Shown here: positions 1-64,000 of the stretch, one piece after another
Layout: the number at the start of each line of letters is the position of its first letter
How positions within the stretch are numbered: the first letter of the stretch is position 1
IMG/VR virus record: IMGVR_UViG_3300046171_000252
Coordinates: 1-64,000 of that record
Direction: 5' to 3' (one strand)
Length of the DNA: 64,000 bases
Notes under the pieces: generated by a model
Databases searched by the model: none
Told to the model about the DNA's origin: nothing
Seen by the model: only the letters and a program-made list of their open reading frames with translations
Made by a program: the position numbers and the translations under genes

Positions 1-2
1 CT

Positions 3-635
3 CTGAAGTCTCGTCGTCAGATGGCAGAGGGTTATATGTACAAACTCATTGAGATGAAAGAAAAGGTCCGTGAGTTTGACTTTAAGTGGGCAGATAAGGA
101 TAAAGCACAACCAATTTTTTGGGAAGAAGGTGGACCCGGTGGTGGTTCCAAGAAACTGTGTTGGTTTGATTTAGATGAACTTACACTGTCTCATTATCTG
201 AAGTCTTCTGAACTTGAGATTCGTGATCGTCTTCACCAGATGCAACATCTAGATAAGATTCTTGATAAATTGATGGAAAAGAATGATGGCAAACCAGTCA
301 CCCGAGAACAATTCCTTGATGCTGATGGGCAGTATTGGGAAAGAAGATTTGCCGATCAGGCTATGGATGAAATGATCGCGGCACAAACTGGCATCTCTAT
401 TGGTAACCTACACAGTATGCGTCGTGCTTCTGCACCTGCAATTGTTGATAAGAGAAATGAACTGCCAGAAGGTTATATGCCTCTGAATAAGATTCTTGAA
501 AGTCCTCAAGGTAAGATGGACTTCCTGAATGATCTGCAGAAGAAAGTTCTCACAGGTATCCAAGAAGTTACTGGTGAAAATCTTGGTATGATTGCCGGTT
601 CTCCAGAAGAGGAGCAAAAGAAACTCCAAGGTTGA
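3..635 (+). CDS. Hypothetical protein, probably 5'-truncated by the window edge; upstream-most gene of the Kelch/modification locus in this window
   Basis: Frame is open from position 3 (LKSRRQ) into ATG 21 and stops at TGA 633-635; next gene starts at 637. Confidence 0.75.
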   Translation: MKSRRQMAEGYMYKLIEMKEKVREFDFKWADKDKAQPIFWEEGGPGGGSKKLCWFDLDELTLSHYLKSSELEIRDRLHQMQHLDKILDKLMEKNDGKPVTREQFLDADGQYWERRFADQAMDEMIAAQTGISIGNLHSMRRASAPAIVDKRNELPEGYMPLNKILESPQGKMDFLNDLQKKVLTGIQEVTGENLGMIAGSPEEEQKKLQG

Positions 636-636
636 T

Positions 637-1170
637 ATGAACCAGAAGATTATTGTTGCCGATGACTTTTATGATATCGCACATCCATATCATAAAGGCA
701 TCGTAGAAGGTGAACCAATTTTTACTGATGAAGCACCCCAGAAAATTTCACATCTTCTGGGTCGTGAGATAAAAGTAGAGAACTTATTTAATGAAGTTGC
801 TCCATCCAAGACTCCAAATCCAATCACTGCTAATCTTGCCTGTGATTGGATTGCGGTTATCTATCTGACGATGCCTGGTGATTGTGTATCACAAAGAGGC
901 ATGAGTTTTTATAGTCATTTAAGTACAGGATTTGATGCATTCCCTGATGAGTATGCCCGTCAGTTACATGGAATACAGACACAAGAAGACATTATGGCAA
1001 CATTTAATATTGATAATAGAGAAGAGTGGAAAGAATATTCTAATGTATATGTAAAATATAATCGTATTGTATTATTCGGTGCTGATTTATGGCATTCATA
1101 TGGTAAAGGTTTTGGTGAGCAACTAAATAACTCAATGATATACCAGAAGCTGTTAATACAAAATGCCTAG
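637..1170 (+). CDS. DUF6445-like 2OG-Fe(II) oxygenase-fold protein, HxD motif degenerate
   Basis: Paralog of 5899-6516 (IIVxDDFY, WxAVIY, KYNRxVLF, LWHS); ATG 637 follows the stop of ORF1; the HxD position reads TxN. Confidence 0.7.
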   Translation: MNQKIIVADDFYDIAHPYHKGIVEGEPIFTDEAPQKISHLLGREIKVENLFNEVAPSKTPNPITANLACDWIAVIYLTMPGDCVSQRGMSFYSHLSTGFDAFPDEYARQLHGIQTQEDIMATFNIDNREEWKEYSNVYVKYNRIVLFGADLWHSYGKGFGEQLNNSMIYQKLLIQNA

Positions 1171-4100
1171 AGGAATATTTAGATTAAAACAGGTATATGA
1201 AGAGCAGTTATCTGGTAACTGGTCTGAGAAAAAAGATGTCTGGAATACTCCGAGTCCTTTTAATGCCACACATCCTTTTGGTTACTTTGGTGGTGGTCGT
1301 GCTCCAAGTGTAGTATCAACAGTAGATCGTATTGATTATTCTAATGATACGGCAACGGCATCACTAAAAGGACCATTAAGTGCTGCTATAAGCATTACGG
1401 GAGCAACAGGTAATGCCAACTTCGGTTACCATGGTGGTGGTTATCCTGGTCCAGTAGTATCAACAGTAGATCGTATTGATTATACTAATGATACTGCAAC
1501 TGCATCAACAAAAGGACCATTAAGTGTTGCTAGATATGCTCCAGCAGCAACCGGCAATACTTCCTTTGGTTACTTTGGTGGTGGTTATGCTGGTGGTGGT
1601 GTGTCAACAGTAGACCGTGTAGATTATTCTAATGATACTGGAACAGCACCAGCAAAAGGTCCATTAAGTGTTATCAGACACTATCATGGAGCAACAGGTA
1701 ATGCAGACTTTGGTTACTTTGGTGGTGGTTCTGGACCAAAATCATCAGTAGACCGTATTGATTACTCTAATGACACTGCAACAGCATCACCAAAAGGGCC
1801 ATTAAGTCTTGCTAGAGGTGGTCCAGCAGCAACAGGAAATTCATCCTTTGGATACTTTGGTGGTGGTTATCCTGGTCCAAGATCAACAGTAGATCGTATT
1901 GATTATTCTAATGACACTGCCACAGCAGTAGCAAAAGGACCATTAAGTAGTGCTAGATATTCACAGGGAGCAACGGGTAGTGCTTCCTTTGGTTATTTTG
2001 GTGGTGGCGAACCTGGTCCAGCAGTATCAAATGTAGACCGCATTGATTACTCTAATGATACGGCAACAGCATCACCAAAAGGACCATTGAATGTTGCTAG
2101 ATTTATGGCTGCAGCAACAAGTTCTCAGGCTAATGGAATCACGGATGAAACATTATTCCCGGCACCAACAGTAAGAGAAAATGTAGCACCACAAGGAACT
2201 GACTTTGGTTACTTTGGTGGTGGTAGAACTCCTGGTACTGTATCGACAGTAAACCGTATTGATTACTCTAATGATACGGCAACGGCATCAACAAAAGGAC
2301 CATTAAGTAGTGCTAGATATGGTTTAGCAGCAACAGGTAATGCTCCATTTGGATACTTTGCTGCTGGTAATCCTTCAAGTGCAGTATCAACAGTAGATCG
2401 TATTGATTACTCTAATGACACCGCAACGGCATCAGTCAAAGGACCATTAAGTGCTGTTAGTCCTGGTAGTGCTGCTAGTTTAGGCAATTCTAATTTTGGT
2501 TATTTTGCTGCTCCTTCTGCTACATCAACAGTAGAACGTATAGATTATTCTGATGACACTGCCACGGCATTAGTCAGAGGACCATTAAGTGTTTCCAAAT
2601 ATTCTAGAGCAGGAACAGGTAATGCTAATTTTGGATATGTTGGCGGTGGTGGTCCTGCAACATCGATAGTAGACCGTATTGATTACTCTAACGATACTGC
2701 TACAGCATCACCAAAAGGTCCATTAAGTCTTGCTAGAATATCTTTGGCAGCAACAGGTAATGCTTCATTCGGATACTTTGGTGGTGCTTTCCCCGGTCCA
2801 CATTCAACAGTAGACCGTATTGATTATTCTAATGACACCGCAACGGCATCACCTAAAGGACCATTGAGTTCTGCTAGAGGTCAATTTGCAGCAACAGGTA
2901 ATGCTGACTTTGGTTACTTTGGTGCAGGTTATGATGATAATCCTAATCGTGTGTCAACTGTGGACCGTGTTGATTACTCCAATGATACAGCAACGGCAGT
3001 GGCAAAAGGACCATTAAGTCAGGTTGTGATGAATCATGGAGCATGTAGTTCCAGAGCAAATGCAATCCCACTCAAAGGAACTGGTAACTTAGAAGTTCCA
3101 GTCTTAATGGGTGCTTTTAATGTCATAACACCACAAGGAACTGATTTTGGATACTTTGGTGGTGGACTTGCTCCCAGTTCTAGCTCATCAGTAGACCGTA
3201 TTGATTACTCTAATGACACTGCAACGGCAGCAGAAAAAGGACCATTCAGTGTTACTAGATATGGTGCGGCAGCAACAGGAAACCAATCATTCGGTTACTT
3301 TGCTGGTGGTCATGGTCCATTATCATCAGTAGACCGTATTAATTACTCTAACGATACCGCAACGGCATTAGAAAGAGGACCATTAACTGCTGGTAAACGA
3401 TACTATGGAGCAACTGGTAATTCATCTTTTGGTTACTTTGGTGGTGGGTCTGGTTCTGGTGGTGTTATATCATCAGTAGACCGTATTGATTACTCTAATG
3501 ACACTGCGACAGCAGTAGCAAAAGGACCATTAAGTGCTGCTAAGTATGTCACAGGAGCAACAGGTAATGCCAACTTTGGATATATTGGTGGTGGATTTGA
3601 TAATCCTAATCTCTATTCAACAGTAGAACGCATTGATTACTCTAATGACACCGCAACAGCATCACCAAAAGGACCATTAAGTGTTGCTAGACGGAGACTA
3701 GCAGCAACAGGTAATGCAGACTTTGGTTACTTTGGTGGTGGTAATGATCCCGAGCAGTCAACAGTAGATCGTGTTGATTATTCTAACGATACCGCAACAG
3801 CACCAGCAAAAGGACCATTAAGTCTTGCTAGAGCATACTTAGCAGCAACCGGTAATGCTTCTTTTGGTTACTTTGGTGGTGGTGAATCAGCACCTGGTCC
3901 AGGTGCAAGATCAACAGTAGATCGTGTTGATTATTCTAGTGATACTGCAACAGCAGCAGCAAAAGGACCATTAAGTGTTACTAGAAGATATTTTAGAGCA
4001 ACAAGTTCCAGAGACAATGCAATCCCAACTCAAAATATTGTAAATTATGCGATAGGAACTCTAGCAACTCCTAACACCGGTTACTTTGCTGGAGGTATGG

Positions 4101-5869
4101 CTGGTCCAGTATCAACAGTAGATCGTATTGATTATTCTAATGACACTGCAACAGCAACAGTAAAAGGATCATTAAGTGTTACTAGACGTGGAGTGGCAGG
4201 GACAGGTAATGCTTCCTTTGGTTATTTTGGTTGTTCTTATCCTGCTATATCAACAGTAGATCGTATTGATTATTTGAATGATACTACAACAGCATCACCT
4301 AAAGGACCGTTAACTGTTGCTAGAGCTTCTGGGGGAGCAACAGGTAATGCTAACTTTGGTTATTTTGGTGGTGGCAGTCCTAGTCCTGCAACAGTAGACC
4401 GTATTGATTACTCTAATGATACTGCAACAGCAGTAGCAAAAGGACCATTAAGTGTTGGTAGAAGATTATTAGGAGCAACAGGCAATAGTTCTTTTGGTTA
4501 CTTTGGTGGTGGTGTTCCTAATACAACAATAGTAGATCGTATTGATTATTCTAATGATACGGCAACGGCATCACCAAAAGGAACATTAACTGCTGTTAAA
4601 AGAAGAATAGCAGCAACAGGTAATGCTGACTTTGGATACTTTGGTGGTGGTGGTCCTAGTGCAGTATCAACAGTAGATCGTATTGATTATTCTAATGATA
4701 CTGCGACAGCATCACCAAAAGGACCATTAAGTGCTGCTAAACAATACACGGCAGCAACAGGAAACTCTAACTTTGGTTACTTTGGTGGTGGTGATCCTGG
4801 TCCAATGTCAACAGTAGACCGTATTGATTACTCTAATGATACTGCAACAGCATCAGTCAAAGGACCATTGAGTGCTGCTAGAAAATACTTTGCAGCATCA
4901 AGTGCCAGAGCCAATGGATTTACTGTAGTCGGTCCAGCACTGGTTTCTAATGCTGCTGCAATGGCAGTGCCTAATGCAAGATCATTTGGTTACTTTGGTG
5001 GTGGTCTTCCCAGTCAACCTACATCAAAAGTAGAACGTATTGATTATTCTAATGATACTGCAACAGCATCAGTCAAAGGACCATTAACTGATGTTGGGTA
5101 TGGTTTAGCAGCAACAGGTAATAGTTTCTTCGGTTACTTTGCTGGTGGTCAAGCTCCTTCTCCTGGTCCAACATCAAAAGTAGACCGTCTTGATTATTCT
5201 AATGACACTGCAACAGCAGTAGCAAAAGGACCATTAAGTGCAGTTGTATATAAAAATCGTGCAACTGGTAATAGTTCTTTTGGATATAATGGTGGTGGCA
5301 GAAACCCTTCTTCTGTACTATCAACAGTAGACCGTATTGATTATTCTAATGATACTGCAACAGCAGCAGTCAAAGGACCATTAAGTGTTGCTAGATATAG
5401 TCACGCAGCAACAGGTAATAGTTCTTTTGGATATTTTGCTGCTGGTCGTACTCCTACTACAAAATCAACAGTAGATCGTATTGATTACTCTAATGATACT
5501 GGAACAACACCATCAAAAGGACCATTAAGTGTTGCTAGATTTAATTTAGCAGCAACCGGCAATGCTGACTTTGGATACTTTGGTGGTGGCAGTAATCCCG
5601 AGTATTCAACAGTAGACCGCATTGATTATTCTAATGACACGGCAACGGCAGCAGTCAAAGGACCATTGAGTGCCGCTAAAACTTACTTTTCAGCAACAGG
5701 CAATGCTTCCTTTGGATACTTTGGTGGTGGTACTCCTGGTTCAGTATCAACAGTACAACGTATTGATTACTCTAATGATACTGCAACGGCATCAGTAAGA
5801 GGACCATTAAGTTCTGTTACACAAAGACAAGCAGGAGTGTCAGCAGCAGCAAATGGACTTCCACAATAG
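1163..5869 (+). CDS. Giant Kelch-like repeat protein, 1568 aa, 30 blades in five predicted 6-bladed beta-propellers
   Basis: 30 copies of the ~45-aa unit GYFGGG..STVDRIDYSNDTATA.KGPL..AR...AATGN (Kelch pattern GG...R), in groups of six separated by four unique linkers. Confidence 0.85.
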   Translation: MPRGIFRLKQVYEEQLSGNWSEKKDVWNTPSPFNATHPFGYFGGGRAPSVVSTVDRIDYSNDTATASLKGPLSAAISITGATGNANFGYHGGGYPGPVVSTVDRIDYTNDTATASTKGPLSVARYAPAATGNTSFGYFGGGYAGGGVSTVDRVDYSNDTGTAPAKGPLSVIRHYHGATGNADFGYFGGGSGPKSSVDRIDYSNDTATASPKGPLSLARGGPAATGNSSFGYFGGGYPGPRSTVDRIDYSNDTATAVAKGPLSSARYSQGATGSASFGYFGGGEPGPAVSNVDRIDYSNDTATASPKGPLNVARFMAAATSSQANGITDETLFPAPTVRENVAPQGTDFGYFGGGRTPGTVSTVNRIDYSNDTATASTKGPLSSARYGLAATGNAPFGYFAAGNPSSAVSTVDRIDYSNDTATASVKGPLSAVSPGSAASLGNSNFGYFAAPSATSTVERIDYSDDTATALVRGPLSVSKYSRAGTGNANFGYVGGGGPATSIVDRIDYSNDTATASPKGPLSLARISLAATGNASFGYFGGAFPGPHSTVDRIDYSNDTATASPKGPLSSARGQFAATGNADFGYFGAGYDDNPNRVSTVDRVDYSNDTATAVAKGPLSQVVMNHGACSSRANAIPLKGTGNLEVPVLMGAFNVITPQGTDFGYFGGGLAPSSSSSVDRIDYSNDTATAAEKGPFSVTRYGAAATGNQSFGYFAGGHGPLSSVDRINYSNDTATALERGPLTAGKRYYGATGNSSFGYFGGGSGSGGVISSVDRIDYSNDTATAVAKGPLSAAKYVTGATGNANFGYIGGGFDNPNLYSTVERIDYSNDTATASPKGPLSVARRRLAATGNADFGYFGGGNDPEQSTVDRVDYSNDTATAPAKGPLSLARAYLAATGNASFGYFGGGESAPGPGARSTVDRVDYSSDTATAAAKGPLSVTRRYFRATSSRDNAIPTQNIVNYAIGTLATPNTGYFAGGMAGPVSTVDRIDYSNDTATATVKGSLSVTRRGVAGTGNASFGYFGCSYPAISTVDRIDYLNDTTTASPKGPLTVARASGGATGNANFGYFGGGSPSPATVDRIDYSNDTATAVAKGPLSVGRRLLGATGNSSFGYFGGGVPNTTIVDRIDYSNDTATASPKGTLTAVKRRIAATGNADFGYFGGGGPSAVSTVDRIDYSNDTATASPKGPLSAAKQYTAATGNSNFGYFGGGDPGPMSTVDRIDYSNDTATASVKGPLSAARKYFAASSARANGFTVVGPALVSNAAAMAVPNARSFGYFGGGLPSQPTSKVERIDYSNDTATASVKGPLTDVGYGLAATGNSFFGYFAGGQAPSPGPTSKVDRLDYSNDTATAVAKGPLSAVVYKNRATGNSSFGYNGGGRNPSSVLSTVDRIDYSNDTATAAVKGPLSVARYSHAATGNSSFGYFAAGRTPTTKSTVDRIDYSNDTGTTPSKGPLSVARFNLAATGNADFGYFGGGSNPEYSTVDRIDYSNDTATAAVKGPLSAAKTYFSATGNASFGYFGGGTPGSVSTVQRIDYSNDTATASVRGPLSSVTQRQAGVSAAANGLPQ

Positions 5870-5902
5870 TATGCTATAATAAACAAAAGATTGATTATAT
5901 GA
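5840..5902 (+). repeat. 63-bp exact direct repeat, copy 1 (Kelch 3' end, stop, TGnTATAAT, ATG of next gene)
   Basis: Identical to 12029-12091 by direct comparison. Confidence 0.9.
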
Positions 5903-6516
5903 GACAAAATATTATTGTTGTTGATGACTTTTATGATAATCCAGAAGAGGTCAGGAACTTTTCACTGAACGCAGAGTTTCCTGATCCTGGTGATGACTAT
6001 ACATATCCTGGAAAAAACTCAGAAGGTTCATATTATTCTGAAGAAATTCATAAAAAATTTGAGGATCTTGCCAAAGAACCACTCATTCCTGCAGATAAGA
6101 ATGGATACTTTCGTCTTTCATTAGAAAAAGATAAGTATAGACAAGACGTTCATGTAGATCCATCATGGGAATGGGGTGCCGTAATTTATATGTCCGACCC
6201 AAAGGATTGTGTTGATGAGGGTGGCACATCATTTTGGAGACATAATACTCTGAAGTATGAGAACATTCCCAAGACAGATTTTGAAGCACAGCATCACGGA
6301 TGGCCAACATACAAAGAGTGTTGGTGGACGATGGTCTATGGTGATGGACTAGATAGAGATAAATGGACACGATACTTTCTGTGTCCGATGAAGTATAATC
6401 GTTTAGTATTATTCAGAACTCATCTGTGGCACTCGCATAATTATAATTTTGGTGATACACTAGAGAATGGTCGTATGGTCCAGTTGTTCTTTTTTAATCC
6501 GGTGAAGGAGTGGTGA
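5899..6516 (+). CDS. DUF6445-like 2OG-Fe(II) oxygenase
   Basis: HVD iron-binding motif, GGTSFW, YNRLVLF..HLWHS distal His. Confidence 0.75.
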   Translation: MRQNIIVVDDFYDNPEEVRNFSLNAEFPDPGDDYTYPGKNSEGSYYSEEIHKKFEDLAKEPLIPADKNGYFRLSLEKDKYRQDVHVDPSWEWGAVIYMSDPKDCVDEGGTSFWRHNTLKYENIPKTDFEAQHHGWPTYKECWWTMVYGDGLDRDKWTRYFLCPMKYNRLVLFRTHLWHSHNYNFGDTLENGRMVQLFFFNPVKEW

Positions 6517-7349
6517 ATGAAAACATATCATTTTATGGCAGGTCTTCCACGATCCGGAAGCACCTTATTGAAGAGTTTGATTGATCAGAATCCAAATATT
6601 CATACTGAACCTGTGAGTTCTGTAATGGAATTGATGTATCATACGGAAGAATACTTTAAGCAATCAGAACAGTATCAGGGATATCAAAAACCACAGAATG
6701 CTCATAAGATTATCAGTAGTTTTATAGAGAATCAATATTATGAAAGAGAAGAAGAGATAATCATTGACCACTGCCGTGCCTGGCCAAATAATATAGAACG
6801 ATTAAAGACTTACATTACACCTAATCCAAAAATCATATGCCCTGTTCGTAATATCACAGAAGTATTGACTTCATTTATTACAATGATACATCGCAACTCC
6901 GATGAATTTAATTTTATTGATAAGGCACTGATTGATGGTGGGTTCAGTGTGGATGATGATAATCGTTGTCAGTATTTGATGGGTGATGAGGGTATTGTAG
7001 AGCAGGCACTATGGGCACAGTCTCAGGCATTCATCGGCACGATGATAAGTATTTGTTGATGGTTGAGTATGATGATCTAGTCAATACTCCAGAAGAAACG
7101 ATGAGAAGAATTTATAATTTCTTGGAGGTTGATTACTATCATCATGATTTTAATAATGTGCAGAATAATCATAGAGAAAGTGAAGACCAGTGGAACCTAA
7201 AGGATATGCATTATGTCCGTGATAAGGTCAAGAAAATATCAAAGAAACCCGAAGATGTTTTATCTCCTTTTATTCTAAATAGGTATAAGAAACTGGAATA
7301 CTGGAAGTATCCGGACAGCCCTTATTTGGTAAAAAATGGCAGTAACTAA
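6517..7349 (+). CDS. PAPS-dependent sulfotransferase, split by a -1 frameshift near 7035 (ORFs 6517-7059 and 7011-7349)
   Basis: N-terminal GLPRSGSTLL 5'-PSB loop, CPVRNITEVLTS 3'-PB motif, C-terminal VEYDDLV..PEETMRRIYNFL; the span of 833 nt is one base short of a whole-codon length. Confidence 0.85.
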
Positions 7350-10300
7350 TAGAAGAGGAATATTTTCATTACTTGATGTAAGAGAAAGACAGGGTGCCGG
7401 AGTTTGGTCCACGAAAGAAGATGTCTGGAATACTCCGAGTCCTTTTTTGGTGCCACAAGGATTTGCTACTGGATATTTTGCTGGCGGGGCATATACAATT
7501 TCAACAGTAGATCGTATTGATTACTCTAATGACACTGCAACGGCATCGGTAAAAGGACCATTAAGTGTTGGTAGAAATTCTCTAGGAGCAACAGGTAATA
7601 AGGACTTTGGTTACGTTGGTGGTGGTGCGAGTCCTTCTGTAGTATCAACAGTAGACCGCATTGATTATTCTAGTGATACTGGAACAACACCAGCAAAAGG
7701 ACCACTTAGTGATGTTAGAAGACGTCAAGCAGCAACAGGTAATGCTTCCTTCGGTTACTTTGGTGGTGGTACTCCATCATCACAGGTTAGATTAACAACA
7801 GTAGACCGCATTGATTACTCTAATGATACTGCAACGGCATCACCAAAAGGACCATTAAGTTCTGCTAGATCATACCATGCGGCAACAGGTAATTCTTCCT
7901 TTGGATACTTTGCTGGTGGTTCCACTCCAAGTAAAGTAACAACAGTAGACCGTATTGATTATTCTAATGACACGGCAACAGCATCAGTCAAAGGACCATT
8001 AAGTCTTGCTAGAGATACTTCGGGAGCAACAGGTAATGCTGATTTTGGTTACTTTGGTGCTGGTTATGGATCTAGCATATTTTCAACAGTAGATCGTATT
8101 GATTATTCTAATGATACTGCGACAGCAGCAGCAAAAGGACCATTGAGTGCTGTTAAAGCAGCTTTAGGAGCAACTGGTAATAGTTCCTTTGGATACTTTG
8201 GTGGTGGTTATCCTGGTCCTGCATATTCAACAGTAGACCGTATTGATTACTCTAATGACACCGCAACGGCAGTCAGTCAAAGGACCATTAAGTCTTGCTA
8301 GATCATTCATGAAAGCATTAAGTTCCAGAGCTAATGCAATTCCCGCAAAATTATTACAACCGGCACCAACAGTAAGAACGGGTGAGATAGCACCACAAGG
8401 AACTGACTTTGGTTACTTTGGTGGAGGTTATGATGGTTCTACTACCGTATCAACAGTAGACCGTATTGATTATTCTAATGACACTGCAACGACAGTGGCA
8501 AAAGGACCATTAAGTGTTGCTAAAAATGGTATGGGAGCAACAGGTAATGCTCCCTTTGGATATTTTGGTGGTGGTAGTCCTGGACCATTATCATCAGTAG
8601 ACCGTATTGATTACTCTAATGACACTCCAACGGCATCAGCAAAAGGACCATTGAGTGTTGCTAGATATTATTTGGCAGCAACAGGTAATAGTGATTTTGG
8701 TTATTTTGCTGGTGGTGATACGATTATTTCAACAGTAGATCGTGTTGATTATAATAATGACACTGCAACAGCAGCAGTAAAAGGACCATTGAGTACTGCT
8801 AGAGATGAATTAGCAGCAACAGGTAATACTTCTTTCGGTTACTTTGGTGGAGGTGCAACACCTACTGTAGTATCATCAATAGATCGCATTAATTATGCTA
8901 ATGATACTGCTACTGCATCACCAAAAGGACTATTGAGTCAAGGTAGAAAAGATTTAGCAGCAACAGGTAATGCTTCTTTTGGATACTTTGGTGGTGGAGC
9001 TTCTCCTAGTAATGTATCAACAGTAGATCGTATTGATTACTCTAATGATACTGCTACGGCATCACCTAAAGGATCATTGAGTACTGCTAAGTTTTTTCTA
9101 AGTGCAACAGGTGATCAGAACTTTGGTTATTTTGGTGGTGGTCTTAATCCTGCTCTAAGTCCGGCTAGAAAAACAACAGTAGATCGTATTGATTACTCTA
9201 ATGATACTGTAACAGCATCACCTAAAGGTTCATTAAACACTGAAAAAACTGCTTTAGGAGCATCAAGTTCCAGAGCCAATGCAATACCACTCAAAGGACC
9301 TGGTAACTTAGAAGTTCCAGTCTTAATGGGTGCTTTTAGTCGTAATTTGGGACCACAAGGAACTGATTTTGGTTATGTTGGTGGTGGTTATCCCGCAAAA
9401 TCAACAATAGAACGTATTGATTACTCTAGCGATACTTCAACTGCATCAGTAAGAGGACCATTAAGTCTTGCTAGATATTCTTTAGGAGCAACAGGTAATA
9501 GTTCTTTTGGTTACTTTGGTGGTGGATATACTTCTAGTAATGTATCAACAGTAGACCGTATTGATTATTCTAATGACTCTGCAGATGCAGTAGCAAAAGG
9601 ACCATTGACTAGTGCTAAAAGATATATGGGAACAACAGGTACTCAAAGTTTTGGTTACTTTGGTGGTGGTTATGATAATTCTACTCCTGTATTATCAACA
9701 GTAGATCGTATTGATTATAATAATGATACCAATACGGCATCACCAAAAGGACCATTAAGTGTCGCCAGATATGAATTAGCAGCAACAGGTAATCAATCAT
9801 TCGGTTACTTTGCTGGTGGTGGTCCTGGTCCAAAATCAACAGTAGATCGTATTGATTATTCTAATGATACGGCAACGGCAGCAGTCAAAGGACCATTAAG
9901 TGCTGCTAGATGGGTTGTAAGTGCAACGGGAAATGCTTCATTCGGTTACTATGGGGGTGGGGGACAACCTGGTACAAGTTCGAAAGTAGATCGTATTGAT
10001 TACTCTAATGATACTGCAACTTCAATAGAGAAGGGTCCATTAAGTATTGCTAGGGAGAGTATGTCGGCAACAGGTAATCAATCATTTGGTTACTTTGCTG
10101 GAGGATATACTCCGACAATATCAACGATAGATCGTATTGATTATTCTAATGACACTGCCACGGCATCAGTAAGAGGTCCATTAACTGAGGTTAAGGGATA
10201 CACAGCAGCAACAAGTTCCAGAGCCAATGGAATTCCGACTGAAAATATTGTAAATTATGCGGCAGGAACTCTAGGGACTCCTAACACCGGTTACTTTGGT

Positions 10301-12058
10301 GGTGGTGCTTCTCTGAGTAGTATAGATCGTATTGATTATTCCAATGACACTGCAGCGGCAACAGTAAAAGGACCGATGAGTGTTGCTAGATATGGAGGAG
10401 CAGCAATAGGTAATGATTCGTTCGGTTACTTTGGTGGTGGTTCTCCTGGTCCAACATCATCAGTAGATCGTATTGATTACTTAAATGATACTGTAGATGC
10501 ATCACCCAAAGGACCATTGAGTGGCGCATTCCCTTATATCGCAGCAACAGGTAATCAATCGTTTGGATACGTTGGTGGTGGTTATCCTGCAAAATCAACA
10601 GTAGACCGCATTGATTATTCTAATGACACCGTAGCAGCACCAGCAAAAGGACCATTAAGTGTTGCTAGATTTGGTTTAGGAGCAACAGGTAATGCTTCCT
10701 TTGGTTATTTTGGTGGTGGTGGTCCTGGTGAAAAATCAACAGTAGACCGTATTGATTATTCTAATGACACCGCAACAGCATCAGCAAAAGGACCATTGAG
10801 TGCTGGTAGAAGATATTTTTCGGCAACTGGTAATGCTTCCTTTGGTTACTTTGGTGGTGGTGCAGGTGGTCAGACAATAGTAGACCGCATTGATTATTCT
10901 AATGACACCGCAACAGCAGTAGAAAAAATACAATTCAGTGGTGCCAGACAAGAACGAGGAGCAACGGGTAACTCTTCCTTCGGATATTTTGGTGGTGGTC
11001 ATCCTGGTCCAGCAGTATCAATAGTAGATCGTATTGATTATTCTAATGACACTGCAACGTTATCACCTAGAGGACCATTAAGTGTTGCTAGAAGATATTC
11101 TGCAGCAGCAAGTGCCAGAGCCAACGGATTCGTTCCAATCGGTCCAGCAGTGGTTTCTAATGCTGCTGCAATCGCAGGGTCATTTAATCCAACAACCTTT
11201 GGTTACTTTGGTGGTGGTAATACTGGATCTAATGCATCAACAGTAGATCGTATTGATTACTCTAATGATACTGCAACGGCATCAGTCAAAGGACCATTAA
11301 GTCTTGCTAGAAGATACCTAGCAGCAACAGGCAATAGTTTCTTCGGTTACTTTGGTGGTGGTGATCCTGCATTATCAACAGTAGACCGTATTGATTATTC
11401 TAATGACACTGCTACAGCAGCAGCAAAAGGACCATTGAGTAATGGTAGACATTCTTTGGCAGCAACGGGCAATGCTAACTTTGGTTACTTTGGTGGTGGT
11501 TGGGCTCCCAATTCGAGCTCATCAGTAGATCGTATTGATTATTCTAATGACACTCCAACAGCATCAGCAAAAGGACCATTAAGTGCTGCTAGAGATGGTT
11601 TAATAGCAACAGGAAACTTATCATTTGGTTACTTTGGTGGTGGTAGTCCTGGAGTATCAACAGTAGATCGTATTGATTATTCTAATGATACTGCAACGGC
11701 ATCACCAAAAGGACCATTAAGTTTTGGCAGAGATCAATTGGGAGCAACAGGTAATGCAGACTTTGGATATTTTGGTGCTGGTCATCCTGCAAAATCAACA
11801 GTAGATCGTATTGATTATTCTAATGATACTGCAACGGCATCAGTCAAAGGACCATTAAGTGTTGGTAGGCATGCTTTGGCAGCAACAGGTAATTCATCTT
11901 TTGGTTACTTTGGTGGTGGTACTCCTGGTCCAAAATCAACAGTAGATCGTATTGATTACTCAAATGATACTGCTACGGCAGCAGCAAAAGGACCATTAAG
12001 TGTTGCTAGATATGGTTTGGGAGCAACTTCAGCAGCAGCAAATGGACTTCCACAATAG
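7336..12058 (+). CDS. Second giant Kelch-like repeat protein (~1573 aa, 30 blades), split by a +1 frameshift near 8272 (ORFs 7336-8301 and 8243-12058)
   Basis: Same N-terminus (RGIF.L..V.E.Q..G.WS.K.DVWNTPSPF), 5x6 blades, same four linkers and same AAANGLPQ end as 1163-5869; acggcagtcagtcaaagga has one extra base versus the repeat consensus. Confidence 0.85.
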
Positions 12059-12091
12059 TATGCTATAATAAACAAAAGATTGATTATATGA
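12029..12091 (+). repeat. 63-bp exact direct repeat, copy 2
   Basis: Identical to 5840-5902. Confidence 0.9.
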
Positions 12092-12750
12092 TTGATAATC
12101 CACTGACACATATTTTGATCCGACCCAATGTAATTTCTCCTGAAGGTATTCGGGAGATGGTGGATCATATTAAACAATCACCTTGTGAAGACCTATCTGT
12201 ATTTGATTCGGAGACGACAAATAGAACAGGTGAGACATCATGGCAGGTTGATAAGAAGACAAGAGACACACAAATTGTTCCTATGGGAGATTTGTATCCC
12301 AAGATTACGGAACTTCTTCATCATGCCGTAAAAGAAGTTATCAATCCTTTCTATGGTATTGATGTAACCAGTAGTGAAGTCCCACAGGTTCTATCCTATG
12401 GTATTGGTGGACACTACAAACCTCATATTGATGGTGAGAGTATCTGGGTCACACCAAGAGGTGAAAAGATTTGGAAAAAATCTACGGACAGAGATATCTC
12501 TATGGTCTTTTATCTCAATGATGATTTTGAGGGTGGAGATTTTATTTTTCCAGAACATCACATTCGTGTAAGACCTGAACCTGGTATGATGGTTTGCTTC
12601 CCTTCCAGTCATTATTATATGCACGGAGTAGAACCAGTGACAAGAGGGAAAAGATATAGTATAGTGTGTTGGGCTACGGTAAAAGGTCAACCAAGTATGG
12701 ACGAAATTAATAATCAGTTATCTCAAGAGTATGGAGTCAAAGTAATTTAA
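12088..12750 (+). CDS. 2OG-Fe(II) oxygenase, prolyl 4-hydroxylase (P4Hc)-like
   Basis: YKPHID (HxD), FYLNDDFEGG, FPS..MHGVEPVTRGKRYS. Confidence 0.85.
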   Translation: MIDNPLTHILIRPNVISPEGIREMVDHIKQSPCEDLSVFDSETTNRTGETSWQVDKKTRDTQIVPMGDLYPKITELLHHAVKEVINPFYGIDVTSSEVPQVLSYGIGGHYKPHIDGESIWVTPRGEKIWKKSTDRDISMVFYLNDDFEGGDFIFPEHHIRVRPEPGMMVCFPSSHYYMHGVEPVTRGKRYSIVCWATVKGQPSMDEINNQLSQEYGVKVI

Positions 12751-12753
12751 ATT

Positions 12754-14163
12754 ATGGCAAACATTTTGGGATTGCAGTTCGGACATGATGGATCCGTTTG
12801 CCTTGTTAAGAATGGTAAGTTAGAGTTTGCCATTGGAACAGAAAGAATTACTGGTGTTAAAAAGCAACAAGGATTTACAGACGAGGTTATAAATTATGCT
12901 TTGGACTCTTGTGGTTTAACAGTTGATGATATTGATTGTGTTGCCACCAATGATTTTAAGCAAGAATTTTTTGGTAATGAATATCTTGTAGATAATTTTA
13001 TTATTCAGGGTAGAGAGATTAAGTGTTATATTATTTCTCACCATCTAGCACACTGTGCCTCTGCATATTATACTAGTCCATTTAATGAAGCACATTGTTT
13101 CAGTATGGATTGTAGTATGGGAAAGATAGAAGCAAACTCTGTGGTGGCATATGGTAAAGGGAAGAAACTTTTTGCCGAATATTGTCCCGGAGAAATGGTC
13201 GGAGTATTATATGGTGAAGTAACAGAGAAGTTAGGACTCGGACCTGCACTTCATAAGGCAGGAACAACAATGGGTCTCTCATCATATGGGACACCATTTG
13301 ATTTTGATTATCAATCTTATACTGATGACATCAAACATAAGATGGATGTGGCAGCATCCGTTCAGAATTTGTTTGAGAATAAAGTATTGAGTGTCTTGAA
13401 TGATATAGATCAGAACTCTGATAATCTTTGTCTCTCCGGAGGATCATTTTTAAATTGTAATGCTAACTCAGAGGTCGTAAGAAAATCTAAATTTAAACAG
13501 TTTCATCACTTTCCGGCATGTGGTGATGATGGAACGGCAGTTGGTTCTGCACTTTATGTTGCTCATCATATTCTTGGAGAGGCAAGGTATGATTATGAAC
13601 CACAAGACATCTGTTATACCGGAAGAGATTATCCAAGTCAGACACCGGACTATAATCACATAGCAAGACAAATTGCCGATGGTAAAATAATTGGTTGGTT
13701 TCAGGGCAAATCAGAGTTTGGTCCAAGAGCACTAGGTAATCGTTCTATTCTTGCAGACCCAAGAAACTTTCATAATCGTGAACTCATCAATCATGTCGTG
13801 AAGAATAGAGAATGGTTCCGTCCTTTTGCTCCTGTTGTATTAGAAGAGTGCTATCAAGATTGGTTTGACTTTCCTATCCCCAGTCCCTACATGCTTTATA
13901 CCGCACAGGTGAAGCAACCAGAAAAAGTTCCAGCCATAACTCATGTTGATGGGTCTGCCAGATTTCAGACAGTCACAGAGAAATCTAATAAGCACTACTA
14001 TAATATTATTAAAGCATTTGGAGAACTAACTGGTGTGCCTGTTCTACTGAATACAAGTTTAAATGGAAACGGACAACCCATATTAGAAACCGAAGAGGAC
14101 GCACAAGAGTTTTACAAAAATTCTAAACTTGATATGATGATTATCAATGGTGCTATAATATAA
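12754..14163 (+). CDS. O-carbamoyltransferase, NodU/CmcH/TobZ family
   Basis: GHDGS, SHHLAHCASAY, LSGGSFLNC, EFGPRALGNRSILADP, FRPFAP, THVDGSARFQTV, LLNTSLN. Confidence 0.93.
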   Translation: MANILGLQFGHDGSVCLVKNGKLEFAIGTERITGVKKQQGFTDEVINYALDSCGLTVDDIDCVATNDFKQEFFGNEYLVDNFIIQGREIKCYIISHHLAHCASAYYTSPFNEAHCFSMDCSMGKIEANSVVAYGKGKKLFAEYCPGEMVGVLYGEVTEKLGLGPALHKAGTTMGLSSYGTPFDFDYQSYTDDIKHKMDVAASVQNLFENKVLSVLNDIDQNSDNLCLSGGSFLNCNANSEVVRKSKFKQFHHFPACGDDGTAVGSALYVAHHILGEARYDYEPQDICYTGRDYPSQTPDYNHIARQIADGKIIGWFQGKSEFGPRALGNRSILADPRNFHNRELINHVVKNREWFRPFAPVVLEECYQDWFDFPIPSPYMLYTAQVKQPEKVPAITHVDGSARFQTVTEKSNKHYYNIIKAFGELTGVPVLLNTSLNGNGQPILETEEDAQEFYKNSKLDMMIINGAII

Positions 14164-14166
14164 ATA
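14159..14166 (+). promoter_or_regulatory. T4-type late promoter TATAAATA
   Basis: Exact consensus 22 nt upstream of ATG 14189. Confidence 0.6.
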
Positions 14167-14188
14167 TTTGAAAGTTATCTCACAAAAA

Positions 14189-14578
14189 ATGGCAAAATAT
14201 CTAAAGCATTATTGGAAGAAAAATGGTTCTTGGTTAACCGATCCCGGTACATATGTAGAACAACATCACCCAGAAGCAGACTATCCTGGTCTTGGAGTAA
14301 AGGTCTGGATGCACGACTCTGATGGTGTTGATGTCTGCCTTTCTGAAGTTCCTGATAGCACTACGATTTCTACTATTAATGTAGGTTCTAAGAAAGCTGT
14401 TATGGAACTGACCGAAACGCAATTTAATTCTGTCAAAACTCCTCTTGATGAAGAATCAGTTCTTCGCCAAGCAGCAATGGAGGCAGAAATGAGTGGTGAT
14501 ACTGACACCGCAGCAACTAAGAATACTGCTGCAGCTGCCAAAGCAACCGAAGCACAGAATGCACTGAATGCACTCTGA
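14189..14578 (+). CDS. Hypothetical protein, last gene of the Kelch locus
   Basis: ORF track entry; ATG 14189 preferred over TTG 14168. Confidence 0.75.
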   Translation: MAKYLKHYWKKNGSWLTDPGTYVEQHHPEADYPGLGVKVWMHDSDGVDVCLSEVPDSTTISTINVGSKKAVMELTETQFNSVKTPLDEESVLRQAAMEAEMSGDTDTAATKNTAAAAKATEAQNALNAL

Positions 14579-14579
14579 T

Positions 14580-14608
14580 TTGACGTAAAATCAAAGATGG
14601 TGTACAAT
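14580..14608 (+). promoter_or_regulatory. Sigma70-type promoter TTGACG-N17-TACAAT
   Basis: Near-consensus boxes with 17-nt spacing; predicted +1 near 14615. Confidence 0.75.
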
Positions 14609-14614
14609 ATGTAA

Positions 14615-14722
14615 GTCTTCAGCATCTTCGTAATTTTGAGACTGAAGACCCTTTCTGTGGTGGGAAAGGTGAGTTGGTGATATACTAAGTAGGGGGGGAA
14701 AGAACTTCTCCCCCCTTTCTTA
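14615..14722 (+). ncRNA. Candidate structured RNA or leader with three hairpins, possibly related to the cyanophage manA motif
   Basis: GTCTTCAG/CTGAAGAC (14615-14649), CCTTTC/GAAAGG (14650-14669), AGGGGGG/CCCCCCT plus T-tract (14691-14722); starts at the predicted +1. Confidence 0.45.
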
Positions 14723-14756
14723 TCTTATAAATTAATTTACAATCCCTTATAGACGT

Positions 14757-14993
14757 ATGAATTTCACGGTATTTTCTAAAAACAATTGCCCATACTGCGA
14801 GAAAATTAAAAAAGTTTTAGAGTTGACAAAAAGTGAGTTTGTGGTCTATACTCTAGGAGAAGATTTTGATCGGGAATCATTTTTTGATAAGTTTGAAGAA
14901 AACTCTACCTTTCCACAGGTTTTATGTGATGATAAAAAATTAGGAGGTTGTGTTGACACCATTAAATTCCTCCGAGAAAACAACGTCATCTGA
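14757..14993 (+). CDS. nrdC: Glutaredoxin (NrdC-like)
   Basis: CPYC active site, TFPQV, IGG-like LGGC. Confidence 0.9.
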   Translation: MNFTVFSKNNCPYCEKIKKVLELTKSEFVVYTLGEDFDRESFFDKFEENSTFPQVLCDDKKLGGCVDTIKFLRENNVI

Positions 14994-15099
14994 TTCCCCA
15001 CTAAATAAAGACACTCATCAAGTTAATCGTGGTATTGAGTTTATACTAAACAGGAGAAGAAAAAGTCTAAACGAAAAAATTAGTCCTGAGGTAAGATCT

Positions 15100-15327
15100 A
15101 TGTTAGCAGTAAGTTTAGTCTTTGGTTCATTTCTGACCGTTTTGTTTCTAATACTAGGACTCGTAATTGGTTGGACTGCTAGAGAATATATGATGAACTA
15201 TCGGGAAGTACCCAGACCTCACCCCGAAATGTTTGATGAACAGGGCAACCTGATTCCAGATGAGGTCATAGCATTTAATTTTGAAAACTATCATGACGAC
15301 AGCGAAGAAGATGACAACAACGACTAA
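15100..15327 (+). CDS. Conserved cyanophage hypothetical membrane protein
   Basis: GAGGT SD before ATG 15100; N-terminal hydrophobic helix; HPEMFDEQGN motif. Confidence 0.65.
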   Translation: MLAVSLVFGSFLTVLFLILGLVIGWTAREYMMNYREVPRPHPEMFDEQGNLIPDEVIAFNFENYHDDSEEDDNND

Positions 15328-15904
15328 GGCAAAGACAACCACTAAAAAGAAGACAACTTCATTTGTGGTGGATAATCTTCCAAGAAATCCACTAGCATTT
15401 GAAGTTTTTGACTTGGTATCTCGTTCAAGAACAAAGGCAAAGAAGATTGAAGTATTGAAAAAGTATAATGATCCTTCACTAAGAAGACTCTTTGTCTGGA
15501 ACTTTGATGAGTCCATCGTCTCTATTCTTCCTGATGGACCTGTTCCTTATGTTGGATACGATCAGCAAAACACTTATTCAGGAACTTTAACAACTAAAAT
15601 TGATCATGACATTCGTACAATGTATGAATCTGGAAATTTCTCTCTAGGTATTAGTGATAAACAGGGGCACACAACTATTCGTAGAGAATCAAAGCACTTC
15701 TATCACTTTGTTAAAGGTGGCAATAGCGGAATTAATGCAATTCGTCGTGAAACAATGTTTATTAATATTCTTCAAGGACTACATCCACTTGAAGCAGAAA
15801 TTTTAACTCTTGTTAAAGATAAACAACTAGAAACTAAGTATAAAATTTCAAAAGATATTGTTTCGGCAGCATATTCTGATATTATTTGGGGGGATCGCGC
15901 ATGA
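15281..15904 (+). CDS. Conserved T4-like phage protein (DUF6433-like)
   Basis: LPDGPVPY, RRETMFINILQGLHPLEAEIL motifs. Confidence 0.65.
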   Translation: MKTIMTTAKKMTTTTKAKTTTKKKTTSFVVDNLPRNPLAFEVFDLVSRSRTKAKKIEVLKKYNDPSLRRLFVWNFDESIVSILPDGPVPYVGYDQQNTYSGTLTTKIDHDIRTMYESGNFSLGISDKQGHTTIRRESKHFYHFVKGGNSGINAIRRETMFINILQGLHPLEAEILTLVKDKQLETKYKISKDIVSAAYSDIIWGDRA

Positions 15905-16242
15905 CAACAGCAGTAGAAGAAAAACAAACAACGCCAGAGGCAGGACAAGAAATGATTTCAATTAAAGAATCTGATTATGGATGTCAGATTCTTTTAGAAA
16001 AAACTACTATTGAAAAGGCAAAAGACAAGAGTTTTCCTACTGATGCCAAATTGATTTGGTATGTTGTTGATGGAGTGACATGTATAGATCTTACCCGTTG
16101 TGGAAAAGACTCTAGACTTTTTGATATGTACTATGATAAGTATGGCAAAGGTGCCGTTCAGAAGATTGATTTTGGATATGGTGGGGTCAATCCAAAGAGT
16201 TGGGGATATGAACCACCACCACCAACCAAAAAACGAAAATAA
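15901..16242 (+). CDS. Conserved cyanophage hypothetical protein
   Basis: ORF coupled to the previous stop; FDMYYDKYG..GYG..NPK.WGY. Confidence 0.7.
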   Translation: MTTAVEEKQTTPEAGQEMISIKESDYGCQILLEKTTIEKAKDKSFPTDAKLIWYVVDGVTCIDLTRCGKDSRLFDMYYDKYGKGAVQKIDFGYGGVNPKSWGYEPPPPTKKRK

Positions 16243-16306
16243 TTCCAAAAATAGTCGAAAAAAAATCCCGGCAAAATTTTGACCTGTAGGGATTTTTAAA
16301 AATTAC

Positions 16307-16335
16307 TTGACTATATATTAAAGAGGGTCTATAAT
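16307..16335 (+). promoter_or_regulatory. Sigma70-type promoter TTGACT-N17-TATAAT
   Basis: Near-perfect consensus just upstream of the riboswitch-like RNA. Confidence 0.8.
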
Positions 16336-16344
16336 AAGACCTGA

Positions 16345-16388
16345 CGTTCATCCCGCTCTAGGGTGGGACGCAAGTAAGTCGCGGAACG
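16345..16388 (+). ncRNA. Glutamine riboswitch-like aptamer 1 (glnA / Downstream-peptide class)
   Basis: CGTTCATCCC-loop-GGGACGCAAGTAAGTCGCGGAACG; P1 CGTTC/GAACG; lies upstream of a DUF4278-like ORF, the known context for these riboswitches. Confidence 0.7.
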
Positions 16389-16392
16389 GAGC

Positions 16393-16574
16393 CGTTCATC
16401 CCATGATTGAATTTCTTTTATACTCATCACTCAGTTGTTCCGATGCCGATGCAATTATGTTTCGGATGAGGAATCACAAGGATCTTGACAATCAAGTTAA
16501 GGTTGAACTAATAGAAGCCGTAAAGGAATCTACACCTGAGTGCTATCCATGGGACGCAAACGACTAAAGGAACG
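16393..16574 (+). ncRNA. Glutamine riboswitch-like aptamer 2 with a 54-aa ORF inside its P2 loop
   Basis: CGTTCATCCCATG ... CATGGGACGCAAACGACTAAAGGAACG reproduces both halves of aptamer 1 about 145 nt apart. Confidence 0.55.
16403..16567 (+). CDS. Small hypothetical protein, 54 aa (MIEFLLY...PWDAND)
   Basis: Manually translated; below the ORF-track cutoff. Confidence 0.6.
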   Translation: MIEFLLYSSLSCSDADAIMFRMRNHKDLDNQVKVELIEAVKESTPECYPWDAND

Positions 16575-16608
16575 GACCTAAAAATCCAACTACTTTAGGA
16601 GTAAACAA

Positions 16609-16776
16609 ATGAACACACTTCAAATGATTAAGAAGCAGATCAACAAAGCATCTGCACTGCATGACGCACAAGTTCTTCACACCTCATATCGTGGTGTTGA
16701 GTATGATACTCGTTGTGTAGAATCAAAAGAAATGCACGGTACATTCTGTTATCGTGGTCATATCTACAACAAGTGA
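16609..16776 (+). CDS. DUF4278-family small protein, 55 aa
   Basis: AGGAG SD; YRGVEY and FCYRGHIY motifs; manually translated. Confidence 0.75.
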   Translation: MNTLQMIKKQINKASALHDAQVLHTSYRGVEYDTRCVESKEMHGTFCYRGHIYNK

Positions 16777-16797
16777 GTCACTTACGTTAAAATTGTT

Positions 16798-16825
16798 AGG
16801 GGGGTTGACTAACCCCCCTTTTTTA
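16798..16825 (+). terminator. Intrinsic terminator
   Basis: AGGGGGGTT-gact-AACCCCCCT followed by a T-run. Confidence 0.85.
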
Positions 16826-16855
16826 TGTAAAATACCTATAATCATATACAATTTT

Positions 16856-17026
16856 ATGGAAAAGGATAGATTAAAACTAATTGTCCGGAATTTAGAATTG
16901 TTAGTCGATGCTCTAAAATCCGAAGTATATTCTGACAGAGAGTTATGTGTTTCCAAACAAGAAAACTTTGATGACCCAGCTTCTAACTATATCATGGACT
17001 ATGACGAAGTTTTTGAGGATGATTGA
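16856..17026 (+). CDS. Conserved cyanophage hypothetical protein
   Basis: MEKDRLKLIVRNLELLVDALKSEVYSD; ATG 16856 lies downstream of the terminator. Confidence 0.7.
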   Translation: MEKDRLKLIVRNLELLVDALKSEVYSDRELCVSKQENFDDPASNYIMDYDEVFEDD

Positions 17027-17187
17027 TGAAAACTAAGCAATTGATTAAAGACCTTAGAAGTGCAATTTCTCAAGATTATTTGTATAATAGTGATGAGCTT
17101 AAATACATGCAAGAGCAACTTGACCAACTGGAACTATCAGTAAAAAGAATTCCAAGAACAAAACCCAAAGGATTTGGTGAAAAATGA
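17026..17187 (+). CDS. Small hypothetical protein, 53 aa (ends KGFGEK)
   Basis: Manually translated; overlaps both neighbours by ATGA-type coupling. Confidence 0.65.
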   Translation: MKTKQLIKDLRSAISQDYLYNSDELKYMQEQLDQLELSVKRIPRTKPKGFGEK

Positions 17188-17819
17188 CTGTTAAACTTAT
17201 AAGTGTCACTCCTGATGCAGAACAAACCATGGCATATATTGCCAGGGTTTCGAATCCATCAAATCAGAATAATGAAAAGTATGCAGGTCTGCTGAAGTAT
17301 TGCATCAAACATAATCATTGGTCGGTATTTGAACAATCTACAATGACTCTGGAGATTGAGACTACTCGTGCCATTGCAGCTCAGATTTTAAGGCATCGTA
17401 GTTTTACATATCAGGAATTTTCACAACGATATGCTGATTCTTCAATGCTGGCAAAGAAAATTGCTTTACCAGAACTACGTCGTCAGGATGATAAGAATCG
17501 TCAAAACTCTATTGACGATCTAGATCCTTTTGAGGTTCAGATTCTAGAGAAACAGATGGCCACTTTGTTTGATTCCGCCATGTCATTGTATCAGCAAATG
17601 CTTGAGCGTGGTGTAGCAAAAGAATGTGCTCGTATGGTGCTTCCATTATGCACACCCACACGAATCTATATGACAGGTTCATGTCGTTCATGGATTCATT
17701 ACATCACCCTGAGGTCCGCACATGGCACTCAGAAAGAACATATGGACATCGCAGAAGCATGTAGAAAAGTCTTCATTGAACAGTTTCCTGCTGTTTCTGA
17801 ATCCCTTGAATGGGTCTAA
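17184..17819 (+). CDS. thyX: FAD-dependent thymidylate synthase ThyX
   Basis: HWSVFE, RHRSFTYQEFSQRY signature, ARMVLP, HGTQKEH. Confidence 0.97.
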   Translation: MTVKLISVTPDAEQTMAYIARVSNPSNQNNEKYAGLLKYCIKHNHWSVFEQSTMTLEIETTRAIAAQILRHRSFTYQEFSQRYADSSMLAKKIALPELRRQDDKNRQNSIDDLDPFEVQILEKQMATLFDSAMSLYQQMLERGVAKECARMVLPLCTPTRIYMTGSCRSWIHYITLRSAHGTQKEHMDIAEACRKVFIEQFPAVSESLEWV

Positions 17820-17844
17820 ATATTTTTATATTGAATTTTTAACA

Positions 17845-18093
17845 ATGGCAACATATCCTGTAATTAACAAAGAATCAGGTGAACAAAAGGAAGTAGTTCT
17901 GAGTGTTCATGACTGGCCTCAATGGTGCGACGATAATCCCGATTGGAAAAGAGATTGGTCTGACCCATCAACATGTCCTGGTGCAGGAGAAGTTGGTGAA
18001 TGGAAAGATAAATTAGTTGCTAAAAACCCCGGATGGAATGATGTCCTTGGAAAAGCATCCAAAGCACCCGGATCAAGAGTAAAGAAGATTTAG
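17845..18093 (+). CDS. Conserved cyanophage hypothetical protein
   Basis: MATYPVINKESGEQKEV; typical neighbour of phoH. Confidence 0.7.
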   Translation: MATYPVINKESGEQKEVVLSVHDWPQWCDDNPDWKRDWSDPSTCPGAGEVGEWKDKLVAKNPGWNDVLGKASKAPGSRVKKI

Positions 18094-18094
18094 T

Positions 18095-18850
18095 ATGCCT
18101 AGAAGAAAAAAGACTTCAGAAGAATCTATTGGAGTAGGTATGACTTCAATAAGAATGAAAAAGAAGAAACCTTTGAGTGCCAATTATTTGGTTGATATTA
18201 AACCTCTTTCTGACAATCAACAAAGGTTATTTGATTCATATAATAATGACAAACATTTAGTCGCATATGGATGTGCCGGTACAGGTAAGACTTTTATTAC
18301 TCTCTATAATGCATTGAAAGATGTTCTGGACGAGAATACTCCATATGAAAATGTGTATATCGTCAGATCTCTGATTGCCACTCGCGAGATTGGATTTCTG
18401 CCGGGAGATCATGAAGACAAGTCTTCTCTTTATCAGATTCCATACAAATCTATGGTAAAGTATATGTTCCAGATGACATCTGATGTGGATTTTGAAATGC
18501 TGTATGGCAATCTCAAAGCACAGGAGACTATCAAATTTTGGAGCACCTCTTTCCTGAGAGGAACAACTCTTGATAATGCAATCATCATCGTTGATGAATT
18601 CCAAAACTTGAATTTTCATGAACTTGATAGTATAATTACTCGTATTGGTGAAAACAGTAAAATTTGTTTCTGTGGTGATGCCAGACAATCAGATTTGACA
18701 AAAACCAATGATCGTAATGGTATTATGGATTTTATGAGTATTTTGAGAAAGATGCCTTCTTTTGATGTTATTGAATTTCAAATAGAAGACATTGTTCGTT
18801 CAGGTTTAGTTCGAGAATACATCGTCGCAAAAATAGAAGCAGGTTTGTAA
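18095..18850 (+). CDS. phoH: PhoH-family ATPase
   Basis: GCAGTGKT Walker A, IGFLPG, FLRGTT, IIVDEFQN, GDARQSD, IVRSGLV. Confidence 0.96.
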   Translation: MPRRKKTSEESIGVGMTSIRMKKKKPLSANYLVDIKPLSDNQQRLFDSYNNDKHLVAYGCAGTGKTFITLYNALKDVLDENTPYENVYIVRSLIATREIGFLPGDHEDKSSLYQIPYKSMVKYMFQMTSDVDFEMLYGNLKAQETIKFWSTSFLRGTTLDNAIIIVDEFQNLNFHELDSIITRIGENSKICFCGDARQSDLTKTNDRNGIMDFMSILRKMPSFDVIEFQIEDIVRSGLVREYIVAKIEAGL

Positions 18851-19530
18851 TGTTTAATCATGTTGATTTGAATCTCTCTCCTCTTGAGAGGGAGACTATT
18901 GATGGAGTCCGATACTATTCCGTTCCTCATGAAGAAGAACTCTTAAAACTAGTTTCCATCACTTCTGTAACCAGTCATTTTAATAAAGAGATTTTTGTTA
19001 AGTGGCGAAAAAAGGTTGGTGATGAAGAAGCAAATCGTGTCACAAAGGCTGCAACTGGTCGTGGAACGGATCTGCATACTTTGGTAGAATATCATCTCAA
19101 AAATGAAAATCTTCCTAAAGTTCGCCCTATTTCTGAGTTCTTATTTAAGATTTCTAAAGGAACTTTGAGAAACATTGACAATATTCATGCTCTAGAAACT
19201 TCCCTATATAGTAAGCAGTTAGGAATTGCGGGAACGGTTGATTGTATTGCAGAATATGATGGTGAGTTAGCAATAATTGACTTCAAGACTTCTAAGAAAC
19301 CGAAACCAAGAAATTGGATCGAAAACTATTTTGTCCAATGTGCGGCATATGCATGTATGCTGTATGAAATGACTGGTATTCCGGTCAAAAAATTTGTAAT
19401 CATTATGGCTTGTGAAAATGGAGAATGCGTCGTCTACGAAGAACGAGACAAATCAAAGTACATCAAACTTCTTACCGAATACATTAGAAAGTTTGTTACA
19501 GATAAATTGGAACTCTATGGAACCGAATAA
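18850..19530 (+). CDS. PD-(D/E)XK (RecB/Cas4-like) exonuclease
   Basis: SITSV, RGTDLH, AGTVDC, IIDFKTS, QCAAY. Confidence 0.9.
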   Translation: MFNHVDLNLSPLERETIDGVRYYSVPHEEELLKLVSITSVTSHFNKEIFVKWRKKVGDEEANRVTKAATGRGTDLHTLVEYHLKNENLPKVRPISEFLFKISKGTLRNIDNIHALETSLYSKQLGIAGTVDCIAEYDGELAIIDFKTSKKPKPRNWIENYFVQCAAYACMLYEMTGIPVKKFVIIMACENGECVVYEERDKSKYIKLLTEYIRKFVTDKLELYGTE

Positions 19531-19777
19531 AGAACTAGAGAAAGCGTTAGAAAGTAAATTTCTGACACCATCTAAGTTTTCTATGGAGATAGAAACCATA
19601 GTAGCAAAGGAAGGTATGAATTATATTGATGCCATTTGCTACTATTGCGAAATTAATAGTATTGAGGTAGACTCAGTAACAAAATTAATTTCAAAACCAC
19701 TGAAAGAAAGATTAAAGTATGATGCTATTAATCTTAATTTCATGAAGAAAACTTCAAGAGCAAAACTTCCACTATGA
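19517..19777 (+). CDS. gp33: Late transcription coactivator gp33
   Basis: NYIDAI..YCE....E...V.KLISKPLKERL..DA..LNF. Confidence 0.88.
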   Translation: MEPNKELEKALESKFLTPSKFSMEIETIVAKEGMNYIDAICYYCEINSIEVDSVTKLISKPLKERLKYDAINLNFMKKTSRAKLPL

Positions 19778-19971
19778 TTTCTCATGATGAACTCCTACAT
19801 CTTAAGATGCAGGCAGCAATAAGGGAACATAATATTCCCAAAACCGAGATCAAATATATTGGTCCCGGTGAAGGAACACACTGGTATCTAATTGCCAATA
19901 AGCACAGTGTTCCTGTTAATATGATTGAAGAATTTGAAAGAGTAGATGATGTTGAAAGTGACCCCGTTTGA
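19774..19971 (+). CDS. Hypothetical protein
   Basis: ORF coupled between gp33 and gp59. Confidence 0.65.
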   Translation: MISHDELLHLKMQAAIREHNIPKTEIKYIGPGEGTHWYLIANKHSVPVNMIEEFERVDDVESDPV

Positions 19972-20554
19972 AACATACCAGCACTATCTTTCATTAAAGA
20001 ATCATTTTACAAATCCAAAATATGATTTCTTTAAATATGGTGCAAAGACCCGTGCTTCAATGGCATCATTTAATAAAAGGAAGGATAAGTATTGGTTTGA
20101 AAAAACTTCCCGTAAGTATTCTAATAAAGAAATTGTTAATTTCCTTGTATCTAATTTTGTTTCCACCGACAACCCACAAAACCTATGGATTGGAGAAATT
20201 ATCAATTCTGGCGAAAGAAAGTACGCCGATTGGATGAAACGTCAGCAGAGTTTGACTTACTTATTCAAAGAACAAAGCAACGAATTACTATCGGAGAACG
20301 ACTTGGAGAGTCTATTCGATTGCTCCAGGGGACATCCCAAAATCCTAAAAAAATTTCTAGGAGGGAACATCTCTCTAGAAACTTTAACAATCTACGAAAT
20401 CATCTTCCATTTTTCAAAAAATTTCGATAAGAAGTTAAATGATCCGGTGTGGGAATCCGTCAATTTAAAAATAAAAAAATATACTCCCTTTCTAAATATT
20501 AATGTGTTCAACCATAAAAAAATAATAAAGGAGATTCTTGGTAATGGCTCTTAA
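19946..20554 (+). CDS. gp59: Helicase loader gp59
   Basis: YLSLKNHFT..KYDFFKY.AK, FNKRKDKYWFEK. Confidence 0.92.
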   Translation: MMLKVTPFETYQHYLSLKNHFTNPKYDFFKYGAKTRASMASFNKRKDKYWFEKTSRKYSNKEIVNFLVSNFVSTDNPQNLWIGEIINSGERKYADWMKRQQSLTYLFKEQSNELLSENDLESLFDCSRGHPKILKKFLGGNISLETLTIYEIIFHFSKNFDKKLNDPVWESVNLKIKKYTPFLNINVFNHKKIIKEILGNGS

Positions 20555-20741
20555 AAATGATGAAGTTCTTGCTCGTTTGCAGGAACAACTTGTTCAAACA
20601 AATGAAGAATTAACTGTTTTATCTAACACCCGCTTAAAGTTAATGGGTGCTATTGATGTCTTAATGCAAATTGAAAATAGTAAAGTTCAAGAAGAACAAA
20701 GTGAAGAACAAGAAGAAAACGTAGAAGAAGGAGAAGAGTAA
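20544..20741 (+). CDS. Hypothetical coiled-coil protein
   Basis: ORF with GGAG SD and an acidic tail. Confidence 0.65.
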   Translation: MALKNDEVLARLQEQLVQTNEELTVLSNTRLKLMGAIDVLMQIENSKVQEEQSEEQEENVEEGEE

Positions 20742-20742
20742 T

Positions 20743-21069
20743 ATGAGTTTTTTTAACTCTGAAATTGTTCGGGAAGAACTGGAAACTATTAATGAATTAC
20801 AAAATGATATATTTGAAGAATTATCATCTTTTCCCAATTTAACTACGCAACAAAAAAACGAACACATTGAAAAAATGACATCATTGTTGGAAAAGCAACA
20901 ACTGATGTATACGAGAGTGTCTCTTTCTGATGATCCGCAAGCGATTAGAATGAAAGAAGAATTGCAGAAGTCACTTATCTTGATGGGATTCCCGCCCAAT
21001 ACCAATGTCAATACATTTTTCGAAACCATGACTCAGACAATTAAAAATCTGAGATTGAATGTTGACTGA
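20743..21069 (+). CDS. DUF1825-like protein
   Basis: FFNSEIVREE, LEKQQLMYTRVSLSDDP. Confidence 0.75.
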   Translation: MSFFNSEIVREELETINELQNDIFEELSSFPNLTTQQKNEHIEKMTSLLEKQQLMYTRVSLSDDPQAIRMKEELQKSLILMGFPPNTNVNTFFETMTQTIKNLRLNVD

Positions 21070-21135
21070 CTGCAAAATTTTTGCTATAATATCCAAGTAA
21101 ATCCAATCAATCCTAATTAATCCGAGGTAATCCAA

Positions 21136-22050
21136 ATGTCTTTCGCAGACCTTAAAAAGCAATCCAAACTGGGTTCTTTGACTGCCAAACTGGTCAAAGA
21201 AGTAGAGAAGATGAATAATGCAGGTAGTTCAGGTGATGAACGCCTATGGAAACTAGAGTGTGATAAAGGCGGCAATGGTTATGCCGTTATTCGTTTCCTG
21301 CCTGCTCCTGAAGGAGAAGACCTTCCATTTGTAAAACTATACTCCCATGCCTTCCAAGGTCCTGGTGGATGGTATATTGAAAACTCTCTGACTACTCTGG
21401 GTCAGAAAGACCCTGTGTCAGAGTACAATACTTCTCTGTGGAACAATGGCACAGATGCAGGTAAAGAAACCGCACGTAAGCAGAAGCGTAAACTGACTTA
21501 TGTTGCAAACATCTATGTTGTCAAGGATCCTGCTAATCCTGACAATGAAGGTAGAGTCATGCTCTATAAATTCGGTAAGAAAATCTTTGACAAACTCACT
21601 GCTGCAATGCAACCCGAGTTTGAAGATGAGGAAGCAATTGATCCATTTGACTTCTGGCAGGGTGCTAACTTCAAGTTGAAGGCAAAGAACGTTGCCGGTT
21701 ATCGTAATTATGACTCTTCTGAGTTTGCCCGTCAGGATGCTCTCCTAGACGACGACGATGCGATGGAAGGAATCTGGAAGAAAGAATATTCTCTTGCAGA
21801 ATTCGTTGGTGCCGATCAATTCAAATCTTATGAAGACTTGAAGAAGCGTCTTGGATATGTTCTAGGCAACTCAATTCGCAATTCCACAGACGAAGAACTT
21901 GAGGATGAAAGTGAAGGTCGCGGTCCTGTACCTTCTTCACTTCCAGAAAATCTTCAGGATGAACTTAACAGTCTAAAACCGACTGCTTCAGTTGCATCAG
22001 TTGAAGAAGATGATGATACGCTATCTTACTTTGCTAAACTAGCAGAATAA
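21136..22050 (+). CDS. gp32: Single-stranded DNA-binding protein gp32
   Basis: GNGYAVIRFLP, GGWYIEN, YKFGKKIFDK, GYRNYDSSEF, acidic C-terminus. Confidence 0.97.
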   Translation: MSFADLKKQSKLGSLTAKLVKEVEKMNNAGSSGDERLWKLECDKGGNGYAVIRFLPAPEGEDLPFVKLYSHAFQGPGGWYIENSLTTLGQKDPVSEYNTSLWNNGTDAGKETARKQKRKLTYVANIYVVKDPANPDNEGRVMLYKFGKKIFDKLTAAMQPEFEDEEAIDPFDFWQGANFKLKAKNVAGYRNYDSSEFARQDALLDDDDAMEGIWKKEYSLAEFVGADQFKSYEDLKKRLGYVLGNSIRNSTDEELEDESEGRGPVPSSLPENLQDELNSLKPTASVASVEEDDDTLSYFAKLAE

Positions 22051-22054
22051 TTAC

Positions 22055-22079
22055 AAGAGGTCTTCGGACCTCTTTTTTT
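22055..22079. terminator. Bidirectional intrinsic terminator with UUCG loop
   Basis: AGAGGTC-TTCG-GACCTCT plus T-run between convergent gp32 and gp53. Confidence 0.9.
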
Positions 22080-22725
22080 ATGGTGAGGTTATTCTAGTAT
22101 TCTCTGTTCTTATCAAATTCTCATTCACATATTCAGATGATCTAGAGTAAATCATTTCTTCACGCATATCATTAAGGAATTGTTGCAGATATGATTCTTT
22201 TAGAAGAAAAATTGACCTCTTGGCATCATTCTTTCTAACTTCATATTCATAGTTAGAGATTCCATTGATTGGAGATATTGTTTCGATATAAAAGTCAGGA
22301 TTTGGAATTTTAAAAGTAGAATCAACAACCTTACCTTTGGGTAAAATCAATCTACCATTAGCATCTTTTACTTCTCTAGTTTCATAGTGATGCACATCAT
22401 TTAATTGAGTGCCATAAAGTTCTAGTGAATAATTATAAATCTGTCTATCCGAGAGTGGCCATTCATTTCTAACATTAATAATACCGGCAGTCATCAGAAC
22501 AACCCAATCAAGTTCTGCATCACCATATAATTCTTCTGCCACAGTATCGGGTCTTGCACCCTCTACAATCTCATACTTATTGAAGATAGTAAAAACACTC
22601 TGCAAGTCATCACGAAGTTTGCATCTCCTGAAGAGATTCTTGACTCTTAGATAGTTTGAAGATGAATCACTATCAGATAAAAATGACTGATAGTCTAGTT
22701 CTGGTAGTTCTCTGAAGTATCCCAT
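22078..22725 (-). CDS. gp53: Baseplate wedge subunit gp53
   Basis: YF..LP...Y, KNLFRR, GARPDTVAEELYGD..LDWVVL..N. Confidence 0.88.
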   Translation of the reverse strand: MGYFRELPELDYQSFLSDSDSSSNYLRVKNLFRRCKLRDDLQSVFTIFNKYEIVEGARPDTVAEELYGDAELDWVVLMTAGIINVRNEWPLSDRQIYNYSLELYGTQLNDVHHYETREVKDANGRLILPKGKVVDSTFKIPNPDFYIETISPINGISNYEYEVRKNDAKRSIFLLKESYLQQFLNDMREEMIYSRSSEYVNENLIRTENTRITSP

Positions 22726-22726
22726 T

Positions 22727-23818
22727 TTAGTATCCTACTCCTCCTGGGGCTAATATAATATCATCGCCCATGGCATCGCTTGTATAATTATCATCATAAT
22801 CAATATCATAAATTGGTGCGAGTTCTTTAAATGCTAAAGTCATCTCCATAGAAACTGGTGTTCCATCATCATAAGTTGAATACACACCTTCACCAGTATA
22901 ATTTACAGAAATATTTTCCAAGAAACACTGTTTAAATCTATGTAAGAACTGATGTTCTCCATTTCCTTGTCGATATCTTAATTCAAAAACATTAGGTGTC
23001 TTTAAGAATAAATTTCCAGAACCTGCTTTAGGAGCCATGCCTCTTTTGAAAAATCTAATTATCTGTTTTATCTCTTCTGCCTCACTTGAACTTCTTGGCA
23101 TCATCTTAAAGGTAAAATTAAAATTTCTCAGTGATGGTCCATTGAAAAGTAACTCCATGTTTGGGTTAAAGACCTGACCACTTTCTCTTGCCAATAATTG
23201 ATTAATGGAAACATTAGCACCAAAAAGGTTGACAGCTTGGGAGGCAAAATATTTTGTCGCTATATCTTGAGCGTTCTGAAGATCAATTCCACTTGCTCTT
23301 AATCCACCTCCGGCTTGTTCTACAAATATTTTTCCTGCTGTTCCAAAGTCTCCTCTGAGTACTGCTGGACCCACACCTTTCATTATTCCCTCTACCGAAC
23401 CCAATCCGGCACCAATTAATGAATTCATGCTGTCATCAGTATAATTTACTGAATTGCCATCTTGAATATTTGAAGGTATTGGAAGTAGAATAGTTCCTAA
23501 TGGTTGCTTATTGCTATTTCTCCTAAATCCTGATCTAATATCACGGGAATAACTACTGTACTTAGTTCTGTTTGCGCCAGTATCGTATGTTTCTTTTTTT
23601 GTGGGAATATCTGGACCAGGTGGTCCAACAAAAGTTGAATCTACAGGTACATCTCTAGTTCCCATAACATCTTCTTGCCCATCGGCCCGGGCAACAGGAA
23701 CATAATCCAACATATCAATCTGAAGATAATCGGTCCCAGCCGTAAACATCTTCAGTGGATATCTCAGAACTTGTTTATTGCGACCTCTACCACTACGATT
23801 AAATTTTACGGCTGCCAT
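22727..23818 (-). CDS. gp48: Baseplate tail-tube cap gp48
   Basis: NPNMELLFNGPSLRNFNFTFKMMPRS..EA..IKQIIRFFK. Confidence 0.85.
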   Translation of the reverse strand: MAAVKFNRSGRGRNKQVLRYPLKMFTAGTDYLQIDMLDYVPVARADGQEDVMGTRDVPVDSTFVGPPGPDIPTKKETYDTGANRTKYSSYSRDIRSGFRRNSNKQPLGTILLPIPSNIQDGNSVNYTDDSMNSLIGAGLGSVEGIMKGVGPAVLRGDFGTAGKIFVEQAGGGLRASGIDLQNAQDIATKYFASQAVNLFGANVSINQLLARESGQVFNPNMELLFNGPSLRNFNFTFKMMPRSSSEAEEIKQIIRFFKRGMAPKAGSGNLFLKTPNVFELRYRQGNGEHQFLHRFKQCFLENISVNYTGEGVYSTYDDGTPVSMEMTLAFKELAPIYDIDYDDNYTSDAMGDDIILAPGGVGY

Positions 23819-23843
23819 TACATGACTATTTTCGTTTCCATAT

Positions 23844-24191
23844 TTATTTAGTCACGAATTTCGCATAATTAATATTTTTTAAATCATCAAACTCATCAAT
23901 ATCAACAATATAAAGTTGTCCTGCAAGTTCTGCCCATGTATATGCTCTAGATTGTCTCCAGTGCATGTTAATTCCTACGAATCCCCACTGATAAACTCCG
24001 GTGCAGGCAATAAGTGGATGTTGATCATATTCAATGTTAGGTGTCTTTGCATTATAAACAAAAGTATAATAACCACCAGGATCAGGAACAGGAGTCACTG
24101 TTCCATTCAGAGCACTCATGATTTCCATCATTTGGTCTTCTGGATTAGTCATTCCGATAATCTTATCTTTAATTTTTTCTATACGATTCAT
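23844..24191 (-). CDS. gp2 DNA end protector-like protein, short form
   Basis: GGYYTFVYNAKT..IEYDQHPLI, GFVGINMHW. Confidence 0.5.
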   Translation of the reverse strand: MNRIEKIKDKIIGMTNPEDQMMEIMSALNGTVTPVPDPGGYYTFVYNAKTPNIEYDQHPLIACTGVYQWGFVGINMHWRQSRAYTWAELAGQLYIVDIDEFDDLKNINYAKFVTK

Positions 24192-24625
24192 CTGATACCC
24201 AACTCATCCTCTGTTAGAACTTTGAACTCCCATTGTCTATCTTCACAGAATTCTTTTGCTGCTTTCCACTTTGCCTGATTCTTGGCATACTCACAAACTT
24301 CATAGACATAACCCTTAGTCTTTCTTTTCTGAACTTTGGGTTCAATGCATTGTTTTTTAGGTTTGATTTCAATCACGTATTTTTTAATCTTACCACCTCT
24401 TTCTTTAACCTTGATATAAAAGTCAGGAAAGTATCTGTGATATCTATTATCAATGGGTGAAACATATGGTAATACAATCTCTTCACTTCCCCATTCTAAT
24501 ATATTCTCATTGGAATCACAATATTTCATAAACTTTAATTCCCACAAAGACCTATAAACAATATTAGTATAATCACCTCTATATTTTTCTGGATATGATG
24601 GACGATATTTTCCCTTATAAGACAT
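24188..24625 (-). CDS. gp4: Head completion nuclease gp4
   Basis: YRSLWE, WGSEE..LPY, HRYFPDF, IEIKP, NQAKWKAA. Confidence 0.92.
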   Translation of the reverse strand: MSYKGKYRPSYPEKYRGDYTNIVYRSLWELKFMKYCDSNENILEWGSEEIVLPYVSPIDNRYHRYFPDFYIKVKERGGKIKKYVIEIKPKKQCIEPKVQKRKTKGYVYEVCEYAKNQAKWKAAKEFCEDRQWEFKVLTEDELGIR

Positions 24626-24665
24626 CTAAATACTTAATAATGTAATACTCCTGAAAGGTATTTAG
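24626..24665. promoter_or_regulatory. Divergent pair of late promoters (CTAAATAC on each strand)
   Basis: CTAAATAC at 24626-24633 and its reverse complement GTATTTAG at 24658-24665. Confidence 0.5.
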
Positions 24666-24666
24666 A

Positions 24667-25719
24667 GTGGCAAATAGGATAGTTAAAAAGTTTGCGATGA
24701 AGGATATGAGAGAATTGGTCGGTGACCTTTCTCAGACAAATCATTATATGGTAAGTTTTTCTACATTGAATTCCACTCTGATGAGTTATATTCAAAAAAG
24801 AATTGGTTTTCAAGAAGATGTAAGAAATTTTTTATCTAGAAAAACTGGTCTTCTTTGTTCTGAGGCATCATTGCCAACGAGTTCATTTGCAACTGGTGAA
24901 GTACGAGATAATTTCATGGGTATTCCTCAGGAGTTTGCTCATACTCGTTTATATACTGATATTGACTTTACATTCTATGTTGATACGAATTATGTCAACC
25001 TAAAAATATTTGAATCATGGATGGATTATATTAGCGGTGGATCAGAAGCAGAAATATCAGAATTAAATGAGGACTATTATAGAAGGATGAGATATCCTGA
25101 TACTTATAAAGTTCAGACGATGTTCATCTCAAAGTTTGAAAGAGATTTCAACTCTCAAATAGATTATCAATTTATTAATGCATTTCCAAAATTAGTCACC
25201 GCAATTCCTGTATCGTATGGTGCGGCAGATTTACTAAAAGTTTCCGTCCAATTTACATATGACCGATACATTGTGAACCCCAGAGGATCTATCAAAAAAT
25301 CAAACACAAGTGGATTTAATGATATTACTCGTGTGGCAAATAATTCAAAGGCAAATGATTTACAAGCATTTATAGAGGATAACACAATATTACCAAATAA
25401 GTTGGCACCTGATCAAGGGTATAGTTCTGAACAATTAGCTATAATAGGAAATGGAGGATTTATAGAAACTGTTATTGATGAATCAACAGCAAACCCAGCA
25501 AAGAAAATATTAGAAAGACAACCTACATCCGGCGTACAGATGACAGAACGACCACCATATGAACAACCTTTTGATCGACCCGGAGATCAATCTGCTGCAG
25601 CAGCAGCTGCAAAGCAGGAAGCAGCAAAATTAAAAAACTACCAGCAAAGACAGAGAGAGGAAGCAGCACTTAAAGCAGATATTGAAGCGAGACGAAAAAT
25701 GTTTGGGACTCCATTTTAA
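24667..25719 (+). CDS. Tail tube-like / baseplate tube initiator (gp54/gp19-like)
   Basis: LLCSEASLP, FAHTRLY, FESWMDYI, FINAFP, VQFTYDRY; position between gp4 and gp26. Confidence 0.65.
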   Translation: MANRIVKKFAMKDMRELVGDLSQTNHYMVSFSTLNSTLMSYIQKRIGFQEDVRNFLSRKTGLLCSEASLPTSSFATGEVRDNFMGIPQEFAHTRLYTDIDFTFYVDTNYVNLKIFESWMDYISGGSEAEISELNEDYYRRMRYPDTYKVQTMFISKFERDFNSQIDYQFINAFPKLVTAIPVSYGAADLLKVSVQFTYDRYIVNPRGSIKKSNTSGFNDITRVANNSKANDLQAFIEDNTILPNKLAPDQGYSSEQLAIIGNGGFIETVIDESTANPAKKILERQPTSGVQMTERPPYEQPFDRPGDQSAAAAAAKQEAAKLKNYQQRQREEAALKADIEARRKMFGTPF

Positions 25720-25733
25720 ATTAAAAATAACTC

Positions 25734-25741
25734 TATAAATA
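25734..25741 (+). promoter_or_regulatory. T4-type late promoter TATAAATA
   Basis: Exact consensus upstream of gp26. Confidence 0.7.
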
Positions 25742-25769
25742 AAATTACTGAAGTGTTATTACAATTACT

Positions 25770-26492
25770 ATGCCTTTACCCAAGATTAATACACCGACTT
25801 ATGAGTTGGTGTTGCCTTCTACCGGAAAGAAGATTAAATATAGACCCTTCCTTGTAAGAGAAGAAAAAATTCTTATTATGGCAATGGAATCTGAGGACAT
25901 GAATCAGATTACCAGCGCAATCATTCAAATCATTAGTGATTGTATCCTAAACAAGGATATCAAAGTAGAATCTTTGGCAACTTTTGATATGGAATATTTG
26001 TTTTTGAATATTCGTGCAAAGTCTGTTGGTGAAACTGTAGAAGTCAATGTGACTTGTCCTGATGATGGTGAAACTCAGGTTGAGATGTCTATCAATATTG
26101 ATGATATCAAAGTTAAAAAGACTAGAGGACATAAGAACATCGTTAAACTTGATGATGAACTTTCAATGAAACTTAAGTATCCATCACTGGATCAGTTTAT
26201 TGAAAATAATTTTGATACAGGGCAGACAAATAATGATATCTCCCAATCCCTTTCAATGATTACTTCATGTATTGAAATGGTCTATAATCAAGAAGAAAGT
26301 TGGGAAGCAAAAGACTGCTCTCAGAAAGAACTCAGTGAGTTTGTAGAACAAATGAATACAAAACAGTTTAAGCAAATTGAAAAGTTTTTTACTACAATGC
26401 CTAAACTATCACATGAGATTGCAGTGAAAAATCCAAATACTGGTGTTGAATCTGAAGTAGTTCTTGAGGGATTAGCATCTTTTTTCAGCTAG
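25770..26492 (+). CDS. gp26: Baseplate hub subunit gp26
   Basis: MPLPKI..PTYEL.LPS, YRPFLVREEKIL, LFLNIRAKSVGE, GLASFF. Confidence 0.9.
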   Translation: MPLPKINTPTYELVLPSTGKKIKYRPFLVREEKILIMAMESEDMNQITSAIIQIISDCILNKDIKVESLATFDMEYLFLNIRAKSVGETVEVNVTCPDDGETQVEMSINIDDIKVKKTRGHKNIVKLDDELSMKLKYPSLDQFIENNFDTGQTNNDISQSLSMITSCIEMVYNQEESWEAKDCSQKELSEFVEQMNTKQFKQIEKFFTTMPKLSHEIAVKNPNTGVESEVVLEGLASFFS

Positions 26493-26494
26493 GT

Positions 26495-26674
26495 ATGTCT
26501 CATACGAATCTTGAGTCATACTTTAAGATAAATTTTGCTTTGATTCAGCATCATAAATACTCTTTAACAGAGATTGAAAATATGATTCCTTGGGAGAAGG
26601 ATATCTATCTAACACTACTTCAACAATACATTGAAGAAGAAAATCTAAAGGCACAACAAAATAGTGGAAACTAA
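26495..26674 (+). CDS. gp51: Baseplate hub assembly catalyst gp51, 59 aa
   Basis: Manually translated: NFALIQHHKYSLTEIENMIPWEKDIY. Confidence 0.85.
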   Translation: MSHTNLESYFKINFALIQHHKYSLTEIENMIPWEKDIYLTLLQQYIEEENLKAQQNSGN

Positions 26675-28328
26675 TCTAGAGCAGCAATCACCAAAACTAA
26701 ATGTTACGAATGTCTCCTCGGCAGTGTTCGGAAAAGAGGAAGGTGCTGCTTTAGGTGGGGAAAGTAGTATTGGAAAACTTGCAAGAATTTTAAGAACTAC
26801 TCGTCTTAAAGTAAATGAAGTTGAAAAAAGTATTACTGGAATATCTGCAAAATTTCTTGAAATAGAAAAAAGAATTACATTAAACACCGAGAATATAACC
26901 GGTAATATAGAAAAGACTGCATCAAATACTGAAAAAATAACAAGTAATATAGAAAAGACCGAAAAAAACGCCGAAGAAATAAAAGGCAATATAAAAAAAA
27001 GCAAAATAAACGCCAAAAAAATAACAAGTATTAAAAACACACTTCAAAATCAAAAAAGTAAAATAGGAGAAAAATTACCCGGAAGCACCGAAGAAAAAGA
27101 AAAGGCAAAGTTAAATACAACACTGACAGAAACCAATAGAATTCTTGTAGAGATTCAGAAGCAACTTGCTTATGACTTTGCCATGAGAGTGGCAGAGGAT
27201 AAACAAGAGGTAGCAGAGGATAAGGAAGCAACATCCAAGAAAAGATTTAAGAGAGAAGAAAGTGCTCTAGAAAAATCTGCAAAGGCCATGGTTTCCACAG
27301 TTAAAACCGCAACCAAGAAAATTGTTTCTCCGATTGGAAATATCTTTGAGAAACTACTGGCATTCATAGGAATTCTTGGTAAAGGTATAGCACTTAATGC
27401 TGCTTTTGAGTTTTTTAAAGATGAAGAGAATAGGAAAAAAATAACTAAATTCTTTAATATTTTAAAAGAAAACTGGCAATTACTTGCAAAAATATTGGGA
27501 GTTATTGGAGGAGCAATTTTACTAGGTAAAATAATTGGATTCATTGGTGCAATGACAAAATTTGGTGGTTTTATTTTAGGACTCGCTGCAAATCCACTTT
27601 TTCTTGCCGGTATTGGAATAATTATGGCAGCTGCTATGCAAGGATTGGGCGAACAAGAAAAAGAAGTTGTAAAACAATTGCAGGATCAAGATAAAGTTAA
27701 TCCTTTTTCGGCGGAAAATAGAAAGAAACTCCTGGAAAAATATAAAGATGAGTTAGACGGAATAATGAAACCAATACCAGGAACCGGACTTAACTATACA
27801 ACTAATCCTTTCATTGAAAATGAACTTAGACATAGAATTAGGTTCTTAGAAACTGGTAGATATGATTACGGCGGAGAAACTTTAACATTTGATTTTGGAG
27901 GTATTCCTTTTTTGGAGAATATTAATATAAATGCAGGTAGTAAGTTTAATTTTGAAACAGGAGAAGCGGAATCTCTTTCTGGTGATGGAAAACCCCCTGG
28001 AATTAGTATTCAACAAAGAGCAATGGGTGGTCCTGTAACAGCAAAAACTCCATATCTCGTGGGAGAATCCGGACCAGAAATCTTTACTCCAAATGTTGAT
28101 GGTTCTGTAATTAATAATATGAGAACAGAAAAAATATACCAAATGCTTTCGACCGGAAAAAAAGGTAGAACGAGAATTGTAGAGTTGCCACCACAAACAA
28201 TTGAAGGACCAAAACCAGAGATTAAAATGCCAAGAGGTCCGGCAACCAAGGCACCCAAGATTTCCAGTTCTAATTCTTTAGATGGTTATAGAAGTGTGAG
28301 TTCTGGAATTTACGGTATAATGGTGTAG
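26664..28328 (+). CDS. Baseplate hub / tape-measure-like protein
   Basis: Coiled coil, hydrophobic segment, RAMGGPV..TPYLVGESGPEIFTP motif. Confidence 0.6.
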   Translation: METNLEQQSPKLNVTNVSSAVFGKEEGAALGGESSIGKLARILRTTRLKVNEVEKSITGISAKFLEIEKRITLNTENITGNIEKTASNTEKITSNIEKTEKNAEEIKGNIKKSKINAKKITSIKNTLQNQKSKIGEKLPGSTEEKEKAKLNTTLTETNRILVEIQKQLAYDFAMRVAEDKQEVAEDKEATSKKRFKREESALEKSAKAMVSTVKTATKKIVSPIGNIFEKLLAFIGILGKGIALNAAFEFFKDEENRKKITKFFNILKENWQLLAKILGVIGGAILLGKIIGFIGAMTKFGGFILGLAANPLFLAGIGIIMAAAMQGLGEQEKEVVKQLQDQDKVNPFSAENRKKLLEKYKDELDGIMKPIPGTGLNYTTNPFIENELRHRIRFLETGRYDYGGETLTFDFGGIPFLENININAGSKFNFETGEAESLSGDGKPPGISIQQRAMGGPVTAKTPYLVGESGPEIFTPNVDGSVINNMRTEKIYQMLSTGKKGRTRIVELPPQTIEGPKPEIKMPRGPATKAPKISSSNSLDGYRSVSSGIYGIMV

Positions 28329-28332
28329 TATC

Positions 28333-30036
28333 ATGCCTTTACCTCTATTAGGATTAGCAACAGGAATAGGAAAAAAACTACTCGGCGGCGCAAAAAAAAC
28401 GGGCACTGCAGTAAAATCTGGTGCTAAAAAAACTATTTCTGGTGGCAAATTTTTAGCAAAAAAATCAGTAGATAAAGGTGCCGATCTTGCTCAAAGTGGT
28501 GTTGAGGTTGCAAAAAAGGGAACTACAAATGTTATAAAAGGAGCAAAATTTTTCAAAAAGAAAGTTGGCAGTGTAGGTGGTAGTATATCCAAAAGACTCA
28601 AAGAAAATGCAACTAGTATTAAAAATTTACTGAATAAGGAAAATAAAAAACAAGATAAGTTGAGAGCAAAAGGAACAGAAAGAAAAAAGAAGAAAGAAAG
28701 TATTGAAAAGAAACGAGAAAAAGAAAAAGAAGTAGAGTCAAAAAAATCAACCTCTGGACCAAAGAGAAATATTTTATCGGGTTTGGCAAAATCTCCGTTG
28801 AGTATTCTTGATAAATTATTTGGTTTTGGTGGAATTCTTCTTGGTGGAATTCTTGTCAATTCGGCAAAGGGTCTCATAGACAAAGCAAAACAATTTGTAG
28901 CAGACAATAAAGAACTTTTTGACACCATTGGAAACTTTCTGAGTGGTGTAAAAGATGCTGTCGTTGGATTATTGGATTCTTTTACTGGTCCAGAATCAAA
29001 AGAGGGTGCTTATGATTACTTGGCAAAATTTGATGATTCTGGAAAAGTAACTGGAGGAATACTCTTTGAAGTAGAAAAGGCATTTGATAATGTTGCTAAT
29101 GTTATTAATGCTGTAAACAAACTTACAGGTGGCAAAGGCGATATTGCAAACTTCCTATATTCTGATCAAGGGCAAGTTTTGGCAGAAAGAGGTGGTAAAG
29201 AAGGTATTCTTGATAAAAATACTGACAAATTTTATGAAAAACCATTCACTAAACAAGAAAGACAGAGATATGATAGGGGTGATACACAATTAGGTGGAAC
29301 ACCCACACCATCAGTATCTTCTAGCCAACAACCTTCCACATCTCACTCTGGACAATATGGTCCATTATTTGAGGTCATTTCTCGTGGAGAGGGAGGAGTA
29401 AACTCTGTCAATAAAGGAAATGCTGGTGATACTCCTGGTGGTGCAAAATCTATCTTTGGTAAAAATCTCACAGATATGACTGTAGATGAAATTTATGCTG
29501 CCCAAAGATCCGGAAGAGTTTTTGCTGTAGGCAAATTTCAGATTATTGATATAACGATGCCAGGATTCATTAAGTATTTAAAATCTAGAGGAATTGATAC
29601 TTCAACTGCAAAATTTACAGAAAAAATACAAGATTATTTTAAACCATATGTAGTAAATTATAAGAGACCTATAGTTGGTAAATATTTAAGAGGAGAAAGT
29701 AATAATAGGGCAGAAGCAGCACAAGCACTTGCTAGAGAATTTGCTTCTATTGGGGCATCTTATCCAGAGACAATACAAGGTTTTCAACCTGCAGATAGAG
29801 GAGATACTTTATATGGTGGTAGAGGAAACAACAGAGCTTCCATATCACCAGCAAAAATAGAGGCAGCACTTGATACAGCAAAAATAAAACCCAAACCAAA
29901 AATAAAACCAGTGCCAGATAAAAAGGATCAAGCAAGAGCAATCAATCAACCAGATCCTGCTGATGAAGAAGTAGCAACCATCTTCATTCAACGTGTAAAT
30001 ACTATACAGTATGTTCCATTTCCAGTAACAGCATAA
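28333..30036 (+). CDS. Tail-associated protein with a C-terminal lysozyme-like domain
   Basis: GEGGVNSVN..LTDMTVDEIYAAQ..FAVGKFQII..T..F...QD. Confidence 0.65.
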   Translation: MPLPLLGLATGIGKKLLGGAKKTGTAVKSGAKKTISGGKFLAKKSVDKGADLAQSGVEVAKKGTTNVIKGAKFFKKKVGSVGGSISKRLKENATSIKNLLNKENKKQDKLRAKGTERKKKKESIEKKREKEKEVESKKSTSGPKRNILSGLAKSPLSILDKLFGFGGILLGGILVNSAKGLIDKAKQFVADNKELFDTIGNFLSGVKDAVVGLLDSFTGPESKEGAYDYLAKFDDSGKVTGGILFEVEKAFDNVANVINAVNKLTGGKGDIANFLYSDQGQVLAERGGKEGILDKNTDKFYEKPFTKQERQRYDRGDTQLGGTPTPSVSSSQQPSTSHSGQYGPLFEVISRGEGGVNSVNKGNAGDTPGGAKSIFGKNLTDMTVDEIYAAQRSGRVFAVGKFQIIDITMPGFIKYLKSRGIDTSTAKFTEKIQDYFKPYVVNYKRPIVGKYLRGESNNRAEAAQALAREFASIGASYPETIQGFQPADRGDTLYGGRGNNRASISPAKIEAALDTAKIKPKPKIKPVPDKKDQARAINQPDPADEEVATIFIQRVNTIQYVPFPVTA

Positions 30037-30042
30037 TTTAAT

Positions 30043-31329
30043 ATGTCAAAGGCATCTGCAGCATCAAAATATGAAATCATGGTCATCTCCAAGAAAGGAA
30101 CAGAAGTTCGTTTGGAGGGAAAAACAGTTGCCTTTGATTATTATGAAAGTATATTATCACCTAATGTAACTGCAACAATGGCAGTTGTGGATACTGGCGG
30201 TTCGGTAGCATATACAAAAGATTATGATAAGCAGGAAAGATTAGGTTCAATTTATAATGCACTTCCTATTACTGGTAGAGAAGAATTAAAATTTAAAATT
30301 CGTTCTGCATCAGGTTTACTAGATTTTTCTAGAAAACCATTATTTGTGAATGCTGCAGTAAATCCGGATCAAAATTCTCAGAGAGAATCAATTGTATTGA
30401 GTCTTTTTTCTGAGGGAGCAAAACTTAATTCAGAATCTACTGTAATCAGGAAATATCAAGGTAATATTGGCGACTCTGTTAAAACTCTTATTAATCAATT
30501 TTTGACAGGTAAGAGTGATAGAGTCAAAATTAATGAGATACAGAATACTGCAAATGCATATAATTTTGTTGGAAATAGTGAATCTGTTTTTGAAATATGT
30601 TGCAATCTCGGATCAAAATCTACTGCCGCAAAAGATAGTGCCGGGTTTCTTTTCTTTGAAACACAGGATGGATTTAATTTCAAATCAATTGATAGTTTAG
30701 TTTCTCAGAAACCTGTGCAAGTATATTTTAGATCAGAAGTGTTGCGAGAAAATATTAATAGTCCTGAAAACGATTTTAAAATTTTATCATGCATTATTAG
30801 AAAAAATCAAAATGTTCTGAATGCTTTAAATGCAGGAGTTTTCTTTTCTAGAAACATTTATTTTAATCCAAAAACTTTTGAAGAAACTGAAATTGAATAT
30901 CGATTTACTGATGGCAAATTAGTAAAATCATTAGGTAAATCCGCAGAAGCACCTGATGTAAATGCATATACTAAAACAAATTATAATATTCTAGATATCG
31001 GCACACTTGAACCAACTGTTAAAGGTGGTGATAATAATGATCCCAACGATTATCAGGCACAGGCAGCAATGAGATATAATATATTATTCAGTCAATTAGT
31101 TGATATTCAAGTTCCCTGCAACCCGAATCTAAGGGCAGGAGATACAATTAGATGTGAATTTGAAATGATTACACAATCTAAAATAGAACAAGGATCTATG
31201 GACCCTGTTCAGAGTGGTAAATACTTAATAGTTGATTTATGCCATCATTATGAACCAACAAGGTCTATTACTTCATTAACACTGGCTCGTGATAGTTACG
31301 GTCTATATACGGAGAAAAATAAATCATGA
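30043..31329 (+). CDS. Baseplate hub protein (gp27-like)
   Basis: YYESILSP, FFETQDGFNFKSIDSL, LRAGDTI, SGKYLI..LCHH; position before the gp5-like gene. Confidence 0.55.
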   Translation: MSKASAASKYEIMVISKKGTEVRLEGKTVAFDYYESILSPNVTATMAVVDTGGSVAYTKDYDKQERLGSIYNALPITGREELKFKIRSASGLLDFSRKPLFVNAAVNPDQNSQRESIVLSLFSEGAKLNSESTVIRKYQGNIGDSVKTLINQFLTGKSDRVKINEIQNTANAYNFVGNSESVFEICCNLGSKSTAAKDSAGFLFFETQDGFNFKSIDSLVSQKPVQVYFRSEVLRENINSPENDFKILSCIIRKNQNVLNALNAGVFFSRNIYFNPKTFEETEIEYRFTDGKLVKSLGKSAEAPDVNAYTKTNYNILDIGTLEPTVKGGDNNDPNDYQAQAAMRYNILFSQLVDIQVPCNPNLRAGDTIRCEFEMITQSKIEQGSMDPVQSGKYLIVDLCHHYEPTRSITSLTLARDSYGLYTEKNKS

Positions 31330-32207
31330 AAAGCGCAACATTACCAGACGGTTTTTTCCTAGGACAAGTCCCACCTAATTGGACTGAATATGTGCGAACT
31401 CTATCATGGGAAGACGCACATAACAATAGAGTGAAGGTTAGAATACCAGGAAAACATTCCAAAGGACCTGAAATTCTTGATAAGGATTTGCCATGGGCTA
31501 TTGTATCTCAATCAACTTCTACTGGAAATCGTAATGGAGCATCAACCGGACTATCAGGTGGTGAATGGGTTATAGGATTTTATCTTGATGAAGATGAGCA
31601 ACTTCCAGTCATCATGCAGGTATTAGGAAGAAATGAAGTATCGGGGGCAAAGATAAAAGCATCAGAAAATGGCACGACACAATTCAGAGATGTTTCAAGA
31701 TTTGCTAGTTTTACTGCACCATCAACAATGTTGAAAGGTGGACCACCACCAGATGCATCTGCTGAACCATCTAAAGAAGAAATTAAGAAAGGAACACAGA
31801 GTCCACCACCACCAGCAGAAACAGGAGAAGAATTGCCAGGATTTGTGCCAGAAGCAGAAGCAGCAGCAGAAGCAGCAGAAGCACAGGCAGCAGCAGAAGC
31901 AAGAGCAATAGAAAACATTCCAGAACCAACTGGAGATGTGATTGATTTGAGTGATGCAACTGTAGACACCAGAACACAGGCACAGATACAAGCAGATATA
32001 GATGCAAGAATACAACAGCAGACAATTGAACGAGCATTTAGTAGAATGAATGCTGATGGTATTCAAGGTCAAGCTGGAGGAGTTGCTGTAAACAGAACTC
32101 CTACTCCAGATGAACTTCAACAATTTGAATCTAAAGGGTATAGATTTGTTCCCGGTTCTAATGGTCGTGGAACAATTGTTAAAGATGTGGGGCAAAACTA
32201 TGGGTGA
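31326..32207 (+). CDS. gp5-like baseplate spike protein, N-terminal OB-fold
   Basis: RVKVRIPGKH, LPWA, GEWVIGFYLD...QLPVIM. Confidence 0.75.
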   Translation: MKSATLPDGFFLGQVPPNWTEYVRTLSWEDAHNNRVKVRIPGKHSKGPEILDKDLPWAIVSQSTSTGNRNGASTGLSGGEWVIGFYLDEDEQLPVIMQVLGRNEVSGAKIKASENGTTQFRDVSRFASFTAPSTMLKGGPPPDASAEPSKEEIKKGTQSPPPPAETGEELPGFVPEAEAAAEAAEAQAAAEARAIENIPEPTGDVIDLSDATVDTRTQAQIQADIDARIQQQTIERAFSRMNADGIQGQAGGVAVNRTPTPDELQQFESKGYRFVPGSNGRGTIVKDVGQNYG

Positions 32208-32238
32208 TAAATACGAGCATAAGGAGGTAAAATCATAG

Positions 32239-34709
32239 ATGTCCCAATCACCAGATGAACAGGCAGTTATACCAAAAGAAAAAGTAAAAGTATCCAATCC
32301 CAAAGATCTCGCCCCAGAGGTACTTAGGAGTGCAAATGCAATTAATGATCAAGTAGATGTTGTCAATAAATTAATAAAAGATAATGAAGGAACTGCATAT
32401 CCTCAATGGAGTGATGAACTAAAAGCAGAATATAATAATGAACTCAACAAATTAGCAGAACTAGACGAAGAATTTAAAGAACTTGCATCCGATAATGATT
32501 TTGCTAAGTGTTTGGCAAGGGAAACTATAGGTAAATCATGGAGTCTTCCAGGAGCTCCTGACTGCACAACATTCAGAAAGACTGCGGCATATCAAAAAGC
32601 ACTTAGTCTTTTAAACTCCCCAGTAGATTTACCAGATCCATGTGGGAAAAGTGATCTATCCAAAATTAACACTGCATTATTAAAATTTTTCAATGATCTT
32701 AAAGCAATAAGAAAATTTGGAGACACCTATATTAATAGTTCATTTAATGAAATATACAGGGTTACGAATTTAGTTAGAAATACGGCATCAACAATTGGTG
32801 CTGTATTAAAAGGTATAATGCAGAATCTTCGTAATTGGTTATTGGATAAGATTAGACGAGGTATTCAAGATTTACTTGATCGGTTATTTCCGACTCTTGT
32901 CAAACAATTTAAGAATACAATAATCGGAGAAATCATTGAAAAGGTTTTATGTAAGTTTAAAGATATAATAAAAAATCTTCGCAATCTCGTTGGAGATTTC
33001 TTATTTGAACTTATTGGTAAAGTTGTAAATGCTCCTCTTTGTGCGGTTCAACAATTTACAAATGGATTAATTAACAACGTTGTTGCCAAAGTAGATGAAG
33101 CACTGGGACCAATACTAGATGGCATCAGTAATCTTCTAGGTGGTGTTGGCAAAATTGCAGGATCAGCATTTGAGGCACTTGATTTTATTCTTGGATTTGA
33201 AGCATATCTTTGCCAAAAACCAAATTGCCCTGAAATTAAGTCAACAGTATTGGGACCATGGGCAAACTCCCCCAACAAACCTTTTGGAGATGGGTTTGAT
33301 AATTTTATTAACAATGCCGAAGAAGATTTCTCAGAGGAGGGAATACAAAAATATGTAAATGGATTATCAATTTTTGGTGGCACACTAGGAGACTTGGCAG
33401 ATGCTCCTGCAACAGCATTCCCATGTGATACAAATCCATTCCAATGTGGTCCGCCTAGTGTTGAAATTTTTGGTGGCGGTGGTATTGGTGCCGTTGGAAA
33501 GGCAGTTATTAATGATCTAGGACAAATTTATGGTAGTCAACATAGAAAATGGAGGTTCTGGATATTCAAAACCTCCATTTGTAAGTATTATTGATCCATG
33601 TGATAATGGTAGAGGTGCATCTGGATATGCAGTAATTGATTATGAAACTGGACAAGTTATTGATATTCCAATAATTACTCATGGAAATGGATATCCAAAC
33701 GCACCAACTGGTCGTGATGAATTTGGCAATTCGGTAGATTCAACATCGCCTGGTGTTGGAACTCCTGGTGGTATAACTCCTGGAACTCCTGGTGGTGGAA
33801 CTCCCGGAACTCCCGGAACTCCTGGTGGTGGAACTCCTGGGACTCCTGGTGATGGAATTCCTGGGACTCCTGGGACTCCTGGTGGTGGAACTCCTGGTGG
33901 TATAACTCCTGGTGGTGGAACTCCCGGAACTCCTGGTGATTATAGACTCCTGAGTAGAGGAGTTAATGATTATATTGTTTGTTTAGAAGGATTTGATATT
34001 ATTTCAACAGGACTTGGATATTCTCAATTAGATAAAATGATAATTCACACCAGATCTCCCAATCTAGAGGCATCTGTGAGAATGACAGAGGCAGGTCAAA
34101 TTATAAGTATAACCCTAGCAGAAAGAATTTGTGGTCTCACTGATATTCCAACTATCCTAATAGAGAGTTTGACAGGAGAAGGTGCTAAAATTAAACCAAA
34201 ATTCTCCTTCATCAAAATTACTGACGATATTGAAGAAGAACTGCCACCACAAACAATTCTTCCCATTGATAGAACAACTACTAGCGATGAAAGTATTGCC
34301 GTTCTTGCACAAAGAAATGTTGTTCGTGTAATTGATTGTGTTGGTAATACACCTCCTGTCATTGGATATGTTAATGGTAGACCATATTCTGGTCCGTTCC
34401 ATGTTCATCCATCTACTGGCGTGAAGATGGTTGGTGCCTTCCACATTTCGGGATATCATGATACAATTTATGATACTGCTCAAGAGAGCTTAAATAGAAC
34501 GAAAATCATCTACTCAATATCCCAGCACATCTACTCCTACTTCCACACCATCAACCCCCGCATCATCAACTCCTGCACCATCTCCTGCTCCGAGACCCGC
34601 CCCAAGTCCTTCTCCTTCTCCCTCTCCAAGTCCTTCTCCTTCTCCCTCTCCAAGTCCTTCACCTTCACCACCACCCTCCGGAGGAGGTGGATATGGTGGT
34701 GGATATTAA
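32239..34709 (+). CDS. Baseplate/virion structural protein (~822 aa) with two +1 frameshifts (~33534 and ~34503), GTP repeats and an SP-rich tail
   Basis: ORFs 32239-33594 and 33530-34756 overlap. A third frame gives SSTQYPS...(SP)n...GGGGYGGGY with TAA at 34707-34709; the span of 2471 nt is 823 codons plus 2. Confidence 0.7.
33762..33938 (+). repeat. Coding tandem GTP/GTPG repeat
   Basis: Repeated ggaactcctggt-type units giving GTPGGITPGTPGGGTPGTPGTPG... Confidence 0.85.
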
Positions 34710-34721
34710 ATATAAAACATT

Positions 34722-35312
34722 ATGACATTTATCCCAGAACATATAGTAACAGATAATCCTCATGGAATATTATCCTTCGGTCCCATAGCACCAGAGGATA
34801 AGGATGATAATACTGCAATGCTTTTGTCCTTAGATGGGGGGCATACTATTTTATGCAACAAAAATGGAAATAAAGCAGAAATTAATCCAGGAAAATCTGA
34901 AGAACTTTGTGGAACTCAATTAGTACAGGGTGATCAACAAGAGGCATCAGAAGAAGCAATTGCAAAAATTATTACTGCGAAAAATGGCGACATTTGCATC
35001 ATTGCCGAAAATGGAAACATAAAATTGAAGGCAAAAAATATATACGCAGAATGTATAGGTGATGGTAATGATGGGTCATTTTTATTAAAGGCAAATGATC
35101 ATATAACAATGACTGCCGGAGAACAAATAACCATAAGTGGTTCTAAATTATGCATGTTGTCATCCGATGCCATTACTTTAAATGCTCAGGGTTTTTTAAA
35201 TTTATTCTATGCTGATGTAATTCAATCATCTCCTCTTAATGTGGTTTCAAAATTATTAACTGGAGATATTATTGGTGGTTTTATAGATACTGTTAGAAAA
35301 ACTTGTGGATAA
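34722..35312 (+). CDS. Putative baseplate spike-associated structural protein
   Basis: Beta-strand-rich repeats (IIAENGNIKLKAKNI); located in the structural module. Confidence 0.55.
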   Translation: MTFIPEHIVTDNPHGILSFGPIAPEDKDDNTAMLLSLDGGHTILCNKNGNKAEINPGKSEELCGTQLVQGDQQEASEEAIAKIITAKNGDICIIAENGNIKLKAKNIYAECIGDGNDGSFLLKANDHITMTAGEQITISGSKLCMLSSDAITLNAQGFLNLFYADVIQSSPLNVVSKLLTGDIIGGFIDTVRKTCG

Positions 35313-35321
35313 GGAGTAGAA

Positions 35322-36134
35322 ATGGCATTTGAATATTTGGAAGTACATCATCTAGATGTTTTCAACTCTTTTGTGGGTGGAGGTCTTGTATTTCCAAAAG
35401 CACTTACAGAACCCGGTGGAGGTGTTCTATCGGCATATAAGGGACACTTTGGACAGGGATCTAGTACAATTCCTTATAGTGCATCATTAGTTTCTGGACC
35501 TTCTGGTGTTGGTGGTGTTGGTCCTATTCCCACTCCATTATCATGGAACTTTTTGGGTTTTGGTGTTGAAACTGGAACGAGAAATTTAATTGGAGCAGAT
35601 ATAAAACTTGGTTCAGATATATCACTAGGAGCAATCGCGGCAAGATATAGTGCATTATTCAATAAAATAACCGGAAAAGAAGTAACTGTAGCTCCGGCAG
35701 ATACTTCTGTGGCACCGAAAGAAACACATGTAGCTGCTAAGGGAGATTTATTTGGACACTGGGCATATAATGGACTCTCACTTGCTCTTCTTCATACTCA
35801 CTCCGATTCAAGATTAAAAAAGAAAATTGAATCTATTCCCAATTCCACATCCTTGACAAAGGTGCTACAATTAAACCCAGTATATTATGAATGGAGAGAA
35901 GATATTCTTCCCTCGGCATTTGTCAAAAATCACAAACCGGGGAGGCAGATCGGATTAATAGCACAGGAGATTGAAGACATCATTCCCGAAGTTGTAAAAG
36001 AAGAAAAAATTTATGACGAAAAATGGAAAGGTGTCAACTACGAGAAACTTACTGCCGTATTAATTGGAGCAGTCAAAGAACAACAAGAACAAATTGAAGA
36101 ATTGAAAACTAGAATTACTGAATTAGAATCATGA
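35322..36134 (+). CDS. Structural protein with a C-terminal intramolecular chaperone (peptidase S74) domain
   Basis: SDSRLKKKI, LNPVYYEW, GLIAQEIEDIIPEVV, VNYEKLTAVLIGAVKEQ. Confidence 0.8.
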   Translation: MAFEYLEVHHLDVFNSFVGGGLVFPKALTEPGGGVLSAYKGHFGQGSSTIPYSASLVSGPSGVGGVGPIPTPLSWNFLGFGVETGTRNLIGADIKLGSDISLGAIAARYSALFNKITGKEVTVAPADTSVAPKETHVAAKGDLFGHWAYNGLSLALLHTHSDSRLKKKIESIPNSTSLTKVLQLNPVYYEWREDILPSAFVKNHKPGRQIGLIAQEIEDIIPEVVKEEKIYDEKWKGVNYEKLTAVLIGAVKEQQEQIEELKTRITELES

Positions 36135-37054
36135 ATGAAAATTTAACAAACAGGGCTCTTGAAGTTGTAAACAGGGATCAGGATCAATTAAAAGGTGTAT
36201 ATGAAAATCAATCGGAATATAATGCTCCGGATAAAATAGAAAAGATAACCATCACAGAAAACTCTGATGGAACTTGGAATCAGAATAAAGAGACTGTTGA
36301 CAGTGGATTAAAAGATGGTGGAGTGATTGGTGTAAGAGAGGCAGAAATTGAAGAGGAAGCAGAAGTATTGCAAGAATTTTGTGCAGATGTAGATAATAAA
36401 ATTATTGGTATTTTAACTCAGATTGATGATAAGAAAAGAGAAATTGTGACACTTTCTCTTCAGGCAGGAATTTCAAGTGGAACAGAAGGTAGTCCACTCA
36501 ATTTTTGCAATTCATCGGCAGGTATTGGTATTACATTATTTAATATACAAGAAGATACAGAGACAGTTCACATATACACCAAGATGGCAGGTCCTAATGT
36601 TGATTATGGAACAGAAAATCCATTTGAACCTGATACTACTATTTCATTAAGTGGAGTAACAACACATTATGCAGGATTTGGATACGAGAATGATGCAGAA
36701 CCATTAATTTACAAAAATAGTGCCGGATCTGTGACTGGACTAAAAACAGATGGAAGTGGACCAGGAATTTCTACAAATGGCAGACTTGATTTATCTGGAA
36801 CCGGAATACCTTTTAGTGGTTCTTTATCATGTGCTCAAATAAAAACTCAAATCGATTCCTTGTATACTGATATTATTGTGCTCCGAAATGAAATAGGAAC
36901 ACTCAGAGGTAATCTTAATATTGTTAAAAATAAAAAATCCGAAAAAGAACTACAAAACTGGGGATGTAAAAATACTAAACATGATGTTGATGCAAGAGCA
37001 ACTTCCGAAGCAACTACAATAGCTGCAATAACCGGACTATCAACAGCTATATAA
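36131..37054 (+). CDS. Putative virion structural protein
   Basis: ORF coupled within the tail module. Confidence 0.6.
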   Translation: MNENLTNRALEVVNRDQDQLKGVYENQSEYNAPDKIEKITITENSDGTWNQNKETVDSGLKDGGVIGVREAEIEEEAEVLQEFCADVDNKIIGILTQIDDKKREIVTLSLQAGISSGTEGSPLNFCNSSAGIGITLFNIQEDTETVHIYTKMAGPNVDYGTENPFEPDTTISLSGVTTHYAGFGYENDAEPLIYKNSAGSVTGLKTDGSGPGISTNGRLDLSGTGIPFSGSLSCAQIKTQIDSLYTDIIVLRNEIGTLRGNLNIVKNKKSEKELQNWGCKNTKHDVDARATSEATTIAAITGLSTAI

Positions 37055-37076
37055 TGCCAGATATGGATATATTCAT

Positions 37077-37295
37077 ATGGGGAATGAAAATGTCAGCAAC
37101 ATTTTAATTGATGTTTGCAAAAGAACCGTCATTGTACTCGGTAATGAAGGCGATACAAGACTAGTAGAATGCGAAACCATAAACGAGTTTATGAACGTTC
37201 TAAAAATTGTTGAAAAATATATTGATCCAGAAATGGTGTTGTATGCCAAACCTTTAGTGCTTAAGAGAAAAAAATCAATTAATAAAGGTAACTAA
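37077..37295 (+). CDS. Hypothetical protein
   Basis: ORF track entry. Confidence 0.6.
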   Translation: MGNENVSNILIDVCKRTVIVLGNEGDTRLVECETINEFMNVLKIVEKYIDPEMVLYAKPLVLKRKKSINKGN

Positions 37296-37332
37296 ATAGA
37301 ATATAGAAATATTTCAGCAGTAAAATAATCCC

Positions 37333-40300
37333 ATGCCTCTGAATAAACTAGATAATTTCATCAAGAATACTGAAGGTCGAATCTTATATGTAAGTCCATC
37401 GGATTTGGATGCAACTGATAGTATTAATAACCAGGGCAATTCCCTTGCTCAACCATTCAAAACTCTTCAGAGAGCACTCTTAGAGTCGGCAAGATTTTCT
37501 TATGTTCAAGGAAATAGTAATGATTTAGTAGAGAAGACCACTATTCTTCTCATGCCCGGAATTCATGAAGTTGATAATAGACCGGGATTTGCAGTAAAAA
37601 ATGATGGTGGAGTTGCAAAAGTAATTTCTCCTGGTGGTGGAGAAACTGCGGCATCTGATACTTTAAATTTACAACTTGATTCTAATTTTGATATTAATCA
37701 AGAAGATAATATTCTTTATAAGTTCAATAGTGTCAATGGTGGTATTATTATCCCCAGAGGAACATCCGTTGTTGGTCTTGACTTAAGAAAGACCAAAGTT
37801 CGTCCAAAATATGTTCCTAATCCTACAGATTTAGCAGTTGCCAATTCGGCAATCTTCAGAATTACTGGCACATGTTATTTTTGGCAGTTCTCCTTCTTTG
37901 ATGGAGATGATGCAGGTGTAGTATATACCGACCCCGTTGATTTCTCAGTAGATAATAGGTCTAAACCAACATTCTCACACCACAAACTTACTTGTTTTGA
38001 GTATGCCGATGGTGTTAATAATGTCAGTGGTTATGATCTCACTGACCTTGACATGTATTATGCAAAACTTGGTAATGCATATAATCAGGCATCGGGTAGA
38101 ATTATTGACCAAAAATATCCTGCCAACCCACAAGGATTTGAGAAGCAAAGACCTGAATGGGAAATTGTTGGTGCTTTTGCATCTGACCCACTAGAGGTTA
38201 GTGCCATTGTATCTGGTTCGGGTGGAACTCCTACGAGTGTGGTTACTGTAACCACGGCAACCGATCATAAATTGCAGGCAGGAACTCCAATAAAAATTAA
38301 AGGAGTTGTTCCTGACGACTACAATATTTCAACGAAAGTTCAGAGTGTTTCTACAGATAATCCAAAAGTATTCACATATTTACTTCCAGATTTTAGAAAG
38401 AATTTAGAGACACCTGGTAATACATCAAGTGCCACTGTAACGATTGAAACTGATACTGTAACTGGTGCATCACCATATATCTTTAATATCTCTCTGCGTT
38501 CTGTTTTTGGCATGAATGGAATGAAAGCCGATGGTGCTAAGGCATCCGGTTTCCGTTCAATGGTTGTGGCTCAATTTACTGGAGTCAGTCTCCAAAAAGA
38601 TGATCGTGCCTTTGTAAAGTATAGCAAGTCAAATAGAACATATGAAGGCATTGGTATTGGTAAAGTAACTGGATCTGCATTATCCACACAATCATCATCT
38701 ACCAATGCCAGCACTGTTTATCATCTAGATTCAGGTGCCGTCTATAGAAAGGATTGGGAGACCGCACACATTTCAATGGTAAATGATGCAATCCTTCAGA
38801 TTGTTTCTGTCTTTGCTATTGGATATAACCAACACTTCTTTGCCGATACTGGTGGTGATGCATCTATCACCAACTCAAACTCAAACTTTGGACAACTAGC
38901 TCTTATATCCGCAGGATTTAAGAAAGAAGCATTTGCAAAAGACAACAAAGGATTTATCACTAATATCATTGCTCCTAGAGCAATTACGAGTTTAGAGGAG
39001 AATATTGACTGGCAAACAATTGATGTTGGTGTCACAACTTCTGTTGCAAATAACAAAAGACTATATCTCTTTGGTTTCACAGAAGCAGACATCAAACCAT
39101 CAATTCTCACTCAAGGTTTTAGAGTTGGTGCAAAAGTAGAAGATGTATTAAGTGTAGACTTCAGTGCCGTTACAGGTTATGGCATAAGTGAAGCAAGAAT
39201 TTTGATGAGTGATGAGGAAACAAGTAGTGTTAAAGAATATAGAGTAGTATCAGGTCCAACATCAAATCAGTTTGCAATCGGTGCTCATAATTTATCAACC
39301 GGCGAGAAAATTATTATCAAGAGTGATGATGCCGACTTACCAGAAAACCTTACTCCAGAAAGAACCTACTATGTAATTGATAGTGGAGATAATAACAATA
39401 TTAAATTGGCATCTTCCTATGCAGCATCTGTTAATGGAACTCCAATTACAGTTTATGGCGGAACAAACCTTGTAATTTTGAGTAGAGTATCTGATAAAGA
39501 TGCAGGAGACATTGGTCATCCGGTCCAGTATGACTCTACACAAGGTCAATGGTATATTAACACTAATGCAGGCAATGACATTTATAATGCTCTAACTCAA
39601 GTTGGTGTTCAAACTAATAATGGATTGGATGCCAGAACGGAAGTCTCATTCTTAAAAAGAACATCAGATACTAGAAGTCTTGATGAAAAGATTTACAAAC
39701 TTAGAGTTGTAGTTCCAAAAGAGGTTTCTAATGGAAAGAATCCAGAAAGTGGATTCATTCTTCAAGAATCTAGCACAACTGGATTAAGAACTGATGCCGA
39801 TGCATCTCTCTCGTCCATTACGATAGATGATTACGATTTCAACAAAAATTCAAGATTCATTGGTAGTTGCACATTCTCTGGTGGAACAGTAACTGTTAGA
39901 TCTGAATTACCACACAATGTATCTGTTGGTGATGTAATCATTACCAAAAATATACAAGATACATCCAATACTGTTGGCACTGCTAATAGTGGATATAACG
40001 GAACATTTACCGTTGTATCAATTCCTAATGATATGGAGTTCACCTATGAAACAGGTGCATCTCTTGGACCTGCATTAACAAATGATTTAACTAACAGAAC
40101 AACATCTCTGCCGAGATATGAGGTAAATGATTTACAGAATAAACTTTTCGTTTATAGAAATGAAATCATCACTGACTATATTCAAGATGTTCAGGACGGA
40201 ATCTATCATCTGTATGCACTAAATGCAAACCTCAGTGTTCCGACTGAATTTACAAATTACGAATATAATCAAAATGTTGTTGACCTCTATCCTCAGTTAG

Positions 40301-42822
40301 ATAGAGATAATGTCAATGATAATCCACAATCTGCTAAGTCGTTTGCACTGAGAGAACCACTTGGGGAAGTTCAAACTAATGATCTCAAGAAGAGTATCAC
40401 AAAAGAATCTACTGACTCATTCAATAAGAAGTTCAGAAAGCACCTAGAAGTATCTGCCGAGTCGGATTTGAGTGTTGTTGCAGGTATTGCCACACTAACA
40501 TTCACTAGAAATCATGGTTTATCAGGAATTGTGACTCATGAGGGTGCAATTACTGGTGGTTCTGGTCATACAAATGGCACACACTATAATGTAAAACTCT
40601 TTAATGAGGTTGGACTATCCAGTTGGAATGGTGCCACTGCCATCGTCGGTGTATCTGGTGGTGCTGTTGTCAGCATGGATATTCAATCACCCGGTTCTGG
40701 TTATCAATCTGGTGCCACATTATACTTTGACACCGCAGTAATTGGTGGATCTGCTAATGCAACAATCACCGTTGCTCAAAGAGGATTATCTGCCAGTAGT
40801 CTTTCTGCAACTGATGGTGCCGTTGTTCAGGTTACTGGTATTGGAACAACTGCATTTGGTCTTTATAGAACTTCTAGTATTCCTGCCAAAGATAAAGTTG
40901 CCATTGCAAAAACAGCAGGAGATCCTGAAAGTATTCTTGGGCAATATGTTTATATTGTTGCTCCAACAGGAAAAGTTTCATCCAATTCATATAACTCTAC
41001 CACAGGAGTTCAACAATTTAACTGCTCCACTCCTCACGGATTAGTTGCAGGAAGTAGGTTCAGAGTTCTTGATAGTAGCAATAACAATCTTGGAGATTAT
41101 CTGGTTAAGTCTAGAGTTGGTGTCAATACATTTACTGCCACCACCAATTCAAGTCTGTCGGCACAATATGTTCTCAAGCATGGTATGTCGTCAAATGATG
41201 GCATATCCGATCCAACTGAAGAGAACATTGATGCTCGTGGCGTCTCTCTATTTGATACCGAGTCTCTAACACTTGGTGGATTTAATGGCGATACTAAGTT
41301 ACAAGTAGCTTCGCCTTATTCTGGTATTGCAACCACTAAGAGATTCCCTCTCGGTTCATACCTTCAGGTTGATGAAGAGATTATGAGAGTTGTAACTGAT
41401 ACCATCACTGGTACTGGTAGCAATGAAATAACTGTGGCACGAGGAGCATTAGGCACAGGAATCTCTACTCATGATTCTGGTTCTTTACTGAATAAAGTAG
41501 ATCCAATCGCGATTGAATTCCGCAGACCATCTATCATTCGTGCATCAGGTCATACATTTGAATATCTTGGATATGGTCCTGGTAACTACTCAACGGGTCT
41601 TCCACAAGTTCAGGACAGAACACTCACAGAGACCGAAGAATTCCTCTCTCAGGCGCAGGAAAGAAGGGGTGGTATTGTTGTTTATACAGGTATGAATAAC
41701 AAGGGTGATTTTTATATTGGAAACAGAAGAACATCATCTTCAACAGGTGAAGAAAAAACTTATGACATTCCAGTTTCGACAGTTACTGGCGAAGATCCAT
41801 CTAGTCTCAGTGTAGTTTTTGATGAAGTTATCGTCAAAAATAATCTTGTAGTTGAGGGTGGAGATTCGGGACAGATTCTTTCACAATTTGATGGTCCAGT
41901 TACACTTAATGGAGAAGTCACCTTTAAAGATAATTTAACGGCAAAAGGTCCAGTCAAGATTGCAAATACTACACAATCAACAACTAAAACTACTGGAGCA
42001 CTTGTCGTTGATGGTGGTGCTGGTATTGTTGGTGATTTAAATATTGGAGGAAACATTACCTTTGAGAATAATGTAACTGGTGCTGGTGCTACTTTCGGTA
42101 ATATTCAGATTGCGATCACCGAAGACAATACGATTGATACCACCACGGGCGATTTAATCCTCAATTCTGCTTCTGGTGAAGTTGAAATTAATGACAACCT
42201 AGATTTAAACGGAACATTAAATGTTTCTTCAACATCAATATTTGCAGGACAGGCAGTATTTAATACTGGCATCGTCCCAGATGCTGATGAGGGTGCATAT
42301 CTTGGCACTGCATCATTACCATTCTCCGAGGCACACATTGACGAGATTAGAATTGGTGTAAGTGGCAATGGAGAAATTGATACTGCATCTGGCAATTTAA
42401 CACTTGATTCTACTGGTGGAACAACAACAGTTGATGACAACTTGATTGTTAGTGGCACATCTACATTACAGAGCAACACTGCCATCACCGGAACATTAAC
42501 AGTCACTGATGACATCACCGCATTCTTCTCATCTGATGAAAGATTAAAATTAGATATTACACCGATTAAAGAACCTCTTGCCAAGATTCGTTCAATCAGT
42601 GGTAATACATTCACCTGGATTGAGGGTGGTGTTCATGAAGGTGAAGATACGGGTGTCATCGCACAAGAAATTGCTGCTCTTGGACTTCCCGGACTCACTA
42701 CTATCAGAGAGACTGGTTATATGGCAGTCAAATATGACAAACTCACTGCACTACTTATTGAAGCAGTTAAGGAATTATCAGCTAAGGTTGAAATTCTAGA
42801 GCAAAAATTATCAGATAAATAA
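37333..42822 (+). CDS. Long tail fibre / virion structural protein, 1829 aa, with a C-terminal S74 chaperone
   Basis: MPLNKLDNFIKN N-terminus typical of cyanomyophage fibres; SDERLK..GVIAQE..VKYDKLTALLIEAVKEL at the C-terminus. Confidence 0.85.
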   Translation: MPLNKLDNFIKNTEGRILYVSPSDLDATDSINNQGNSLAQPFKTLQRALLESARFSYVQGNSNDLVEKTTILLMPGIHEVDNRPGFAVKNDGGVAKVISPGGGETAASDTLNLQLDSNFDINQEDNILYKFNSVNGGIIIPRGTSVVGLDLRKTKVRPKYVPNPTDLAVANSAIFRITGTCYFWQFSFFDGDDAGVVYTDPVDFSVDNRSKPTFSHHKLTCFEYADGVNNVSGYDLTDLDMYYAKLGNAYNQASGRIIDQKYPANPQGFEKQRPEWEIVGAFASDPLEVSAIVSGSGGTPTSVVTVTTATDHKLQAGTPIKIKGVVPDDYNISTKVQSVSTDNPKVFTYLLPDFRKNLETPGNTSSATVTIETDTVTGASPYIFNISLRSVFGMNGMKADGAKASGFRSMVVAQFTGVSLQKDDRAFVKYSKSNRTYEGIGIGKVTGSALSTQSSSTNASTVYHLDSGAVYRKDWETAHISMVNDAILQIVSVFAIGYNQHFFADTGGDASITNSNSNFGQLALISAGFKKEAFAKDNKGFITNIIAPRAITSLEENIDWQTIDVGVTTSVANNKRLYLFGFTEADIKPSILTQGFRVGAKVEDVLSVDFSAVTGYGISEARILMSDEETSSVKEYRVVSGPTSNQFAIGAHNLSTGEKIIIKSDDADLPENLTPERTYYVIDSGDNNNIKLASSYAASVNGTPITVYGGTNLVILSRVSDKDAGDIGHPVQYDSTQGQWYINTNAGNDIYNALTQVGVQTNNGLDARTEVSFLKRTSDTRSLDEKIYKLRVVVPKEVSNGKNPESGFILQESSTTGLRTDADASLSSITIDDYDFNKNSRFIGSCTFSGGTVTVRSELPHNVSVGDVIITKNIQDTSNTVGTANSGYNGTFTVVSIPNDMEFTYETGASLGPALTNDLTNRTTSLPRYEVNDLQNKLFVYRNEIITDYIQDVQDGIYHLYALNANLSVPTEFTNYEYNQNVVDLYPQLDRDNVNDNPQSAKSFALREPLGEVQTNDLKKSITKESTDSFNKKFRKHLEVSAESDLSVVAGIATLTFTRNHGLSGIVTHEGAITGGSGHTNGTHYNVKLFNEVGLSSWNGATAIVGVSGGAVVSMDIQSPGSGYQSGATLYFDTAVIGGSANATITVAQRGLSASSLSATDGAVVQVTGIGTTAFGLYRTSSIPAKDKVAIAKTAGDPESILGQYVYIVAPTGKVSSNSYNSTTGVQQFNCSTPHGLVAGSRFRVLDSSNNNLGDYLVKSRVGVNTFTATTNSSLSAQYVLKHGMSSNDGISDPTEENIDARGVSLFDTESLTLGGFNGDTKLQVASPYSGIATTKRFPLGSYLQVDEEIMRVVTDTITGTGSNEITVARGALGTGISTHDSGSLLNKVDPIAIEFRRPSIIRASGHTFEYLGYGPGNYSTGLPQVQDRTLTETEEFLSQAQERRGGIVVYTGMNNKGDFYIGNRRTSSSTGEEKTYDIPVSTVTGEDPSSLSVVFDEVIVKNNLVVEGGDSGQILSQFDGPVTLNGEVTFKDNLTAKGPVKIANTTQSTTKTTGALVVDGGAGIVGDLNIGGNITFENNVTGAGATFGNIQIAITEDNTIDTTTGDLILNSASGEVEINDNLDLNGTLNVSSTSIFAGQAVFNTGIVPDADEGAYLGTASLPFSEAHIDEIRIGVSGNGEIDTASGNLTLDSTGGTTTVDDNLIVSGTSTLQSNTAITGTLTVTDDITAFFSSDERLKLDITPIKEPLAKIRSISGNTFTWIEGGVHEGEDTGVIAQEIAALGLPGLTTIRETGYMAVKYDKLTALLIEAVKELSAKVEILEQKLSDK

Positions 42823-42844
42823 CTCCATGGAGATGCACAAGTAG

Positions 42845-45208
42845 ATGGCAAATTATAGAAAGTCTTTTAATTTTCGTAATGGTGTTCAGGTTGATAACGA
42901 CAACTTTATTGTAGATGCAAATGGACTGGTCGGAATTGGCACCTCTGTTCCCTCCGAGTTTCTTGATGTAAGAGGAACTGCGAAAGTTAGTGGTATTGTA
43001 TCAACTGCGGACTTATTTGTCACTGAAGACGTATTTGTATCAGGTGCCTCAACAGTAACAGTGTTAGATGCAACCAGTCTTAATGCAACTGGTATTGTAA
43101 CAGCACAACAATTTTTTGGTGATGGTAGTCAATTATCTGGTGTTGTTGCCGTTGCAAGAACCGGATGGTCTATTACTGATGCAGGAATCTCCACAATAGC
43201 TAATGTTGGAGTAGGCACCACCAATCCCGTATCATTATTGCAAATTGGTGATGATCCAACATCGGCAACTTATGGTGTTGGTATTGATTCAACCGGACAA
43301 GGAAACTTTACAGGTATTTTAACAGCAGGTTCATTTCAATCTACCGGTATTATAACTGGTTCCAATTTGCTTGCATCGGGATTCTCTACATTCTTCTCCA
43401 GTGTTCAGATAACGAATGATGTAAATGTTGGTGGTGTTGTAACTGCAACCACCTTCATTGGAGATTTGACCGGAGAAGTTAATGCCGCAAAATTTGATAC
43501 AAATTCTACGGGTATCGTTGTATCTGGTATTGCAACTTTTACCGATGATGCACAAATCACTGCTGGTGGATTAGTCGTTACTGGTGTCACCACTTCAACG
43601 AGTTTTGTTGGTAATATCACTGGTAGTGTAACTGGAAATGTTACTGGTGATGTAATGGGTAATGTCACAGGATATTTGAGTGGTGTTGCACAGACAGCAG
43701 GTTTTGCATCAACTTCATTCGGACTTGATGGCACACCTGCTATTACAGTAGGAAATATTGTTGGTTCATCTGCAACTGTAACCGCACTGGTAGTTGATAA
43801 TAAACTTGGTATTGGTTCTGATACTCCTGCATCTGATATTGAAATCAGAAAGATTACAAATACAGCAATAGATGTTATTACATCTAGCAATACCTCTAGA
43901 ATCAGTGTCGGACAATCTGTAGGAACAGGTAATAGCAGTGGTGTTTTAAGTTTCAACTCTGGAACACTAAGTCTCTCTAACTACGATCTTGGTGGAGTTA
44001 ATATCAATCTCCATTCTGGATCTGGTGCCGGAACAACAGAAAGTTTCAAGGTTAGATACGACGATAATACTAAATTTGAGACCACATATGATGGTAAGGT
44101 AGGTGTTAATCGTCATGGTATTACATTAACACGAGAACTGGAAGTCGGTGGAAATACATTCATAAGTGGTTACGGACAGGTTGCAGGTATTCTTACCGTA
44201 GGACAAGGTGCTAATCAACTCACTCTTGGTGATGGTAGTGCCCTACCAATTTCTAGTAGTGCTGTTATTAGCGTAACCAGCGGAATTTCTACATTCAATG
44301 ATCTTCTTGTTAGTCGCAATTTCCAAGTTGGAAGTGGCATCGGAACTTTCTTAGGAGATACTTTTGTTGGTGGAAAGTTGGGGATTGGTACAGCATCTGA
44401 GACTGGATTCCCATCTGGAGGTGGTTTTGACTCTGCTGTCTTTGGTGATTTTTATTCAGATGGAAGAATTATTTCTACAACACAACTTGGAATGTCAACC
44501 AGCACTGATGGTTCATTCATATCTGATCCAAGAACGAGTGTAGATGCATTGGGACAAATTGTTCCTGATTTTGCAAATGGAAGTTTCCAAACACAAAATA
44601 GTTTCGTCATGTTTGGTGGAAGTGGATTATTTGTTCCAACTGCTCCTATTATTGCGGCAGGATATGGACAAACTAATCAAGGATTAGTTCCCACTGATGC
44701 AGGCGATAAAAAATATCTGACTAGAATCGGAATCAATACTTACTTTGCAAGATCTGTTCTTGATGTTGGTATGGCAAGCACCACGATGAACAGTTATGTC
44801 GTTATGCCTTCACTTAATAATGAAGAATTAGACATCGTTGCTAACCTCTGGTCCGGCAATGCTGGTGGTAATCAGAATGTGAATCCAGTTCAATCTGGAT
44901 TTGGAACAGCAATTGCCAAGAAACTTCTTGCACCTGATGGTGTTCCTGGTGGTTCAGTCGTTTATAACAATGAATCTAGAAGACTTAATGTTAGCACAGG
45001 TGGCACAGTATTCTGTGGTGTTGCAACATTAACACAAAACCAATCTGGATATGATTCACTTGCAATTCCCACATTCAATAGCACCAAGAGAAACTTAATG
45101 AGTGGTTATGGAAACCTTCCCAAAGGTGCAATCATGTATAACACAACCACAAACAAACTTAACTTCTGGAATGGTTCTGCATGGGAGGCAGTAACAAGTT
45201 CAACGTAA
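42845..45208 (+). CDS. Tail fibre protein, 787 aa
   Basis: Gly/Thr/Ser-rich VGIGT and GIVTA repeats; IMYNTTTNKLNFWNGSAWEAV C-terminus. Confidence 0.8.
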   Translation: MANYRKSFNFRNGVQVDNDNFIVDANGLVGIGTSVPSEFLDVRGTAKVSGIVSTADLFVTEDVFVSGASTVTVLDATSLNATGIVTAQQFFGDGSQLSGVVAVARTGWSITDAGISTIANVGVGTTNPVSLLQIGDDPTSATYGVGIDSTGQGNFTGILTAGSFQSTGIITGSNLLASGFSTFFSSVQITNDVNVGGVVTATTFIGDLTGEVNAAKFDTNSTGIVVSGIATFTDDAQITAGGLVVTGVTTSTSFVGNITGSVTGNVTGDVMGNVTGYLSGVAQTAGFASTSFGLDGTPAITVGNIVGSSATVTALVVDNKLGIGSDTPASDIEIRKITNTAIDVITSSNTSRISVGQSVGTGNSSGVLSFNSGTLSLSNYDLGGVNINLHSGSGAGTTESFKVRYDDNTKFETTYDGKVGVNRHGITLTRELEVGGNTFISGYGQVAGILTVGQGANQLTLGDGSALPISSSAVISVTSGISTFNDLLVSRNFQVGSGIGTFLGDTFVGGKLGIGTASETGFPSGGGFDSAVFGDFYSDGRIISTTQLGMSTSTDGSFISDPRTSVDALGQIVPDFANGSFQTQNSFVMFGGSGLFVPTAPIIAAGYGQTNQGLVPTDAGDKKYLTRIGINTYFARSVLDVGMASTTMNSYVVMPSLNNEELDIVANLWSGNAGGNQNVNPVQSGFGTAIAKKLLAPDGVPGGSVVYNNESRRLNVSTGGTVFCGVATLTQNQSGYDSLAIPTFNSTKRNLMSGYGNLPKGAIMYNTTTNKLNFWNGSAWEAVTSST

Positions 45209-45212
45209 TAGA

Positions 45213-45241
45213 TTGACAGAATCATGAAAACCCTATAGACT
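45213..45241 (+). promoter_or_regulatory. Sigma70-type promoter TTGACA-N17-TAGACT
   Basis: Consensus -35 with 17-nt spacer. Confidence 0.55.
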
Positions 45242-45298
45242 ACCTTTGTCCGGGTTGAAGAGGAAGTCTTAAGACACTATAGAAACCGGTTGCAAAAC

Positions 45299-45339
45299 TG
45301 TCACACCACCTCCTAATCGGGGTGGTTTTCTGCTATAAT
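45299..45339 (+). promoter_or_regulatory. Repeated early-promoter element, copy 1 of 10 (TGNCAC-N29/30-TATAAT with an internal hairpin)
   Basis: TGTCAC 45299, TATAAT 45334; other copies have TGNCAC at 46544, 49058, 49958, 50690, 53901, 60311, 60652, 61391, 61942. Confidence 0.7.
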
Positions 45340-45364
45340 ATATTCATACCAAACAGGACAGCAC

Positions 45365-46540
45365 TTGGTCACCCTTCGCCCACACCAGAAGAAAGCACTG
45401 AATGCAATGCTGGCATATGACAAGGGTCAGGTCATCATCCCTACGGGTGGTGGTAAGACCATGTGTATGATACATGATATTATTGAGAATCAAAAGTATA
45501 TTGATAATGGTTCTACTATTGTTGTTGTAGCACCTCGTATTCTTCTGGCAGAGCAACTCTGCAAAGAGTTTCTTGAAGTGATTGATACTAATCACACTCA
45601 TGTGATGCAGGTTCATAGTGGTGATGTTGAGTATTTCAGCACTACCAAAGCAGACACGATTCACTTGTTTGCCAATACTGCACGGACTGCTGGTGAGAAT
45701 GTCATCATCTTCACCACATATCACTCACTACATCGTCTTGTAGAGGCAGACATTGAAGTGAATACAATTTACTTTGATGAGGCACATAACTCAGTTCAAC
45801 GTAATTTCTTTCCTGCAACTGAGTTCTTCAGTAGCGATTCTGATCGTTGCTATTTCTTTACTGCGACTCCTAAGCACTCGTTGTCTGTATTCAAACCAGG
45901 AATGAATGATCCTGAGGTTTATGGTCAGGTCATTTGTAATGTTCCTGCACCTCAACTTGTCAAAGAAGGTTATATCCTTCCTCCTAAGGTTGTGGTTCAT
46001 CAACTACCTCAGGGTGATTTCAAACTATCTGATGATAAGAATCTGTTGAATACGATTGATGCAAACTCACTCAATAAGATTCTGATTGCAGCACGTTCTA
46101 CTAAGCAGATTCTGCGTATGGTAAGTCAGTCTGATTTTTGTCAGCAATTACATGAGCGTGGATACAACTGGATGTATATTACATCTAAGACCGGTGCAAT
46201 CATCAATGGTAAGAAGGTTTCCCGTGAGGAATTCTTCAAGACCTTGAATACTTGGGGTCAGGATGATACTCGTTTTGTTGTCATGCACCACTCTATCTTG
46301 TCTGAAGGTATCAATGTCAAGGGACTGGAGGCAGTTCTATTCATGCGGAACATGAACTACATTGGAATCAGTCAGTCTATCGGTCGTGTGATCCGTCTGG
46401 GTGGTGCTGAGAAGACCTTTGGACTGGTCTGCGTGCCAGTCTTTGATAAGGTGGGAATCAGCACTGCTAAGAGCGTTCAGGCAGTGGTTGACACCGTATT
46501 TGAGCAGGGTGAACCTGCCATCTCAGTGGTCCGGAAGTAG
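45365..46540 (+). CDS. SF2 DEAH-box helicase (type III restriction Res-like)
   Basis: PTGGGKT, FTTYHSL, YFDEAH, FTATP, LSEGINV, QSIGRVIR. Confidence 0.88.
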   Translation: MVTLRPHQKKALNAMLAYDKGQVIIPTGGGKTMCMIHDIIENQKYIDNGSTIVVVAPRILLAEQLCKEFLEVIDTNHTHVMQVHSGDVEYFSTTKADTIHLFANTARTAGENVIIFTTYHSLHRLVEADIEVNTIYFDEAHNSVQRNFFPATEFFSSDSDRCYFFTATPKHSLSVFKPGMNDPEVYGQVICNVPAPQLVKEGYILPPKVVVHQLPQGDFKLSDDKNLLNTIDANSLNKILIAARSTKQILRMVSQSDFCQQLHERGYNWMYITSKTGAIINGKKVSREEFFKTLNTWGQDDTRFVVMHHSILSEGINVKGLEAVLFMRNMNYIGISQSIGRVIRLGGAEKTFGLVCVPVFDKVGISTAKSVQAVVDTVFEQGEPAISVVRK

Positions 46541-46609
46541 AACTGTCACACCAGGAGCAGAATCCTGCTCCACTCTGCTATAATACAAAAGTAATCAGGG
46601 GAACATCCC

Positions 46610-46750
46610 ATGAAGTGCAAAGTTCAACTCTATGTGTCTGGCACCGTCTTTGATGAGATTGTCATCGCACGGAACTATGAAGAAGCAAGAAAAACTGCAC
46701 TTGCACGCAATCCTACGGCAACAGTTGTAAGTGTTACTGCCGTCTTCTAA
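46610..46750 (+). CDS. Small conserved cyanophage protein, 46 aa
   Basis: Manually translated MKCKVQLYVSG...ARNPTA; follows promoter copy 2 and an AGGGG SD. Confidence 0.65.
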   Translation: MKCKVQLYVSGTVFDEIVIARNYEEARKTALARNPTATVVSVTAVF

Positions 46751-46983
46751 TGAGTGAATCAAAAGATTACCGAAAGTTCTATACTTGTCCCAATAAGGAC
46801 ATTTTAGAAAGCAAAGTTGGGTATCCGAGTGGTTATGTAACCAAGGATGGTATGTGGGCAGCTGTTCCACTTGCAAAATCAAAAAAGTTTGTGATTATCA
46901 ACAACGGATCAATTGTTCACACTTCAAAAAATTATCCATCTGCTGTTTCATACATAGAAAAAAATATGAAGAAAAAACGATGA
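46750..46983 (+). CDS. Hypothetical protein
   Basis: ORF track entry; TAATG coupling. Confidence 0.65.
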   Translation: MSESKDYRKFYTCPNKDILESKVGYPSGYVTKDGMWAAVPLAKSKKFVIINNGSIVHTSKNYPSAVSYIEKNMKKKR

Positions 46984-47177
46984 AGGATCAAAACAGCATT
47001 AAAGATTGTGAAAGCAAACAGGAAAAGTGGAATCGTGGACTTGATATCTTTATTGAATCCGTAATTAAACCTGATGCATCTCTTCGTGATTGTGCTCGTA
47101 ATCAAAAATGTTATCATGAACTGATGGATGTTCGCAATGATGTTTTGGATTATCTCAAAACAAAGAGATGGCAATAA
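46980..47177 (+). CDS. Hypothetical protein
   Basis: ATGA overlap with the previous stop. Confidence 0.65.
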   Translation: MKDQNSIKDCESKQEKWNRGLDIFIESVIKPDASLRDCARNQKCYHELMDVRNDVLDYLKTKRWQ

Positions 47178-47207
47178 TATAACTAATAAAGAACTATAGT
47201 TAAAGTT

Positions 47208-47369
47208 ATGGATCCTGAAGAAATTACTTTAAGTACAACAAGCAGACAATTTACCTATGAAAAGATGTCTCGCAATCTTGATGGTTTAACTCCTGATGAA
47301 TTGAGAGATATGTGTAAATGTTATATGAAACTTTACCTCAAACAACAAGAAGTTCTCAAGACTATATGA
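47208..47369 (+). CDS. Small helical protein, 53 aa, possible NblA-like
   Basis: Manually translated ITLSTTSRQFTYEKMSRNLDGLTPDELRDMCKCYMKLYLKQQEVL; size and pattern resemble the NblA helix-loop-helix. Confidence 0.4.
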   Translation: MDPEEITLSTTSRQFTYEKMSRNLDGLTPDELRDMCKCYMKLYLKQQEVLKTI

Positions 47370-47521
47370 CAGTAAGTACATCATCCTAGGCATAAATTTT
47401 TATTTCAGAAACTTGCAAATGTCAGCAATTCGTGATAAATATTAGGGAGAACTTCGGAGGAACGATGATCTGAAAATTTTTATATTATGTCTTTTGCTTA
47501 TCTAATACATGGAGGTTCATC

Positions 47522-47683
47522 ATGCACAATCTAATATCATTTAATCAATTAGCAGGTTTTAAACTGGATGAAAACAAGTCCGAAATTTCTGATAATTTAA
47601 TCAACGAGTATTATGAATGTCTGGTAGAATGTGACAATAATCAGTCAGTCTGTAAAAGAATCTGTCGGGAGGTTCTAATTTAA
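47522..47683 (+). CDS. Small Cys-rich protein, 53 aa (MHNLISFNQL...YYECLVEC....CKRIC)
   Basis: GGAGGT SD; manually translated. Confidence 0.65.
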   Translation: MHNLISFNQLAGFKLDENKSEISDNLINEYYECLVECDNNQSVCKRICREVLI

Positions 47684-47762
47684 GTTTACACACAGTCAGT
47701 TAGAGGTAAAAATGTTAGTTTATCTGCACCCGCCTTGATTATTCAGAGAATTTAATAAGATT

Positions 47763-47786
47763 AACCCTCGCAAGAGGGTTTTTTTA
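47763..47786 (+). terminator. Intrinsic terminator with GCAA loop
   Basis: AACCCTC-GCAA-GAGGGTT plus T-run. Confidence 0.85.
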
Positions 47787-47830
47787 ATGCAAAGTTGTTA
47801 AATACTTAAAACATCCAAATAAAACTTAAA

Positions 47831-47983
47831 GTGGATTTATCCGACAAAAAAGCATCAAAAAAAATTATCAAAAGATTCAAGAAACACCCTGAGTGGTATA
47901 CACCAGAGGAGGTTTTGTATGCTAAAATGATTAGAAAGCAATTAAAGAAAAATGGAAGACAGTCTGAAAGTAGAACAGAATAA
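47831..47983 (+). CDS. Small basic hypothetical protein, 50 aa, GTG start
   Basis: Manually translated DKKASKKIIKRFKKHPEWYTPEEVLYAKM. Confidence 0.5.
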   Translation: MDLSDKKASKKIIKRFKKHPEWYTPEEVLYAKMIRKQLKKNGRQSESRTE

Positions 47984-48113
47984 AGATGGCACATTCACTA
48001 TAGAATGGGATAATGATGATCCCAGATGGAATTTTTTGAATAACTTGACAAGTAAAGAAATTAGTACTATGATAGAGACCCTAGTCAAAGATAATCTAGA
48101 TGAAACCATTTAA
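47952..48113 (+). CDS. Small hypothetical protein, 53 aa
   Basis: Manually translated MEDSLKVEQNKDGTFTIEWD. Confidence 0.6.
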   Translation: MEDSLKVEQNKDGTFTIEWDNDDPRWNFLNNLTSKEISTMIETLVKDNLDETI

Positions 48114-48507
48114 TGAGCACGAAGATTACTCACTGAATATGTTATCCGATTGGGTTAAGGAATCATTAGAGTCTTCACATACTCCACAACAAGTGTATGA
48201 AACAATTGTAAGAGCTGTCAGGGAGAAAAGAGACTATTATGAAACATGCTATAACCATAGCAAGAAACTTTTAGAACTTCTAAAAGGTGAATTGACACCT
48301 CTGCCAGAACATTATGATGACTTTGAGTGTCCTATTCCAGAGCAAGAAACTATTACTTTTTCGGGACAAGATGGATCTGCAGAATCTTTAAGAAATTGGG
48401 AAAATTTTTGGTATGATGAGAATCATTTAACATTCAATTCTTCTTTACAACAAGAGGTGGATAGAATTGGTAAGGAAGGTGGATATGAATGGACACCAGG
48501 AACCTAG
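48100..48507 (+). CDS. Hypothetical protein
   Basis: ORF track entry. Confidence 0.7.
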   Translation: MKPFNEHEDYSLNMLSDWVKESLESSHTPQQVYETIVRAVREKRDYYETCYNHSKKLLELLKGELTPLPEHYDDFECPIPEQETITFSGQDGSAESLRNWENFWYDENHLTFNSSLQQEVDRIGKEGGYEWTPGT

Positions 48508-48601
48508 CACAATATTTGTAAAGCAATTACAAAGAAAATCTTAAATTACTAACTAATTTTGTGCGGAAACGCTAAAATATCTCAGTAAAAGCAAGACACC
48601 T

Positions 48602-48766
48602 ATGACTCTTCCCCAAAATGGCAAGAAATTGACAGAAATAGAGAAGAAAAGCATGAAAATTGCTTTAAAAGAGGCAGACATTCGTGCAATTCATCCCGAA
48701 AGGATGGAAGCACTTGCTGATTCTATGGTTCAAAGACTCAAGAATAGTGCAAATGTAGCACTTTGA
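48602..48766 (+). CDS. Small hypothetical protein, 54 aa (IHPERMEALA)
   Basis: Manually translated. Confidence 0.6.
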   Translation: MTLPQNGKKLTEIEKKSMKIALKEADIRAIHPERMEALADSMVQRLKNSANVAL

Positions 48767-48811
48767 ACCATTAATCAAAATAAATAAGTAAAACAAATTA
48801 CAAAACTTCGC

Positions 48812-49039
48812 ATGGACACAATCGAGCAGCATATTGAGGTGGATAAACAGATCCTTGACAATCCTCTAACTTCTCCTAATCAACGTCGTCACATTGAAGG
48901 TGAGCTACATGAATTAGAAGATTATGTAGAGCATCATCAGAAAGAAATTGAAGCAGGTGATCATCATGACCCCACCGCACTTGAACTTTATTGTGATTCT
49001 AACCCATCAGAACCTGAATGTAAAGTTTATGAGGACTGA
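48812..49039 (+). CDS. cp12: CP12 Calvin-cycle inhibitor
   Basis: C-terminal LELYCDSNPSEPECKVYED signature. Confidence 0.92.
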   Translation: MDTIEQHIEVDKQILDNPLTSPNQRRHIEGELHELEDYVEHHQKEIEAGDHHDPTALELYCDSNPSEPECKVYED

Positions 49040-49199
49040 TTGAGACAGTTCAATAAGTGTCACAAGGGGGGTTTCATACCCCCCTTTTTCGTGTATATTA
49101 GATGAGTGGAGGGGAGACCCGACACAACACACCCAGAGGCAACACACATAAGAGCAGAGACAAACTTCTGCCGCCTCTCATCCACCTTCTCTTTCTAGC

Positions 49200-49628
49200 A
49201 TGGCAACTCGCTCACGCATTGGCATTCAACTCTCAGATGACTCTATTCTTTCTGTTTATCATCACTGGGATGGTTATCCTACTTGGTTGGGTCGGATTCT
49301 CAAGACGCACTACAATACAAAGGAGAAAGTAGCAGAACTGATTGATGGTGGCGATATGTCATCTTGCTGGACAAAGGATCGCTGGACTGGTAAGCAAGTT
49401 GCAAAATATGTGATCGAAAATGTTGAGGTTGAGGAATATGGTCCTCAGTATTATTCTGCTCGTGGTGAGAGTTGCCCTCCTCGTCTTGATGATGATATCA
49501 CTGAATTTCTGGACAATGGTGAAGAGTATTCTTACATCTTCACTCGTGCTGATGAGTGGATCTGCTACGATTTGCACGACATCACTGGAAAACTGACTGA
49601 GATTCCAGAAGGAGCACTTGCAGTATGA
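49200..49628 (+). CDS. Conserved phage hypothetical protein (YHHWDGYP family)
   Basis: MATRSRIG..YHHWDGYP..LG. Confidence 0.75.
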   Translation: MATRSRIGIQLSDDSILSVYHHWDGYPTWLGRILKTHYNTKEKVAELIDGGDMSSCWTKDRWTGKQVAKYVIENVEVEEYGPQYYSARGESCPPRLDDDITEFLDNGEEYSYIFTRADEWICYDLHDITGKLTEIPEGALAV

Positions 49629-49960
49629 CATCAATGCTTTTCACTTCCGGACAATCATCACACTCACATCTTGCTCAAAGTGTATTTGAGTTCTTTACAT
49701 CACTCTATGGTGTAAAGAGTGATGTTGAAGTATTTCATACAGATCTTACTGATGACAATGCATTTGGTTTTACTGAAATCAATGGTGATGAGCAATTCAT
49801 TCAGATTCATAATAATTTGAATGAGAAGGATTACATTACCACACTATTGCATGAACTTGTTCATGTTGTTCAGAATGAAAATGGTCAGTTTGATGACACT
49901 CGGAGAGAGGAGGAGGCATATGGGTTAGAGTCTATCCTGTTCAACCAGTTCAGGAAGTGA
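49625..49960 (+). CDS. Putative zincin-like metallopeptidase-fold protein
   Basis: TLLHELVHVVQ (HExxH) followed by EEEAY. Confidence 0.6.
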   Translation: MTSMLFTSGQSSHSHLAQSVFEFFTSLYGVKSDVEVFHTDLTDDNAFGFTEINGDEQFIQIHNNLNEKDYITTLLHELVHVVQNENGQFDDTRREEEAYGLESILFNQFRK

Positions 49961-50024
49961 CACAAGGGGCGTTCCACTGCCTCTCCCCATGCTATAATTA
50001 ATTCATACCAAGGGAAACCACCCC

Positions 50025-50291
50025 ATGCAACTCACCAACTCCGTCTGTATCGTTGATTTCTTCCCTGAGGCATTCATTGCCGAGGCAGATCCTATCACAG
50101 GAATGAAGGTTGTTGTTAAGCGTTTCCAGAAGCGTGTTACTTTCCGTGCTAATGGTCAAAAATCTTATAGCACTGTGACTATGCTCACTGCCAAGAATGA
50201 GTGGGCAGAGCGTATTGCCAACGGTGCAACAGTTACTAACTACAACACCGACAAAATGGATCGTTCCGAGTACACTCCAATGGGTTGCTGA
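50025..50291 (+). CDS. Hypothetical early protein
   Basis: Follows promoter copy 4 and an AGGGA SD. Confidence 0.7.
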   Translation: MQLTNSVCIVDFFPEAFIAEADPITGMKVVVKRFQKRVTFRANGQKSYSTVTMLTAKNEWAERIANGATVTNYNTDKMDRSEYTPMGC

Positions 50292-50293
50292 TT

Positions 50294-50440
50294 ATGTTTA
50301 CTACAGAAGACCATGAGTTTATCGATTTTCTCTTCGGTAAACTCACTTGCCTCACTGATACTGAGATGATTGATTTGCACGATGATGATTCTTGTGATGA
50401 TCATCTTCAATTTGAACAACTTACTCTTCCCGAATCATGA
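50294..50440 (+). CDS. Small acidic hypothetical protein, 48 aa
   Basis: Manually translated. Confidence 0.5.
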   Translation: MFTTEDHEFIDFLFGKLTCLTDTEMIDLHDDDSCDDHLQFEQLTLPES

Positions 50441-50685
50441 ACCCACAATTTACTGGTGTATTTACAACGGTCAAAGAGCATGGTGGAGTCTATGCAGTTT
50501 GTACTGAGGGTGAATTATTTTACTCTCCAATGTATGAAGATGGTAGTGTGAATTTTGAGGAGTTTGAAATTGTAGATTTTTGGGATTCTGAAATTGACCC
50601 AGAGGAACTTGAAAAAATTCAATCTGTATTGATTGATATGATGCAGATTGCTGGTCTTTATTTCAAGTCCATGGTGCCAGTTTAA
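50437..50685 (+). CDS. Hypothetical protein
   Basis: ORF track entry; its last codons (CCA GTT TAA) lie in the 84-bp repeat. Confidence 0.65.
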   Translation: MNPQFTGVFTTVKEHGGVYAVCTEGELFYSPMYEDGSVNFEEFEIVDFWDSEIDPEELEKIQSVLIDMMQIAGLYFKSMVPV

Positions 50686-50760
50686 CTAGTGTCACACGGC
50701 ATGTTGAAACCCCATCAGGATGCCCTATAATACATTCATACAAGGGAAACCACCCATGAC
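50677..50760 (+). repeat. 84-bp exact direct repeat, left copy (stop codon, promoter, SD, ATG)
   Basis: Identical to 53888-53971 by direct comparison. Confidence 0.92.
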
Positions 50761-50938
50761 CACCTTTGACTTTGATACAGAATATTACTGGGGTGCTCTC
50801 ATGGTCAAACTGGTTCCCTTGTTTGCCATGGATGTTTACAAAGCATCCGATGATGAGTTGGTATGGGTTTTTGATGTGAACAACCCTGATAATGGGTATC
50901 ATGTTCCTGCTCGCAATCTTTCCACCTATTCTTATTGA
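50756..50938 (+). CDS. Hypothetical protein, 60 aa
   Basis: ATG 50756 and SD lie inside the repeat. Confidence 0.65.
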   Translation: MTTFDFDTEYYWGALMVKLVPLFAMDVYKASDDELVWVFDVNNPDNGYHVPARNLSTYSY

Positions 50939-51237
50939 TTATGTACTCCATCGAAATTATTGAAGAGTTTATCCGCAATCAAATTGCAAAGCCAACTGCC
51001 GATCCTACCATTTTCCGTAGTTGGTATAAGTATGCTAATGCCTCTGGTGAGTGGAATTTAACTAAAGGACATGCACCTGGATTTTGTCGTCTTGCAAAAA
51101 TTGCAGGCAAAAATATCAACGAAGAGTTTGGGTTTGATGTAATCAAGATGCACTTCTATGGTATCTGGAAAAACAATGAGATTAATAATCCCGAATTTAT
51201 GATTTGGGAAAAAGATCACGACTTCACACTGGTTTGA
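50935..51237 (+). CDS. Hypothetical protein
   Basis: ORF track entry; overlaps the previous stop. Confidence 0.65.
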   Translation: MIMYSIEIIEEFIRNQIAKPTADPTIFRSWYKYANASGEWNLTKGHAPGFCRLAKIAGKNINEEFGFDVIKMHFYGIWKNNEINNPEFMIWEKDHDFTLV

Positions 51238-51239
51238 TT

Positions 51240-51920
51240 ATGTCTGACAATCGCCCTACACTTGCAGAAGGATTTGCAAATGCCAAACAATATGAGGGAA
51301 AGAAAGTGGTTGATGTTCTGAGTAACATTACTAGACGCAATAAGGGTTCTGTTGGTAGCGAATTTGAGAAGAAGATTGGTATTCCTAAGTCTTCTGAAAG
51401 ATGTGATTACATTGATAGTGGTGATTGTAAGACTCTAAAATTCAAAAACAACAAACCCGCAGAATGTTGTGATATTATTATGCTTCAAGAGATTCTCCAT
51501 GAAGCGATGAACAACATCTCATTCTATGATAGTGCTGTATATGAAAAGATTCAACAAGTTCATTTTGCACCTATTAACAAGGATGGTGATATTGACGAGT
51601 GGACATTTGGTGAGAACTTTGTAATTTCTAAAGACACTAATCCTGCACTTTACAATCAAATGGAGAAGGATTACAATCATATCACTGAACGTATTCGCAC
51701 TCTAGTTAATTCTGGTCAGTATATTAGTGCTAGTGATGTGAATCAACGTTCGGCAGTTAAAATCCTTGAGATTCGTCCCAAGGGTGCAGGTGGTGGTTCA
51801 AGTAGAAACACTTGGAATGGTGTTGTTATCACCAAACCAGATGCACAATCTGCTTATTCTTATTACTTTAAGCAATCTGGTGTCAAGTACATCTACAACA
51901 ACCGATTGACAAATAATTAA
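51240..51920 (+). CDS. MutH/Sau3AI-family PD-(D/E)XK endonuclease
   Basis: NKGSVGSEFEKKIG..DY..GDCKTLK matches the MutH KG.G..E..D..E-x-K layout; LEIRPKGA motif; SYYFKQS. Confidence 0.65.
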   Translation: MSDNRPTLAEGFANAKQYEGKKVVDVLSNITRRNKGSVGSEFEKKIGIPKSSERCDYIDSGDCKTLKFKNNKPAECCDIIMLQEILHEAMNNISFYDSAVYEKIQQVHFAPINKDGDIDEWTFGENFVISKDTNPALYNQMEKDYNHITERIRTLVNSGQYISASDVNQRSAVKILEIRPKGAGGGSSRNTWNGVVITKPDAQSAYSYYFKQSGVKYIYNNRLTNN

Positions 51921-51934
51921 AAACCTGCTACACT
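51906..51934 (+). promoter_or_regulatory. Sigma70-type promoter TTGACA-N17-TACACT with extended TG
   Basis: Consensus -35 and correct spacing; upstream of the 52008 ORF and methylase. Confidence 0.7.
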
Positions 51935-52007
51935 GAATACATCGACAGAATACTCAACCATTACCGAGTTCTGTTATTCCTAACCATTATCCGGAAGCAT
52001 TACCACT

Positions 52008-53390
52008 ATGAAAACTATTTCATTCACAAAACAAAAAACTTGGAAAGAGAAAGTAGTTGACCAAGTTGTCAACACAGAGAAAAAATCTTTCAATACCAAA
52101 ATAAAAATTTTTGGAGAACTTCTTGTTCGTAAGGGAAATCGTTGGGTAAAGAGTACCGACCCAGTTACGATGCAAAGAGATTCTTCAAAGAGAGCAAAAA
52201 CTGATATTGTTGATGCTTATTATTTCAAAAAGAATCCAAACACAGATCGATGTCGTGGATATGATCATACTGCATCAAATATGGGAAATACTCTCATAGT
52301 TACTACCAAAGACATTGTTGATACTTTTGGTGAAAAAATTCCTGCCTTTAGTATCCTTCAACTTAACGGAAATACCAACCTTGTTGCTCAGTGTCAACTT
52401 CTCAATGGTGATATTACTATTCCTAATGATTATCAACTGAGTGATTTCATTGCATCAAAAGATGAAGAATTAGATTTTAATGTAATAGTCATTAGCAATC
52501 AAGCAGATTATAATTTTTACTATAAAATTGTTGACAATACTGTTAGTGCTAAATCAAAAGATGACAACTATTCTTCTTGCTTAGTTGGTCATAAACTTCT
52601 CAATTATGAAACTGGAGAAACAGATCTCATTACTTGGGTAACAAGAGCAATGGATCGACCTCTTTCATATTTGAATCTTAGTGCTGTTCCCAAAGATATT
52701 CCTGAGATGAATAAAATCTTCTCAGAATATAAGGGAGTAATTGTTAATGTAAGAGAAGAAACATCACCCATTGTCAACAATGGTGGCAGCAATCAATCTG
52801 TCTGGAAAGCATTTTGTTTAGACCTTTCTAAACTTGAACTTTCTGGAAAACTTTCTCCTCTTCAACTTTCTTCAGTCCTTGACAATCTAGGAAAAGAAAT
52901 TACCCAAGCATCTGACAAAAATGTTGAAGAATATTGGAACAATAAATTCTTTGGCATTAAGAAGAAACGAGGTTCTTCAATGATTGACACTAAACTTACA
53001 AATTTCAATAAATTTGTTTGTTCTCCAAAGTCTTCATGGACTCAACTAAGTTTTACTATTGAAGACTGGATTCTTTGGGAATTGTTTAGTGTAACTCGTG
53101 ATGATATTCGGGATGCACAAGATCATCGTCTTTATGGTCACGGCGGTGGTGACATTCTTGGTGGAAAAGATAGAACTGACGTTGCACATCAATCACTCAA
53201 CTTTTTAAGAACAATGTTGTTGTATGCTAATCACATTAACTTCGAAAGTCGTTTTACTGCTATTAAAGCATTTGAGTGGGCAGAAGAGAACATTTGCACG
53301 AAATTTGCAGCGGTTGACCAAGTTGATCGTCTTGACATTCTTGCAGATAAAAAAGTAAAATTAGCACTAAAGTCTCACATTTATTCATGA
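52008..53390 (+). CDS. Hypothetical protein, 460 aa
   Basis: Long ORF coupled (ATGA) to the methylase; no family recognised. Confidence 0.8.
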   Translation: MKTISFTKQKTWKEKVVDQVVNTEKKSFNTKIKIFGELLVRKGNRWVKSTDPVTMQRDSSKRAKTDIVDAYYFKKNPNTDRCRGYDHTASNMGNTLIVTTKDIVDTFGEKIPAFSILQLNGNTNLVAQCQLLNGDITIPNDYQLSDFIASKDEELDFNVIVISNQADYNFYYKIVDNTVSAKSKDDNYSSCLVGHKLLNYETGETDLITWVTRAMDRPLSYLNLSAVPKDIPEMNKIFSEYKGVIVNVREETSPIVNNGGSNQSVWKAFCLDLSKLELSGKLSPLQLSSVLDNLGKEITQASDKNVEEYWNNKFFGIKKKRGSSMIDTKLTNFNKFVCSPKSSWTQLSFTIEDWILWELFSVTRDDIRDAQDHRLYGHGGGDILGGKDRTDVAHQSLNFLRTMLLYANHINFESRFTAIKAFEWAEENICTKFAAVDQVDRLDILADKKVKLALKSHIYS

Positions 53391-53896
53391 CATCATCCAC
53401 ACTCAAAGTATTAACAGCAAGCACAGGTAATCGTAAAGACACATGGAACACTCCCCCCGAATTTGTGGGGGATGTTGTTAAGTTCTTCGGTGGTAGGATT
53501 GGATTAGACCCGTGCTCTAATAGTATGGATGAACCTAATGTTCCTGCCGACAAAGTTTATACTGAAGAAATGGATGGACTTCAACAAAGTTGGGTTGCTG
53601 ATAGTGTTTTCATGAATCATCCATATTCTGCTAGTAAAAAATGGATTCCCCATGCTGCTGCCCAATACGAAAATGGAAATGCGAAAGAAATGGTTCTTCT
53701 CATTAAGTTGGACGTTTCTACCAAATGGTGGAGATCTATTGAGAAATATCCATGGATAGGAGTCAATAGACGGTTAAGATTCGGTGCTGCCAAAAGTGCA
53801 GCACCATTTCAGTCTGCTATCATATACCTTGGGACTGATCTTGACCGATTTAAGAACACTTTTGGTAAGTATGGAACCCTTTATGCACCAGTTTAA
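53387..53896 (+). CDS. Phage DNA N6-adenine methyltransferase (Dam-like, PF05869 type)
   Basis: DTWNTPP, LDPCS, DGLQQSW, VFMNHPY (motif IV variant), TKWW. Confidence 0.85.
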   Translation: MTSSTLKVLTASTGNRKDTWNTPPEFVGDVVKFFGGRIGLDPCSNSMDEPNVPADKVYTEEMDGLQQSWVADSVFMNHPYSASKKWIPHAAAQYENGNAKEMVLLIKLDVSTKWWRSIEKYPWIGVNRRLRFGAAKSAAPFQSAIIYLGTDLDRFKNTFGKYGTLYAPV

Positions 53897-53971
53897 CTAG
53901 TGTCACACGGCATGTTGAAACCCCATCAGGATGCCCTATAATACATTCATACAAGGGAAACCACCCATGAC
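53888..53971 (+). repeat. 84-bp exact direct repeat, right copy
   Basis: Identical to 50677-50760. Confidence 0.92.
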
Positions 53972-54353
53972 TGCCACCTTCACCGACTACGTTGCTCAAC
54001 AGGATGCACGTAACACCATTCAGTTGAATGTCACTAAGTATGCTCTCATGCTTTGTGATGCACTGCAACAGTCTTATCAACGTCAGTATCCAAATGGTCG
54101 CAACTATTCTTATGCACTGATCTCCGGTCGTAAGTATCACAAAGTGATGCAGTGTGTAGATGGTCAAACTGAATCAGTTCATGCCTTCATTGATAAGAAA
54201 ACTGGTGAAGTATACAAACCAGCATCCGTCAAGGCACCGGCAAAAGGTGTTCGTTTCAATCTACTAATCATCGAAGAACGTGAGTTTGTGTTGGAGAACT
54301 GTGATTGGGCAGGTGGTTATCTCTACCGCAATGCATACTATCAAGGTGCATGA
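53967..54353 (+). CDS. Conserved phage hypothetical protein
   Basis: GRKYHKV..VHAFIDKKTGEVYKPAS.KAPAKGVRFNL. Confidence 0.75.
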   Translation: MTATFTDYVAQQDARNTIQLNVTKYALMLCDALQQSYQRQYPNGRNYSYALISGRKYHKVMQCVDGQTESVHAFIDKKTGEVYKPASVKAPAKGVRFNLLIIEEREFVLENCDWAGGYLYRNAYYQGA

Positions 54354-54490
54354 TAGAATTTAATGAAGAACAATACTGCCTCATTATAGAGGCAGTAGAG
54401 GATTACGCTATGTTAGTTGATGAAGAAACCTCCTTCAAATGTGAGGAGATTAACTCTATTATTCAGGCACATCTTGATGAATTACACTAA
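54350..54490 (+). CDS. Small hypothetical protein
   Basis: ATGA-coupled ORF. Confidence 0.55.
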   Translation: MIEFNEEQYCLIIEAVEDYAMLVDEETSFKCEEINSIIQAHLDELH

Positions 54491-54677
54491 AGCACAATTG
54501 GTTGATGCACTTGTGGCAGAGTGGGACTATCTTTGTCATGATGATTATGACCCAGAAGATCCAACACCAGAAGAATATCGCAAAGAGATGGAAGAACTCA
54601 CAATCGAAGAATTGATTGAAGAAACATCAACTGGCGAAGGTTACACTCTTGACGAATTTATGGAGAATTACGGATGA
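54477..54677 (+). CDS. Small acidic hypothetical protein
   Basis: ORF track entry, internal ATG chosen. Confidence 0.6.
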   Translation: MNYTKAQLVDALVAEWDYLCHDDYDPEDPTPEEYRKEMEELTIEELIEETSTGEGYTLDEFMENYG

Positions 54678-54832
54678 ATGTATCATGTGATCGATGGGTT
54701 GTTTCATGGAAACGTGAGAAGAAAAATGGTTACACTTCAACCCAGCAGGTTGTAGTCTATGGAATCGAAAATGTTGAGCACGTCATCAACACAATGGTTC
54801 CGACAGATGAATGGAGTGTAACACCGGCATGA
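54674..54832 (+). CDS. Small hypothetical protein, 52 aa
   Basis: Manually translated; ATGA coupling. Confidence 0.55.
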   Translation: MNVSCDRWVVSWKREKKNGYTSTQQVVVYGIENVEHVINTMVPTDEWSVTPA

Positions 54833-54982
54833 CTGCCACACACAAACTAATCTTTATAGCATCTTTCATGTGGTTTATGAATTGGGGAACACGACTCACC
54901 TATTCTCTTCTGAGTGGATTATGATTGAAATTCCTCCATTGACATGTGGTATAAATTAAAGTAAAATAGTAGCACACTTGAG

Positions 54983-55168
54983 GTGAATCACATGGAAGAA
55001 AGACTTTTCAAAATTCAAGAGTTGAGTACAGTCGGGTGGGAAGATGTTGTTGAGGACGACAATTCTAATCGTAAATTGACTAAGGAACAATGTAATGCCA
55101 AACTGCAAGGTTATCTCGGAATTGGAATCGCACCAGACAGACTCAGAGCAGTTATTGACAACGATTGA
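54983..55168 (+). CDS. Small hypothetical protein
   Basis: GAGGTG SD; ORF track entry. Confidence 0.6.
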   Translation: MNHMEERLFKIQELSTVGWEDVVEDDNSNRKLTKEQCNAKLQGYLGIGIAPDRLRAVIDND

Positions 55169-55457
55169 ACTTCCGCGTGATTTCATACATCAATCTCCAA
55201 AAGGTTTCTCATATGAAGTTACAGAGCATAGAAAAAATATGCTTGCTATTTGGATTCTCAATCATGGCATGTTCTCTTATACTGATACACCTCCCCGATC
55301 AATCTGGGGATTCTACAGCACAAAGAAGAGATGCTATCATGCGCCTATTAACTCCACCAAGCACGGAGATAAGGTAGATATTAGTTCTACGACTCCATAT
55401 ACCGCAATGCAACTCAATCTCAACCCTCTTGAATATGCACTATACTCCAAAAGTTGA
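55095..55457 (+). CDS. Conserved cyanophage hypothetical protein, start uncertain
   Basis: SIWGFY..K..YHAPINSTK.G..V....TTPYTAMQLNL. Confidence 0.7.
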   Translation: MPNCKVISELESHQTDSEQLLTTIELPRDFIHQSPKGFSYEVTEHRKNMLAIWILNHGMFSYTDTPPRSIWGFYSTKKRCYHAPINSTKHGDKVDISSTTPYTAMQLNLNPLEYALYSKS

Positions 55458-55731
55458 TGACTATGTTATTTGGAATCATAATGGTTTAGTTCATAAGGGT
55501 TGGGTGTATTTTGTGGATGAAATGTATATTACGATTGAGACTGGTATCAAACCAAAACCTAATTGTCAATATACAAAGAATGAGAAACACAAATACATTC
55601 ATACACTCTTACTATGTCATCCACACTATTGGAAAGATTTAGAGTATGTTTATACAAGGAAGAATAAGTACGGCAAAACCTTAGATGAGATGGATACATA
55701 CAATCGGTTTGATAATGTTGAGGTAGATTAA
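55429..55731 (+). CDS. Hypothetical protein
   Basis: ORF track entry. Confidence 0.65.
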   Translation: MNMHYTPKVDDYVIWNHNGLVHKGWVYFVDEMYITIETGIKPKPNCQYTKNEKHKYIHTLLLCHPHYWKDLEYVYTRKNKYGKTLDEMDTYNRFDNVEVD

Positions 55732-55735
55732 ATTT

Positions 55736-56386
55736 GTGAATCCATATAAAAAGGTATTATTCCCGATACACATCTTCCAGGCTCATATCAAAGAGAATGA
55801 GTTAATTAAGGAGGAATTGTCTCATGCGATTGAGAACTATCGTGATAAGGGAGATTCAAAAGTACCCGAAGGATGGTTGACTGATAATCTACTGACATCA
55901 TTTGATGCAGATAATTTTAACTTCAAACTCTTTTCCGAGAGTCAAGTGACACAGAGATTATATGAAAAATATATTCTTAAGTTCTTTGATAGACCGACAA
56001 AGGTCAATGTACTCGAAATGTGGTTTAATTATTATAGTAATGGTGAGTATCAAGAAGTGCATACACATGTGCAACCTGATATGTTTGCACCACGCCCACA
56101 TTTCTCATGTATTCATTACTTAAAGTTTGATCCTGAGGTACATCAACCAGTGGTATTCAATGACCCAATCGGAATACTAAGGCAAACCAATTCAATTGAA
56201 CTGGACTCTAATAACTATAATGATAAGTATGAACCACAATTAAGGGAGGGTAGTATTATTATGTTCCCTCCATACTTAGAGCACTATGTACCAAAATCAG
56301 AACCAACACCGAACAATCCAAGAATTAGTGTGGCATTTAATATTATCCTGACAGAATATGGAGAGGACAAATTGTATGGACCTTAA
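55736..56386 (+). CDS. Putative 2OG-Fe(II) oxygenase (PF13759/TIGR02466-like)
   Basis: WFNYY..GEYQEVHTH, FSCIHYL, EGSIIMFPPYLEHYV, RISVAFN. Confidence 0.8.
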   Translation: MNPYKKVLFPIHIFQAHIKENELIKEELSHAIENYRDKGDSKVPEGWLTDNLLTSFDADNFNFKLFSESQVTQRLYEKYILKFFDRPTKVNVLEMWFNYYSNGEYQEVHTHVQPDMFAPRPHFSCIHYLKFDPEVHQPVVFNDPIGILRQTNSIELDSNNYNDKYEPQLREGSIIMFPPYLEHYVPKSEPTPNNPRISVAFNIILTEYGEDKLYGP

Positions 56387-56855
56387 TTATATCGATCAGT
56401 TCTTTTCTGAGGAAGAGCATCAGGTTATTCATGAGTATTGTATGAGTGCAGAGTATTCATATGGTGAGAGAGATGATATGAATTTACCGGTGACGGGTAT
56501 GATTCATAATATACCAGAGACAGAGTTTGTATATAAACTGATTAAAAAGAAGTTAAAAGATTCATCAGAGCAAGTGCAGGGTAAGAAACTTTACCGAATG
56601 TATGTGAATTGTTTTGTACCATGTGAGCGTCCATATTTTCATACCGATGGAGAGGAAGGAATTACATTCATCTATTATCCGAATATGGGATGGGACAAAG
56701 ATGATGGAGGAGAGACACAATTTCTAATGAATGATGAAATGTATGGTGTGCTACCAATACCGAATCGTATGGTCGTGTTTAGTGCGAATCTATTACATCG
56801 TGCCACAACATTTAGAAATGACCACCGATTCACCGTCGCAATTAAATATATGTGA
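56379..56855 (+). CDS. 2OG-Fe(II) oxygenase
   Basis: YFHTD (HxD), GGETQF, NRMVVF..LLHRA, RFTVA. Confidence 0.8.
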   Translation, partial: DLNYIDQFFSEEEHQVIHEYCMSAEYSYGERDDMNLPVTGMIHNIPETEFVYKLIKKKLKDSSEQVQGKKLYRMYVNCFVPCERPYFHTDGEEGITFIYYPNMGWDKDDGGETQFLMNDEMYGVLPIPNRMVVFSANLLHRATTFRNDHRFTVAIKYM

Positions 56856-56887
56856 ATAAATAAATATGGGTAAAAACTGTTTCTGTA

Positions 56888-58069
56888 ATGGCAATTAATA
56901 ACACACAAACCAAATACTTTACTTCCGGAGAAATTAAATTCAGTGCCATTCGGGATACTTTTGGTGATTTAGCAGGAACGAATGTAAGTGCATCTGATTA
57001 TCTAAGAAATGCCGGTGATGATATAGATTGGTCCGATGATTCTAATATCACTCCCAGAGTACCAAATGCGACAGAGAATGCGGATGTTGCGACATCATCT
57101 AATTGGAGTACATCACAATTAAGAGATTCGATTGTAGAATATAATATCACACAAAGTGGAAATGATGAAGAATTAGAATTTGCGGATACGAATGCATCAC
57201 AATGGAATTCTAATTTATCAAAGAATGTTCCAAAGAGAATGGATGTGGAGGGTGTTGTTTATGCGAATGAGGTGAGTAAGTATGCACTGAAGTTTAGTGA
57301 GGGAGAATATAATAATCTAACGATTAATGTACCGGACGGTGGTGCAATCTATGGTGAGGGTGGTGCTGCCGGAGGAGGAAATGGTGGTGGTGCCCTGTAT
57401 ATTGAGAATACTGCCAGTTATGATAATGTATCAATCACATTAGGAAGTAATGGTCGAATATGGGCCGGAGGTGGCGGTGGAAATAGTGGAAATAGTGGAA
57501 ATAGTGGTTCATCTATTAGTTGTTCTGTTAATAGTAACAATATTACTGGTAATTATACTAGTAACGGAAGAAATTATCCTGGAAATGCGGCAGGAATTAG
57601 TGCCTGTCAGCAAAATACTGGTTTTGGTGTGAATAGTGTAATTTCTGCCAATCCAAATAGTGTAAGAAATCGTTGTCGTGGTGGATCATTTCGTGCGGGA
57701 CAAGGATGGAATCCGAATTCAAAGAGCGGATATCAATGTAGTCCAAATTGGTCATTTGTTTGTAGTGGATCATCATCCAATAATATTGGTGGTGGTAATG
57801 GAGGTTCTGGAGGTAGTGGAGGAGTCGGACAAGGATTCAGTAATCAGAGTGGACCCGGTGCCGGTAATCCTGGTAATAGTGGTAATACTAACTCATGTGG
57901 AAACTCAGGTGCAAGTAGCAGTGGAAATCCCGGAAATAGTGGTGGTACAGGAGGAACATGGGGAGTTTCTGCCGGAGGTAGTGCCGGAATTGCGATTAAG
58001 AAGAAGAGTACAAGTGTCAATCAAGGATTATCGGCTAATACTGTCAAGGGCGGAATCAGTAATATATAA
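56888..58069 (+). CDS. Gly-rich tail fibre tip / gp38-like adhesin
   Basis: IYGEGGAAGGGNGGGAL, GRIWAGGGGG, Gly/Asn/Ser repeats with Cys-containing segments, GGSAGIAI near the C-terminus. Confidence 0.6.
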   Translation: MAINNTQTKYFTSGEIKFSAIRDTFGDLAGTNVSASDYLRNAGDDIDWSDDSNITPRVPNATENADVATSSNWSTSQLRDSIVEYNITQSGNDEELEFADTNASQWNSNLSKNVPKRMDVEGVVYANEVSKYALKFSEGEYNNLTINVPDGGAIYGEGGAAGGGNGGGALYIENTASYDNVSITLGSNGRIWAGGGGGNSGNSGNSGSSISCSVNSNNITGNYTSNGRNYPGNAAGISACQQNTGFGVNSVISANPNSVRNRCRGGSFRAGQGWNPNSKSGYQCSPNWSFVCSGSSSNNIGGGNGGSGGSGGVGQGFSNQSGPGAGNPGNSGNTNSCGNSGASSSGNPGNSGGTGGTWGVSAGGSAGIAIKKKSTSVNQGLSANTVKGGISNI

Positions 58070-58090
58070 TTGAAAGTATGATATAATAGT

Positions 58091-58429
58091 ATGATGAATG
58101 ATGTGAAACTATCAACAATTGTATTTCGTTTTCTGGATGAATTCTTTTTACAGGAAGCATCCGGAAAGGAATGGAGAGCATCAAAGAACTGTCAAAAGGA
58201 AAGGTGGTCAATTTGTGATGGATGTGAGTACTTTGATGAACCCGAAGAAGGATGTAAGTATTGTGGATGTTATCTACCACATAAGATAAAGGATCCATTT
58301 GGTGATTGTCCATTGGATAAGTGGATATCAAATAGTGAGCAGTGGTATGATGAGGACTATGATTATCTCAAACAATTAATTATTGAAAAGAACCCAGAAC
58401 TGAAGGAGTATTTGAATGGAAACAGTTGA
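58091..58429 (+). CDS. Cys-rich small protein (DUF6171-like)
   Basis: R..ICDGC...CKYCGCYL..K....CP..KW. Confidence 0.7.
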   Translation: MMNDVKLSTIVFRFLDEFFLQEASGKEWRASKNCQKERWSICDGCEYFDEPEEGCKYCGCYLPHKIKDPFGDCPLDKWISNSEQWYDEDYDYLKQLIIEKNPELKEYLNGNS

Positions 58430-59018
58430 ACTCAAAGGTGAATATCATGATTTTATAGGAACATATTCGAATGTATATGATTCTAAGTTCTGTGATAGTA
58501 TTATAAAGTCTTTTGATTATTATCAGGATATTGATGCAGTCTTCTGTGAAGATAATCAATTTGAGAACAGTAATGCCGGACGATTTGATTGGGCATTAGA
58601 TTTGGCAGAGATGAATCCTGCAATGAAAGATAATCAGTCACAATTGTTAAATGAGACATTACAACCATGTTTTGATGAATATGTAAATGTCTTCGGTCAT
58701 CTAAAGACTGTACCAATGTATTCACTCTCACAGAAGATACAGAAGACTCCTGCCGGTGGTGGTTATCATGTCTGGCACGATGAGAACTCAAACTTAGAAC
58801 AATCCAATCGTTGTCTTGTATGGATGATCTATTTGAATGATGATTATCAGGGTGGAGAAACAGAGTTCCTATATTATAAGAAAAGAATACAACCTGAGAA
58901 GGGAAAGTTATTAATATGGCCCGCAGGTATGACACATTGCCATAGAGGAGGATTAGTATTGGAAGGAACAAAGTATATTGCAACAGGTTGGTTCTATCTG
59001 GCAAATTACAATGGATGA
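58416..59018 (+). CDS. 2OG-Fe(II) oxygenase, P4Hc-like
   Basis: GYHVWHDE, WMIYLND..GGETEF, GKLLIWPA..THCHRG, KYIATGW. Confidence 0.85.
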   Translation: METVELKGEYHDFIGTYSNVYDSKFCDSIIKSFDYYQDIDAVFCEDNQFENSNAGRFDWALDLAEMNPAMKDNQSQLLNETLQPCFDEYVNVFGHLKTVPMYSLSQKIQKTPAGGGYHVWHDENSNLEQSNRCLVWMIYLNDDYQGGETEFLYYKKRIQPEKGKLLIWPAGMTHCHRGGLVLEGTKYIATGWFYLANYNG

Positions 59019-59283
59019 TAATAATAATAAGGAAGAGTTTCCTACAATTAAGGAACAAGGAAAGAGTCTTGCAAAGTTTACATTTGAAGTGGTTAAGGAT
59101 AGTGTATTCAATCTATCACCAGGAGAAGTATTCGCAAGTGATGAATTAAAGAAAGAACGATTGGATATATGTAAGAAGTGTGAGTATTATAGTATGAGAC
59201 AGAATAGATGTAAACACTGTGGTTGTTGGTTAGAACATAAGGTTAAGTTCAAGGTAAGTGAGTGTCCTATCTACAAATGGTGA
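59011..59283 (+). CDS. Second Cys-rich small protein (DUF6171-like)
   Basis: RLDICKKC...CKHCGCWL..K....CP..KW. Confidence 0.7.
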   Translation: MDDNNNKEEFPTIKEQGKSLAKFTFEVVKDSVFNLSPGEVFASDELKKERLDICKKCEYYSMRQNRCKHCGCWLEHKVKFKVSECPIYKW

Positions 59284-59540
59284 ATGATAATGAATGCTTG
59301 GTGAGAGAGGTAATTAAGGTATGGAAGTATACTCTGGGTAGTTTTAATGATGAAAAGACTGAGAGATATGATAATATTATTTGTATTCTAAGAACGGGTA
59401 TATTACTGACTTATCTGTTGACGAATGTCTTTATTGTGGCAGGAGTGGTGAGACATTGGGACACTTCGCGTCCCTCACCCCTTCGGGATTGGAATCAGAG
59501 TAAAAGTGTATCCATTGATACAGAATACATTAAAAAATAG
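59280..59540 (+). CDS. Hypothetical membrane protein
   Basis: KVWKYTLGSFNDEKT, hydrophobic segment. Confidence 0.55.
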   Translation: MNDNECLVREVIKVWKYTLGSFNDEKTERYDNIICILRTGILLTYLLTNVFIVAGVVRHWDTSRPSPLRDWNQSKSVSIDTEYIKK

Positions 59541-59584
59541 GTTTTAAATAGTATTATAAATATAAAACTGTTTTTTAACAAGGT

Positions 59585-59645
59585 TGTGGAAAAGTGTATT
59601 ATTTGTGTGGATAAACCCTAATATTAGATGTTTATCTGTGGAAAA
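59585..59645 (-). other. Cluster of three DnaA-box-like 9-mers beside an AT-rich tract
   Basis: TGTGGATAA 59606-59614 (TTATCCACA on minus strand); TGTGGAAAA at 59585 and 59637. Confidence 0.45.
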
Positions 59646-59891
59646 CTATGAGTATAGTATCTTCTAAGTATCTTCTAAACATCAGATCTTATGCAAGTTT
59701 AGCGAGCGTATCATGGAGAGCGCGGTTTGTCAACCCACGGGGCGCGAAATTTTTCTCGACGAGATATAAATTGTAACATAAAGACATCTTATAGTATAAA
59801 TATATTGATTATAAATCTCGTCTAGATCTTACACTTGACATAGAACGAGATTACATGATATAATCATACAATAGATATCTCGACGAGAACC

Positions 59892-60071
59892 ATGAACGAC
59901 TACGAGACATTCTACATATGGGACTACGAGACATCATGTCATGATACTCGCGACGAGATGTATATGCTCGACGAGATGCATCATGATACACAATACACAT
60001 ATGATCTAGATGATGAATATGCACGAGATAGCACAGACTATCAAGCACTTGCATATAGACATTACGCATGA
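59892..60071 (+). CDS. Small acidic hypothetical protein, 59 aa
   Basis: Manually translated ...DLDDEYARDSTDYQALAYRHYA; TTGACA-N18-TATAAT upstream at 59835-59864. Confidence 0.5.
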   Translation: MNDYETFYIWDYETSCHDTRDEMYMLDEMHHDTQYTYDLDDEYARDSTDYQALAYRHYA

Positions 60072-60101
60072 TATAATACGTAAACATCACACGAGATACA
60101 C

Positions 60102-60254
60102 ATGTACGCACAGAAACGAATTGTGAGTGTTACATTAGACATTGAGTGTTATGAAGATCTAGATGTAGAGAATATCGATTGGACTGATATTCTAGGTCTA
60201 GAAGGTGATGAACATATTGACATTAGTATAAAAGAAACAGTTAACAACTACTAG
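60102..60254 (+). CDS. Small hypothetical protein, 50 aa
   Basis: Manually translated. Confidence 0.55.
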   Translation: MYAQKRIVSVTLDIECYEDLDVENIDWTDILGLEGDEHIDISIKETVNNY

Positions 60255-60403
60255 TGTGTCAGTTTGTAGATTGGCACACTTAAACTAGTGTCTTGTGGCA
60301 ATCGAACTAGTGTCACACGGTTTTGGCACAGACCTGAAAATCGTGTATTGTTATTTTTGTGGGTCGAAAATGTTACCTACTTCCCCACAAATTCTTTTCA
60401 CAA

Positions 60404-60622
60404 ATGAACAACACAATTCTCGTAATTCTTCACACTTTGAACATTCTGGCATTCGTGATAGAAATTGCCACAGAATCTGCAGTTCGTGTCATCGCACTTG
60501 CAATTGTCCTGGGTGAGTATACCTGGACCGGCGCACAAGTTCTTTACAACAATCGTCGTGAAATCCTGGAGAACATTAACATTTTTCGTGAGACCGTTGG
60601 ATCTTACTTTGTGTATGCATGA
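60404..60622 (+). CDS. Hypothetical protein
   Basis: Follows promoter copy 7. Confidence 0.6.
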   Translation: MNNTILVILHTLNILAFVIEIATESAVRVIALAIVLGEYTWTGAQVLYNNRREILENINIFRETVGSYFVYA

Positions 60623-60717
60623 TAAGTAACACCATGTGCCAAAAGTACTAGTGGCACAGTAAATGAGCACAGACCCCAAAATCGTGTATTGTAGTTAAGT
60701 CATCAGGAATTCACCAA

Positions 60718-60957
60718 ATGCAAGGTTACAACGGTTGGGCAAATTGGGAGACCTGGAATGTTGCTCTCTGGATCGGAAATGATCCTGGTTTGTATGAACT
60801 GGCATGTGAAACTGCAAGGGATGGTGGAACTTATGGTCATCTGGTGAGTATGATTCACGATTGTGGAAGTAAAGAAACACCAGACGGATGTAAGTGGGAC
60901 GATATAAAGATAGACGGAATACGGATAAATGAAATGATGAAAGAACTTGTAGACTAA
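60718..60957 (+). CDS. Conserved phage hypothetical protein (YNGW.NWETW family)
   Basis: YNGWANWETWNVALWIGND; follows promoter copy 8. Confidence 0.75.
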   Translation: MQGYNGWANWETWNVALWIGNDPGLYELACETARDGGTYGHLVSMIHDCGSKETPDGCKWDDIKIDGIRINEMMKELVD

Positions 60958-60999
60958 GTAACCCTTACTCAACTCACACTAACTAACACTTTTTTTCAA

Positions 61000-61149
61000 A
61001 TGGATTACGACACTTTCGACACTGACATTTTCTCTGAGATTAATGACATGCCCGGAGAGATTTATGATGTGATTGAATACAAGGAAGAATATGAAGATGA
61101 TAAGAAGTTTGATGTAGAAAAATATATTGAAGGAAATACAGACTACTAA
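61000..61149 (+). CDS. Small acidic hypothetical protein, 49 aa
   Basis: Manually translated. Confidence 0.5.
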   Translation: MDYDTFDTDIFSEINDMPGEIYDVIEYKEEYEDDKKFDVEKYIEGNTDY

Positions 61150-61185
61150 GTAACACTCACTCATTCACCCCTATTTGATACTACC

Positions 61186-61341
61186 ATGACCGAACTTGAA
61201 ATGCAAGCAATTGAAGTCCTTGAAATCGTTGAGGATTCAGTAGAATACATTTGTGGCGAACATGTTATCAGTGGAGAAAAGGTCTGGACTATGGTAGCAG
61301 CACTTGCCGATGCCAAACTTGCACAATTCCCTGATAATTGA
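61186..61341 (+). CDS. Small hypothetical protein, 51 aa
   Basis: Manually translated. Confidence 0.55.
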   Translation: MTELEMQAIEVLEIVEDSVEYICGEHVISGEKVWTMVAALADAKLAQFPDN

Positions 61342-61455
61342 GAGACTAAGTAACACAAACCATTCGGCCGCCCGTGGACGGTTGAGTTAGTGTCACACGA
61401 TTTTGGCACTACCCTCAAAACCGTGTATTGTAGAAGGGTGAAAGAAATCAACCAA

Positions 61456-61671
61456 ATGCAGACCTACACCGACCCTTGCACCTATGCCATGCAAAGTGAC
61501 ATGCGCCAACTGAAAGAGATGATCGCATCAGACCTTGCAAACTACATGCTGGAAATGATGCCACCACTTGACATGTGCGTCGATTGGGTATGTGATCGTT
61601 TTGCACTGAATGCAACCGACGAACTGATTGATTTCGTTGCTGATTGTCATGATGAGTTCTTCGGTAACTGA
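61456..61671 (+). CDS. Hypothetical protein
   Basis: Follows promoter copy 9. Confidence 0.6.
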   Translation: MQTYTDPCTYAMQSDMRQLKEMIASDLANYMLEMMPPLDMCVDWVCDRFALNATDELIDFVADCHDEFFGN

Positions 61672-62035
61672 TACAAACCTATGAAATTTACCATCGTTAA
61701 GTTCAAAGGTCGTTGGGTCAAAGTATCCAACAAACTATCACCCCCGACTGAATGGGTTACAGTCATCAACAAAGCAAACCTTAAGTAACACAAACTCATG
61801 CGTATTTGTCTTTCTGCCATTGTGATTTTGTTGGGTGCCAATCTTCTCATCGATTTGTTAGATTCTGATATGGTACAAATCATGCAAGAGCGTAACGAAA
61901 CAATCCAGCGCAGCATAGACCGCATGTGACAGTCGGACTAGTGCCACACGGTTTCGTTTTGGACCTTAAAACCGTGTATTGTATAGAAGTGGAGGGGACA
62001 ACGCCCGCCACACGCTCTAAACCTCTTCTCTTCTC

Positions 62036-62362
62036 ATGCGTAAAATCGAAACCCAGATGAACGCCGCCATCCAGGCAAACCAAGACTGGAAGTCGGGCAA
62101 CACTCAGGTGATCACCATTGAGGGTGTGAGTTTCGTCTATCTCCACGGCAATCAGATCGCGACAGTCGATGAAGACTCCATGACCATCTTCGATGGCGGT
62201 TGGCAGTCGGTCACCACCAAATCCCGTCTCAACGCTCTCTGTGATGCGTTCGGTTATTCTGGCGAGAGCGTATTCCAGAAGAACTGGACCTGGTTCGTCC
62301 GTCTCTGGACTGGCACCGAATTCCATACCACCGAGTTCCGGAACGGGATGCGCCTCGCCTGA
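62036..62362 (+). CDS. Conserved phage hypothetical protein
   Basis: VYLHGNQIA, GWQSVTTKSRLNAL; GC-richer than its neighbours. Confidence 0.75.
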   Translation: MRKIETQMNAAIQANQDWKSGNTQVITIEGVSFVYLHGNQIATVDEDSMTIFDGGWQSVTTKSRLNALCDAFGYSGESVFQKNWTWFVRLWTGTEFHTTEFRNGMRLA

Positions 62363-62403
62363 TACAAACCTCCCTCTAATCCTTCAAAATCCTAATTCAC
62401 AAC

Positions 62404-63316
62404 ATGACAAAAAATCTTCACATCGAACATCCCGAAGACACAATCCTTACCGGAGATACTTCGTTTTTAGTATCTCTCAAACTGAAGGGTGATTTATCAG
62501 TGAAGATTGACGGCGCTCCTGCCATCGTATGGGGGACTAATCCTGCATCGGGTGAGTTCTTCGTCGGGACCAAATCCGTATTTAATAAGGTAAAGATCAA
62601 AATCAACGAATCGCATCAGGACATTGATGCGAACCACACGGGAGAGGTTGCAACAATTCTGCATAAGTGCTTCGACTATCTACCACGGGTCGGGGGTATT
62701 ATTCAGGGGGACTTCATCGGATTCGGTGGTGCTGATGAATACACACCGAACACAATCACGTATAAGTTCGATGACACCGTAAGCGAGGAAATCATCGTCG
62801 CGCCGCATACTCTCTACACGGCAGAATCCGACCTACGTGATGCCGTGGCAGAACCGCTAAGGTTCATGATTACCGATACAGTTTATTGTAAGTTCGTGTT
62901 CCCTAAGGCATACATCTGGAGCGGTCAGTATGATGACGGATTGGATCAGTTTGAGATTCCTCTCGTCATAGACTTGATTCGTCAGGTATATGATAAGACC
63001 GTGTTCGTAAGTGATAGAGACGCAGCACAGAATCAAGCAAAATGTGAATAAGTCAATTCGCGAAGGTTATCCTATGACGAATGAGGACTTCATGGGCAAT
63101 GAATCACTTATGCACCTCTACGGGTTGATGATAGTTTTGAAAGAAGAGTTGATGAATCAGTGCCGCAATGTAGGTCCTGAGGCATACCTCGGTCAGGACA
63201 GAATCGATGGTGAGGGTTATGTCTACTCCACTGAGTTAGGTACATATAAGTTGGTTAATCGTCAGCAGTTTTCTGTTGCTAACTTCAACAACACTAAGTT
63301 CACAACAGTCGCATAA
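62404..63316 (+). CDS. Conserved phage protein (DUF6267-like), split by a +1 frameshift near 63027
   Basis: NLHIEHPED, SVKIDGAPAIVWG, GTKSVFNK, QGDF; second ORF has EGYV...YKLVNR..FS.ANF; the span of 913 nt is 304 codons plus 1. Confidence 0.65.
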
Positions 63317-63337
63317 TCAGTCGTTCGTGAATACAGC

Positions 63338-63363
63338 AGTCCCCCCGTTAAAGGGGGGGCGTT
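63338..63363. terminator. GC-rich hairpin, probable terminator
   Basis: CCCCCC-gttaaa-GGGGGG after the last early gene. Confidence 0.5.
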
Positions 63364-63475
63364 TATAAAAACCCATGACTCCCCTAACCTACAAAGGTTT
63401 CCAAGAGCGCGATAAAATTCCAAGGCACATAAAATTTTTTTTCGCTATATAAAATCAAGTGTAAGGTTCGCGTAT

Positions 63476-63652
63476 ATGCAAAAAAATTCCGAGAAAATTT
63501 TTAGTGAAGTAGAGGTCGATCCTGTGACTGGAGATTATTATGTAACGGTGCCCGAAGTAATTTTGAATGAGATGCAATGGTATGAGGGCACTACTTTAAG
63601 GTGGTTAGTGGATGGAGATGAGATTGTCTTAGCAGAAGAAAAGAGCTCTTGA
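63476..63652 (+). CDS. AbrB/SpoVT-like DNA-binding small protein, 58 aa
   Basis: Manually translated YYVTVPEVILNEMQWYEGTTLRWLVDGDEIVL. Confidence 0.6.
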   Translation: MQKNSEKIFSEVEVDPVTGDYYVTVPEVILNEMQWYEGTTLRWLVDGDEIVLAEEKSS

Positions 63653-63677
63653 CAATCGCTATATAATGTTGTATGAT
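63649..63677 (+). promoter_or_regulatory. Sigma70-type promoter TTGACA-N17-TATGAT
   Basis: Near-consensus; 22 nt upstream of ATG 63700. Confidence 0.75.
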
Positions 63678-63699
63678 TCGAAAGTAAATTGTTATTCTT

Positions 63700-64000
63700 A
63701 TGGCAAAGGGATTCACAGTAAAGGCAAAAACGCCGGTCAAAAAAACTGCAGAGTGGGATTACGATAAAGCAAAAGAGATGGTAAGAGGAAAGGCAATTGT
63801 CTTTTGTCTTCCTGGGAGAGGATGTTCTTATGCGTATCTAAAGAATTTTGTACAACTTTGTTTTGACTTAGTACAATCGGGAGCAAGCATCCAGATTTCG
63901 CAGGACTACTCGTCCATGGTTAACTTTGCAAGATGCAAGTGTCTTGGAGCAAATGTATTGCGTGGTCCGGACCAATTGCCCTGGGACGGAAAATTAAAGT
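63700..64000 (+). CDS. Conserved cyanophage protein, possible GT-A fold, 3'-truncated by the window edge
   Basis: Manually translated MAKGFTVKAK...IVFCLPGRGCSY...SSMVNFARCKCLGANVLRG; open to the window end. Confidence 0.7.
   Translation, partial: MAKGFTVKAKTPVKKTAEWDYDKAKEMVRGKAIVFCLPGRGCSYAYLKNFVQLCFDLVQSGASIQISQDYSSMVNFARCKCLGANVLRGPDQLPWDGKLK

What the first reader, a model, noticed from the sequence alone, without database searches (positions are those of the whole stretch)
637..14578. Candidate hydroxylate-then-decorate modification system built around the Kelch giants
Seen: a tightly coupled run of oxygenase-fold, Kelch, oxygenase, sulfotransferase, Kelch, P4H-like oxygenase, O-carbamoyltransferase and a late-promoter small ORF. 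Known: 2OG-Fe(II) enzymes create hydroxyls; PAPS sulfotransferases and NodU/TobZ enzymes transfer sulfate or carbamoyl groups onto hydroxyls. Inference: a self-contained pathway that modifies the Ser/Thr/Pro/Asp-rich Kelch proteins or a virion glycan to alter host binding or evade defence. Alternative: nucleobase modification, since phage carbamoyltransferases acting on 5-hydroxymethylcytosine are known. No hydroxymethylase is visible in this window.
Basis: partly seen in the sequence, partly recalled or inferred. Interest (0 to 1): 0.85.

Follow-up and report, generated by a model that had tools for sequence, protein, structure and literature searches.

The report
Phage Kelch-propeller giants with decorating enzymes
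A marine T4-like phage places three giant proteins, each a string of five Kelch propellers, among oxygenases, glycosyltransferases, a sulfotransferase and a carbamoyltransferase just after its tail-fibre genes; the gene set is conserved across many related phages and probably decorates the phage's own fibre-like proteins, a chemistry not yet shown for any phage.

Summary
The gene run is real. Enzyme genes and Kelch genes alternate on one strand, with overlaps or gaps of at most 29 nt. AlphaFold2 and Foldseek show a six-bladed Kelch propeller, and each giant holds 30 blades of 47 aa.

- The first "oxygenase" (637-1170) lacks the iron and 2OG ligands.
- The sulfotransferase and the second giant are each split by a single-base indel. 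Relatives 96-98% identical over these stretches are intact.
- The module continues upstream across the circular contig's junction. There it holds a third giant, a GT-A and a GT4 glycosyltransferase, and the tail-fibre genes.

Nearly all of 49 IMG/VR loci found through the Kelch protein carry the enzymes. All loci whose sulfotransferase is at least 48% identical carry Kelch repeats. More distant sulfotransferases sit beside collagen-like or chaperone-bearing tail fibres. The carbamoyltransferase is only loosely linked.

Best reading: a late-expressed system that hydroxylates, glycosylates and then sulfates or carbamoylates fibre-like virion proteins. Substrates and chemistry are inferred, not shown. 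Closest precedents are Iyer et al.'s predicted hydroxylase-sulfotransferase operons, mimivirus collagen modification and mycobacteriophage virion glycosylation. It is a new variant of a known kind.

The parts
21..635 (+). C-terminal 204-aa domain, fold unknown, of a 584-aa GT4 glycosyltransferase fusion. Its N-terminal GT4 part lies before window position 1, at the contig end (L011:15443-17197).
   Evidence: 100% identical to L011:16583-17194. The full protein matches Glycos_transf_1 at 1.6e-17. The domain is conserved next to Kelch genes down to S-SKS1. It has no PDB match by sequence profile. 800-aa relatives add an FkbM methyltransferase domain.
637..1170 (+). oxyA: a degenerate DUF6445 paralogue, probably non-catalytic. 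It overlaps the start of giant 1.
   Evidence: DUF6445 at 23.8 bits, cut-off 24. About 30% identical to oxyB. All 11 aligned members have I-T-A-N in place of H-V-D-P and S in place of the Arg.
1163..5869 (+). Kelch giant 1 (1568 aa): a conserved N-terminal stretch of about 35 aa, then five six-bladed Kelch propellers (30 blades, 47-aa period).
   Evidence: Repeat map. AF2 model of aa 1-345 and Foldseek search. phrog_19111 at 5e-282.
5899..6516 (+). oxyB: DUF6445 protein with a 2OG/Fe(II)-oxygenase fold and an intact H-x-D...H...R set.
   Evidence: Pfam DUF6445 at 4.5e-12. Motifs in the alignment. AF2 pLDDT 93.9. The Foldseek matches listed are almost all named 2OG oxygenases: HygX, OGFOD1, PtlH, proline hydroxylase.
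6517..7059 (+). Sulfotransferase, N-terminal piece, with the 5'-PSB loop GLPRSGST. Cut off by a frameshift near 7033-7036.
   Evidence: Sulfotransfer_3 at 3.2e-10. 98% identical relatives encode one intact 277-aa protein, e.g. L005:7258-8091. Relatives have one base more here.
7011..7349 (+). Sulfotransferase, C-terminal piece, in another frame.
   Evidence: Sulfotransfer_3 at 8.3e-7, profile positions 180-214. Contiguous with the N piece in L002, L003 and L005.
7336..8301 (+). Kelch giant 2, N-terminal piece (6 blades). Cut off by a frameshift near 8272.
   Evidence: 68% identical to giant 1. The intact orthologue L014:4393-9135 has 1580 aa. The window has one extra base relative to orthologues and to its own paralogous repeats.
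8243..12058 (+). Kelch giant 2, C-terminal piece (24 blades).
   Evidence: 65% identical to giant 1 over 1282 aa. 24 repeats.
12088..12750 (+). P4H-type 2OG/Fe(II) oxygenase.
   Evidence: 2OG-FeII_Oxy_3 at 1.4e-18. H113-x-D115...H179...R189 are invariant in 11 relatives. Best PDB sequence matches are prolyl 3- and 4-hydroxylases and PiuC.
12754..14163 (+). NodU/TobZ-type O-carbamoyltransferase, an accessory member of the module.
   Evidence: Carbam_trans_C at 1e-65 and Carbam_trans_N at 2e-37. PDB matches: NovN, GdmN, TobZ at 1e-53 to 1e-62. Present in only part of the Kelch loci.
14159..14166 (+). T4-type late-promoter motif TATAAATA, upstream of the small ORF.
   Evidence: Present upstream of the small ORF in 15 of 17 relatives examined.
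14189..14578 (+). Conserved 129-aa protein of unknown function with an Ala/Glu/Lys-rich tail. The last gene of the module.
   Evidence: Conserved at 39-98% identity after the P4H or carbamoyltransferase gene. Relatives align from the ATG at 14189, not the TTG at 14168. No Pfam, PHROG or NCBIfam match.

Best explanation
This is a late-expressed module that builds and decorates fibre-like virion appendages.

The phage encodes three proteins of about 1,570-1,590 aa. Two are in the window and one lies just before it on the circular contig. Each has a conserved N-terminal stretch of about 35 aa followed by five six-bladed Kelch propellers. Between orthologues the blade scaffold barely changes, while the B-C and D-A loops vary strongly. 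That pattern fits a ligand-binding protein.

The interleaved genes encode enzymes that act in the infected cell's cytoplasm:
- Two 2OG/Fe(II) oxygenases (the P4H type and DUF6445 oxyB) create hydroxyls. Candidate sites are Pro in K-G-P or in the x-P-G loops, or Asn/Asp in the S-N-D-T loop.
- A GT-A and a GT4 glycosyltransferase attach sugars.
- The PAPS sulfotransferase, the O-carbamoyltransferase and, in some relatives, an FkbM methyltransferase cap sugar or amino-acid hydroxyls.
- oxyA is a catalytically dead paralogue, perhaps a substrate-binding helper.

Shown: gene content, folds, catalytic motifs, tight coupling and conserved synteny.
Inferred: that the giants are the substrate, that they sit in the virion, the order of reactions and the modified residues.
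For: Gene order and coupling.

Kelch fold and modular blade counts: 6, 12, 18, 24, 30 or 36 in most ORFs.

The module directly follows tail-fibre genes, both here (L011) and in S-SKS1.

Synteny in both directions:
- Nearly all of 49 loci found through the Kelch protein carry the GT4 C-terminal (o21) domain, oxyA, oxyB, the sulfotransferase, the P4H and the small ORF.
- In the sulfotransferase-based set, Kelch loci also carry the GT4 and GT-A genes where the flanks allow.
- Of the 80 best sulfotransferase loci, all with at least 48% identity carry Kelch repeats.
- The 40-47% group often sits beside collagen-repeat giants plus GT2/methyltransferase and Glf genes, or beside fibres with the Peptidase_S74 chaperone domain.

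Catalytic motifs are intact in oxyB, the P4H and the sulfotransferase family.

The GT-A profile matches STIV A197 at 4e-8. GT4 scores 64 bits in Pfam.

Orthologue substitutions concentrate in the propeller loops.

The Kelch family is essentially confined to phages: 6 MAG contigs among 185,579 species genomes.

Precedents:
- A Kelch protein was found by mass spectrometry in phage CBB virions (PMC5259590).
- Dioxygenase plus sulfotransferase operons were predicted to modify co-encoded collagen-like or tail-collar proteins (PMC2938197).
- Mimivirus L230 is described as a collagen-modifying lysyl hydroxylase (PMC5802723, PMC9546862; I know it from elsewhere as a hydroxylase/glucosyltransferase).
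- Mycobacteriophage virions are glycosylated (Freeman 2023, cited in PMC12801897).
Against: There is no biochemical or proteomic evidence for any modification, or for the giants being in the virion.

Candidate target residues are not universal:
- The Tyr of D-Y-S-N is Phe in S-SKS1 and L003.
- The K-G-P proline is not conserved in distant clades that keep the P4H.

S-SKS1 keeps the Kelch, sulfotransferase and P4H genes but shows no GT4 or GT-A nearby.

Some sulfotransferase loci (for example L106, L108, L110) have no obvious repetitive giant within the flanks.

Tail-fibre regions are hypervariable islands where unrelated genes collect.

In this very contig the sulfotransferase and giant 2 are frameshifted.

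The standing hypothesis for cyanophage 2OG oxygenases is metabolic, through control of 2OG and NtcA (PMC3037559).
Confidence: 0.55

Rival explanations
1. The enzymes build or remodel a separate glycan or small molecule, such as host envelope polysaccharide, LPS or a metabolite. The Kelch giants are lectin-like virion or intracellular proteins that bind that product, not the substrate.
For: All named relatives of the carbamoyltransferase and several fold relatives of oxyB act on sugars or natural products: TobZ, NovN, GdmN; HygX, EvdO1, SnoK/SnoN. Larger cyanophages carry LPS-type gene clusters (PMC3037559). The carbamoyltransferase occurs in many phages without giants. Kelch loops vary like binding sites.
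Against: The enzyme genes alternate one by one with the giants inside the tail-fibre operon. They follow the giants through lineages only 25-40% identical. In other phages the same sulfotransferase family is again next to fibre proteins. Among the genes examined I saw none for lipid-carrier, flippase, polymerase or sugar-nucleotide synthesis in the module.
Confidence: 0.2
2. The genes lie together without a shared function. The tail-fibre region is a hypervariable island that collects auxiliary genes, and the oxygenases serve metabolism, for example control of 2-oxoglutarate.
For: Published view of cyanophage 2OG oxygenases (PMC3037559). Accessory content varies: the carbamoyltransferase, the DUF6445 pair and the FkbM domain come and go.
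Against: A core set (Kelch, the GT4 C-terminal (o21) domain, sulfotransferase, P4H) holds its order and tight spacing from this phage to S-SKS1. A catalytically dead oxygenase paralogue stays conserved directly upstream of one giant class, which is hard to explain by 2OG consumption. The family is absent from cellular genomes.
Confidence: 0.15
3. DNA hypermodification: an oxygenase hydroxylates a base, and the glycosyl-, carbamoyl- and sulfo-transferases then decorate it, as with base J or the TET-linked phage pathways.
For: Phage glycosyltransferases are reported to hypermodify DNA (Pyle 2024, cited in PMC12619734). From my own knowledge, 2OG dioxygenases do so as well, and the enzyme classes needed overlap with those found here.
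Against: The oxygenases match prolyl-hydroxylase/PiuC and DUF6445 families, not Tet/JBP. No DNA cytosine methyltransferase or hydroxymethylase was seen in the stretches examined, only ThyX. The genes sit among late structural genes, not with replication or nucleotide genes. The association with Kelch, collagen and fibre genes would have no explanation.
Confidence: 0.07

Closest known systems
Predicted bacterial hydroxylase plus sulfotransferase operons with co-encoded collagen-like or phage tail-collar proteins (Iyer, Abhiman, de Souza and Aravind 2010, PMC2938197)
   Same: 2OG dioxygenases and a P-loop sulfotransferase lie next to a repetitive structural protein taken as the substrate. The logic proposed is to hydroxylate first and then sulfate. 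The same paper notes FIH-type hydroxylases fused to Kelch repeats or to sulfotransferases in protists.
   Different: Those operons are bacterial. They use beta-hydroxylase, PhyH and JmjC families and often a PAPS synthetase. Here the system is phage-borne, the proposed substrate is a tandem Kelch-propeller giant, the oxygenases are P4H-type and DUF6445, and glycosyltransferases and a carbamoyltransferase are added. Both cases are predictions without biochemistry.
Mimivirus collagen modification (L230 lysyl hydroxylase/glucosyltransferase and a further glucosyltransferase; PMC5802723, PMC9546862, review PMC9614988)
   Same: A virus encodes both a repetitive structural protein and the 2OG hydroxylase and glycosyltransferase that modify it, without relying on host machinery.
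   Different: The virus infects a eukaryote. The substrate is collagen, the target is hydroxylysine, and no sulfation or carbamoylation is involved. The enzyme families are unrelated to DUF6445, GT4 and the A197-like GT-A.
Mycobacteriophage virion glycosylation (Freeman et al. 2023, PMC10527164, cited in PMC12801897); STIV A197 GT-A glycosyltransferase (PDB 2c0n)
   Same: Glycosyltransferases encoded by a phage or archaeal virus act on the virus's own structural proteins. The 217-aa GT-A found here matches A197 by profile.
   Different: Those systems glycosylate capsid or tail-tube proteins. They have no oxygenase, sulfotransferase or carbamoyltransferase and no Kelch giants.
Kelch-domain virion proteins of jumbo phages (CBB_552; 'virion structural protein' entries of PhiPA3, Noxifer and Phabio)
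   Same: The same six-bladed Kelch fold. CBB_552 was found in virions by mass spectrometry (PMC5259590).
   Different: Those are much smaller proteins (about 250-700 aa) that match over about one propeller. They lack the 47-aa near-identical blades, and no associated modifying enzymes have been reported.
Protein-tyrosine sulfotransferases TPST1/2
   Same: They are the best solved-structure matches to the sulfotransferase profile (1.5e-8 for TPST1). They share the 5'-PSB loop (GxPRSGxTL) and a conserved Arg/Ser pair spaced as I recall the TPST2 3'-PB pair to be.
   Different: The catalytic Glu of TPST aligns with a non-acidic position. The one conserved Tyr of the blades is Phe in lineages that keep the enzyme. 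The match may only reflect that TPSTs are among the few Sulfotransfer_3 members with solved structures.

Membership tests
Kelch-repeat beta-propeller | Sequence match to the Pfam Kelch models above the gathering score | tested here: not met
   Only Kelch_3 at 17.4 bits (cut-off 22) in the 321-aa piece. Nothing for the 1568-aa and 1271-aa ORFs.
Kelch-repeat beta-propeller | Blades of 44-56 aa, each a four-stranded sheet, closing into a six-bladed propeller, with a GG doublet and conserved aromatic and Arg positions | tested here: met
   47-aa period with FGYFGGG...VDRIDY...AR. The AF2 model shows six four-stranded blades at pLDDT 87. Foldseek gives KLHL12, KLHL3, KEAP1 and SAKe6 at E about 1e-17 to 1e-18, TM 0.86-0.92 by target, rmsd about 2 A. 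Blade counts are multiples of six in most ORFs.
2OG/Fe(II) oxygenase, prolyl-hydroxylase type (2OG-FeII_Oxy_3) | Pfam score above cut-off, plus the H-x-D...H iron triad and the 2OG-binding Arg | tested here: met
   68.1 bits against a cut-off of 27. H113, D115, H179 and R189 are invariant.
2OG/Fe(II) oxygenase, prolyl-hydroxylase type (2OG-FeII_Oxy_3) | Hydroxylates peptidyl proline | not testable with these tools
   The best PDB relatives include P3H1, bacterial P4H and PiuC/YbiX. Substrate cannot be read from sequence.
DUF6445 (2OG-oxygenase fold) | Pfam score above cut-off, double-stranded beta-helix fold, intact metal and 2OG ligands | tested here: met
   For oxyB (5899-6516): 46.8 bits against 24; H-V-D, a distal H and R are present; AF2 pLDDT 93.9, and the Foldseek matches listed are almost all named 2OG oxygenases at TM about 0.5-0.58. 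hhalign against the P4H family found nothing, so the link rests on fold and motifs.
DUF6445 (2OG-oxygenase fold) | The same features in oxyA (637-1170) | tested here: not met
   23.8 bits against 24. The H and D ligands and the Arg are replaced in all 11 aligned members. It is a homologue but unlikely to be an active oxygenase.
PAPS-dependent sulfotransferase (Sulfotransfer_3) | 5'-PSB and 3'-PB motifs, with Pfam score above cut-off | tested here: met
   41.1 and 29.9 bits against a cut-off of 27 for the two pieces. GLPRSGST and R111...S119 are invariant in the family.
PAPS-dependent sulfotransferase (Sulfotransfer_3) | One intact reading frame in this window | tested here: not met
   Two frames, with the shift near 7033-7036. 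Relatives 96-98% identical over this stretch are intact.
Protein-tyrosine sulfotransferase (TPST/RaxST) | A catalytic Glu base, and a conserved, exposed acceptor Tyr with acidic neighbours in the proposed substrate | tested here: not met
   The Glu position aligns with Pro or Val. The D-Y Tyr is Phe in S-SKS1 and L003. It corresponds to the structural Tyr of the Kelch motif (my inference from the topology).
NodU/TobZ O-carbamoyltransferase | A Kae1-like N domain plus a YrdC-like C domain | tested here: met
   Carbam_trans_N at 129.8 bits and Carbam_trans_C at 220.9 bits. TobZ, GdmN and NovN at 1e-53 to 1e-62. It is not a NodU equivalog: 171 bits against a cut-off of 1000.
Viral GT-A glycosyltransferase (STIV A197-like) | DxD motif and a profile match to a solved GT-A | tested here: met
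   L011:14787-15440 has an invariant D-S-D. Its profile matches 2c0n (A197) at 4.1e-8.
Hydroxylate-then-sulfate operons of Iyer et al. 2010 | Dioxygenase, sulfotransferase and a repetitive structural protein in one conserved neighbourhood | tested here: met
Hydroxylate-then-sulfate operons of Iyer et al. 2010 | Sulfate actually placed on an enzymatically made hydroxyl of the co-encoded protein | not testable with these tools
   This needs mass spectrometry or labelling.

The most novel reading that the evidence does not exclude
A phage-encoded pathway of several enzymes installs sulfated and carbamoylated groups at a repeated site in each of about 90 near-identical Kelch blades per phage (three giants of 30 blades each). 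The groups sit either on glycans or directly on hydroxylated residues. The result is polyanionic, glycocalyx-like appendages with hypervariable binding loops. This would be the first sulfated or carbamoylated virion protein known in any phage. It would also give a structural, non-metabolic role to part of the long-puzzling expansion of 2OG oxygenases in cyanophages.
Probability: 0.35. Interest if true: 0.85.

Novelty: new variant of a known kind. Interest (0 to 1): 0.62.

Why it matters
Marine T4-like cyanophages carry many 2OG/Fe(II) oxygenases and carbamoyltransferases whose roles are unknown. The usual guess is metabolic.

This module ties a defined subset of them, plus a sulfotransferase and two glycosyltransferases, to a class of giant Kelch-propeller proteins placed after the tail-fibre genes. 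It points to enzymatic decoration of virion appendages.

If true, it adds sulfation, carbamoylation and hydroxylation to the short list of known phage virion modifications. It would bear on host recognition and on adsorption to particles or mucus in the sea. It would also offer a natural scaffold of 30 near-identical blades with variable loops.

The hypothesis can be tested directly, because a cultured carrier exists: S-SKS1 on Synechococcus WH7803.

Tried and rejected
- Near-identity DNA search of the region against GenBank phages found no match.
- Tyr sulfation of the D-Y-S-N-D motif looked attractive, because Asp sits at -1 and TPSTs are the best PDB matches. I rejected it as the main idea. 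The Tyr is Phe in S-SKS1 and L003, which keep the enzyme. The TPST catalytic Glu is not aligned.
- K-G-P as a universal P4H target was rejected, because the Pro is not conserved in distant clades. Pro in the B-C loop is widespread (60-94% of blades), but x-P-G occurs in only 0-35%.
- hhalign of DUF6445 against the P4H family gave no signal. The DUF6445 profile found nothing in PDB sequences. The fold had to be tested by AF2 and Foldseek instead.
- The GT4 C-terminal domain found nothing in PDB by profile. Neither it (as window ORF 21-635) nor the small ORF gave a credible Pfam or PHROG match, and the small ORF and the full-length GT4 fusion gave nothing for it in NCBIfam.
- The N-terminal motif of the giants was searched in all other window ORFs, to find a shared attachment module. 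It occurs only in the giants.
- Programmed frameshifting as the cause of the two split genes was considered and judged unlikely. Each split is a private single-base indel relative to 96-98% identical relatives. A tail-fibre gene on the same contig also looks split. Assembly error or very recent mutation is more likely.
- A scan of bacterial and archaeal genomes for a host or cellular origin gave only 6 MAG contigs from unrelated phyla. That says nothing about the host.

Full report
**What is there.** The window is the first 64 kb of a 207,616-bp IMG/VR contig. It belongs to a divergent T4-like myovirus. It encodes homologues of gp5, gp27, baseplate and tail-fibre proteins, gp32, gp59 and gp53, plus PhoH and ThyX. 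talC lies just upstream on the contig. The region has no near-identical DNA in GenBank phages. By a tail protein, the closest relatives are the single-cell viral contig AG-345-L05 (43%; NCBI files it under Kyanoviridae) and Synechococcus phage S-SKS1 (38%). The host is not established.

**Gene run.** The ORFs of the finding lie on one strand and are tightly packed:
- oxyA, 637-1170
- Kelch giant 1, 1163-5869
- oxyB, 5899-6516
- sulfotransferase, 6517-7349
- Kelch giant 2, 7336-12058
- P4H-type oxygenase, 12088-12750
- carbamoyltransferase, 12754-14163
- small ORF, 14189-14578

Junctions are overlaps of 8 and 14 nt or gaps of 0-29 nt.

**The giants.** Pfam gives only a sub-threshold Kelch_3 hit. 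PHROGs places them in phrog_19111, of unknown function.
- Giant 1 has 30 copies of a 47-aa unit (FGYFGGG-x6-8-S-T-V-D-R-I-D-Y-S-N-D-T-A-T-A-x-x-K-G-P-L-S-x-A-R-x3-A-A-T-G-N). They form five groups of six, separated by linkers of about 25 aa.
- The two pieces of giant 2 have 6 and 24 copies.
- Across relatives the number of units per ORF is in most cases 6, 12, 18, 24, 30 or 36.
- An AF2 model of residues 1-345 (pLDDT 87, pTM 0.83) shows a short N-terminal helix and six four-stranded blades.
- Foldseek against the PDB returns KLHL12, KLHL3, KEAP1 and designed SAKe6 Kelch propellers at E about 1e-17 to 1e-18, TM 0.86-0.92 by target, rmsd about 2 A.

So "Kelch giants" is correct: each is five tandem six-bladed Kelch propellers. 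The N-terminal 35 aa (R-G-I-F-x-L...W-S-x-K-x-D-V-W) occur only in these proteins. They come in three classes per genome.

Between orthologues 81% identical, substitutions pile up in three places. These are the loop after G-G-G, the two residues before K-G-P and the loop after L-S (23-63% mismatch). The scaffold changes by 0-16%. By Kelch topology (my inference), the first and third are the B-C and D-A loops of the usual ligand-binding face.

**The enzymes.**
- The P4H-type protein scores 68 bits on 2OG-FeII_Oxy_3 and keeps H-x-D...H...R. Its best PDB relatives are prolyl 3- and 4-hydroxylases and PiuC.
- oxyB is a DUF6445 protein (46.8 bits) with H-V-D, a distal His and an Arg. Its AF2 model (pLDDT 93.9) matches almost only named 2OG/Fe(II) oxygenases: HygX, OGFOD1, PtlH, proline hydroxylase, SnoK/SnoN, at TM about 0.5-0.58.
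- oxyA is a 30%-identical paralogue. The His and Asp ligands and the Arg are replaced in every member examined. It is conserved but probably not catalytic.
- The sulfotransferase has the PAPS-binding loops. Its profile finds TPST1 and TPST2 first among solved structures (1.5e-8 and 7e-6), but the TPST catalytic Glu is not aligned.
- The carbamoyltransferase has both NodU/TobZ domains.

**Two split genes.** The sulfotransferase changes frame near 7033-7036 and giant 2 near 8272. Relatives 96-98% identical over these stretches have one base more in the first case. In the second case they, and the window's own paralogous repeats, have one base fewer. Those relatives encode intact proteins of 277 and 1580 aa. 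A tail-fibre gene on the same contig also looks split. Assembly indels or very recent mutations are the likely cause. I did not read any protein through a stop.

**The module is larger than the finding.**
- The contig's end repeats the window's start, so the contig is circular or terminally redundant.
- ORF 21-635 is the C-terminal 204 aa of a 584-aa protein. Its N-terminal part is a GT4 glycosyltransferase (Glycos_transf_1, 1.6e-17).
- Upstream of that lie a 217-aa protein, a third Kelch giant and tail-fibre genes. The 217-aa protein has an invariant D-S-D, and its profile matches the GT-A glycosyltransferase A197 of STIV (4e-8). The third giant has 1589 aa and 30 blades.
- Some relatives fuse an FkbM methyltransferase domain to the GT4 protein.
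- The 3' end of each giant plus the 29-nt spacer after it is identical in front of the GT-A, oxyB and P4H genes.

**Synteny.**
- tblastn finds the same set next to Kelch-repeat genes in S-SKS1, AG-345-L05 and AG-345-O18. In S-SKS1 the cluster also follows the baseplate and tail-fibre genes across the record junction.
- A scan with the Kelch protein gave 49 IMG/VR loci. Almost all with enough flank carry the GT4 C-terminal domain, oxyA, oxyB, the sulfotransferase, the P4H and the small ORF. The window-type carbamoyltransferase is seen only in the closer relatives; a few others carry a 32%-identical one.
- The reverse scan with the sulfotransferase gave at least 584 loci. Among the best 80, every locus with at least 48% identity has Kelch repeats. 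Where the flanks allow, it also has GT4, GT-A and P4H genes.
- About 33 loci at 40-47% identity lack Kelch repeats. In several of them the sulfotransferase sits beside collagen-repeat giants with GT2/methyltransferase and Glf genes (L098). In others it sits beside long repetitive fibres ending in the Peptidase_S74 chaperone domain. Others have no obvious giant within the flank.
- The carbamoyltransferase family is in 146 phage records, against 4 with giants.
- The Kelch family was found in only 6 MAG contigs among 185,579 species genomes.

**Interpretation.** Three observations argue for a functional unit: strict alternation of enzyme and Kelch genes inside the tail-fibre operon, conservation of that order down to 25-40% identity, and the link of the same sulfotransferase family to other fibre proteins. 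The giants are the most likely substrate. The two conserved glycosyltransferases and the occasional FkbM domain suggest that at least part of the decoration is a glycan, which the sulfotransferase and carbamoyltransferase then cap. The oxygenases may create attachment sites or oxidise the sugar. None of this chemistry is shown.

Tests of specific sites were negative or weak:
- The blade Tyr is Phe in lineages that keep the sulfotransferase.
- The K-G-P Pro is not universal.
- Pro occurs in 60-94% of B-C loops, but x-P-G in at most 35%.
- S-N-[DE]-T is the most widely conserved exposed-looking motif, and it is also an N-x-T sequon. That may simply be structural.

**Known precedents.**
- Iyer et al. 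2010 predicted bacterial operons in which dioxygenases and sulfotransferases modify co-encoded collagen-like or tail-collar proteins, hydroxylating first and sulfating second (PMC2938197).
- Mimivirus collagen is modified by the virus's own enzymes, the lysyl hydroxylase L230 and a glucosyltransferase (PMC5802723, PMC9546862).
- Mycobacteriophages glycosylate their virions (Freeman 2023, cited in PMC12801897).
- A Kelch protein is a virion component of phage CBB (PMC5259590).
- For cyanophage 2OG oxygenases the published idea is metabolic (PMC3037559).
- My literature searches found no paper describing this module or a phage sulfotransferase linked to fibres.

**Verdict.** It is a new variant of a predicted kind of system, with no experimental evidence yet.

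Noticed in passing
window 1-815 and L011:16583-17375 (contig end): The contig's last ~800 bases repeat the window's first ~800. The assembly is therefore circular or terminally redundant. The window starts in the middle of a GT4 glycosyltransferase gene.
   Followed up: yes
window 7033-7036 and about 8272; L011:3656-3735: Single-base indels split the sulfotransferase and Kelch giant 2. A tail-fibre gene at the contig end is also in two overlapping frames, with contiguous profile coverage. The baseplate-hub pair 32239-33594 / 33530-34756 may be a further case. This points to indel errors in the assembly.
   Followed up: partly
window 5850-5898, 12039-12087; L011:14738-14786: The 3' end of each giant plus the 29-nt spacer after it is identical in all three copies. 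It precedes oxyB, the P4H and the GT-A gene, which points to gene conversion among the giants. The spacer contains TATAAT and ATAATAAAC, which may act as a promoter.
   Followed up: no
L098:347-12743; L094, L103, L120, L127, L131: In other IMG/VR phages a 40-47% identical sulfotransferase lies beside collagen-repeat proteins of up to 2,228 aa. These come with GT2/methyltransferase and UDP-galactopyranose mutase genes. In others it lies beside long repetitive fibres with a C-terminal Peptidase_S74 chaperone domain.
   Followed up: partly
L007, L008, L020 (800-aa proteins); P0060, P0080, P0084: Some relatives fuse an FkbM-family methyltransferase domain (PF05050) to the N-terminus of the GT4 protein.
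   Followed up: no
window 14757-14993, 15281-15904, 17184-17819, 18095-18850: Directly after the module come a glutaredoxin, a DUF6433 protein, ThyX and PhoH, then gp59 and gp32. The module therefore lies between the tail-fibre genes and a block of redox, nucleotide-metabolism and replication genes.
   Followed up: no
L018:37-7461; L027 and L036: The module has variant layouts. L018 goes from giant 1 straight to the P4H, with no oxyB, sulfotransferase or giant 2 cassette. L027, L036 and L002 place a second-type sulfotransferase (44%) and a second-type carbamoyltransferase (32%) after the P4H and the small ORF.
   Followed up: partly
L134 (MAG Hyphomicrobiaceae contig, 121,774 bp) and five other MAG contigs: Kelch-giant relatives appear in MAGs of unrelated phyla (Paceibacterota, Polynucleobacter, Verrucomicrobiota). 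These are probably phage contigs binned by mistake.
   Followed up: no

What the first reader, a model, noticed from the sequence alone, without database searches (positions are those of the whole stretch)
5840..12091. 63-bp identical junction puts a different oxygenase behind each Kelch gene
Seen: 5840-5902 and 12029-12091 are identical. They cover the last Kelch codons, the stop, an extended -10 (TGCTATAAT) and the next ATG, then diverge at once into two unrelated-looking oxygenases (DUF6445-like versus P4Hc-like). Identity here is complete while blade loops have diverged. Inference: recent gene conversion or a recombination joint. Crossover between copies would excise about 6.2 kb (oxygenase, sulfotransferase, Kelch 2) or amplify it, pairing each Kelch with its own modifier.
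Basis: partly seen in the sequence, partly recalled or inferred. Interest (0 to 1): 0.6.

Follow-up and report, generated by a model that had tools for sequence, protein, structure and literature searches.

The report
Repeated promoter cassette after phage propeller genes
A marine cyanophage carries three giant propeller-repeat genes, each ending in the same short promoter-like sequence that begins a different set of modifying-enzyme genes; copying between the three keeps it uniform, and the island gains and loses whole gene modules among relatives.

Summary
5840-5902 and 12029-12091 are identical, and a third copy with one mismatch lies at 204963-205025 of the same 207.6-kb virus record, which adjoins the window start on a circular map. 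Each copy holds the last nine codons and stop of a ~1,570-aa gene, a 29-nt spacer with a perfect extended -10 (TGCTATAAT), and the next ATG. Each gene encodes five six-bladed Kelch-fold propellers.

The downstream genes differ: a small glycosyltransferase-like gene, a DUF6445 2OG/Fe(II)-oxygenase-fold gene, and a P4H-like oxygenase. The phage is a T4-like cyanomyovirus near Synechococcus phage S-SKS1.

In relatives from at least eight other metagenomes the cassette sits at the same three junctions. Junction spacers are alike within a genome and differ between genomes (0.80 against 0.59 identity; 0 of 5,000 permutations), the signature of gene conversion.

Module content varies widely. Some relatives carry a T4 late-promoter motif at the same place.

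Best reading: a promoter cassette without a stem-loop that behaves like a PeSL, a new variant of a known kind. Promoter activity and crossover at the 63-mer itself are not shown. The window's two frameshifts are probably record errors.

The parts
3..635 (+). 3' part of a 584-aa glycosyltransferase gene (GT-B type) that begins near the end of the record
   Evidence: Record 206803-207616 equals window 1-814 at 99.3%. The full gene is at record 205683-207437. Pfam Glycos_transf_1 E 3.8e-18; PHROG glycosyltransferase.
637..1170 (+). DUF6445a, a paralogue of the DUF6445 oxygenase-fold gene that lacks the HxD metal-binding motif. Its stop overlaps the start of propeller gene 1 by 8 nt.
   Evidence: Pfam DUF6445 E 4.6e-5. 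30% identical to DUF6445b. Alignment shows T-A-N in place of H-V-D.
1163..5869 (+). Propeller gene 1 (1,568 aa): 30 repeats of 47-48 aa arranged as five units of six blades, separated by SS(R/Q)AN-type linkers
   Evidence: Translation. Blade and linker count. Repeat families. Sister gene matches PHROG 19111, function unknown. Kelch fold of a sister unit.
5840..5902 (+). Junction cassette copy 1: last 9 codons, stop, 29-nt spacer, ATG and one more base
   Evidence: Exact identity to 12029-12091. One mismatch to record 204963-205025.
5872..5880 (+). Extended -10 motif TGCTATAAT. The TATAAT ends 18 nt before the ATG, and there is no -35 match.
   Evidence: all 10 such motifs in the window lie on the + strand, upstream of start codons. 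TATAA is invariant and T nearly invariant across 15 diverged spacers. The two-hexamer scan does not call it.
5899..6516 (+). DUF6445b, a 2OG/Fe(II)-oxygenase-fold protein with HVD...WHSH
   Evidence: Pfam DUF6445 E 4.5e-12. AF2 model pLDDT 87.7. Best PDB matches are HygX, PtlH and OGFOD1. Motifs.
6517..7349 (+). Sulfotransferase gene, split in the window by a 1-nt deletion near 7033 that is probably a record error. It overlaps the start of propeller gene 2 by 14 nt.
   Evidence: Pfam Sulfotransfer_3 on both pieces. Intact at 277 aa in relatives. All four public runs carry one extra base at 7032-7034.
7336..12058 (+). Propeller gene 2 (30 blades), split in the window by a 1-nt insertion at 8272 that is probably a record error
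   Evidence: Translations. Blade count 6+24. Indel found against contig 3300046411_000564. Contigs of all four runs lack one base at 8272-8274.
10207..10307 (+). 101-nt exact repeat with the third propeller gene (record 203039), covering the linker between units 3 and 4
   Evidence: It shows that long identical tracts, and so probably conversion, are not confined to the junction.
12029..12091 (+). Junction cassette copy 2
12061..12069 (+). Extended -10 motif TGCTATAAT of copy 2
12088..12750 (+). P4H-like 2OG-Fe(II) oxygenase
   Evidence: Pfam 2OG-FeII_Oxy_3 E 1.4e-18. PHROG 61 2OG-Fe(II) oxygenase. 57 orthologous loci.
12754..14163 (+). Nol-like carbamoyltransferase
   Evidence: Pfam Carbam_trans_C E 1e-65. 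PHROG 1601. tblastn hits in cyano- and pelagimyophages.
14151..14166 (+). TGCTATAAT overlapping a T4 late-promoter consensus TATAAATA, just upstream of a 136-aa gene (14168-14578)

Best explanation
The 63-bp block is the 3' boundary cassette of a triplicated gene module in a hypervariable island beside the tail-fibre genes of a T4-like cyanomyovirus. It has two parts.

(1) The conserved C-terminal tail (SAAAN-G/A-LPQ, then stop) of each of three giant proteins. Each protein is built from five six-bladed Kelch-fold propellers.

(2) A 29-nt spacer with a perfect extended -10 promoter motif and no -35. Its TATAAT ends 18 nt before the next ATG, which would put a transcript start in the conserved CAAAA.

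Inferred function: host-type RNA polymerase restarts transcription after each long propeller gene. The transcript would cover the enzyme genes that follow (glycosyltransferases and DUF6445a; DUF6445b and sulfotransferase; P4H-like oxygenase and carbamoyltransferase). Because start and stop codons overlap, it would also cover the next propeller gene.

The three copies stay identical through short-tract gene conversion during the recombination-rich T4-type replication cycle. Selection on the promoter and on the tail peptide adds to this.

As a by-product the cassette marks the 3' edge of the exchangeable propeller segment and supplies perfect homology at module boundaries. This works like PeSL regulatory cassettes of other T4-type phages and contributes to the gain, loss and swapping of modules seen among relatives.

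Shown: the repeat and its third copy; the fold and family assignments; the motif class; within-genome homogeneity against between-genome divergence; variable module content.

Inferred: promoter activity, the conversion mechanism, and any crossover at the cassette itself.
For: The repeat and its copies:
- Three copies, one with a single mismatch.
- The cassette stands at the same three junctions in 12 stretches of 8 contigs from other metagenomes. In L020/L026 it stands behind a propeller gene with an unrelated C-terminus, so the spacer is a unit of its own.

Promoter reading:
- Genome-wide there are 21 TGNTATAAT on the coding strand against 8 on the other, most of them 12-80 nt before an ATG and many with TTGACA-like -35 boxes. 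T4 late consensus TATAAATA occurs 17 against 1, at 15-54 nt before an ATG for most.
- In the window all 10 TGNTATAAT are on the + strand. Ten found against 5.1 expected; 2 of 100 shuffles reach 10.
- Across 15 diverged spacers upstream of the P4H orthologue, TATAA is invariant, the following T and the T of TG nearly so, and AAA of CAAAA invariant, while the flanks vary.
- Other relatives have (C)TATAAATA or CAATAAATA at the same place. The motif also ends 18 nt before the ATG and lies 2-3 nt before CAAAA.
- A promoter-like spacer is present whenever a propeller gene precedes P4H. It is absent when an enzyme gene precedes it; those genes overlap or abut.

Conversion:
- Spacer identity is 0.80 within genomes, 0.59 for the same junction between genomes, and 0.60 for other junctions between genomes. 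None of 5,000 label permutations reached the observed value.
- L043 carries the same private 8-nt duplication in both junctions. L062, L071 and L055 each have their own shared spacer type.
- The 300 nt upstream of the tail are only 65-84% identical in every comparison, paralogous or orthologous, so identity jumps to 100% only in the cassette.

Boundary role:
- Against a close relative, enzyme genes are 93-100% identical and the propeller 3' parts 58-81%. Identity recovers at 5929 and 12059, at the cassettes.
- L044's junction spacer combines the 5' part of one spacer type with the 3' part of another.
- At least six architectures occur upstream of P4H.

Precedent: PeSL cassettes, with crossovers mapped between the -10 and the ATG and mini-circles detected (PMC2839356; PMC4122927).
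Against: - No transcript start was mapped. All runs on offer were contigs, which cannot show RNA ends.
- The spacer has no -35 and was not called by the two-hexamer scan.
- There is no stem-loop or terminator in or before the cassette (fold z -0.47), so a defining PeSL part is missing.
- The cassette occurs only behind propeller genes, not around small ORFans as PeSLs do.
- Module loss can be explained without the cassette. The gene bodies carry hundreds of exact repeats of 25-101 nt. Some deletions end at other gene boundaries: p584 to P4H in L044-46, DUF6445a to P4H in L048.
- The permutation test treats junctions as independent although some genomes are close kin.
- In contig 3300025869_000050 one of the three junctions carries a different, late-type spacer, so homogenisation is not universal.
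Confidence: 0.6

Rival explanations
1. Purifying selection alone. The three copies are identical because every base matters, as promoter, leader and C-terminal peptide. No gene conversion is involved, and the cassette has no role in recombination.
For: The -10 and the CAAAA are conserved across diverged relatives. The tail peptide SAAANGLPQ is kept in distant relatives with synonymous changes. The block spans about -47 to +16 relative to the presumed start, roughly an RNA polymerase footprint (reasoned).
Against: Flanking spacer positions do vary between genomes, for example AAAAGATTGATTAT against AAAACACTGAATAT, yet they are the same within a genome. All synonymous sites of nine codons are identical between genes 1 and 2, while the adjacent 300 nt are 78% identical. 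The 8-nt duplication shared by both junctions of L043 is very unlikely to have arisen twice.
Confidence: 0.12
2. Remnant of a recent segmental duplication. The 6.2-kb module was duplicated recently and the 63-mer simply has not yet diverged.
For: Direct repeats 6,189 bp apart with homologous genes upstream. N-terminal segments are also alike: 1220-1261 against 7405-7446 at 90%.
Against: Sequence next to the 63-mer is 20-30% diverged. The same three modules, each with its own downstream genes, occur in relatives whose P4H is only 63-76% identical, so the triplication is old. The genes downstream of the three copies are unrelated to one another.
Confidence: 0.03
3. Assembly artefact. The identity was produced by collapse or consensus-building over a repeat in a metagenome assembly.
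For: The record does contain probable errors: two single-base frameshifts not seen in four public runs, and an imperfect 814-bp terminal overlap.
Against: Eight other contigs from different metagenomes carry the cassette in the same contexts, four of them at two junctions each. Logan contigs of four runs from four studies break at the repeat edge, as expected for a real repeat. A 63-bp repeat is shorter than a read and is easily spanned.
Confidence: 0.02
4. The spacer is a post-transcriptional signal rather than a promoter: an A-rich, Shine-Dalgarno-less translation initiation region or an RNA processing site. It would re-couple expression of the downstream enzymes to a long late transcript that starts at the TATAAATA at record 192098.
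For: No Shine-Dalgarno sequence precedes the ATG, and the leader CAAAA...ATTATATG is conserved in both spacer types. The only exact late consensus upstream of the island is at record 192098 and the next is at 14159, so read-through transcription of the whole island is plausible.
Against: The most conserved element is exactly TATAAT with an upstream TG. In relatives it is replaced by the other known promoter consensus of T4-type phages at the same distance. No RNA structure is predicted and no Rfam family matches.
Confidence: 0.15

Closest known systems
PeSL (promoter-early stem-loop) mobile regulatory cassettes of T4-type phages (Arbiol et al. 2010, PMC2839356; Comeau et al. 2014, PMC4122927)
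   Same: A short, near-identical intergenic cassette with a sigma70-type promoter, repeated in a variable region of a T4-like genome. It sits at the borders of segments that are inserted, deleted or replaced between close relatives. In PeSLs the crossovers were mapped between the -10 and the ATG, and one relative here (L044) has a spacer that looks chimeric in that same interval.
   Different: It has no stem-loop or terminator and no -35 box. The identity extends into the last nine codons of the upstream gene. It flanks 4.7-kb propeller genes and enzyme operons rather than small ORFans, and occurs only three times, always behind one gene family. Mini-circles have not been tested. The host group differs: PeSLs were judged unlikely in cyanophage S-PM2 (PMC4503421). 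The same genome does hold five cassettes at 45.3-53.9 kb that are closer to PeSLs in form, although their hairpin lies between the GTCACAC box and the -10.
Concerted evolution by gene conversion of the ends of tail-fibre and adhesin gene modules in T4-superfamily phages (modular shuffling; PMC3157838 appeared but was not read)
   Same: Hypervariable, repeat-rich genes beside tail-fibre genes, with conserved segments that serve as recombination anchors. The identity profile between close strains is mosaic.
   Different: Here the anchor is a non-coding promoter spacer plus a nine-codon tail shared by three paralogues in one genome. It is not a conserved coding motif shared between phages.
Kelch-repeat six-bladed beta-propellers (Keap1, KLHL12, designed SAKe proteins)
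   Same: Repeat of 47-48 aa with a glycine doublet or triplet. The predicted unit has 24 strands in six blades and matches Kelch domains at TM 0.70-0.83 with about 20% identity.
   Different: It does not reach any Pfam Kelch threshold (Kelch_3: 12.9 bits against a cut-off of 22). Five propellers stand in tandem in one 1,570-aa viral protein. Every blade carries DRIDYSNDTATA. Atlas neighbours are viral only. PHROG 19111 has no assigned function.

Membership tests
PeSL regulatory cassette | Strong sigma70-like early promoter (-35, 17-nt spacer, -10) | tested here: inconclusive
   Perfect extended -10 TGCTATAAT. No -35 at a 16-18 nt spacing: 2 of 6 matches at best by inspection, and not called by the scan. 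Activity was not measured.
PeSL regulatory cassette | Stem-loop acting as a terminator, joined to the promoter | tested here: not met
   Fold of 5820-5930: -17.4 kcal/mol, z -0.47, and 56 of 200 shuffles fold as well. No terminator-like site at either junction.
PeSL regulatory cassette | Several near-identical copies in intergenic spaces of a hyperplastic region | tested here: met
   Three copies, differing by 0-1 base, in an island whose gene content differs among 57 related loci.
PeSL regulatory cassette | Copies border insertions, deletions or replacements between close relatives | tested here: met
   Identity to a close relative switches at the cassettes. Seven loci have DUF6445a-propeller-P4H without the middle module. 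In L026 the upstream gene is replaced right up to its stop codon.
PeSL regulatory cassette | Recombination between copies yields mini-circles or deletion joints | not testable with these tools
   Only Logan contigs were available and they break at the repeat. This needs inverse PCR or long reads from a lysate.
Extended -10 (TGn) sigma70 promoter | TGnTATAAT at the right distance from a transcript start | tested here: inconclusive
   The motif is exact. Motifs of this class are strand-biased and lie just upstream of start codons, and the -10 is the most conserved part of the spacer. No transcript start data.
T4 late promoter (TATAAATA) | Consensus TATAAATA upstream of the gene | tested here: not met
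   The window's cassette reads TATAATAA, two mismatches. Exact or NATAAATA motifs stand at the same junction in relatives L028-35, L047 and L049-57.
Gene conversion (concerted evolution) | Paralogues within a genome are more alike than orthologues between genomes | tested here: met
   Spacer identity 0.80 against 0.59; tail identity 0.79 against 0.63; 0 of 5,000 permutations reach the observed spacer value. Private duplication shared by both junctions in L043. Exception: junction 2 of contig 3300025869_000050.
Kelch repeat family (Pfam clan) | Significant match to a Kelch profile | tested here: not met
   No family at E<=0.01 for the whole proteins. Kelch_3 at E 0.13, 12.9 bits against a cut-off of 22, for one unit.
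Kelch repeat family (Pfam clan) | Six-bladed beta-propeller of four-stranded blades, 44-56 aa each | tested here: met
   AF2 model of 11111-12055: pLDDT 65, pTM 0.68, about 24 strands. Top PDB matches are all Kelch domains at TM 0.70-0.83, E about 1e-13. Model confidence is moderate.
2OG-Fe(II) oxygenase superfamily | Family profile match or double-stranded beta-helix fold, with HxD...H metal ligands | tested here: met
   12088-12750: 2OG-FeII_Oxy_3 E 1.4e-18. 5899-6516: DUF6445 E 4.5e-12, model pLDDT 87.7, matches HygX, PtlH and OGFOD1, HVD and WHSH conserved. 637-1170 lacks the HxD, so it may be inactive.

The most novel reading that the evidence does not exclude
The island is a self-contained system for making, decorating and diversifying three giant 30-blade propeller proteins of the virion or host-contact apparatus. 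Each swappable unit would be a promoter cassette, its own set of protein-modifying enzymes (oxygenase, sulfotransferase, glycosyltransferases, carbamoyltransferase) and a propeller gene. The enzymes would act on the invariant DRIDYSNDTATA...KGPLS motif present in every blade. Gene conversion would keep the cassettes uniform so that units can be exchanged. Swapping the cassette between host-sigma70 type and phage-late type would reset when a unit is expressed.
Probability: 0.15. Interest if true: 0.7.

Novelty: new variant of a known kind. Interest (0 to 1): 0.45.

Why it matters
Repeated regulatory cassettes that double as recombination anchors were described for coliphage- and vibriophage-type T4 relatives. 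They were considered unlikely in the one cyanophage examined (PMC4503421).

This case shows a stripped-down version, a promoter without a stem-loop fused to a gene tail. It marks module borders in an abundant marine cyanophage lineage, carries a clear signature of concerted evolution, and has natural variants with one to three modules.

It also gives testable boundaries for how cyanophages reshuffle a hypervariable set of giant propeller proteins beside the tail-fibre genes. Such proteins are candidates for host-range determinants. It shows too that the same gene can sit behind an early-type or a late-type promoter motif in close relatives.

The practical gain is modest: a defined 63-bp element and a 6,189-bp interval for inverse PCR, promoter reporters and 5'-end mapping.

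Tried and rejected
- Megablast of 5000-13000 against the phage collection found nothing. The nearest isolate had to be found through proteins.
- RNA structure in the junction: none above shuffles. Rfam gave only a chance hit below threshold.
- Two-hexamer promoter and terminator scan: the junction is not called, and overall counts equal those of shuffles.
- Public runs held only Logan contigs. They break at the repeat and cannot show deletion joints, circles or RNA ends. The many joints listed lie between blades and are explained by repeats and related strains. One joint, 10686 to 5840, is simply the true end of gene 2 laid on a reference that did not include 12029 onward.
- I first read the two frameshifts (7033, 8272) as decay of the middle module. 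I rejected this because relatives and all four runs lack them.
- I looked for conversion beyond the 63-mer in the 300 nt upstream. There is no orthology or paralogy signal; all pairs are 65-84% identical.
- The single G/C difference of the third copy is not a useful derived character, because both states are widespread in relatives.
- S-SKS1 as an experimental handle: its island is reduced and lacks the cassette.
- PDB sequence search with DUF6445b found nothing, so a fold search was needed.
- The large protein searches and the complex prediction were not used.

Full report
**What the window is.** The window is the first 64 kb of a 207,616-bp IMG/VR virus record. It encodes T4-type tail, baseplate and tail-fibre proteins, gp32, gp59, ThyX and PhoH. 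The nearest isolate is Synechococcus phage S-SKS1, genus Llyrvirus, with gp32 81% identical. Nearly all long ORFs lie on the + strand: 129 against 7. Record positions 206803-207616 repeat window 1-814 with six mismatches. The map is therefore circular or circularly permuted at about 206.8 kb, and the end of the record adjoins the window start.

**The observation.** Window 5840-5902 and 12029-12091 are identical, and neither side can be extended. The block contains:
- nine codons (SAAANGLPQ) and a TAG stop;
- a 29-nt spacer with TGCTATAAT;
- the ATG of the next gene and one more base.

Upstream, the two copies are 67-90% identical per 60 nt for about 240 nt. Downstream they are unrelated. A third copy with one mismatch lies at record 204963-205025. 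The 63-mer is the longest exact repeat between propeller genes 1 and 2 and the fourth longest in the genome. A 101-nt exact repeat links gene 2 with the third gene.

**The genes.** Across the record join, the island reads as follows:
1. tail-fibre/baseplate-like protein, 1,821 aa;
2. third propeller gene, 1,589 aa;
3. **cassette**;
4. 217-aa protein, weakly glycosyltransferase-like;
5. 584-aa glycosyltransferase;
6. DUF6445a;
7. propeller gene 1, 1,568 aa;
8. **cassette**;
9. DUF6445b;
10. sulfotransferase;
11. propeller gene 2;
12. **cassette**;
13. P4H-like 2OG-Fe(II) oxygenase;
14. carbamoyltransferase;
15. 136-aa protein.

Each propeller protein has 30 repeats of 47-48 aa, arranged as five units of six. 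The units are separated by SS(R)AN-type linkers, and the C-terminal tail resembles the start of such a linker.

No Pfam family reaches threshold. A model of the C-terminal unit, built on an alignment of 21 units, has pLDDT 65 and pTM 0.68. It matches six-bladed Kelch domains best, at TM 0.70-0.83.

DUF6445b has the 2OG/Fe(II)-oxygenase fold and an HxD...H motif. DUF6445a lacks the HxD.

The enzyme genes overlap the start of the following propeller gene by 8 and 14 nt. A spacer separates each propeller gene from the following enzyme gene.

**Two apparent frameshifts.** The sulfotransferase gene (near 7033) and propeller gene 2 (8272) are each split in the window. Both are intact in relatives. 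Contigs of all four public runs examined show one base more at 7032-7034 and one base fewer at 8272-8274. I take both frameshifts to be errors or private variants of the record, not decay of the module.

**Is the spacer a promoter?** No transcript start could be mapped, so the evidence is indirect.
- TGNTATAAT occurs 21 times on the coding strand and 8 times on the other. Most coding-strand copies lie 12-80 nt before a start codon, and many have a TTGACA-like -35.
- In the window all 10 are on the + strand. Ten were found against 5.1 expected.
- The T4 late consensus TATAAATA occurs 17 times against 1, for most of them 15-54 nt before a start codon. The phage evidently uses both promoter classes.
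- The junction motif has no -35 (inspection), which an extended -10 can tolerate (general knowledge).
- Across 15 diverged spacers upstream of the P4H orthologue, the invariant columns are TATAA, an A just after the hexamer, AAA of a CAAAA, and the TG of the ATG. The T of TG and the last T of TATAAT are nearly invariant, and the flanks vary.
- In other relatives the same place carries (C)TATAAATA or CAATAAATA overlapping the stop codon. That motif also ends 18 nt before the ATG and 2-3 nt before CAAAA.
- A promoter-like spacer is present whenever a propeller gene precedes P4H. It is absent when an enzyme gene precedes it.
- There is no RNA structure, no terminator and no Rfam family.

**Is the identity kept by gene conversion?** The cassette occurs in eight other contigs from different metagenomes, always at these three junctions. 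In one of them it follows a propeller gene with an unrelated C-terminus.

I compared 22 junctions from nine genomes. Spacers are 0.80 identical within a genome, 0.59 at the same junction between genomes and 0.60 at other junctions between genomes. Tails are 0.79 against 0.63. None of 5,000 permutations of genome labels reached the observed within-genome spacer value.

L043 has the same private 8-nt duplication (TATAATAGTATAATAA) in both of its junctions. L062, L071, L055 and L056 each have their own junction type. The three modules and their distinct downstream genes are shared by relatives whose P4H is only 63-76% identical, so the triplication is old. Within-genome identity therefore needs homogenisation.

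The tract is short. The 300 nt before the tail are 65-84% identical in all comparisons.

There is one exception. Junction 2 of contig 3300025869_000050 has a late-type spacer and a tail like those of L050, which looks like an import from another lineage.

One caveat applies to the permutation test: some of the genomes are close kin.

**Does module number vary?** Yes. Upstream of P4H, the 57 loci show these architectures:
- DUF6445b-sulfotransferase-propeller, as in the window;
- p584-DUF6445a-propeller (seven loci), which is what a crossover between junctions 1 and 2, or anywhere between genes 1 and 2, would leave;
- GT217-p584 directly (three loci);
- DUF6445a directly (one locus);
- DUF6445b-sulfotransferase directly (three loci);
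- three propeller genes in tandem (two loci).

Propeller genes range from 93 to 1,934 aa, that is, from one blade to about 30 counted.

Against a close relative, enzyme genes are 93-100% identical and the 3' parts of the propeller genes 58-81%. Identity recovers at the cassettes. The cassette is thus the 3' edge of the hypervariable segment.

It does not single out the 63-mer as the crossover site, for two reasons. The gene bodies hold hundreds of exact repeats of 25-101 nt. Several deletions also end at other gene boundaries.

L044's spacer joins the 5' part of one spacer type to the 3' part of another. This hints at a crossover between the -10 and the ATG, as mapped for PeSLs (PMC2839356).

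**Comparison with what is known.** PeSLs are sigma70-type promoter plus stem-loop cassettes of T4-type phages. Recombination between them deletes, inserts and circularises the genes in between (PMC2839356, PMC4122927). For cyanophage S-PM2 that mechanism was thought unlikely (PMC4503421).

The cassette here shares the promoter motif, the repetition, the position at the borders of variable segments and the phage group. It differs in five ways:
- it lacks the stem-loop and the -35;
- it includes a coding tail;
- it borders large genes;
- it is confined to one gene family;
- mini-circles are untested.

I therefore file it as working like a PeSL without being a member: a new variant of a known kind.

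**Verdict.**
- Gene conversion: likely, about 0.75.
- Promoter activity: plausible, about 0.6.
- A special recombination role for the 63-mer itself: open, about 0.35.

Interest is moderate. It is a tidy, testable case in an abundant marine phage lineage, but not surprising to specialists in T4-type genomes.

**Limits.** No long reads, raw reads or transcript ends were available. The propeller model has moderate confidence. 

Noticed in passing
window 1-814 and record G000:C1:206803-207616: The record ends with an 814-bp copy of its own start carrying 6 mismatches (99.3%). The genome map is therefore circular at about 206.8 kb, although IMG/VR lists the record as linear. The mismatches suggest two strain variants were merged at the ends.
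   Followed up: yes
window 7033 and 8272: Two single-base frameshifts split the sulfotransferase gene and propeller gene 2. Relatives have intact genes, and contigs of four public runs show +1 base at 7032-7034 and -1 base at 8272-8274. They are probably errors of the record.
   Followed up: yes
window 45300, 46545, 49957, 50691, 53902 (+ strand): Five cassettes of the form GTCACAC, a GC-rich hairpin of variable sequence, (TG)CTATAAT, TTCATAC, GGGAAACCACCC, ATG. Two of them sit within an 84-nt exact repeat (50677 and 53888). They precede a UvsW-like helicase, small ORFans and a DUF7717 gene. In form they are closer to classical PeSLs than the junction cassette, but the hairpin lies between the GTCACAC box and the -10.
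   Followed up: partly
window 10207-10307 and record 203039-203139: A 101-nt exact repeat between propeller gene 2 and the third propeller gene covers the linker between units 3 and 4. It is the longest exact repeat in the genome and suggests conversion inside the genes as well.
   Followed up: partly
window 14151-14166: TGCTATAAT overlaps an exact T4 late consensus TATAAATA just upstream of the 136-aa gene. This may be a dual early and late promoter.
   Followed up: no
window 637-1170: DUF6445a and its orthologues in the near relatives have T-A-N where DUF6445b has the H-V-D metal-binding motif, while keeping the distal WHS. It may be a non-catalytic paralogue.
   Followed up: partly
window 1163-5869 and 7336-12058 (every blade): Each of the 30 blades carries the near-invariant DRIDYSNDTATA, which includes an N-x-T sequon, and KGPLS. 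Glycosyltransferase, sulfotransferase, carbamoyltransferase and prolyl-hydroxylase-like genes are interleaved with the propeller genes. Modification of the propellers is an obvious but untested idea.
   Followed up: no
L030 (contig 3300025869_000050) 6973-6995; L050 6979-7001; L055 4214-4235 and 6979-7001: In these relatives the junction before the P4H-like gene (and before DUF6445b in L055) carries a T4 late-promoter motif overlapping the stop codon instead of the extended -10. The promoter type at one junction has been exchanged between close lineages.
   Followed up: partly
record G000:C1:205022-205036 (third junction): At the third copy the cassette's ATG opens only a 4-codon mini-ORF (MIWV, then stop). 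The real start of the downstream 217-aa gene lies 5 nt further on in another frame. In contig 3300025869_000050 that cassette ATG reads ATA.
   Followed up: partly
L021 and L022 (Synechococcus phage S-SKS1, NC_020851): The nearest isolate has a reduced version of the island: propeller ORFs of 168-465 aa, partly unannotated, plus a sulfotransferase and fragmented 2OG oxygenase ORFs. It has no TGCTATAAT cassette at the junctions.
   Followed up: partly

What the first reader, a model, noticed from the sequence alone, without database searches (positions are those of the whole stretch)
16345..16574. Tandem glutamine-riboswitch-like aptamers, the second with a whole ORF nested in its stem-loop
Seen: aptamer 1 is compact (CGTTCATCCC...GGGACGCA...GGAACG). 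The same two halves recur at 16393 and 16548-16574 but enclose a 54-codon ORF. Its ATG is in the 5' strand of P2 (CCCATG pairs with CATGGG), and its last codons and stop (W-D-A-N-D-stop) are the 3' half of the aptamer. Known: glnA and Downstream-peptide RNAs bind glutamine and can occur in tandem. Inference: aptamer folding and translation of the nested ORF are mutually exclusive, so ligand and ribosome traffic could jointly gate the downstream DUF4278 gene. The conserved WDAND end may reflect RNA rather than protein constraint.
Basis: partly seen in the sequence, partly recalled or inferred. Interest (0 to 1): 0.75.

Follow-up and report, generated by a model that had tools for sequence, protein, structure and literature searches.

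The report
Gene nested inside glutamine riboswitch aptamer
In this cyanophage, the second of two glutamine-sensing RNA aptamers has a whole 54-codon protein gene in its hairpin loop, and the gene's last five codons and stop codon are the aptamer's own ligand-binding core, so ribosomes and glutamine must compete for the same RNA.

Summary
The window is from a T4-like cyanomyovirus. Positions 16307-16825 form one small unit: promoter, compact glutamine aptamer (16345-16389), split second aptamer (5' half 16393-16402, 3' half 16550-16575), an SD-sequestering helix, an IF17-like DUF4278 gene and a terminator.

More than 120 related phage contigs carry the same second aptamer as a compact 39-54 nt hairpin. 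Its 3' half is identical to the window's but non-coding there. So WDAND-stop is aptamer sequence overprinted by the ORF.

The ORF (phrog_504) is a real gene. It shows a coding substitution pattern and a GGAG that appears almost only when the ORF is present. It occurs in 311 GenBank cyanophage records.

Both aptamer halves stay invariant across about 208 split loci, including synonymous sites and the non-coding GGAACGG. Native ORF interiors favour long-range closure far more than codon-shuffled ones (0.74 vs 0.30).

The CCCATG/CATGGG extension is not conserved; only UCCCA/UGGGA is. That stem shows wobble changes but no compensatory ones.

The stop codon lies in a helix that covaries with the base next to the downstream SD.

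Gating by ligand and ribosomes follows from the anatomy but is untested. I rate it a new variant of a known riboswitch class.

The parts
16307..16335 (+). Sigma-70-type promoter: TTGACT, 17-nt spacer, TATAAT. The transcript start is inferred near 16342.
   Evidence: The promoter scan gives 11 of 12 matches. The same TATAAT context precedes aptamer 1 in related loci. Metatranscriptome contig depth rises from 0 at 16328-16368; this is weak support.
16345..16389 (+). Aptamer 1, a compact glutamine-riboswitch-like aptamer: CGUUCA, hairpin 16351-16368, CGC, 11-nt linker, GGAACGG.
   Evidence: Rfam RF01704 22.4 bits (E 0.002) and RF01739 22.4 bits (E 0.017), both below gathering. Its hairpin covaries in relatives: UA 33, AU 14, CG 3, GC 3 at the closing pair.
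16388..16391 (+). GGAG, the probable Shine-Dalgarno of the nested ORF. It is made of the last two G of aptamer 1's GGAACGG plus the AG linker, and lies 11 nt before the ATG.
   Evidence: The linker starts with AG in 105 of 108 distinct ORF-bearing contexts but in only 2 of 69 compact contexts. Fisher p = 2e-42, not corrected for relatedness.
16384..16397 (+). Potential inter-aptamer hairpin GAACG-GAGC-CGUUC. It pairs the 3' strand of aptamer 1 with the 5' strand of aptamer 2 and is an alternative to both aptamer folds.
   Evidence: It is present in the minimum-free-energy fold and in the RNAalifold consensus of compact relatives. One contig (L060) has a compensatory G-to-C / C-to-G double change that preserves it.
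16393..16402 (+). 5' half of aptamer 2: CGUUC (pseudoknot/P1 strand), A, and UCCC (5' strand of the hairpin stem).
   Evidence: It is identical to the first 10 nt of aptamer 1. It is invariant in about 208 split loci, apart from C-to-U wobble variants and L060. It pairs long-range in the RNAalifold consensus of 44 diverse split sequences.
16403..16567 (+). Nested protein-coding ORF of 54 aa (phrog_504, T4-GC 430), function unknown. It occupies the loop of aptamer 2's hairpin, and its last five codons and stop codon overlap the aptamer's 3' half.
   Evidence: phrog_504 E 5.7e-28. There are 311 phage records, one copy each. Codon-position entropy in the interior is 1.05 / 0.52 / 1.41 bits, and length changes come in whole codons. 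The AlphaFold model shows two helices (pLDDT 78) with a low-confidence C-terminal tail.
16550..16575 (+). 3' half of aptamer 2: UGGGA (3' strand of the hairpin stem), CGC (linking strand of the binding site), linker AAACGACUAAA, and GGAACGG (pseudoknot/P1 strand).
   Evidence: It is identical, outside the loop, to the compact aptamer of relatives such as L089, which scores 30.9 bits on RF01739 and 26.4 on RF01704. TGGGACGCA and the non-coding AGGAACGG are invariant in split loci. The region is intact and non-coding in S-CAM3.
16560..16602 (+). Helix H: ACGACUAAAG (16560-16569, containing the nested ORF's stop codon at 16565-16567) pairs with CUUUAGGAGU (16593-16602, containing the DUF4278 SD AGGAG at 16597-16601). 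It encloses GGAACGG and a mini-hairpin (GGA 16574-16576 with UCC 16585-16587).
   Evidence: It appears in the minimum-free-energy folds. The middle base of the stop codon covaries with the base before AGG: G-C 34, A-U 19, G-U 10, A-C 0 among 63 distinct contexts. RNAalifold gives AU 35, GC 17, GU 4. The mini-hairpin uses the last two G of GGAACGG.
16609..16776 (+). DUF4278 (IF17-like) gene of 55 aa with two YRG motifs (phrog_545, T4-GC 937). This is the gene the leader regulates.
   Evidence: Pfam PF14105 19.9 bits, below the cut-off. Five of 10 orthologous downstream proteins pass the cut-off at 26-39 bits. phrog_545 E 3.6e-35.
16798..16825 (+). Intrinsic terminator: 9-bp G+C-rich stem followed by a T tract.
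   Evidence: Terminator scan. Metatranscriptome depth falls to 0 after about 16819 in run X15.

Best explanation
What it is: the cyanomyovirus version of a tandem glutamine riboswitch leader in front of an IF17-like (DUF4278) gene. In one widespread variant, a small protein gene sits in the hairpin loop of the second aptamer.

Shown:
- The second aptamer is orthologous to a compact 39-54 nt aptamer in other cyanophages.
- The 54-codon ORF replaces only the loop. It starts directly after the 5' strand of the stem and reads the aptamer's 3' half as W-D-A-N-D-stop.
- Both halves remain under RNA-level purifying selection.
- The ORF interior is arranged so that the halves can still pair.
- The ORF is a genuine coding gene with its own GGAG.
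- The stop codon lies in a covarying helix that sequesters the DUF4278 Shine-Dalgarno.

Inferred mechanism: the aptamer still folds around the gene and senses glutamine, as an ON switch for DUF4278, which is how the family works where it has been tested. The ORF's SD uses the last two G of aptamer 1. Its spacer is aptamer 2's pseudoknot strand, its AUG abuts the stem, and its end is the binding core. So a ribosome starting or finishing on the ORF unfolds the aptamers, and folded glutamine-bound aptamers occlude the ORF's start region.

My preferred reading is reciprocal output. At high glutamine the aptamers fold, the nested ORF goes down and DUF4278 goes up. At low glutamine the ORF is translated, and aptamer 2 is kept from forming. 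The direction of the effect of terminating ribosomes on the DUF4278 SD is not settled: they could couple the two genes or antagonise the switch.
For: Compact orthologues: more than 120 IMG/VR loci have aptamer 1 plus a compact aptamer 2 with the same 3'-half sequence, the same mini-hairpin, the same SD and a DUF4278 gene. Their tandem pair passes Rfam's gathering score at 35.6-43.6 bits. Compact aptamer 2 alone scores 30.9 bits.

RNA-level constraint in split forms:
- In about 208 loci the 5' half, TGGGACGCA and the non-coding AGGAACGG are invariant apart from wobble changes.
- Third-position entropy in the last five codons is 0-0.36 bits, against about 0.9-1.4 bits in the interior.
- S-CAM3 keeps an intact non-coding 3' half 16 nt after its ORF stop.

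Long-range fold:
- It is the only consensus structure of 44 diverse split sequences.
- It is present in the window's minimum-free-energy fold.
- Its pairing probability is 0.74 native against 0.30 with codon-shuffled interiors, and native exceeds the shuffled mean in 29 of 30 loci (first version).

The ORF is coding: phrog_504 match, 311 phage records, codon-position pattern, and the GGAG association.

Helix H covaries.

From the literature:
- Both glutamine riboswitch types act as ON switches for DUF4278 genes (PMC6212724).
- The type 2 aptamer can be assembled from two RNA pieces and still bind glutamine (PMC6698751).
Against: - No compensatory covariation supports the long-range stem in split forms. 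The 3' strand is fixed by the Trp codon, and the 5' strand shows only C-to-U changes.
- The PK strands are invariant and identical in both aptamers, so covariation cannot show which 5' half pairs with which 3' half.
- The 5' half is made about 150 nt before its partner. Ribosomes or the inter-aptamer hairpin could capture it first.
- The window's elements fall below Rfam's gathering scores.
- No ligand-binding, structure-probing or ribosome data exist for the split form.
- The shuffle test uses related sequences and a nearest-neighbour energy model without pseudoknots.
- My pattern search forced R at the stop-codon position of compact forms, which narrows the covariation test.
- The regulatory direction is borrowed from Synechocystis and Prochlorococcus reporters.
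Confidence: 0.6

Rival explanations
1. Relic aptamer. After the ORF arrived, aptamer 2 stopped binding glutamine. Its 5' half now serves only as the anti-P1 partner of aptamer 1 and as the spacer of the ORF's ribosome-binding site. Its 3' half is kept by coding plus helix H. DUF4278 is then expressed by translational coupling to the nested ORF, with aptamer 1 as the only sensor.
For: - There is no compensatory covariation in the long-range stem.
- The inter-aptamer hairpin is in the minimum-free-energy and consensus folds, and L060 preserves it by a double change that mismatches both canonical P1 helices.
- The GGAG SD overlaps aptamer 1.
- The stop codon lies in the helix that hides the downstream SD.
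Against: - G36-C39 of the non-coding GGAACGG, C17 (third base of the Asp codon) and the A that follows CGC (third base of the Ala codon) have no role in coding, helix H or the mini-hairpin, yet are invariant in about 208 loci.
- S-CAM3 keeps UGGGACGCA although it is non-coding there.
- Native ORF interiors favour closure of the stem much more than shuffled ones.
Confidence: 0.2
2. Crossed or nested topology. The functional ligand-binding fold pairs the 5' half of aptamer 1 with the 3' half at 16550-16575. The inner halves form the inter-aptamer hairpin, so there is one large aptamer rather than two.
For: Rfam's gathering-level hits in compact relatives are single 86-101 nt alignments that use the first 5' half and the second 3' half. 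In L060 only this combination keeps all pairs standard.
Against: Each unit has its own covarying hairpin, its own CGC and its own GGAACGG, and each aligns on its own to the Rfam models. L060 is a single contig. The spanning Rfam alignment may just be the local-alignment route to a higher score.
Confidence: 0.1
3. The 'ORF' is not translated. It is a long variable RNA insert in the hairpin loop that happens to be open.
For: Its function is unknown and there are no informative homologues or fold matches. There is no direct translation evidence.
Against: - The substitution pattern is that of a coding region: position 3 > position 1 > position 2.
- ATG, Cys12, Glu35, Cys47 and Trp50 are invariant, and indels come in whole codons.
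- GGAG appears almost only when the ORF is present.
- There is no conserved interior RNA structure.
Confidence: 0.04

Closest known systems
Glutamine riboswitches type 1 (glnA RNA, RF01739) and type 2 (Downstream-peptide, RF01704) upstream of gifB/IF17-like DUF4278 genes in cyanobacteria (PMC2864571, PMC6212724, PMC6698751)
   Same: The core is the same: CGUUCA, a hairpin, CGC, a linker and GGAACGG. The downstream gene is also a DUF4278 gene. Tandem arrangement is known for glnA RNAs. A helix flanks GGAACGG, as P2 does in type 2.
   Different: Both window aptamers score below Rfam's gathering cut-offs. Aptamer 1 lacks the type 1 P3/E-loop consensus. A mini-hairpin separates GGAACGG from the 3' strand of the flanking helix. 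The second aptamer's loop is a 148-nt stretch of coding sequence.
Compact tandem glutamine aptamers of other cyanomyoviruses (for example S-PM2, ACG-2014f and more than 120 IMG/VR contigs)
   Same: They are orthologous: same promoter context, same aptamer 1, the same two halves of aptamer 2, the same helix H, SD and DUF4278 gene.
   Different: Their second hairpin has a 4-12 nt loop and covaries freely. The linker after aptamer 1 is mostly AU, GUA or AUUU rather than AG. The 3' half is non-coding.
Translated uORF inside the metE B12 riboswitch aptamer of Mycobacterium tuberculosis (PMC11260477)
   Same: An ORF lies within an aptamer, so translation and aptamer folding interfere. In that case, uORF translation was shown to change expression of the downstream gene.
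   Different: That ORF is a short, poorly conserved uORF in a large aptamer. Here a conserved 54-aa protein gene about four times longer than the aptamer fills one loop and shares five codons and its stop codon with the ligand-binding core. Nothing here has been tested experimentally.
Leader ORFs in ligand-sensing leaders such as mgtL in the Salmonella mgtA Mg2+ leader, and ORFs housed in peripheral loops of group I/II introns (from my own knowledge, not checked here)
   Same: Ribosome position on an embedded ORF selects between alternative RNA folds (mgtL). A structured RNA tolerates a whole gene in a peripheral loop (introns).
   Different: mgtL is a sensor peptide, not a conserved protein, and it is not inside a hairpin loop of the aptamer. 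Intron ORFs are not read through catalytic-core nucleotides as a rule.

Membership tests
Glutamine riboswitch type 1 (glnA RNA, RF01739) | Closing helix CGUUC/GAACG plus a conserved A before the hairpin | tested here: met
   Both units have CGUUCA and GGAACGG. For the split unit this pairing is the RNAalifold consensus of 44 homologues, and all of them are invariant.
Glutamine riboswitch type 1 (glnA RNA, RF01739) | Hairpin stem directly after CGUUCA, supported by covariation | tested here: inconclusive
   Aptamer 1 and the compact orthologues of aptamer 2 covary. In the split form, UCCCA/UGGGA shows only four G-U wobble variants and no double changes.
Glutamine riboswitch type 1 (glnA RNA, RF01739) | E-loop/P3 three-way-junction consensus (CGGAAGUA ... 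GAAGGAACG) | tested here: not met
   The alignment to the model shows CGCAAGUA, a 4-nt stretch in place of the 10-nt P3 region, and G-CGGAACG in aptamer 1. Aptamer 2 has CGCAA plus a 6-nt stretch and AAAGGAACG.
Glutamine riboswitch type 1 (glnA RNA, RF01739) | Rfam gathering score (35 bits) | tested here: not met
   The window has no hit at gathering, and aptamer 1 scores 22.4 bits. Compact relatives reach 35.6-43.6 bits only as one alignment that spans both units. Compact aptamer 2 alone scores 30.9 bits.
Glutamine-II riboswitch (Downstream-peptide, RF01704) | Linking strand CGC, with C19 able to pair with G41, and GGAACGG lying in the loop of a 3' helix (pseudoknot) | tested here: met
   CGC at 16555-16557 and GGAACGG at 16569-16575 are enclosed by covarying helix H. 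This is a sequence-level test only. A mini-hairpin is inserted in a way the family consensus does not show.
Glutamine-II riboswitch (Downstream-peptide, RF01704) | A33:G42 pair (99.5% conserved according to PMC6698751) | tested here: not met
   In the window's aptamer 2 the A is present two bases before GGAACGG, but the base after GGAACGG is A (16576). Many relatives have G there.
Glutamine-II riboswitch (Downstream-peptide, RF01704) | Rfam gathering score (33 bits) | tested here: not met
   The window's aptamer 1 scores 22.4 bits. Compact aptamer 2 of L089 scores 26.4 bits. One relative, L088, reaches 34.0 bits.
Glutamine riboswitches (both types) | Located in the 5' leader of a DUF4278 (IF17 / IF17-like) gene | tested here: met
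   The downstream ORF at 16609-16776 matches PF14105 at 19.9 bits, below the cut-off, and 5 of 10 orthologues pass it. The association is described in PMC6212724.
Glutamine riboswitches (both types) | Selective binding of L-glutamine and a glutamine-dependent change in expression | not testable with these tools
   This needs in-line probing or ITC and reporter assays.
Riboswitch with a translated ORF inside the aptamer (M. tuberculosis metE type) | The ORF lies inside the aptamer, and its translation alters the switch output | tested here: inconclusive
   The position inside the aptamer is shown. Coding status is supported by substitution pattern and SD association. Translation and its effect on the switch were not tested.

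The most novel reading that the evidence does not exclude
A conserved protein gene has been overprinted onto a riboswitch, so that one RNA stretch is at once ligand-binding core, C-terminal codons, stop codon and anti-SD strand. Glutamine binding and ribosome traffic compete for it. This would give a two-output switch that expresses the nested protein and the IF17-like protein reciprocally according to the host's glutamine level during infection.
Probability: 0.3. Interest if true: 0.8.

Novelty: new variant of a known kind. Interest (0 to 1): 0.64.

Why it matters
Riboswitch aptamers are normally compact and non-coding. Here a natural, widespread and strongly conserved case shows an aptamer that appears to tolerate a whole gene in one loop. 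Five codons and a stop codon are dictated by RNA function rather than protein function.

- **Test system.** It offers a way to study long-range riboswitch folding in competition with translation. Natural compact controls (S-PM2, ACG-2014f) and split versions (S-RIM2, S-RIM8, Syn1) exist in cultured phages.
- **Annotation.** Rfam-type searches miss the split aptamer. Gene callers sometimes extend the ORF through aptamer 1.
- **Phage biology.** It suggests that cyanophages tune an inhibitor-like protein of host glutamine synthetase, plus a second unknown small protein, to the host's nitrogen status.

Tried and rejected
- **Rfam on the window.** At gathering threshold it found nothing. The permissive search found only aptamer 1.
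- **Covariance search with a long loop insert.** I expected the 183-nt element to exceed the hit length of a ~50-nt model, and a model trained on split sequences would match by ORF homology alone. I used a gapped pattern scan with a reversed control and identity to compact orthologues instead.
- **Function of the nested protein.** Pfam, PHROGs, the 5.8-billion-protein search, the ESM Atlas, an AlphaFold model and Foldseek against viral structures returned only its own uncharacterised family.
- **Cellular examples.** A scan of 185,579 species' genomes for split aptamers with 135-165 nt loops gave 40 hits. Only 3 are real, and all 3 are cyanophage contigs binned into MAGs. The rest are G+C-rich chance matches. 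A Leptolyngbya hit lies antisense to minD.
- **Transcript ends.** The metatranscriptome contigs are about 150 nt long and carry adaptor-like ends, so they show presence and a depth step but not precise ends. The 'joints' that skip the ORF are compact relatives in the same samples, not RNA processing.
- **Literature.** Full-text searches found no description of an ORF in a glutamine aptamer. The Ames & Breaker 2011 paper is not held, so I cannot exclude a mention there.
- **First structure job.** I reran it without them.
- **Conserved interior RNA structure.** I rejected the idea that the ORF interior carries a conserved RNA structure; none appears in the consensus fold.

Full report
**Context.** The window is part of a 207.6-kb virus record. 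Neighbouring genes (ThyX-like 17184-17819, PhoH-like 18095-18850) mark it as a T4-like cyanomyovirus. So do 437 matching Synechococcus and Prochlorococcus phage records.

Positions 16307-16825 form a self-contained unit:
- a near-consensus promoter, TTGACT-17-TATAAT;
- the two aptamer-like elements;
- a 55-aa gene;
- a strong intrinsic terminator.

In marine metatranscriptomes, contig depth is zero or low on both sides and rises over roughly 16330-16800. This is consistent with that unit. It is weak evidence, because the contigs are read-sized and DNA carry-over cannot be excluded.

**The observation.**
- The 3'-half pattern GGGACGCAA-N9-GGAACGG occurs twice in the window (16365-16389 and 16551-16575), against 0.02 expected.
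- CGTTCATCCC occurs exactly only at 16345 and 16393.
- A gapped pattern scan finds just these two elements in the whole virus genome, and none with the reversed control.
- The ORF at 16403-16567 has 54 codons.
- Rfam recognises only the compact element, and below its cut-offs.

**What decides the identity of the split element.** In them the architecture is:
- promoter;
- aptamer 1;
- a 2-4 nt linker;
- a compact aptamer 2 (for example CGUUCAUCCC-UUCG-GGGACGCAAACGACURAAGGAACGG);
- a mini-hairpin and an SD;
- a DUF4278 gene.

Outside the loop, the window's aptamer 2 is letter-for-letter the compact aptamer of loci such as L089. That aptamer alone scores 30.9 bits on RF01739 and 26.4 bits on RF01704. 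The compact tandem pairs pass Rfam's gathering score at 35.6-43.6 bits, as single alignments spanning both units. In the compact forms the hairpin of aptamer 2 covaries freely: CG 36, GC 13, UA 5, AU 2 at one pair.

So the split element is an orthologue of a bona fide member of the glutamine-aptamer group. Its hairpin loop has been replaced by 148 nt. The sequence read as W-D-A-N-D-stop is present without any ORF in the compact forms.

**The nested ORF is a real gene.**
- It matches phrog_504 (E 5.7e-28) and is annotated T4-GC 430 in GenBank records.
- It occurs once each in 311 phage records, down to 41% identity. These include S-RIM2, Syn1, P-RSM1, S-BM1 and the distant S-TIM5.
- Over 163 distinct sequences, interior codon-position entropies are 1.05 / 0.52 / 1.41 bits.
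- Met1, Cys12, Glu35, Cys47 and Trp50 are invariant, and length changes come in whole codons.
- The linker after aptamer 1 begins with AG, which creates GGAG 10-11 nt before the ATG. This holds in 105 of 108 distinct ORF-bearing contexts but in only 2 of 69 compact ones (Fisher p = 2e-42, not corrected for relatedness). It looks like an SD acquired together with the ORF.
- The predicted protein is a two-helix hairpin (pLDDT 78) with a poorly defined C-terminal tail. No search gave a functional lead.

**Are the two halves still an aptamer?** Five lines say yes.
1. In about 208 split loci (47 distinct end combinations), the 5' half is CGUUCAUCCC throughout. The exceptions are UCUC and UCCU variants, which keep pairing to GGG as G-U, and one contig (L060). 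UGGGACGCA and the non-coding AGGAACGG are invariant, with three single-lineage exceptions.
2. Synonymous sites are frozen. GAC and GCA are each found in 54 of 55 distinct sequences, and the one exception is S-CAM3 (point 3). Nearby codons such as TGC/TGT split 31:24. These frozen bases (C17 and the A after CGC), and G36-C39 of GGAACGG, have no role in coding, in helix H or in the mini-hairpin. In the crystal structures they belong to the binding core (PMC6698751).
3. In S-CAM3 the ORF ends at its own TAG, and the intact 3' half follows 16 nt later as non-coding RNA.
4. RNAalifold on 44 diverse split sequences returns the long-range CGUUC/GAACG and UCCCA/UGGGA helices. Apart from a 2-bp local pair (CG/CG) in the 3' half, these are the only consensus structure, and nothing is conserved inside the ORF.
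5. In partition-function folds of whole leaders, the long-range stem has a mean probability of 0.74 with native ORF interiors. With codon-shuffled interiors it is 0.30, with the two end codons on each side held fixed. Native exceeds the shuffled mean in 29 of 30 diverse loci (the first version is).

Against this, there is no compensatory double change in the long-range stem. The aptamer's tolerance of being interrupted is plausible. The hairpin loop is distal to the binding site, and the type 2 aptamer has been reconstituted from two strands with glutamine binding retained (PMC6698751).

ACGACURAAG (16560-16569) pairs with CUUYAGGAGU (16593-16602). The middle base of the nested stop codon pairs with the base before the AGG of the DUF4278 SD, and the two covary. 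Counts are G-C 34, A-U 19, G-U 10 and A-C 0 in 63 distinct contexts; RNAalifold gives AU 35, GC 17, GU 4. One caveat applies: my pattern required R at that position in compact forms.

The helix encloses GGAACGG, like P2 of type 2 riboswitches. It is separated from GGAACGG by a covarying mini-hairpin whose 5' strand uses the last two G of GGAACGG. The helix also shares A-A-G with the aptamer core. Ligand-induced pseudoknot formation must therefore remodel both the helix and the mini-hairpin. This fits the ON behaviour shown for both riboswitch types in reporters (PMC6212724), but that link is an inference.

**Mechanism.** The following is shown:
- The ORF's SD is built from aptamer 1's terminal G-G.
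- Its spacer is aptamer 2's pseudoknot strand, and its AUG abuts (in this window, lies inside) the long-range stem.
- Its last codons are the binding core.
- Its stop codon is in the anti-SD helix.

It follows that a ribosome initiating or terminating on the ORF and a folded aptamer cannot coexist on one RNA. Which way this drives DUF4278 is not known. I favour reciprocal expression: glutamine-bound aptamers occlude the ORF's start and open the DUF4278 SD, while ORF translation at low glutamine prevents aptamer 2 from forming. The alternative is coupling, in which terminating ribosomes melt helix H and expose the SD 30 nt downstream.

The rivals are a relic second aptamer, a crossed topology suggested by L060 and by Rfam's spanning alignments, and an untranslated insert. 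They are weighed in their own sections.

**Distribution and origin.**
- On a tree of the short DUF4278 gene, compact and split states change at least 21 times among 203 tips, against 58 for shuffled labels. The states are clustered but interspersed. Either the loop content is exchanged by recombination between the conserved flanks, or the ORF has been gained or lost repeatedly. The tree is too short to say which.
- S-PM2 and ACG-2014f have the compact form.
- No cellular genome holds the split form. The only true hits among 185,579 species' genomes are cyanophage contigs binned into MAGs.

**Known or new.**
- Tandem glnA RNAs, their presence in cyanophages and the DUF4278 link are known (PMC2864571, PMC6212724, PMC9964418).
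- An ORF translated inside an aptamer has a precedent in the M. tuberculosis metE B12 riboswitch (PMC11260477).
- I found no description of a conserved protein gene in the loop of a glutamine aptamer, or of codons overprinted on its binding core. One key paper could not be read.

I therefore class it as a new variant of a known kind, with interest 0.64.

Noticed in passing
L060:1440-1500 (IMG/VR contig, split form): Aptamer 1's GGAACG is GCAACG, and aptamer 2's CGTTC is CGTTG. This complementary double change preserves the inter-aptamer hairpin but mismatches both canonical P1 helices. Only the pairing of the first 5' half with the last 3' half stays fully standard.
   Followed up: partly
L203:492-720 (Synechococcus phage S-CAM3): The nested ORF ends ...WYWSDHE at its own TAG, and the intact aptamer 3' half follows 16 nt later. 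The ORF's last 18 nt look like a diverged duplicate of the aptamer's 3' half (about 10 of 18 identical), which would separate coding from RNA function.
   Followed up: partly
Related loci, e.g. L062:1668-1725, L100, L141, L103; not in the window: In many relatives the mini-hairpin after GGAACGG carries a 25-30 nt structured insert, in two types: ACGGAUCC-hairpin-GAGAAGGUU and CUCGGAUCACCC-loop-GGGUUAAAGGAG. The inner hairpin covaries. There is no Rfam match.
   Followed up: partly
window 16346-16351 and 16394-16399 versus 16609-16614: GUUCAU in both 5' halves is the exact complement of AUGAAC, the start of the DUF4278 gene. The minimum-free-energy fold pairs the first copy with the start codon. 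This could be part of the OFF state, but relatives whose gene starts AUGGCA lack it.
   Followed up: no
window 16322-16402 and proteins P0001, P0012: Many database entries call this gene as 75-81 aa. In relatives the reading frame is open from an ATG that lies inside the promoter and runs through aptamer 1, which then reads ...GWDASKSRNG. This is an annotation artefact. The window itself has no start codon there.
   Followed up: yes
L082:8336-8422 and other compact relatives: Rfam's gathering-level glutamine-riboswitch hits in cyanophages are single alignments that span both tandem units: the 5' half of the first and the 3' half of the second. Each unit alone is below threshold. Automated annotation therefore undercounts aptamers and misses split ones entirely.
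   Followed up: yes
window 16805-16833: A second promoter-like site (TTGACT-17-TAAAAT, 10 of 12 matches) overlaps the terminator of the riboswitch unit. It precedes a 56-aa ORF (16856-17026, phrog_878).
   Followed up: no
L097:1351-1540 and L082:1021-1116: Related phage contigs carry manA RNA (173 bits) and PhotoRC-II RNA (57 bits) near the riboswitch locus. The window has no Rfam hit at gathering threshold anywhere in its 64 kb.
   Followed up: no
L375, L380, L394 (genome contigs): Contigs assigned to a Verrucomicrobiales MAG, an 'uncultured bacterium' MAG and a Euryarchaeota (TMED129) MAG carry the cyanophage split aptamer and its ORF. They are almost certainly mis-binned cyanophage DNA.
   Followed up: partly
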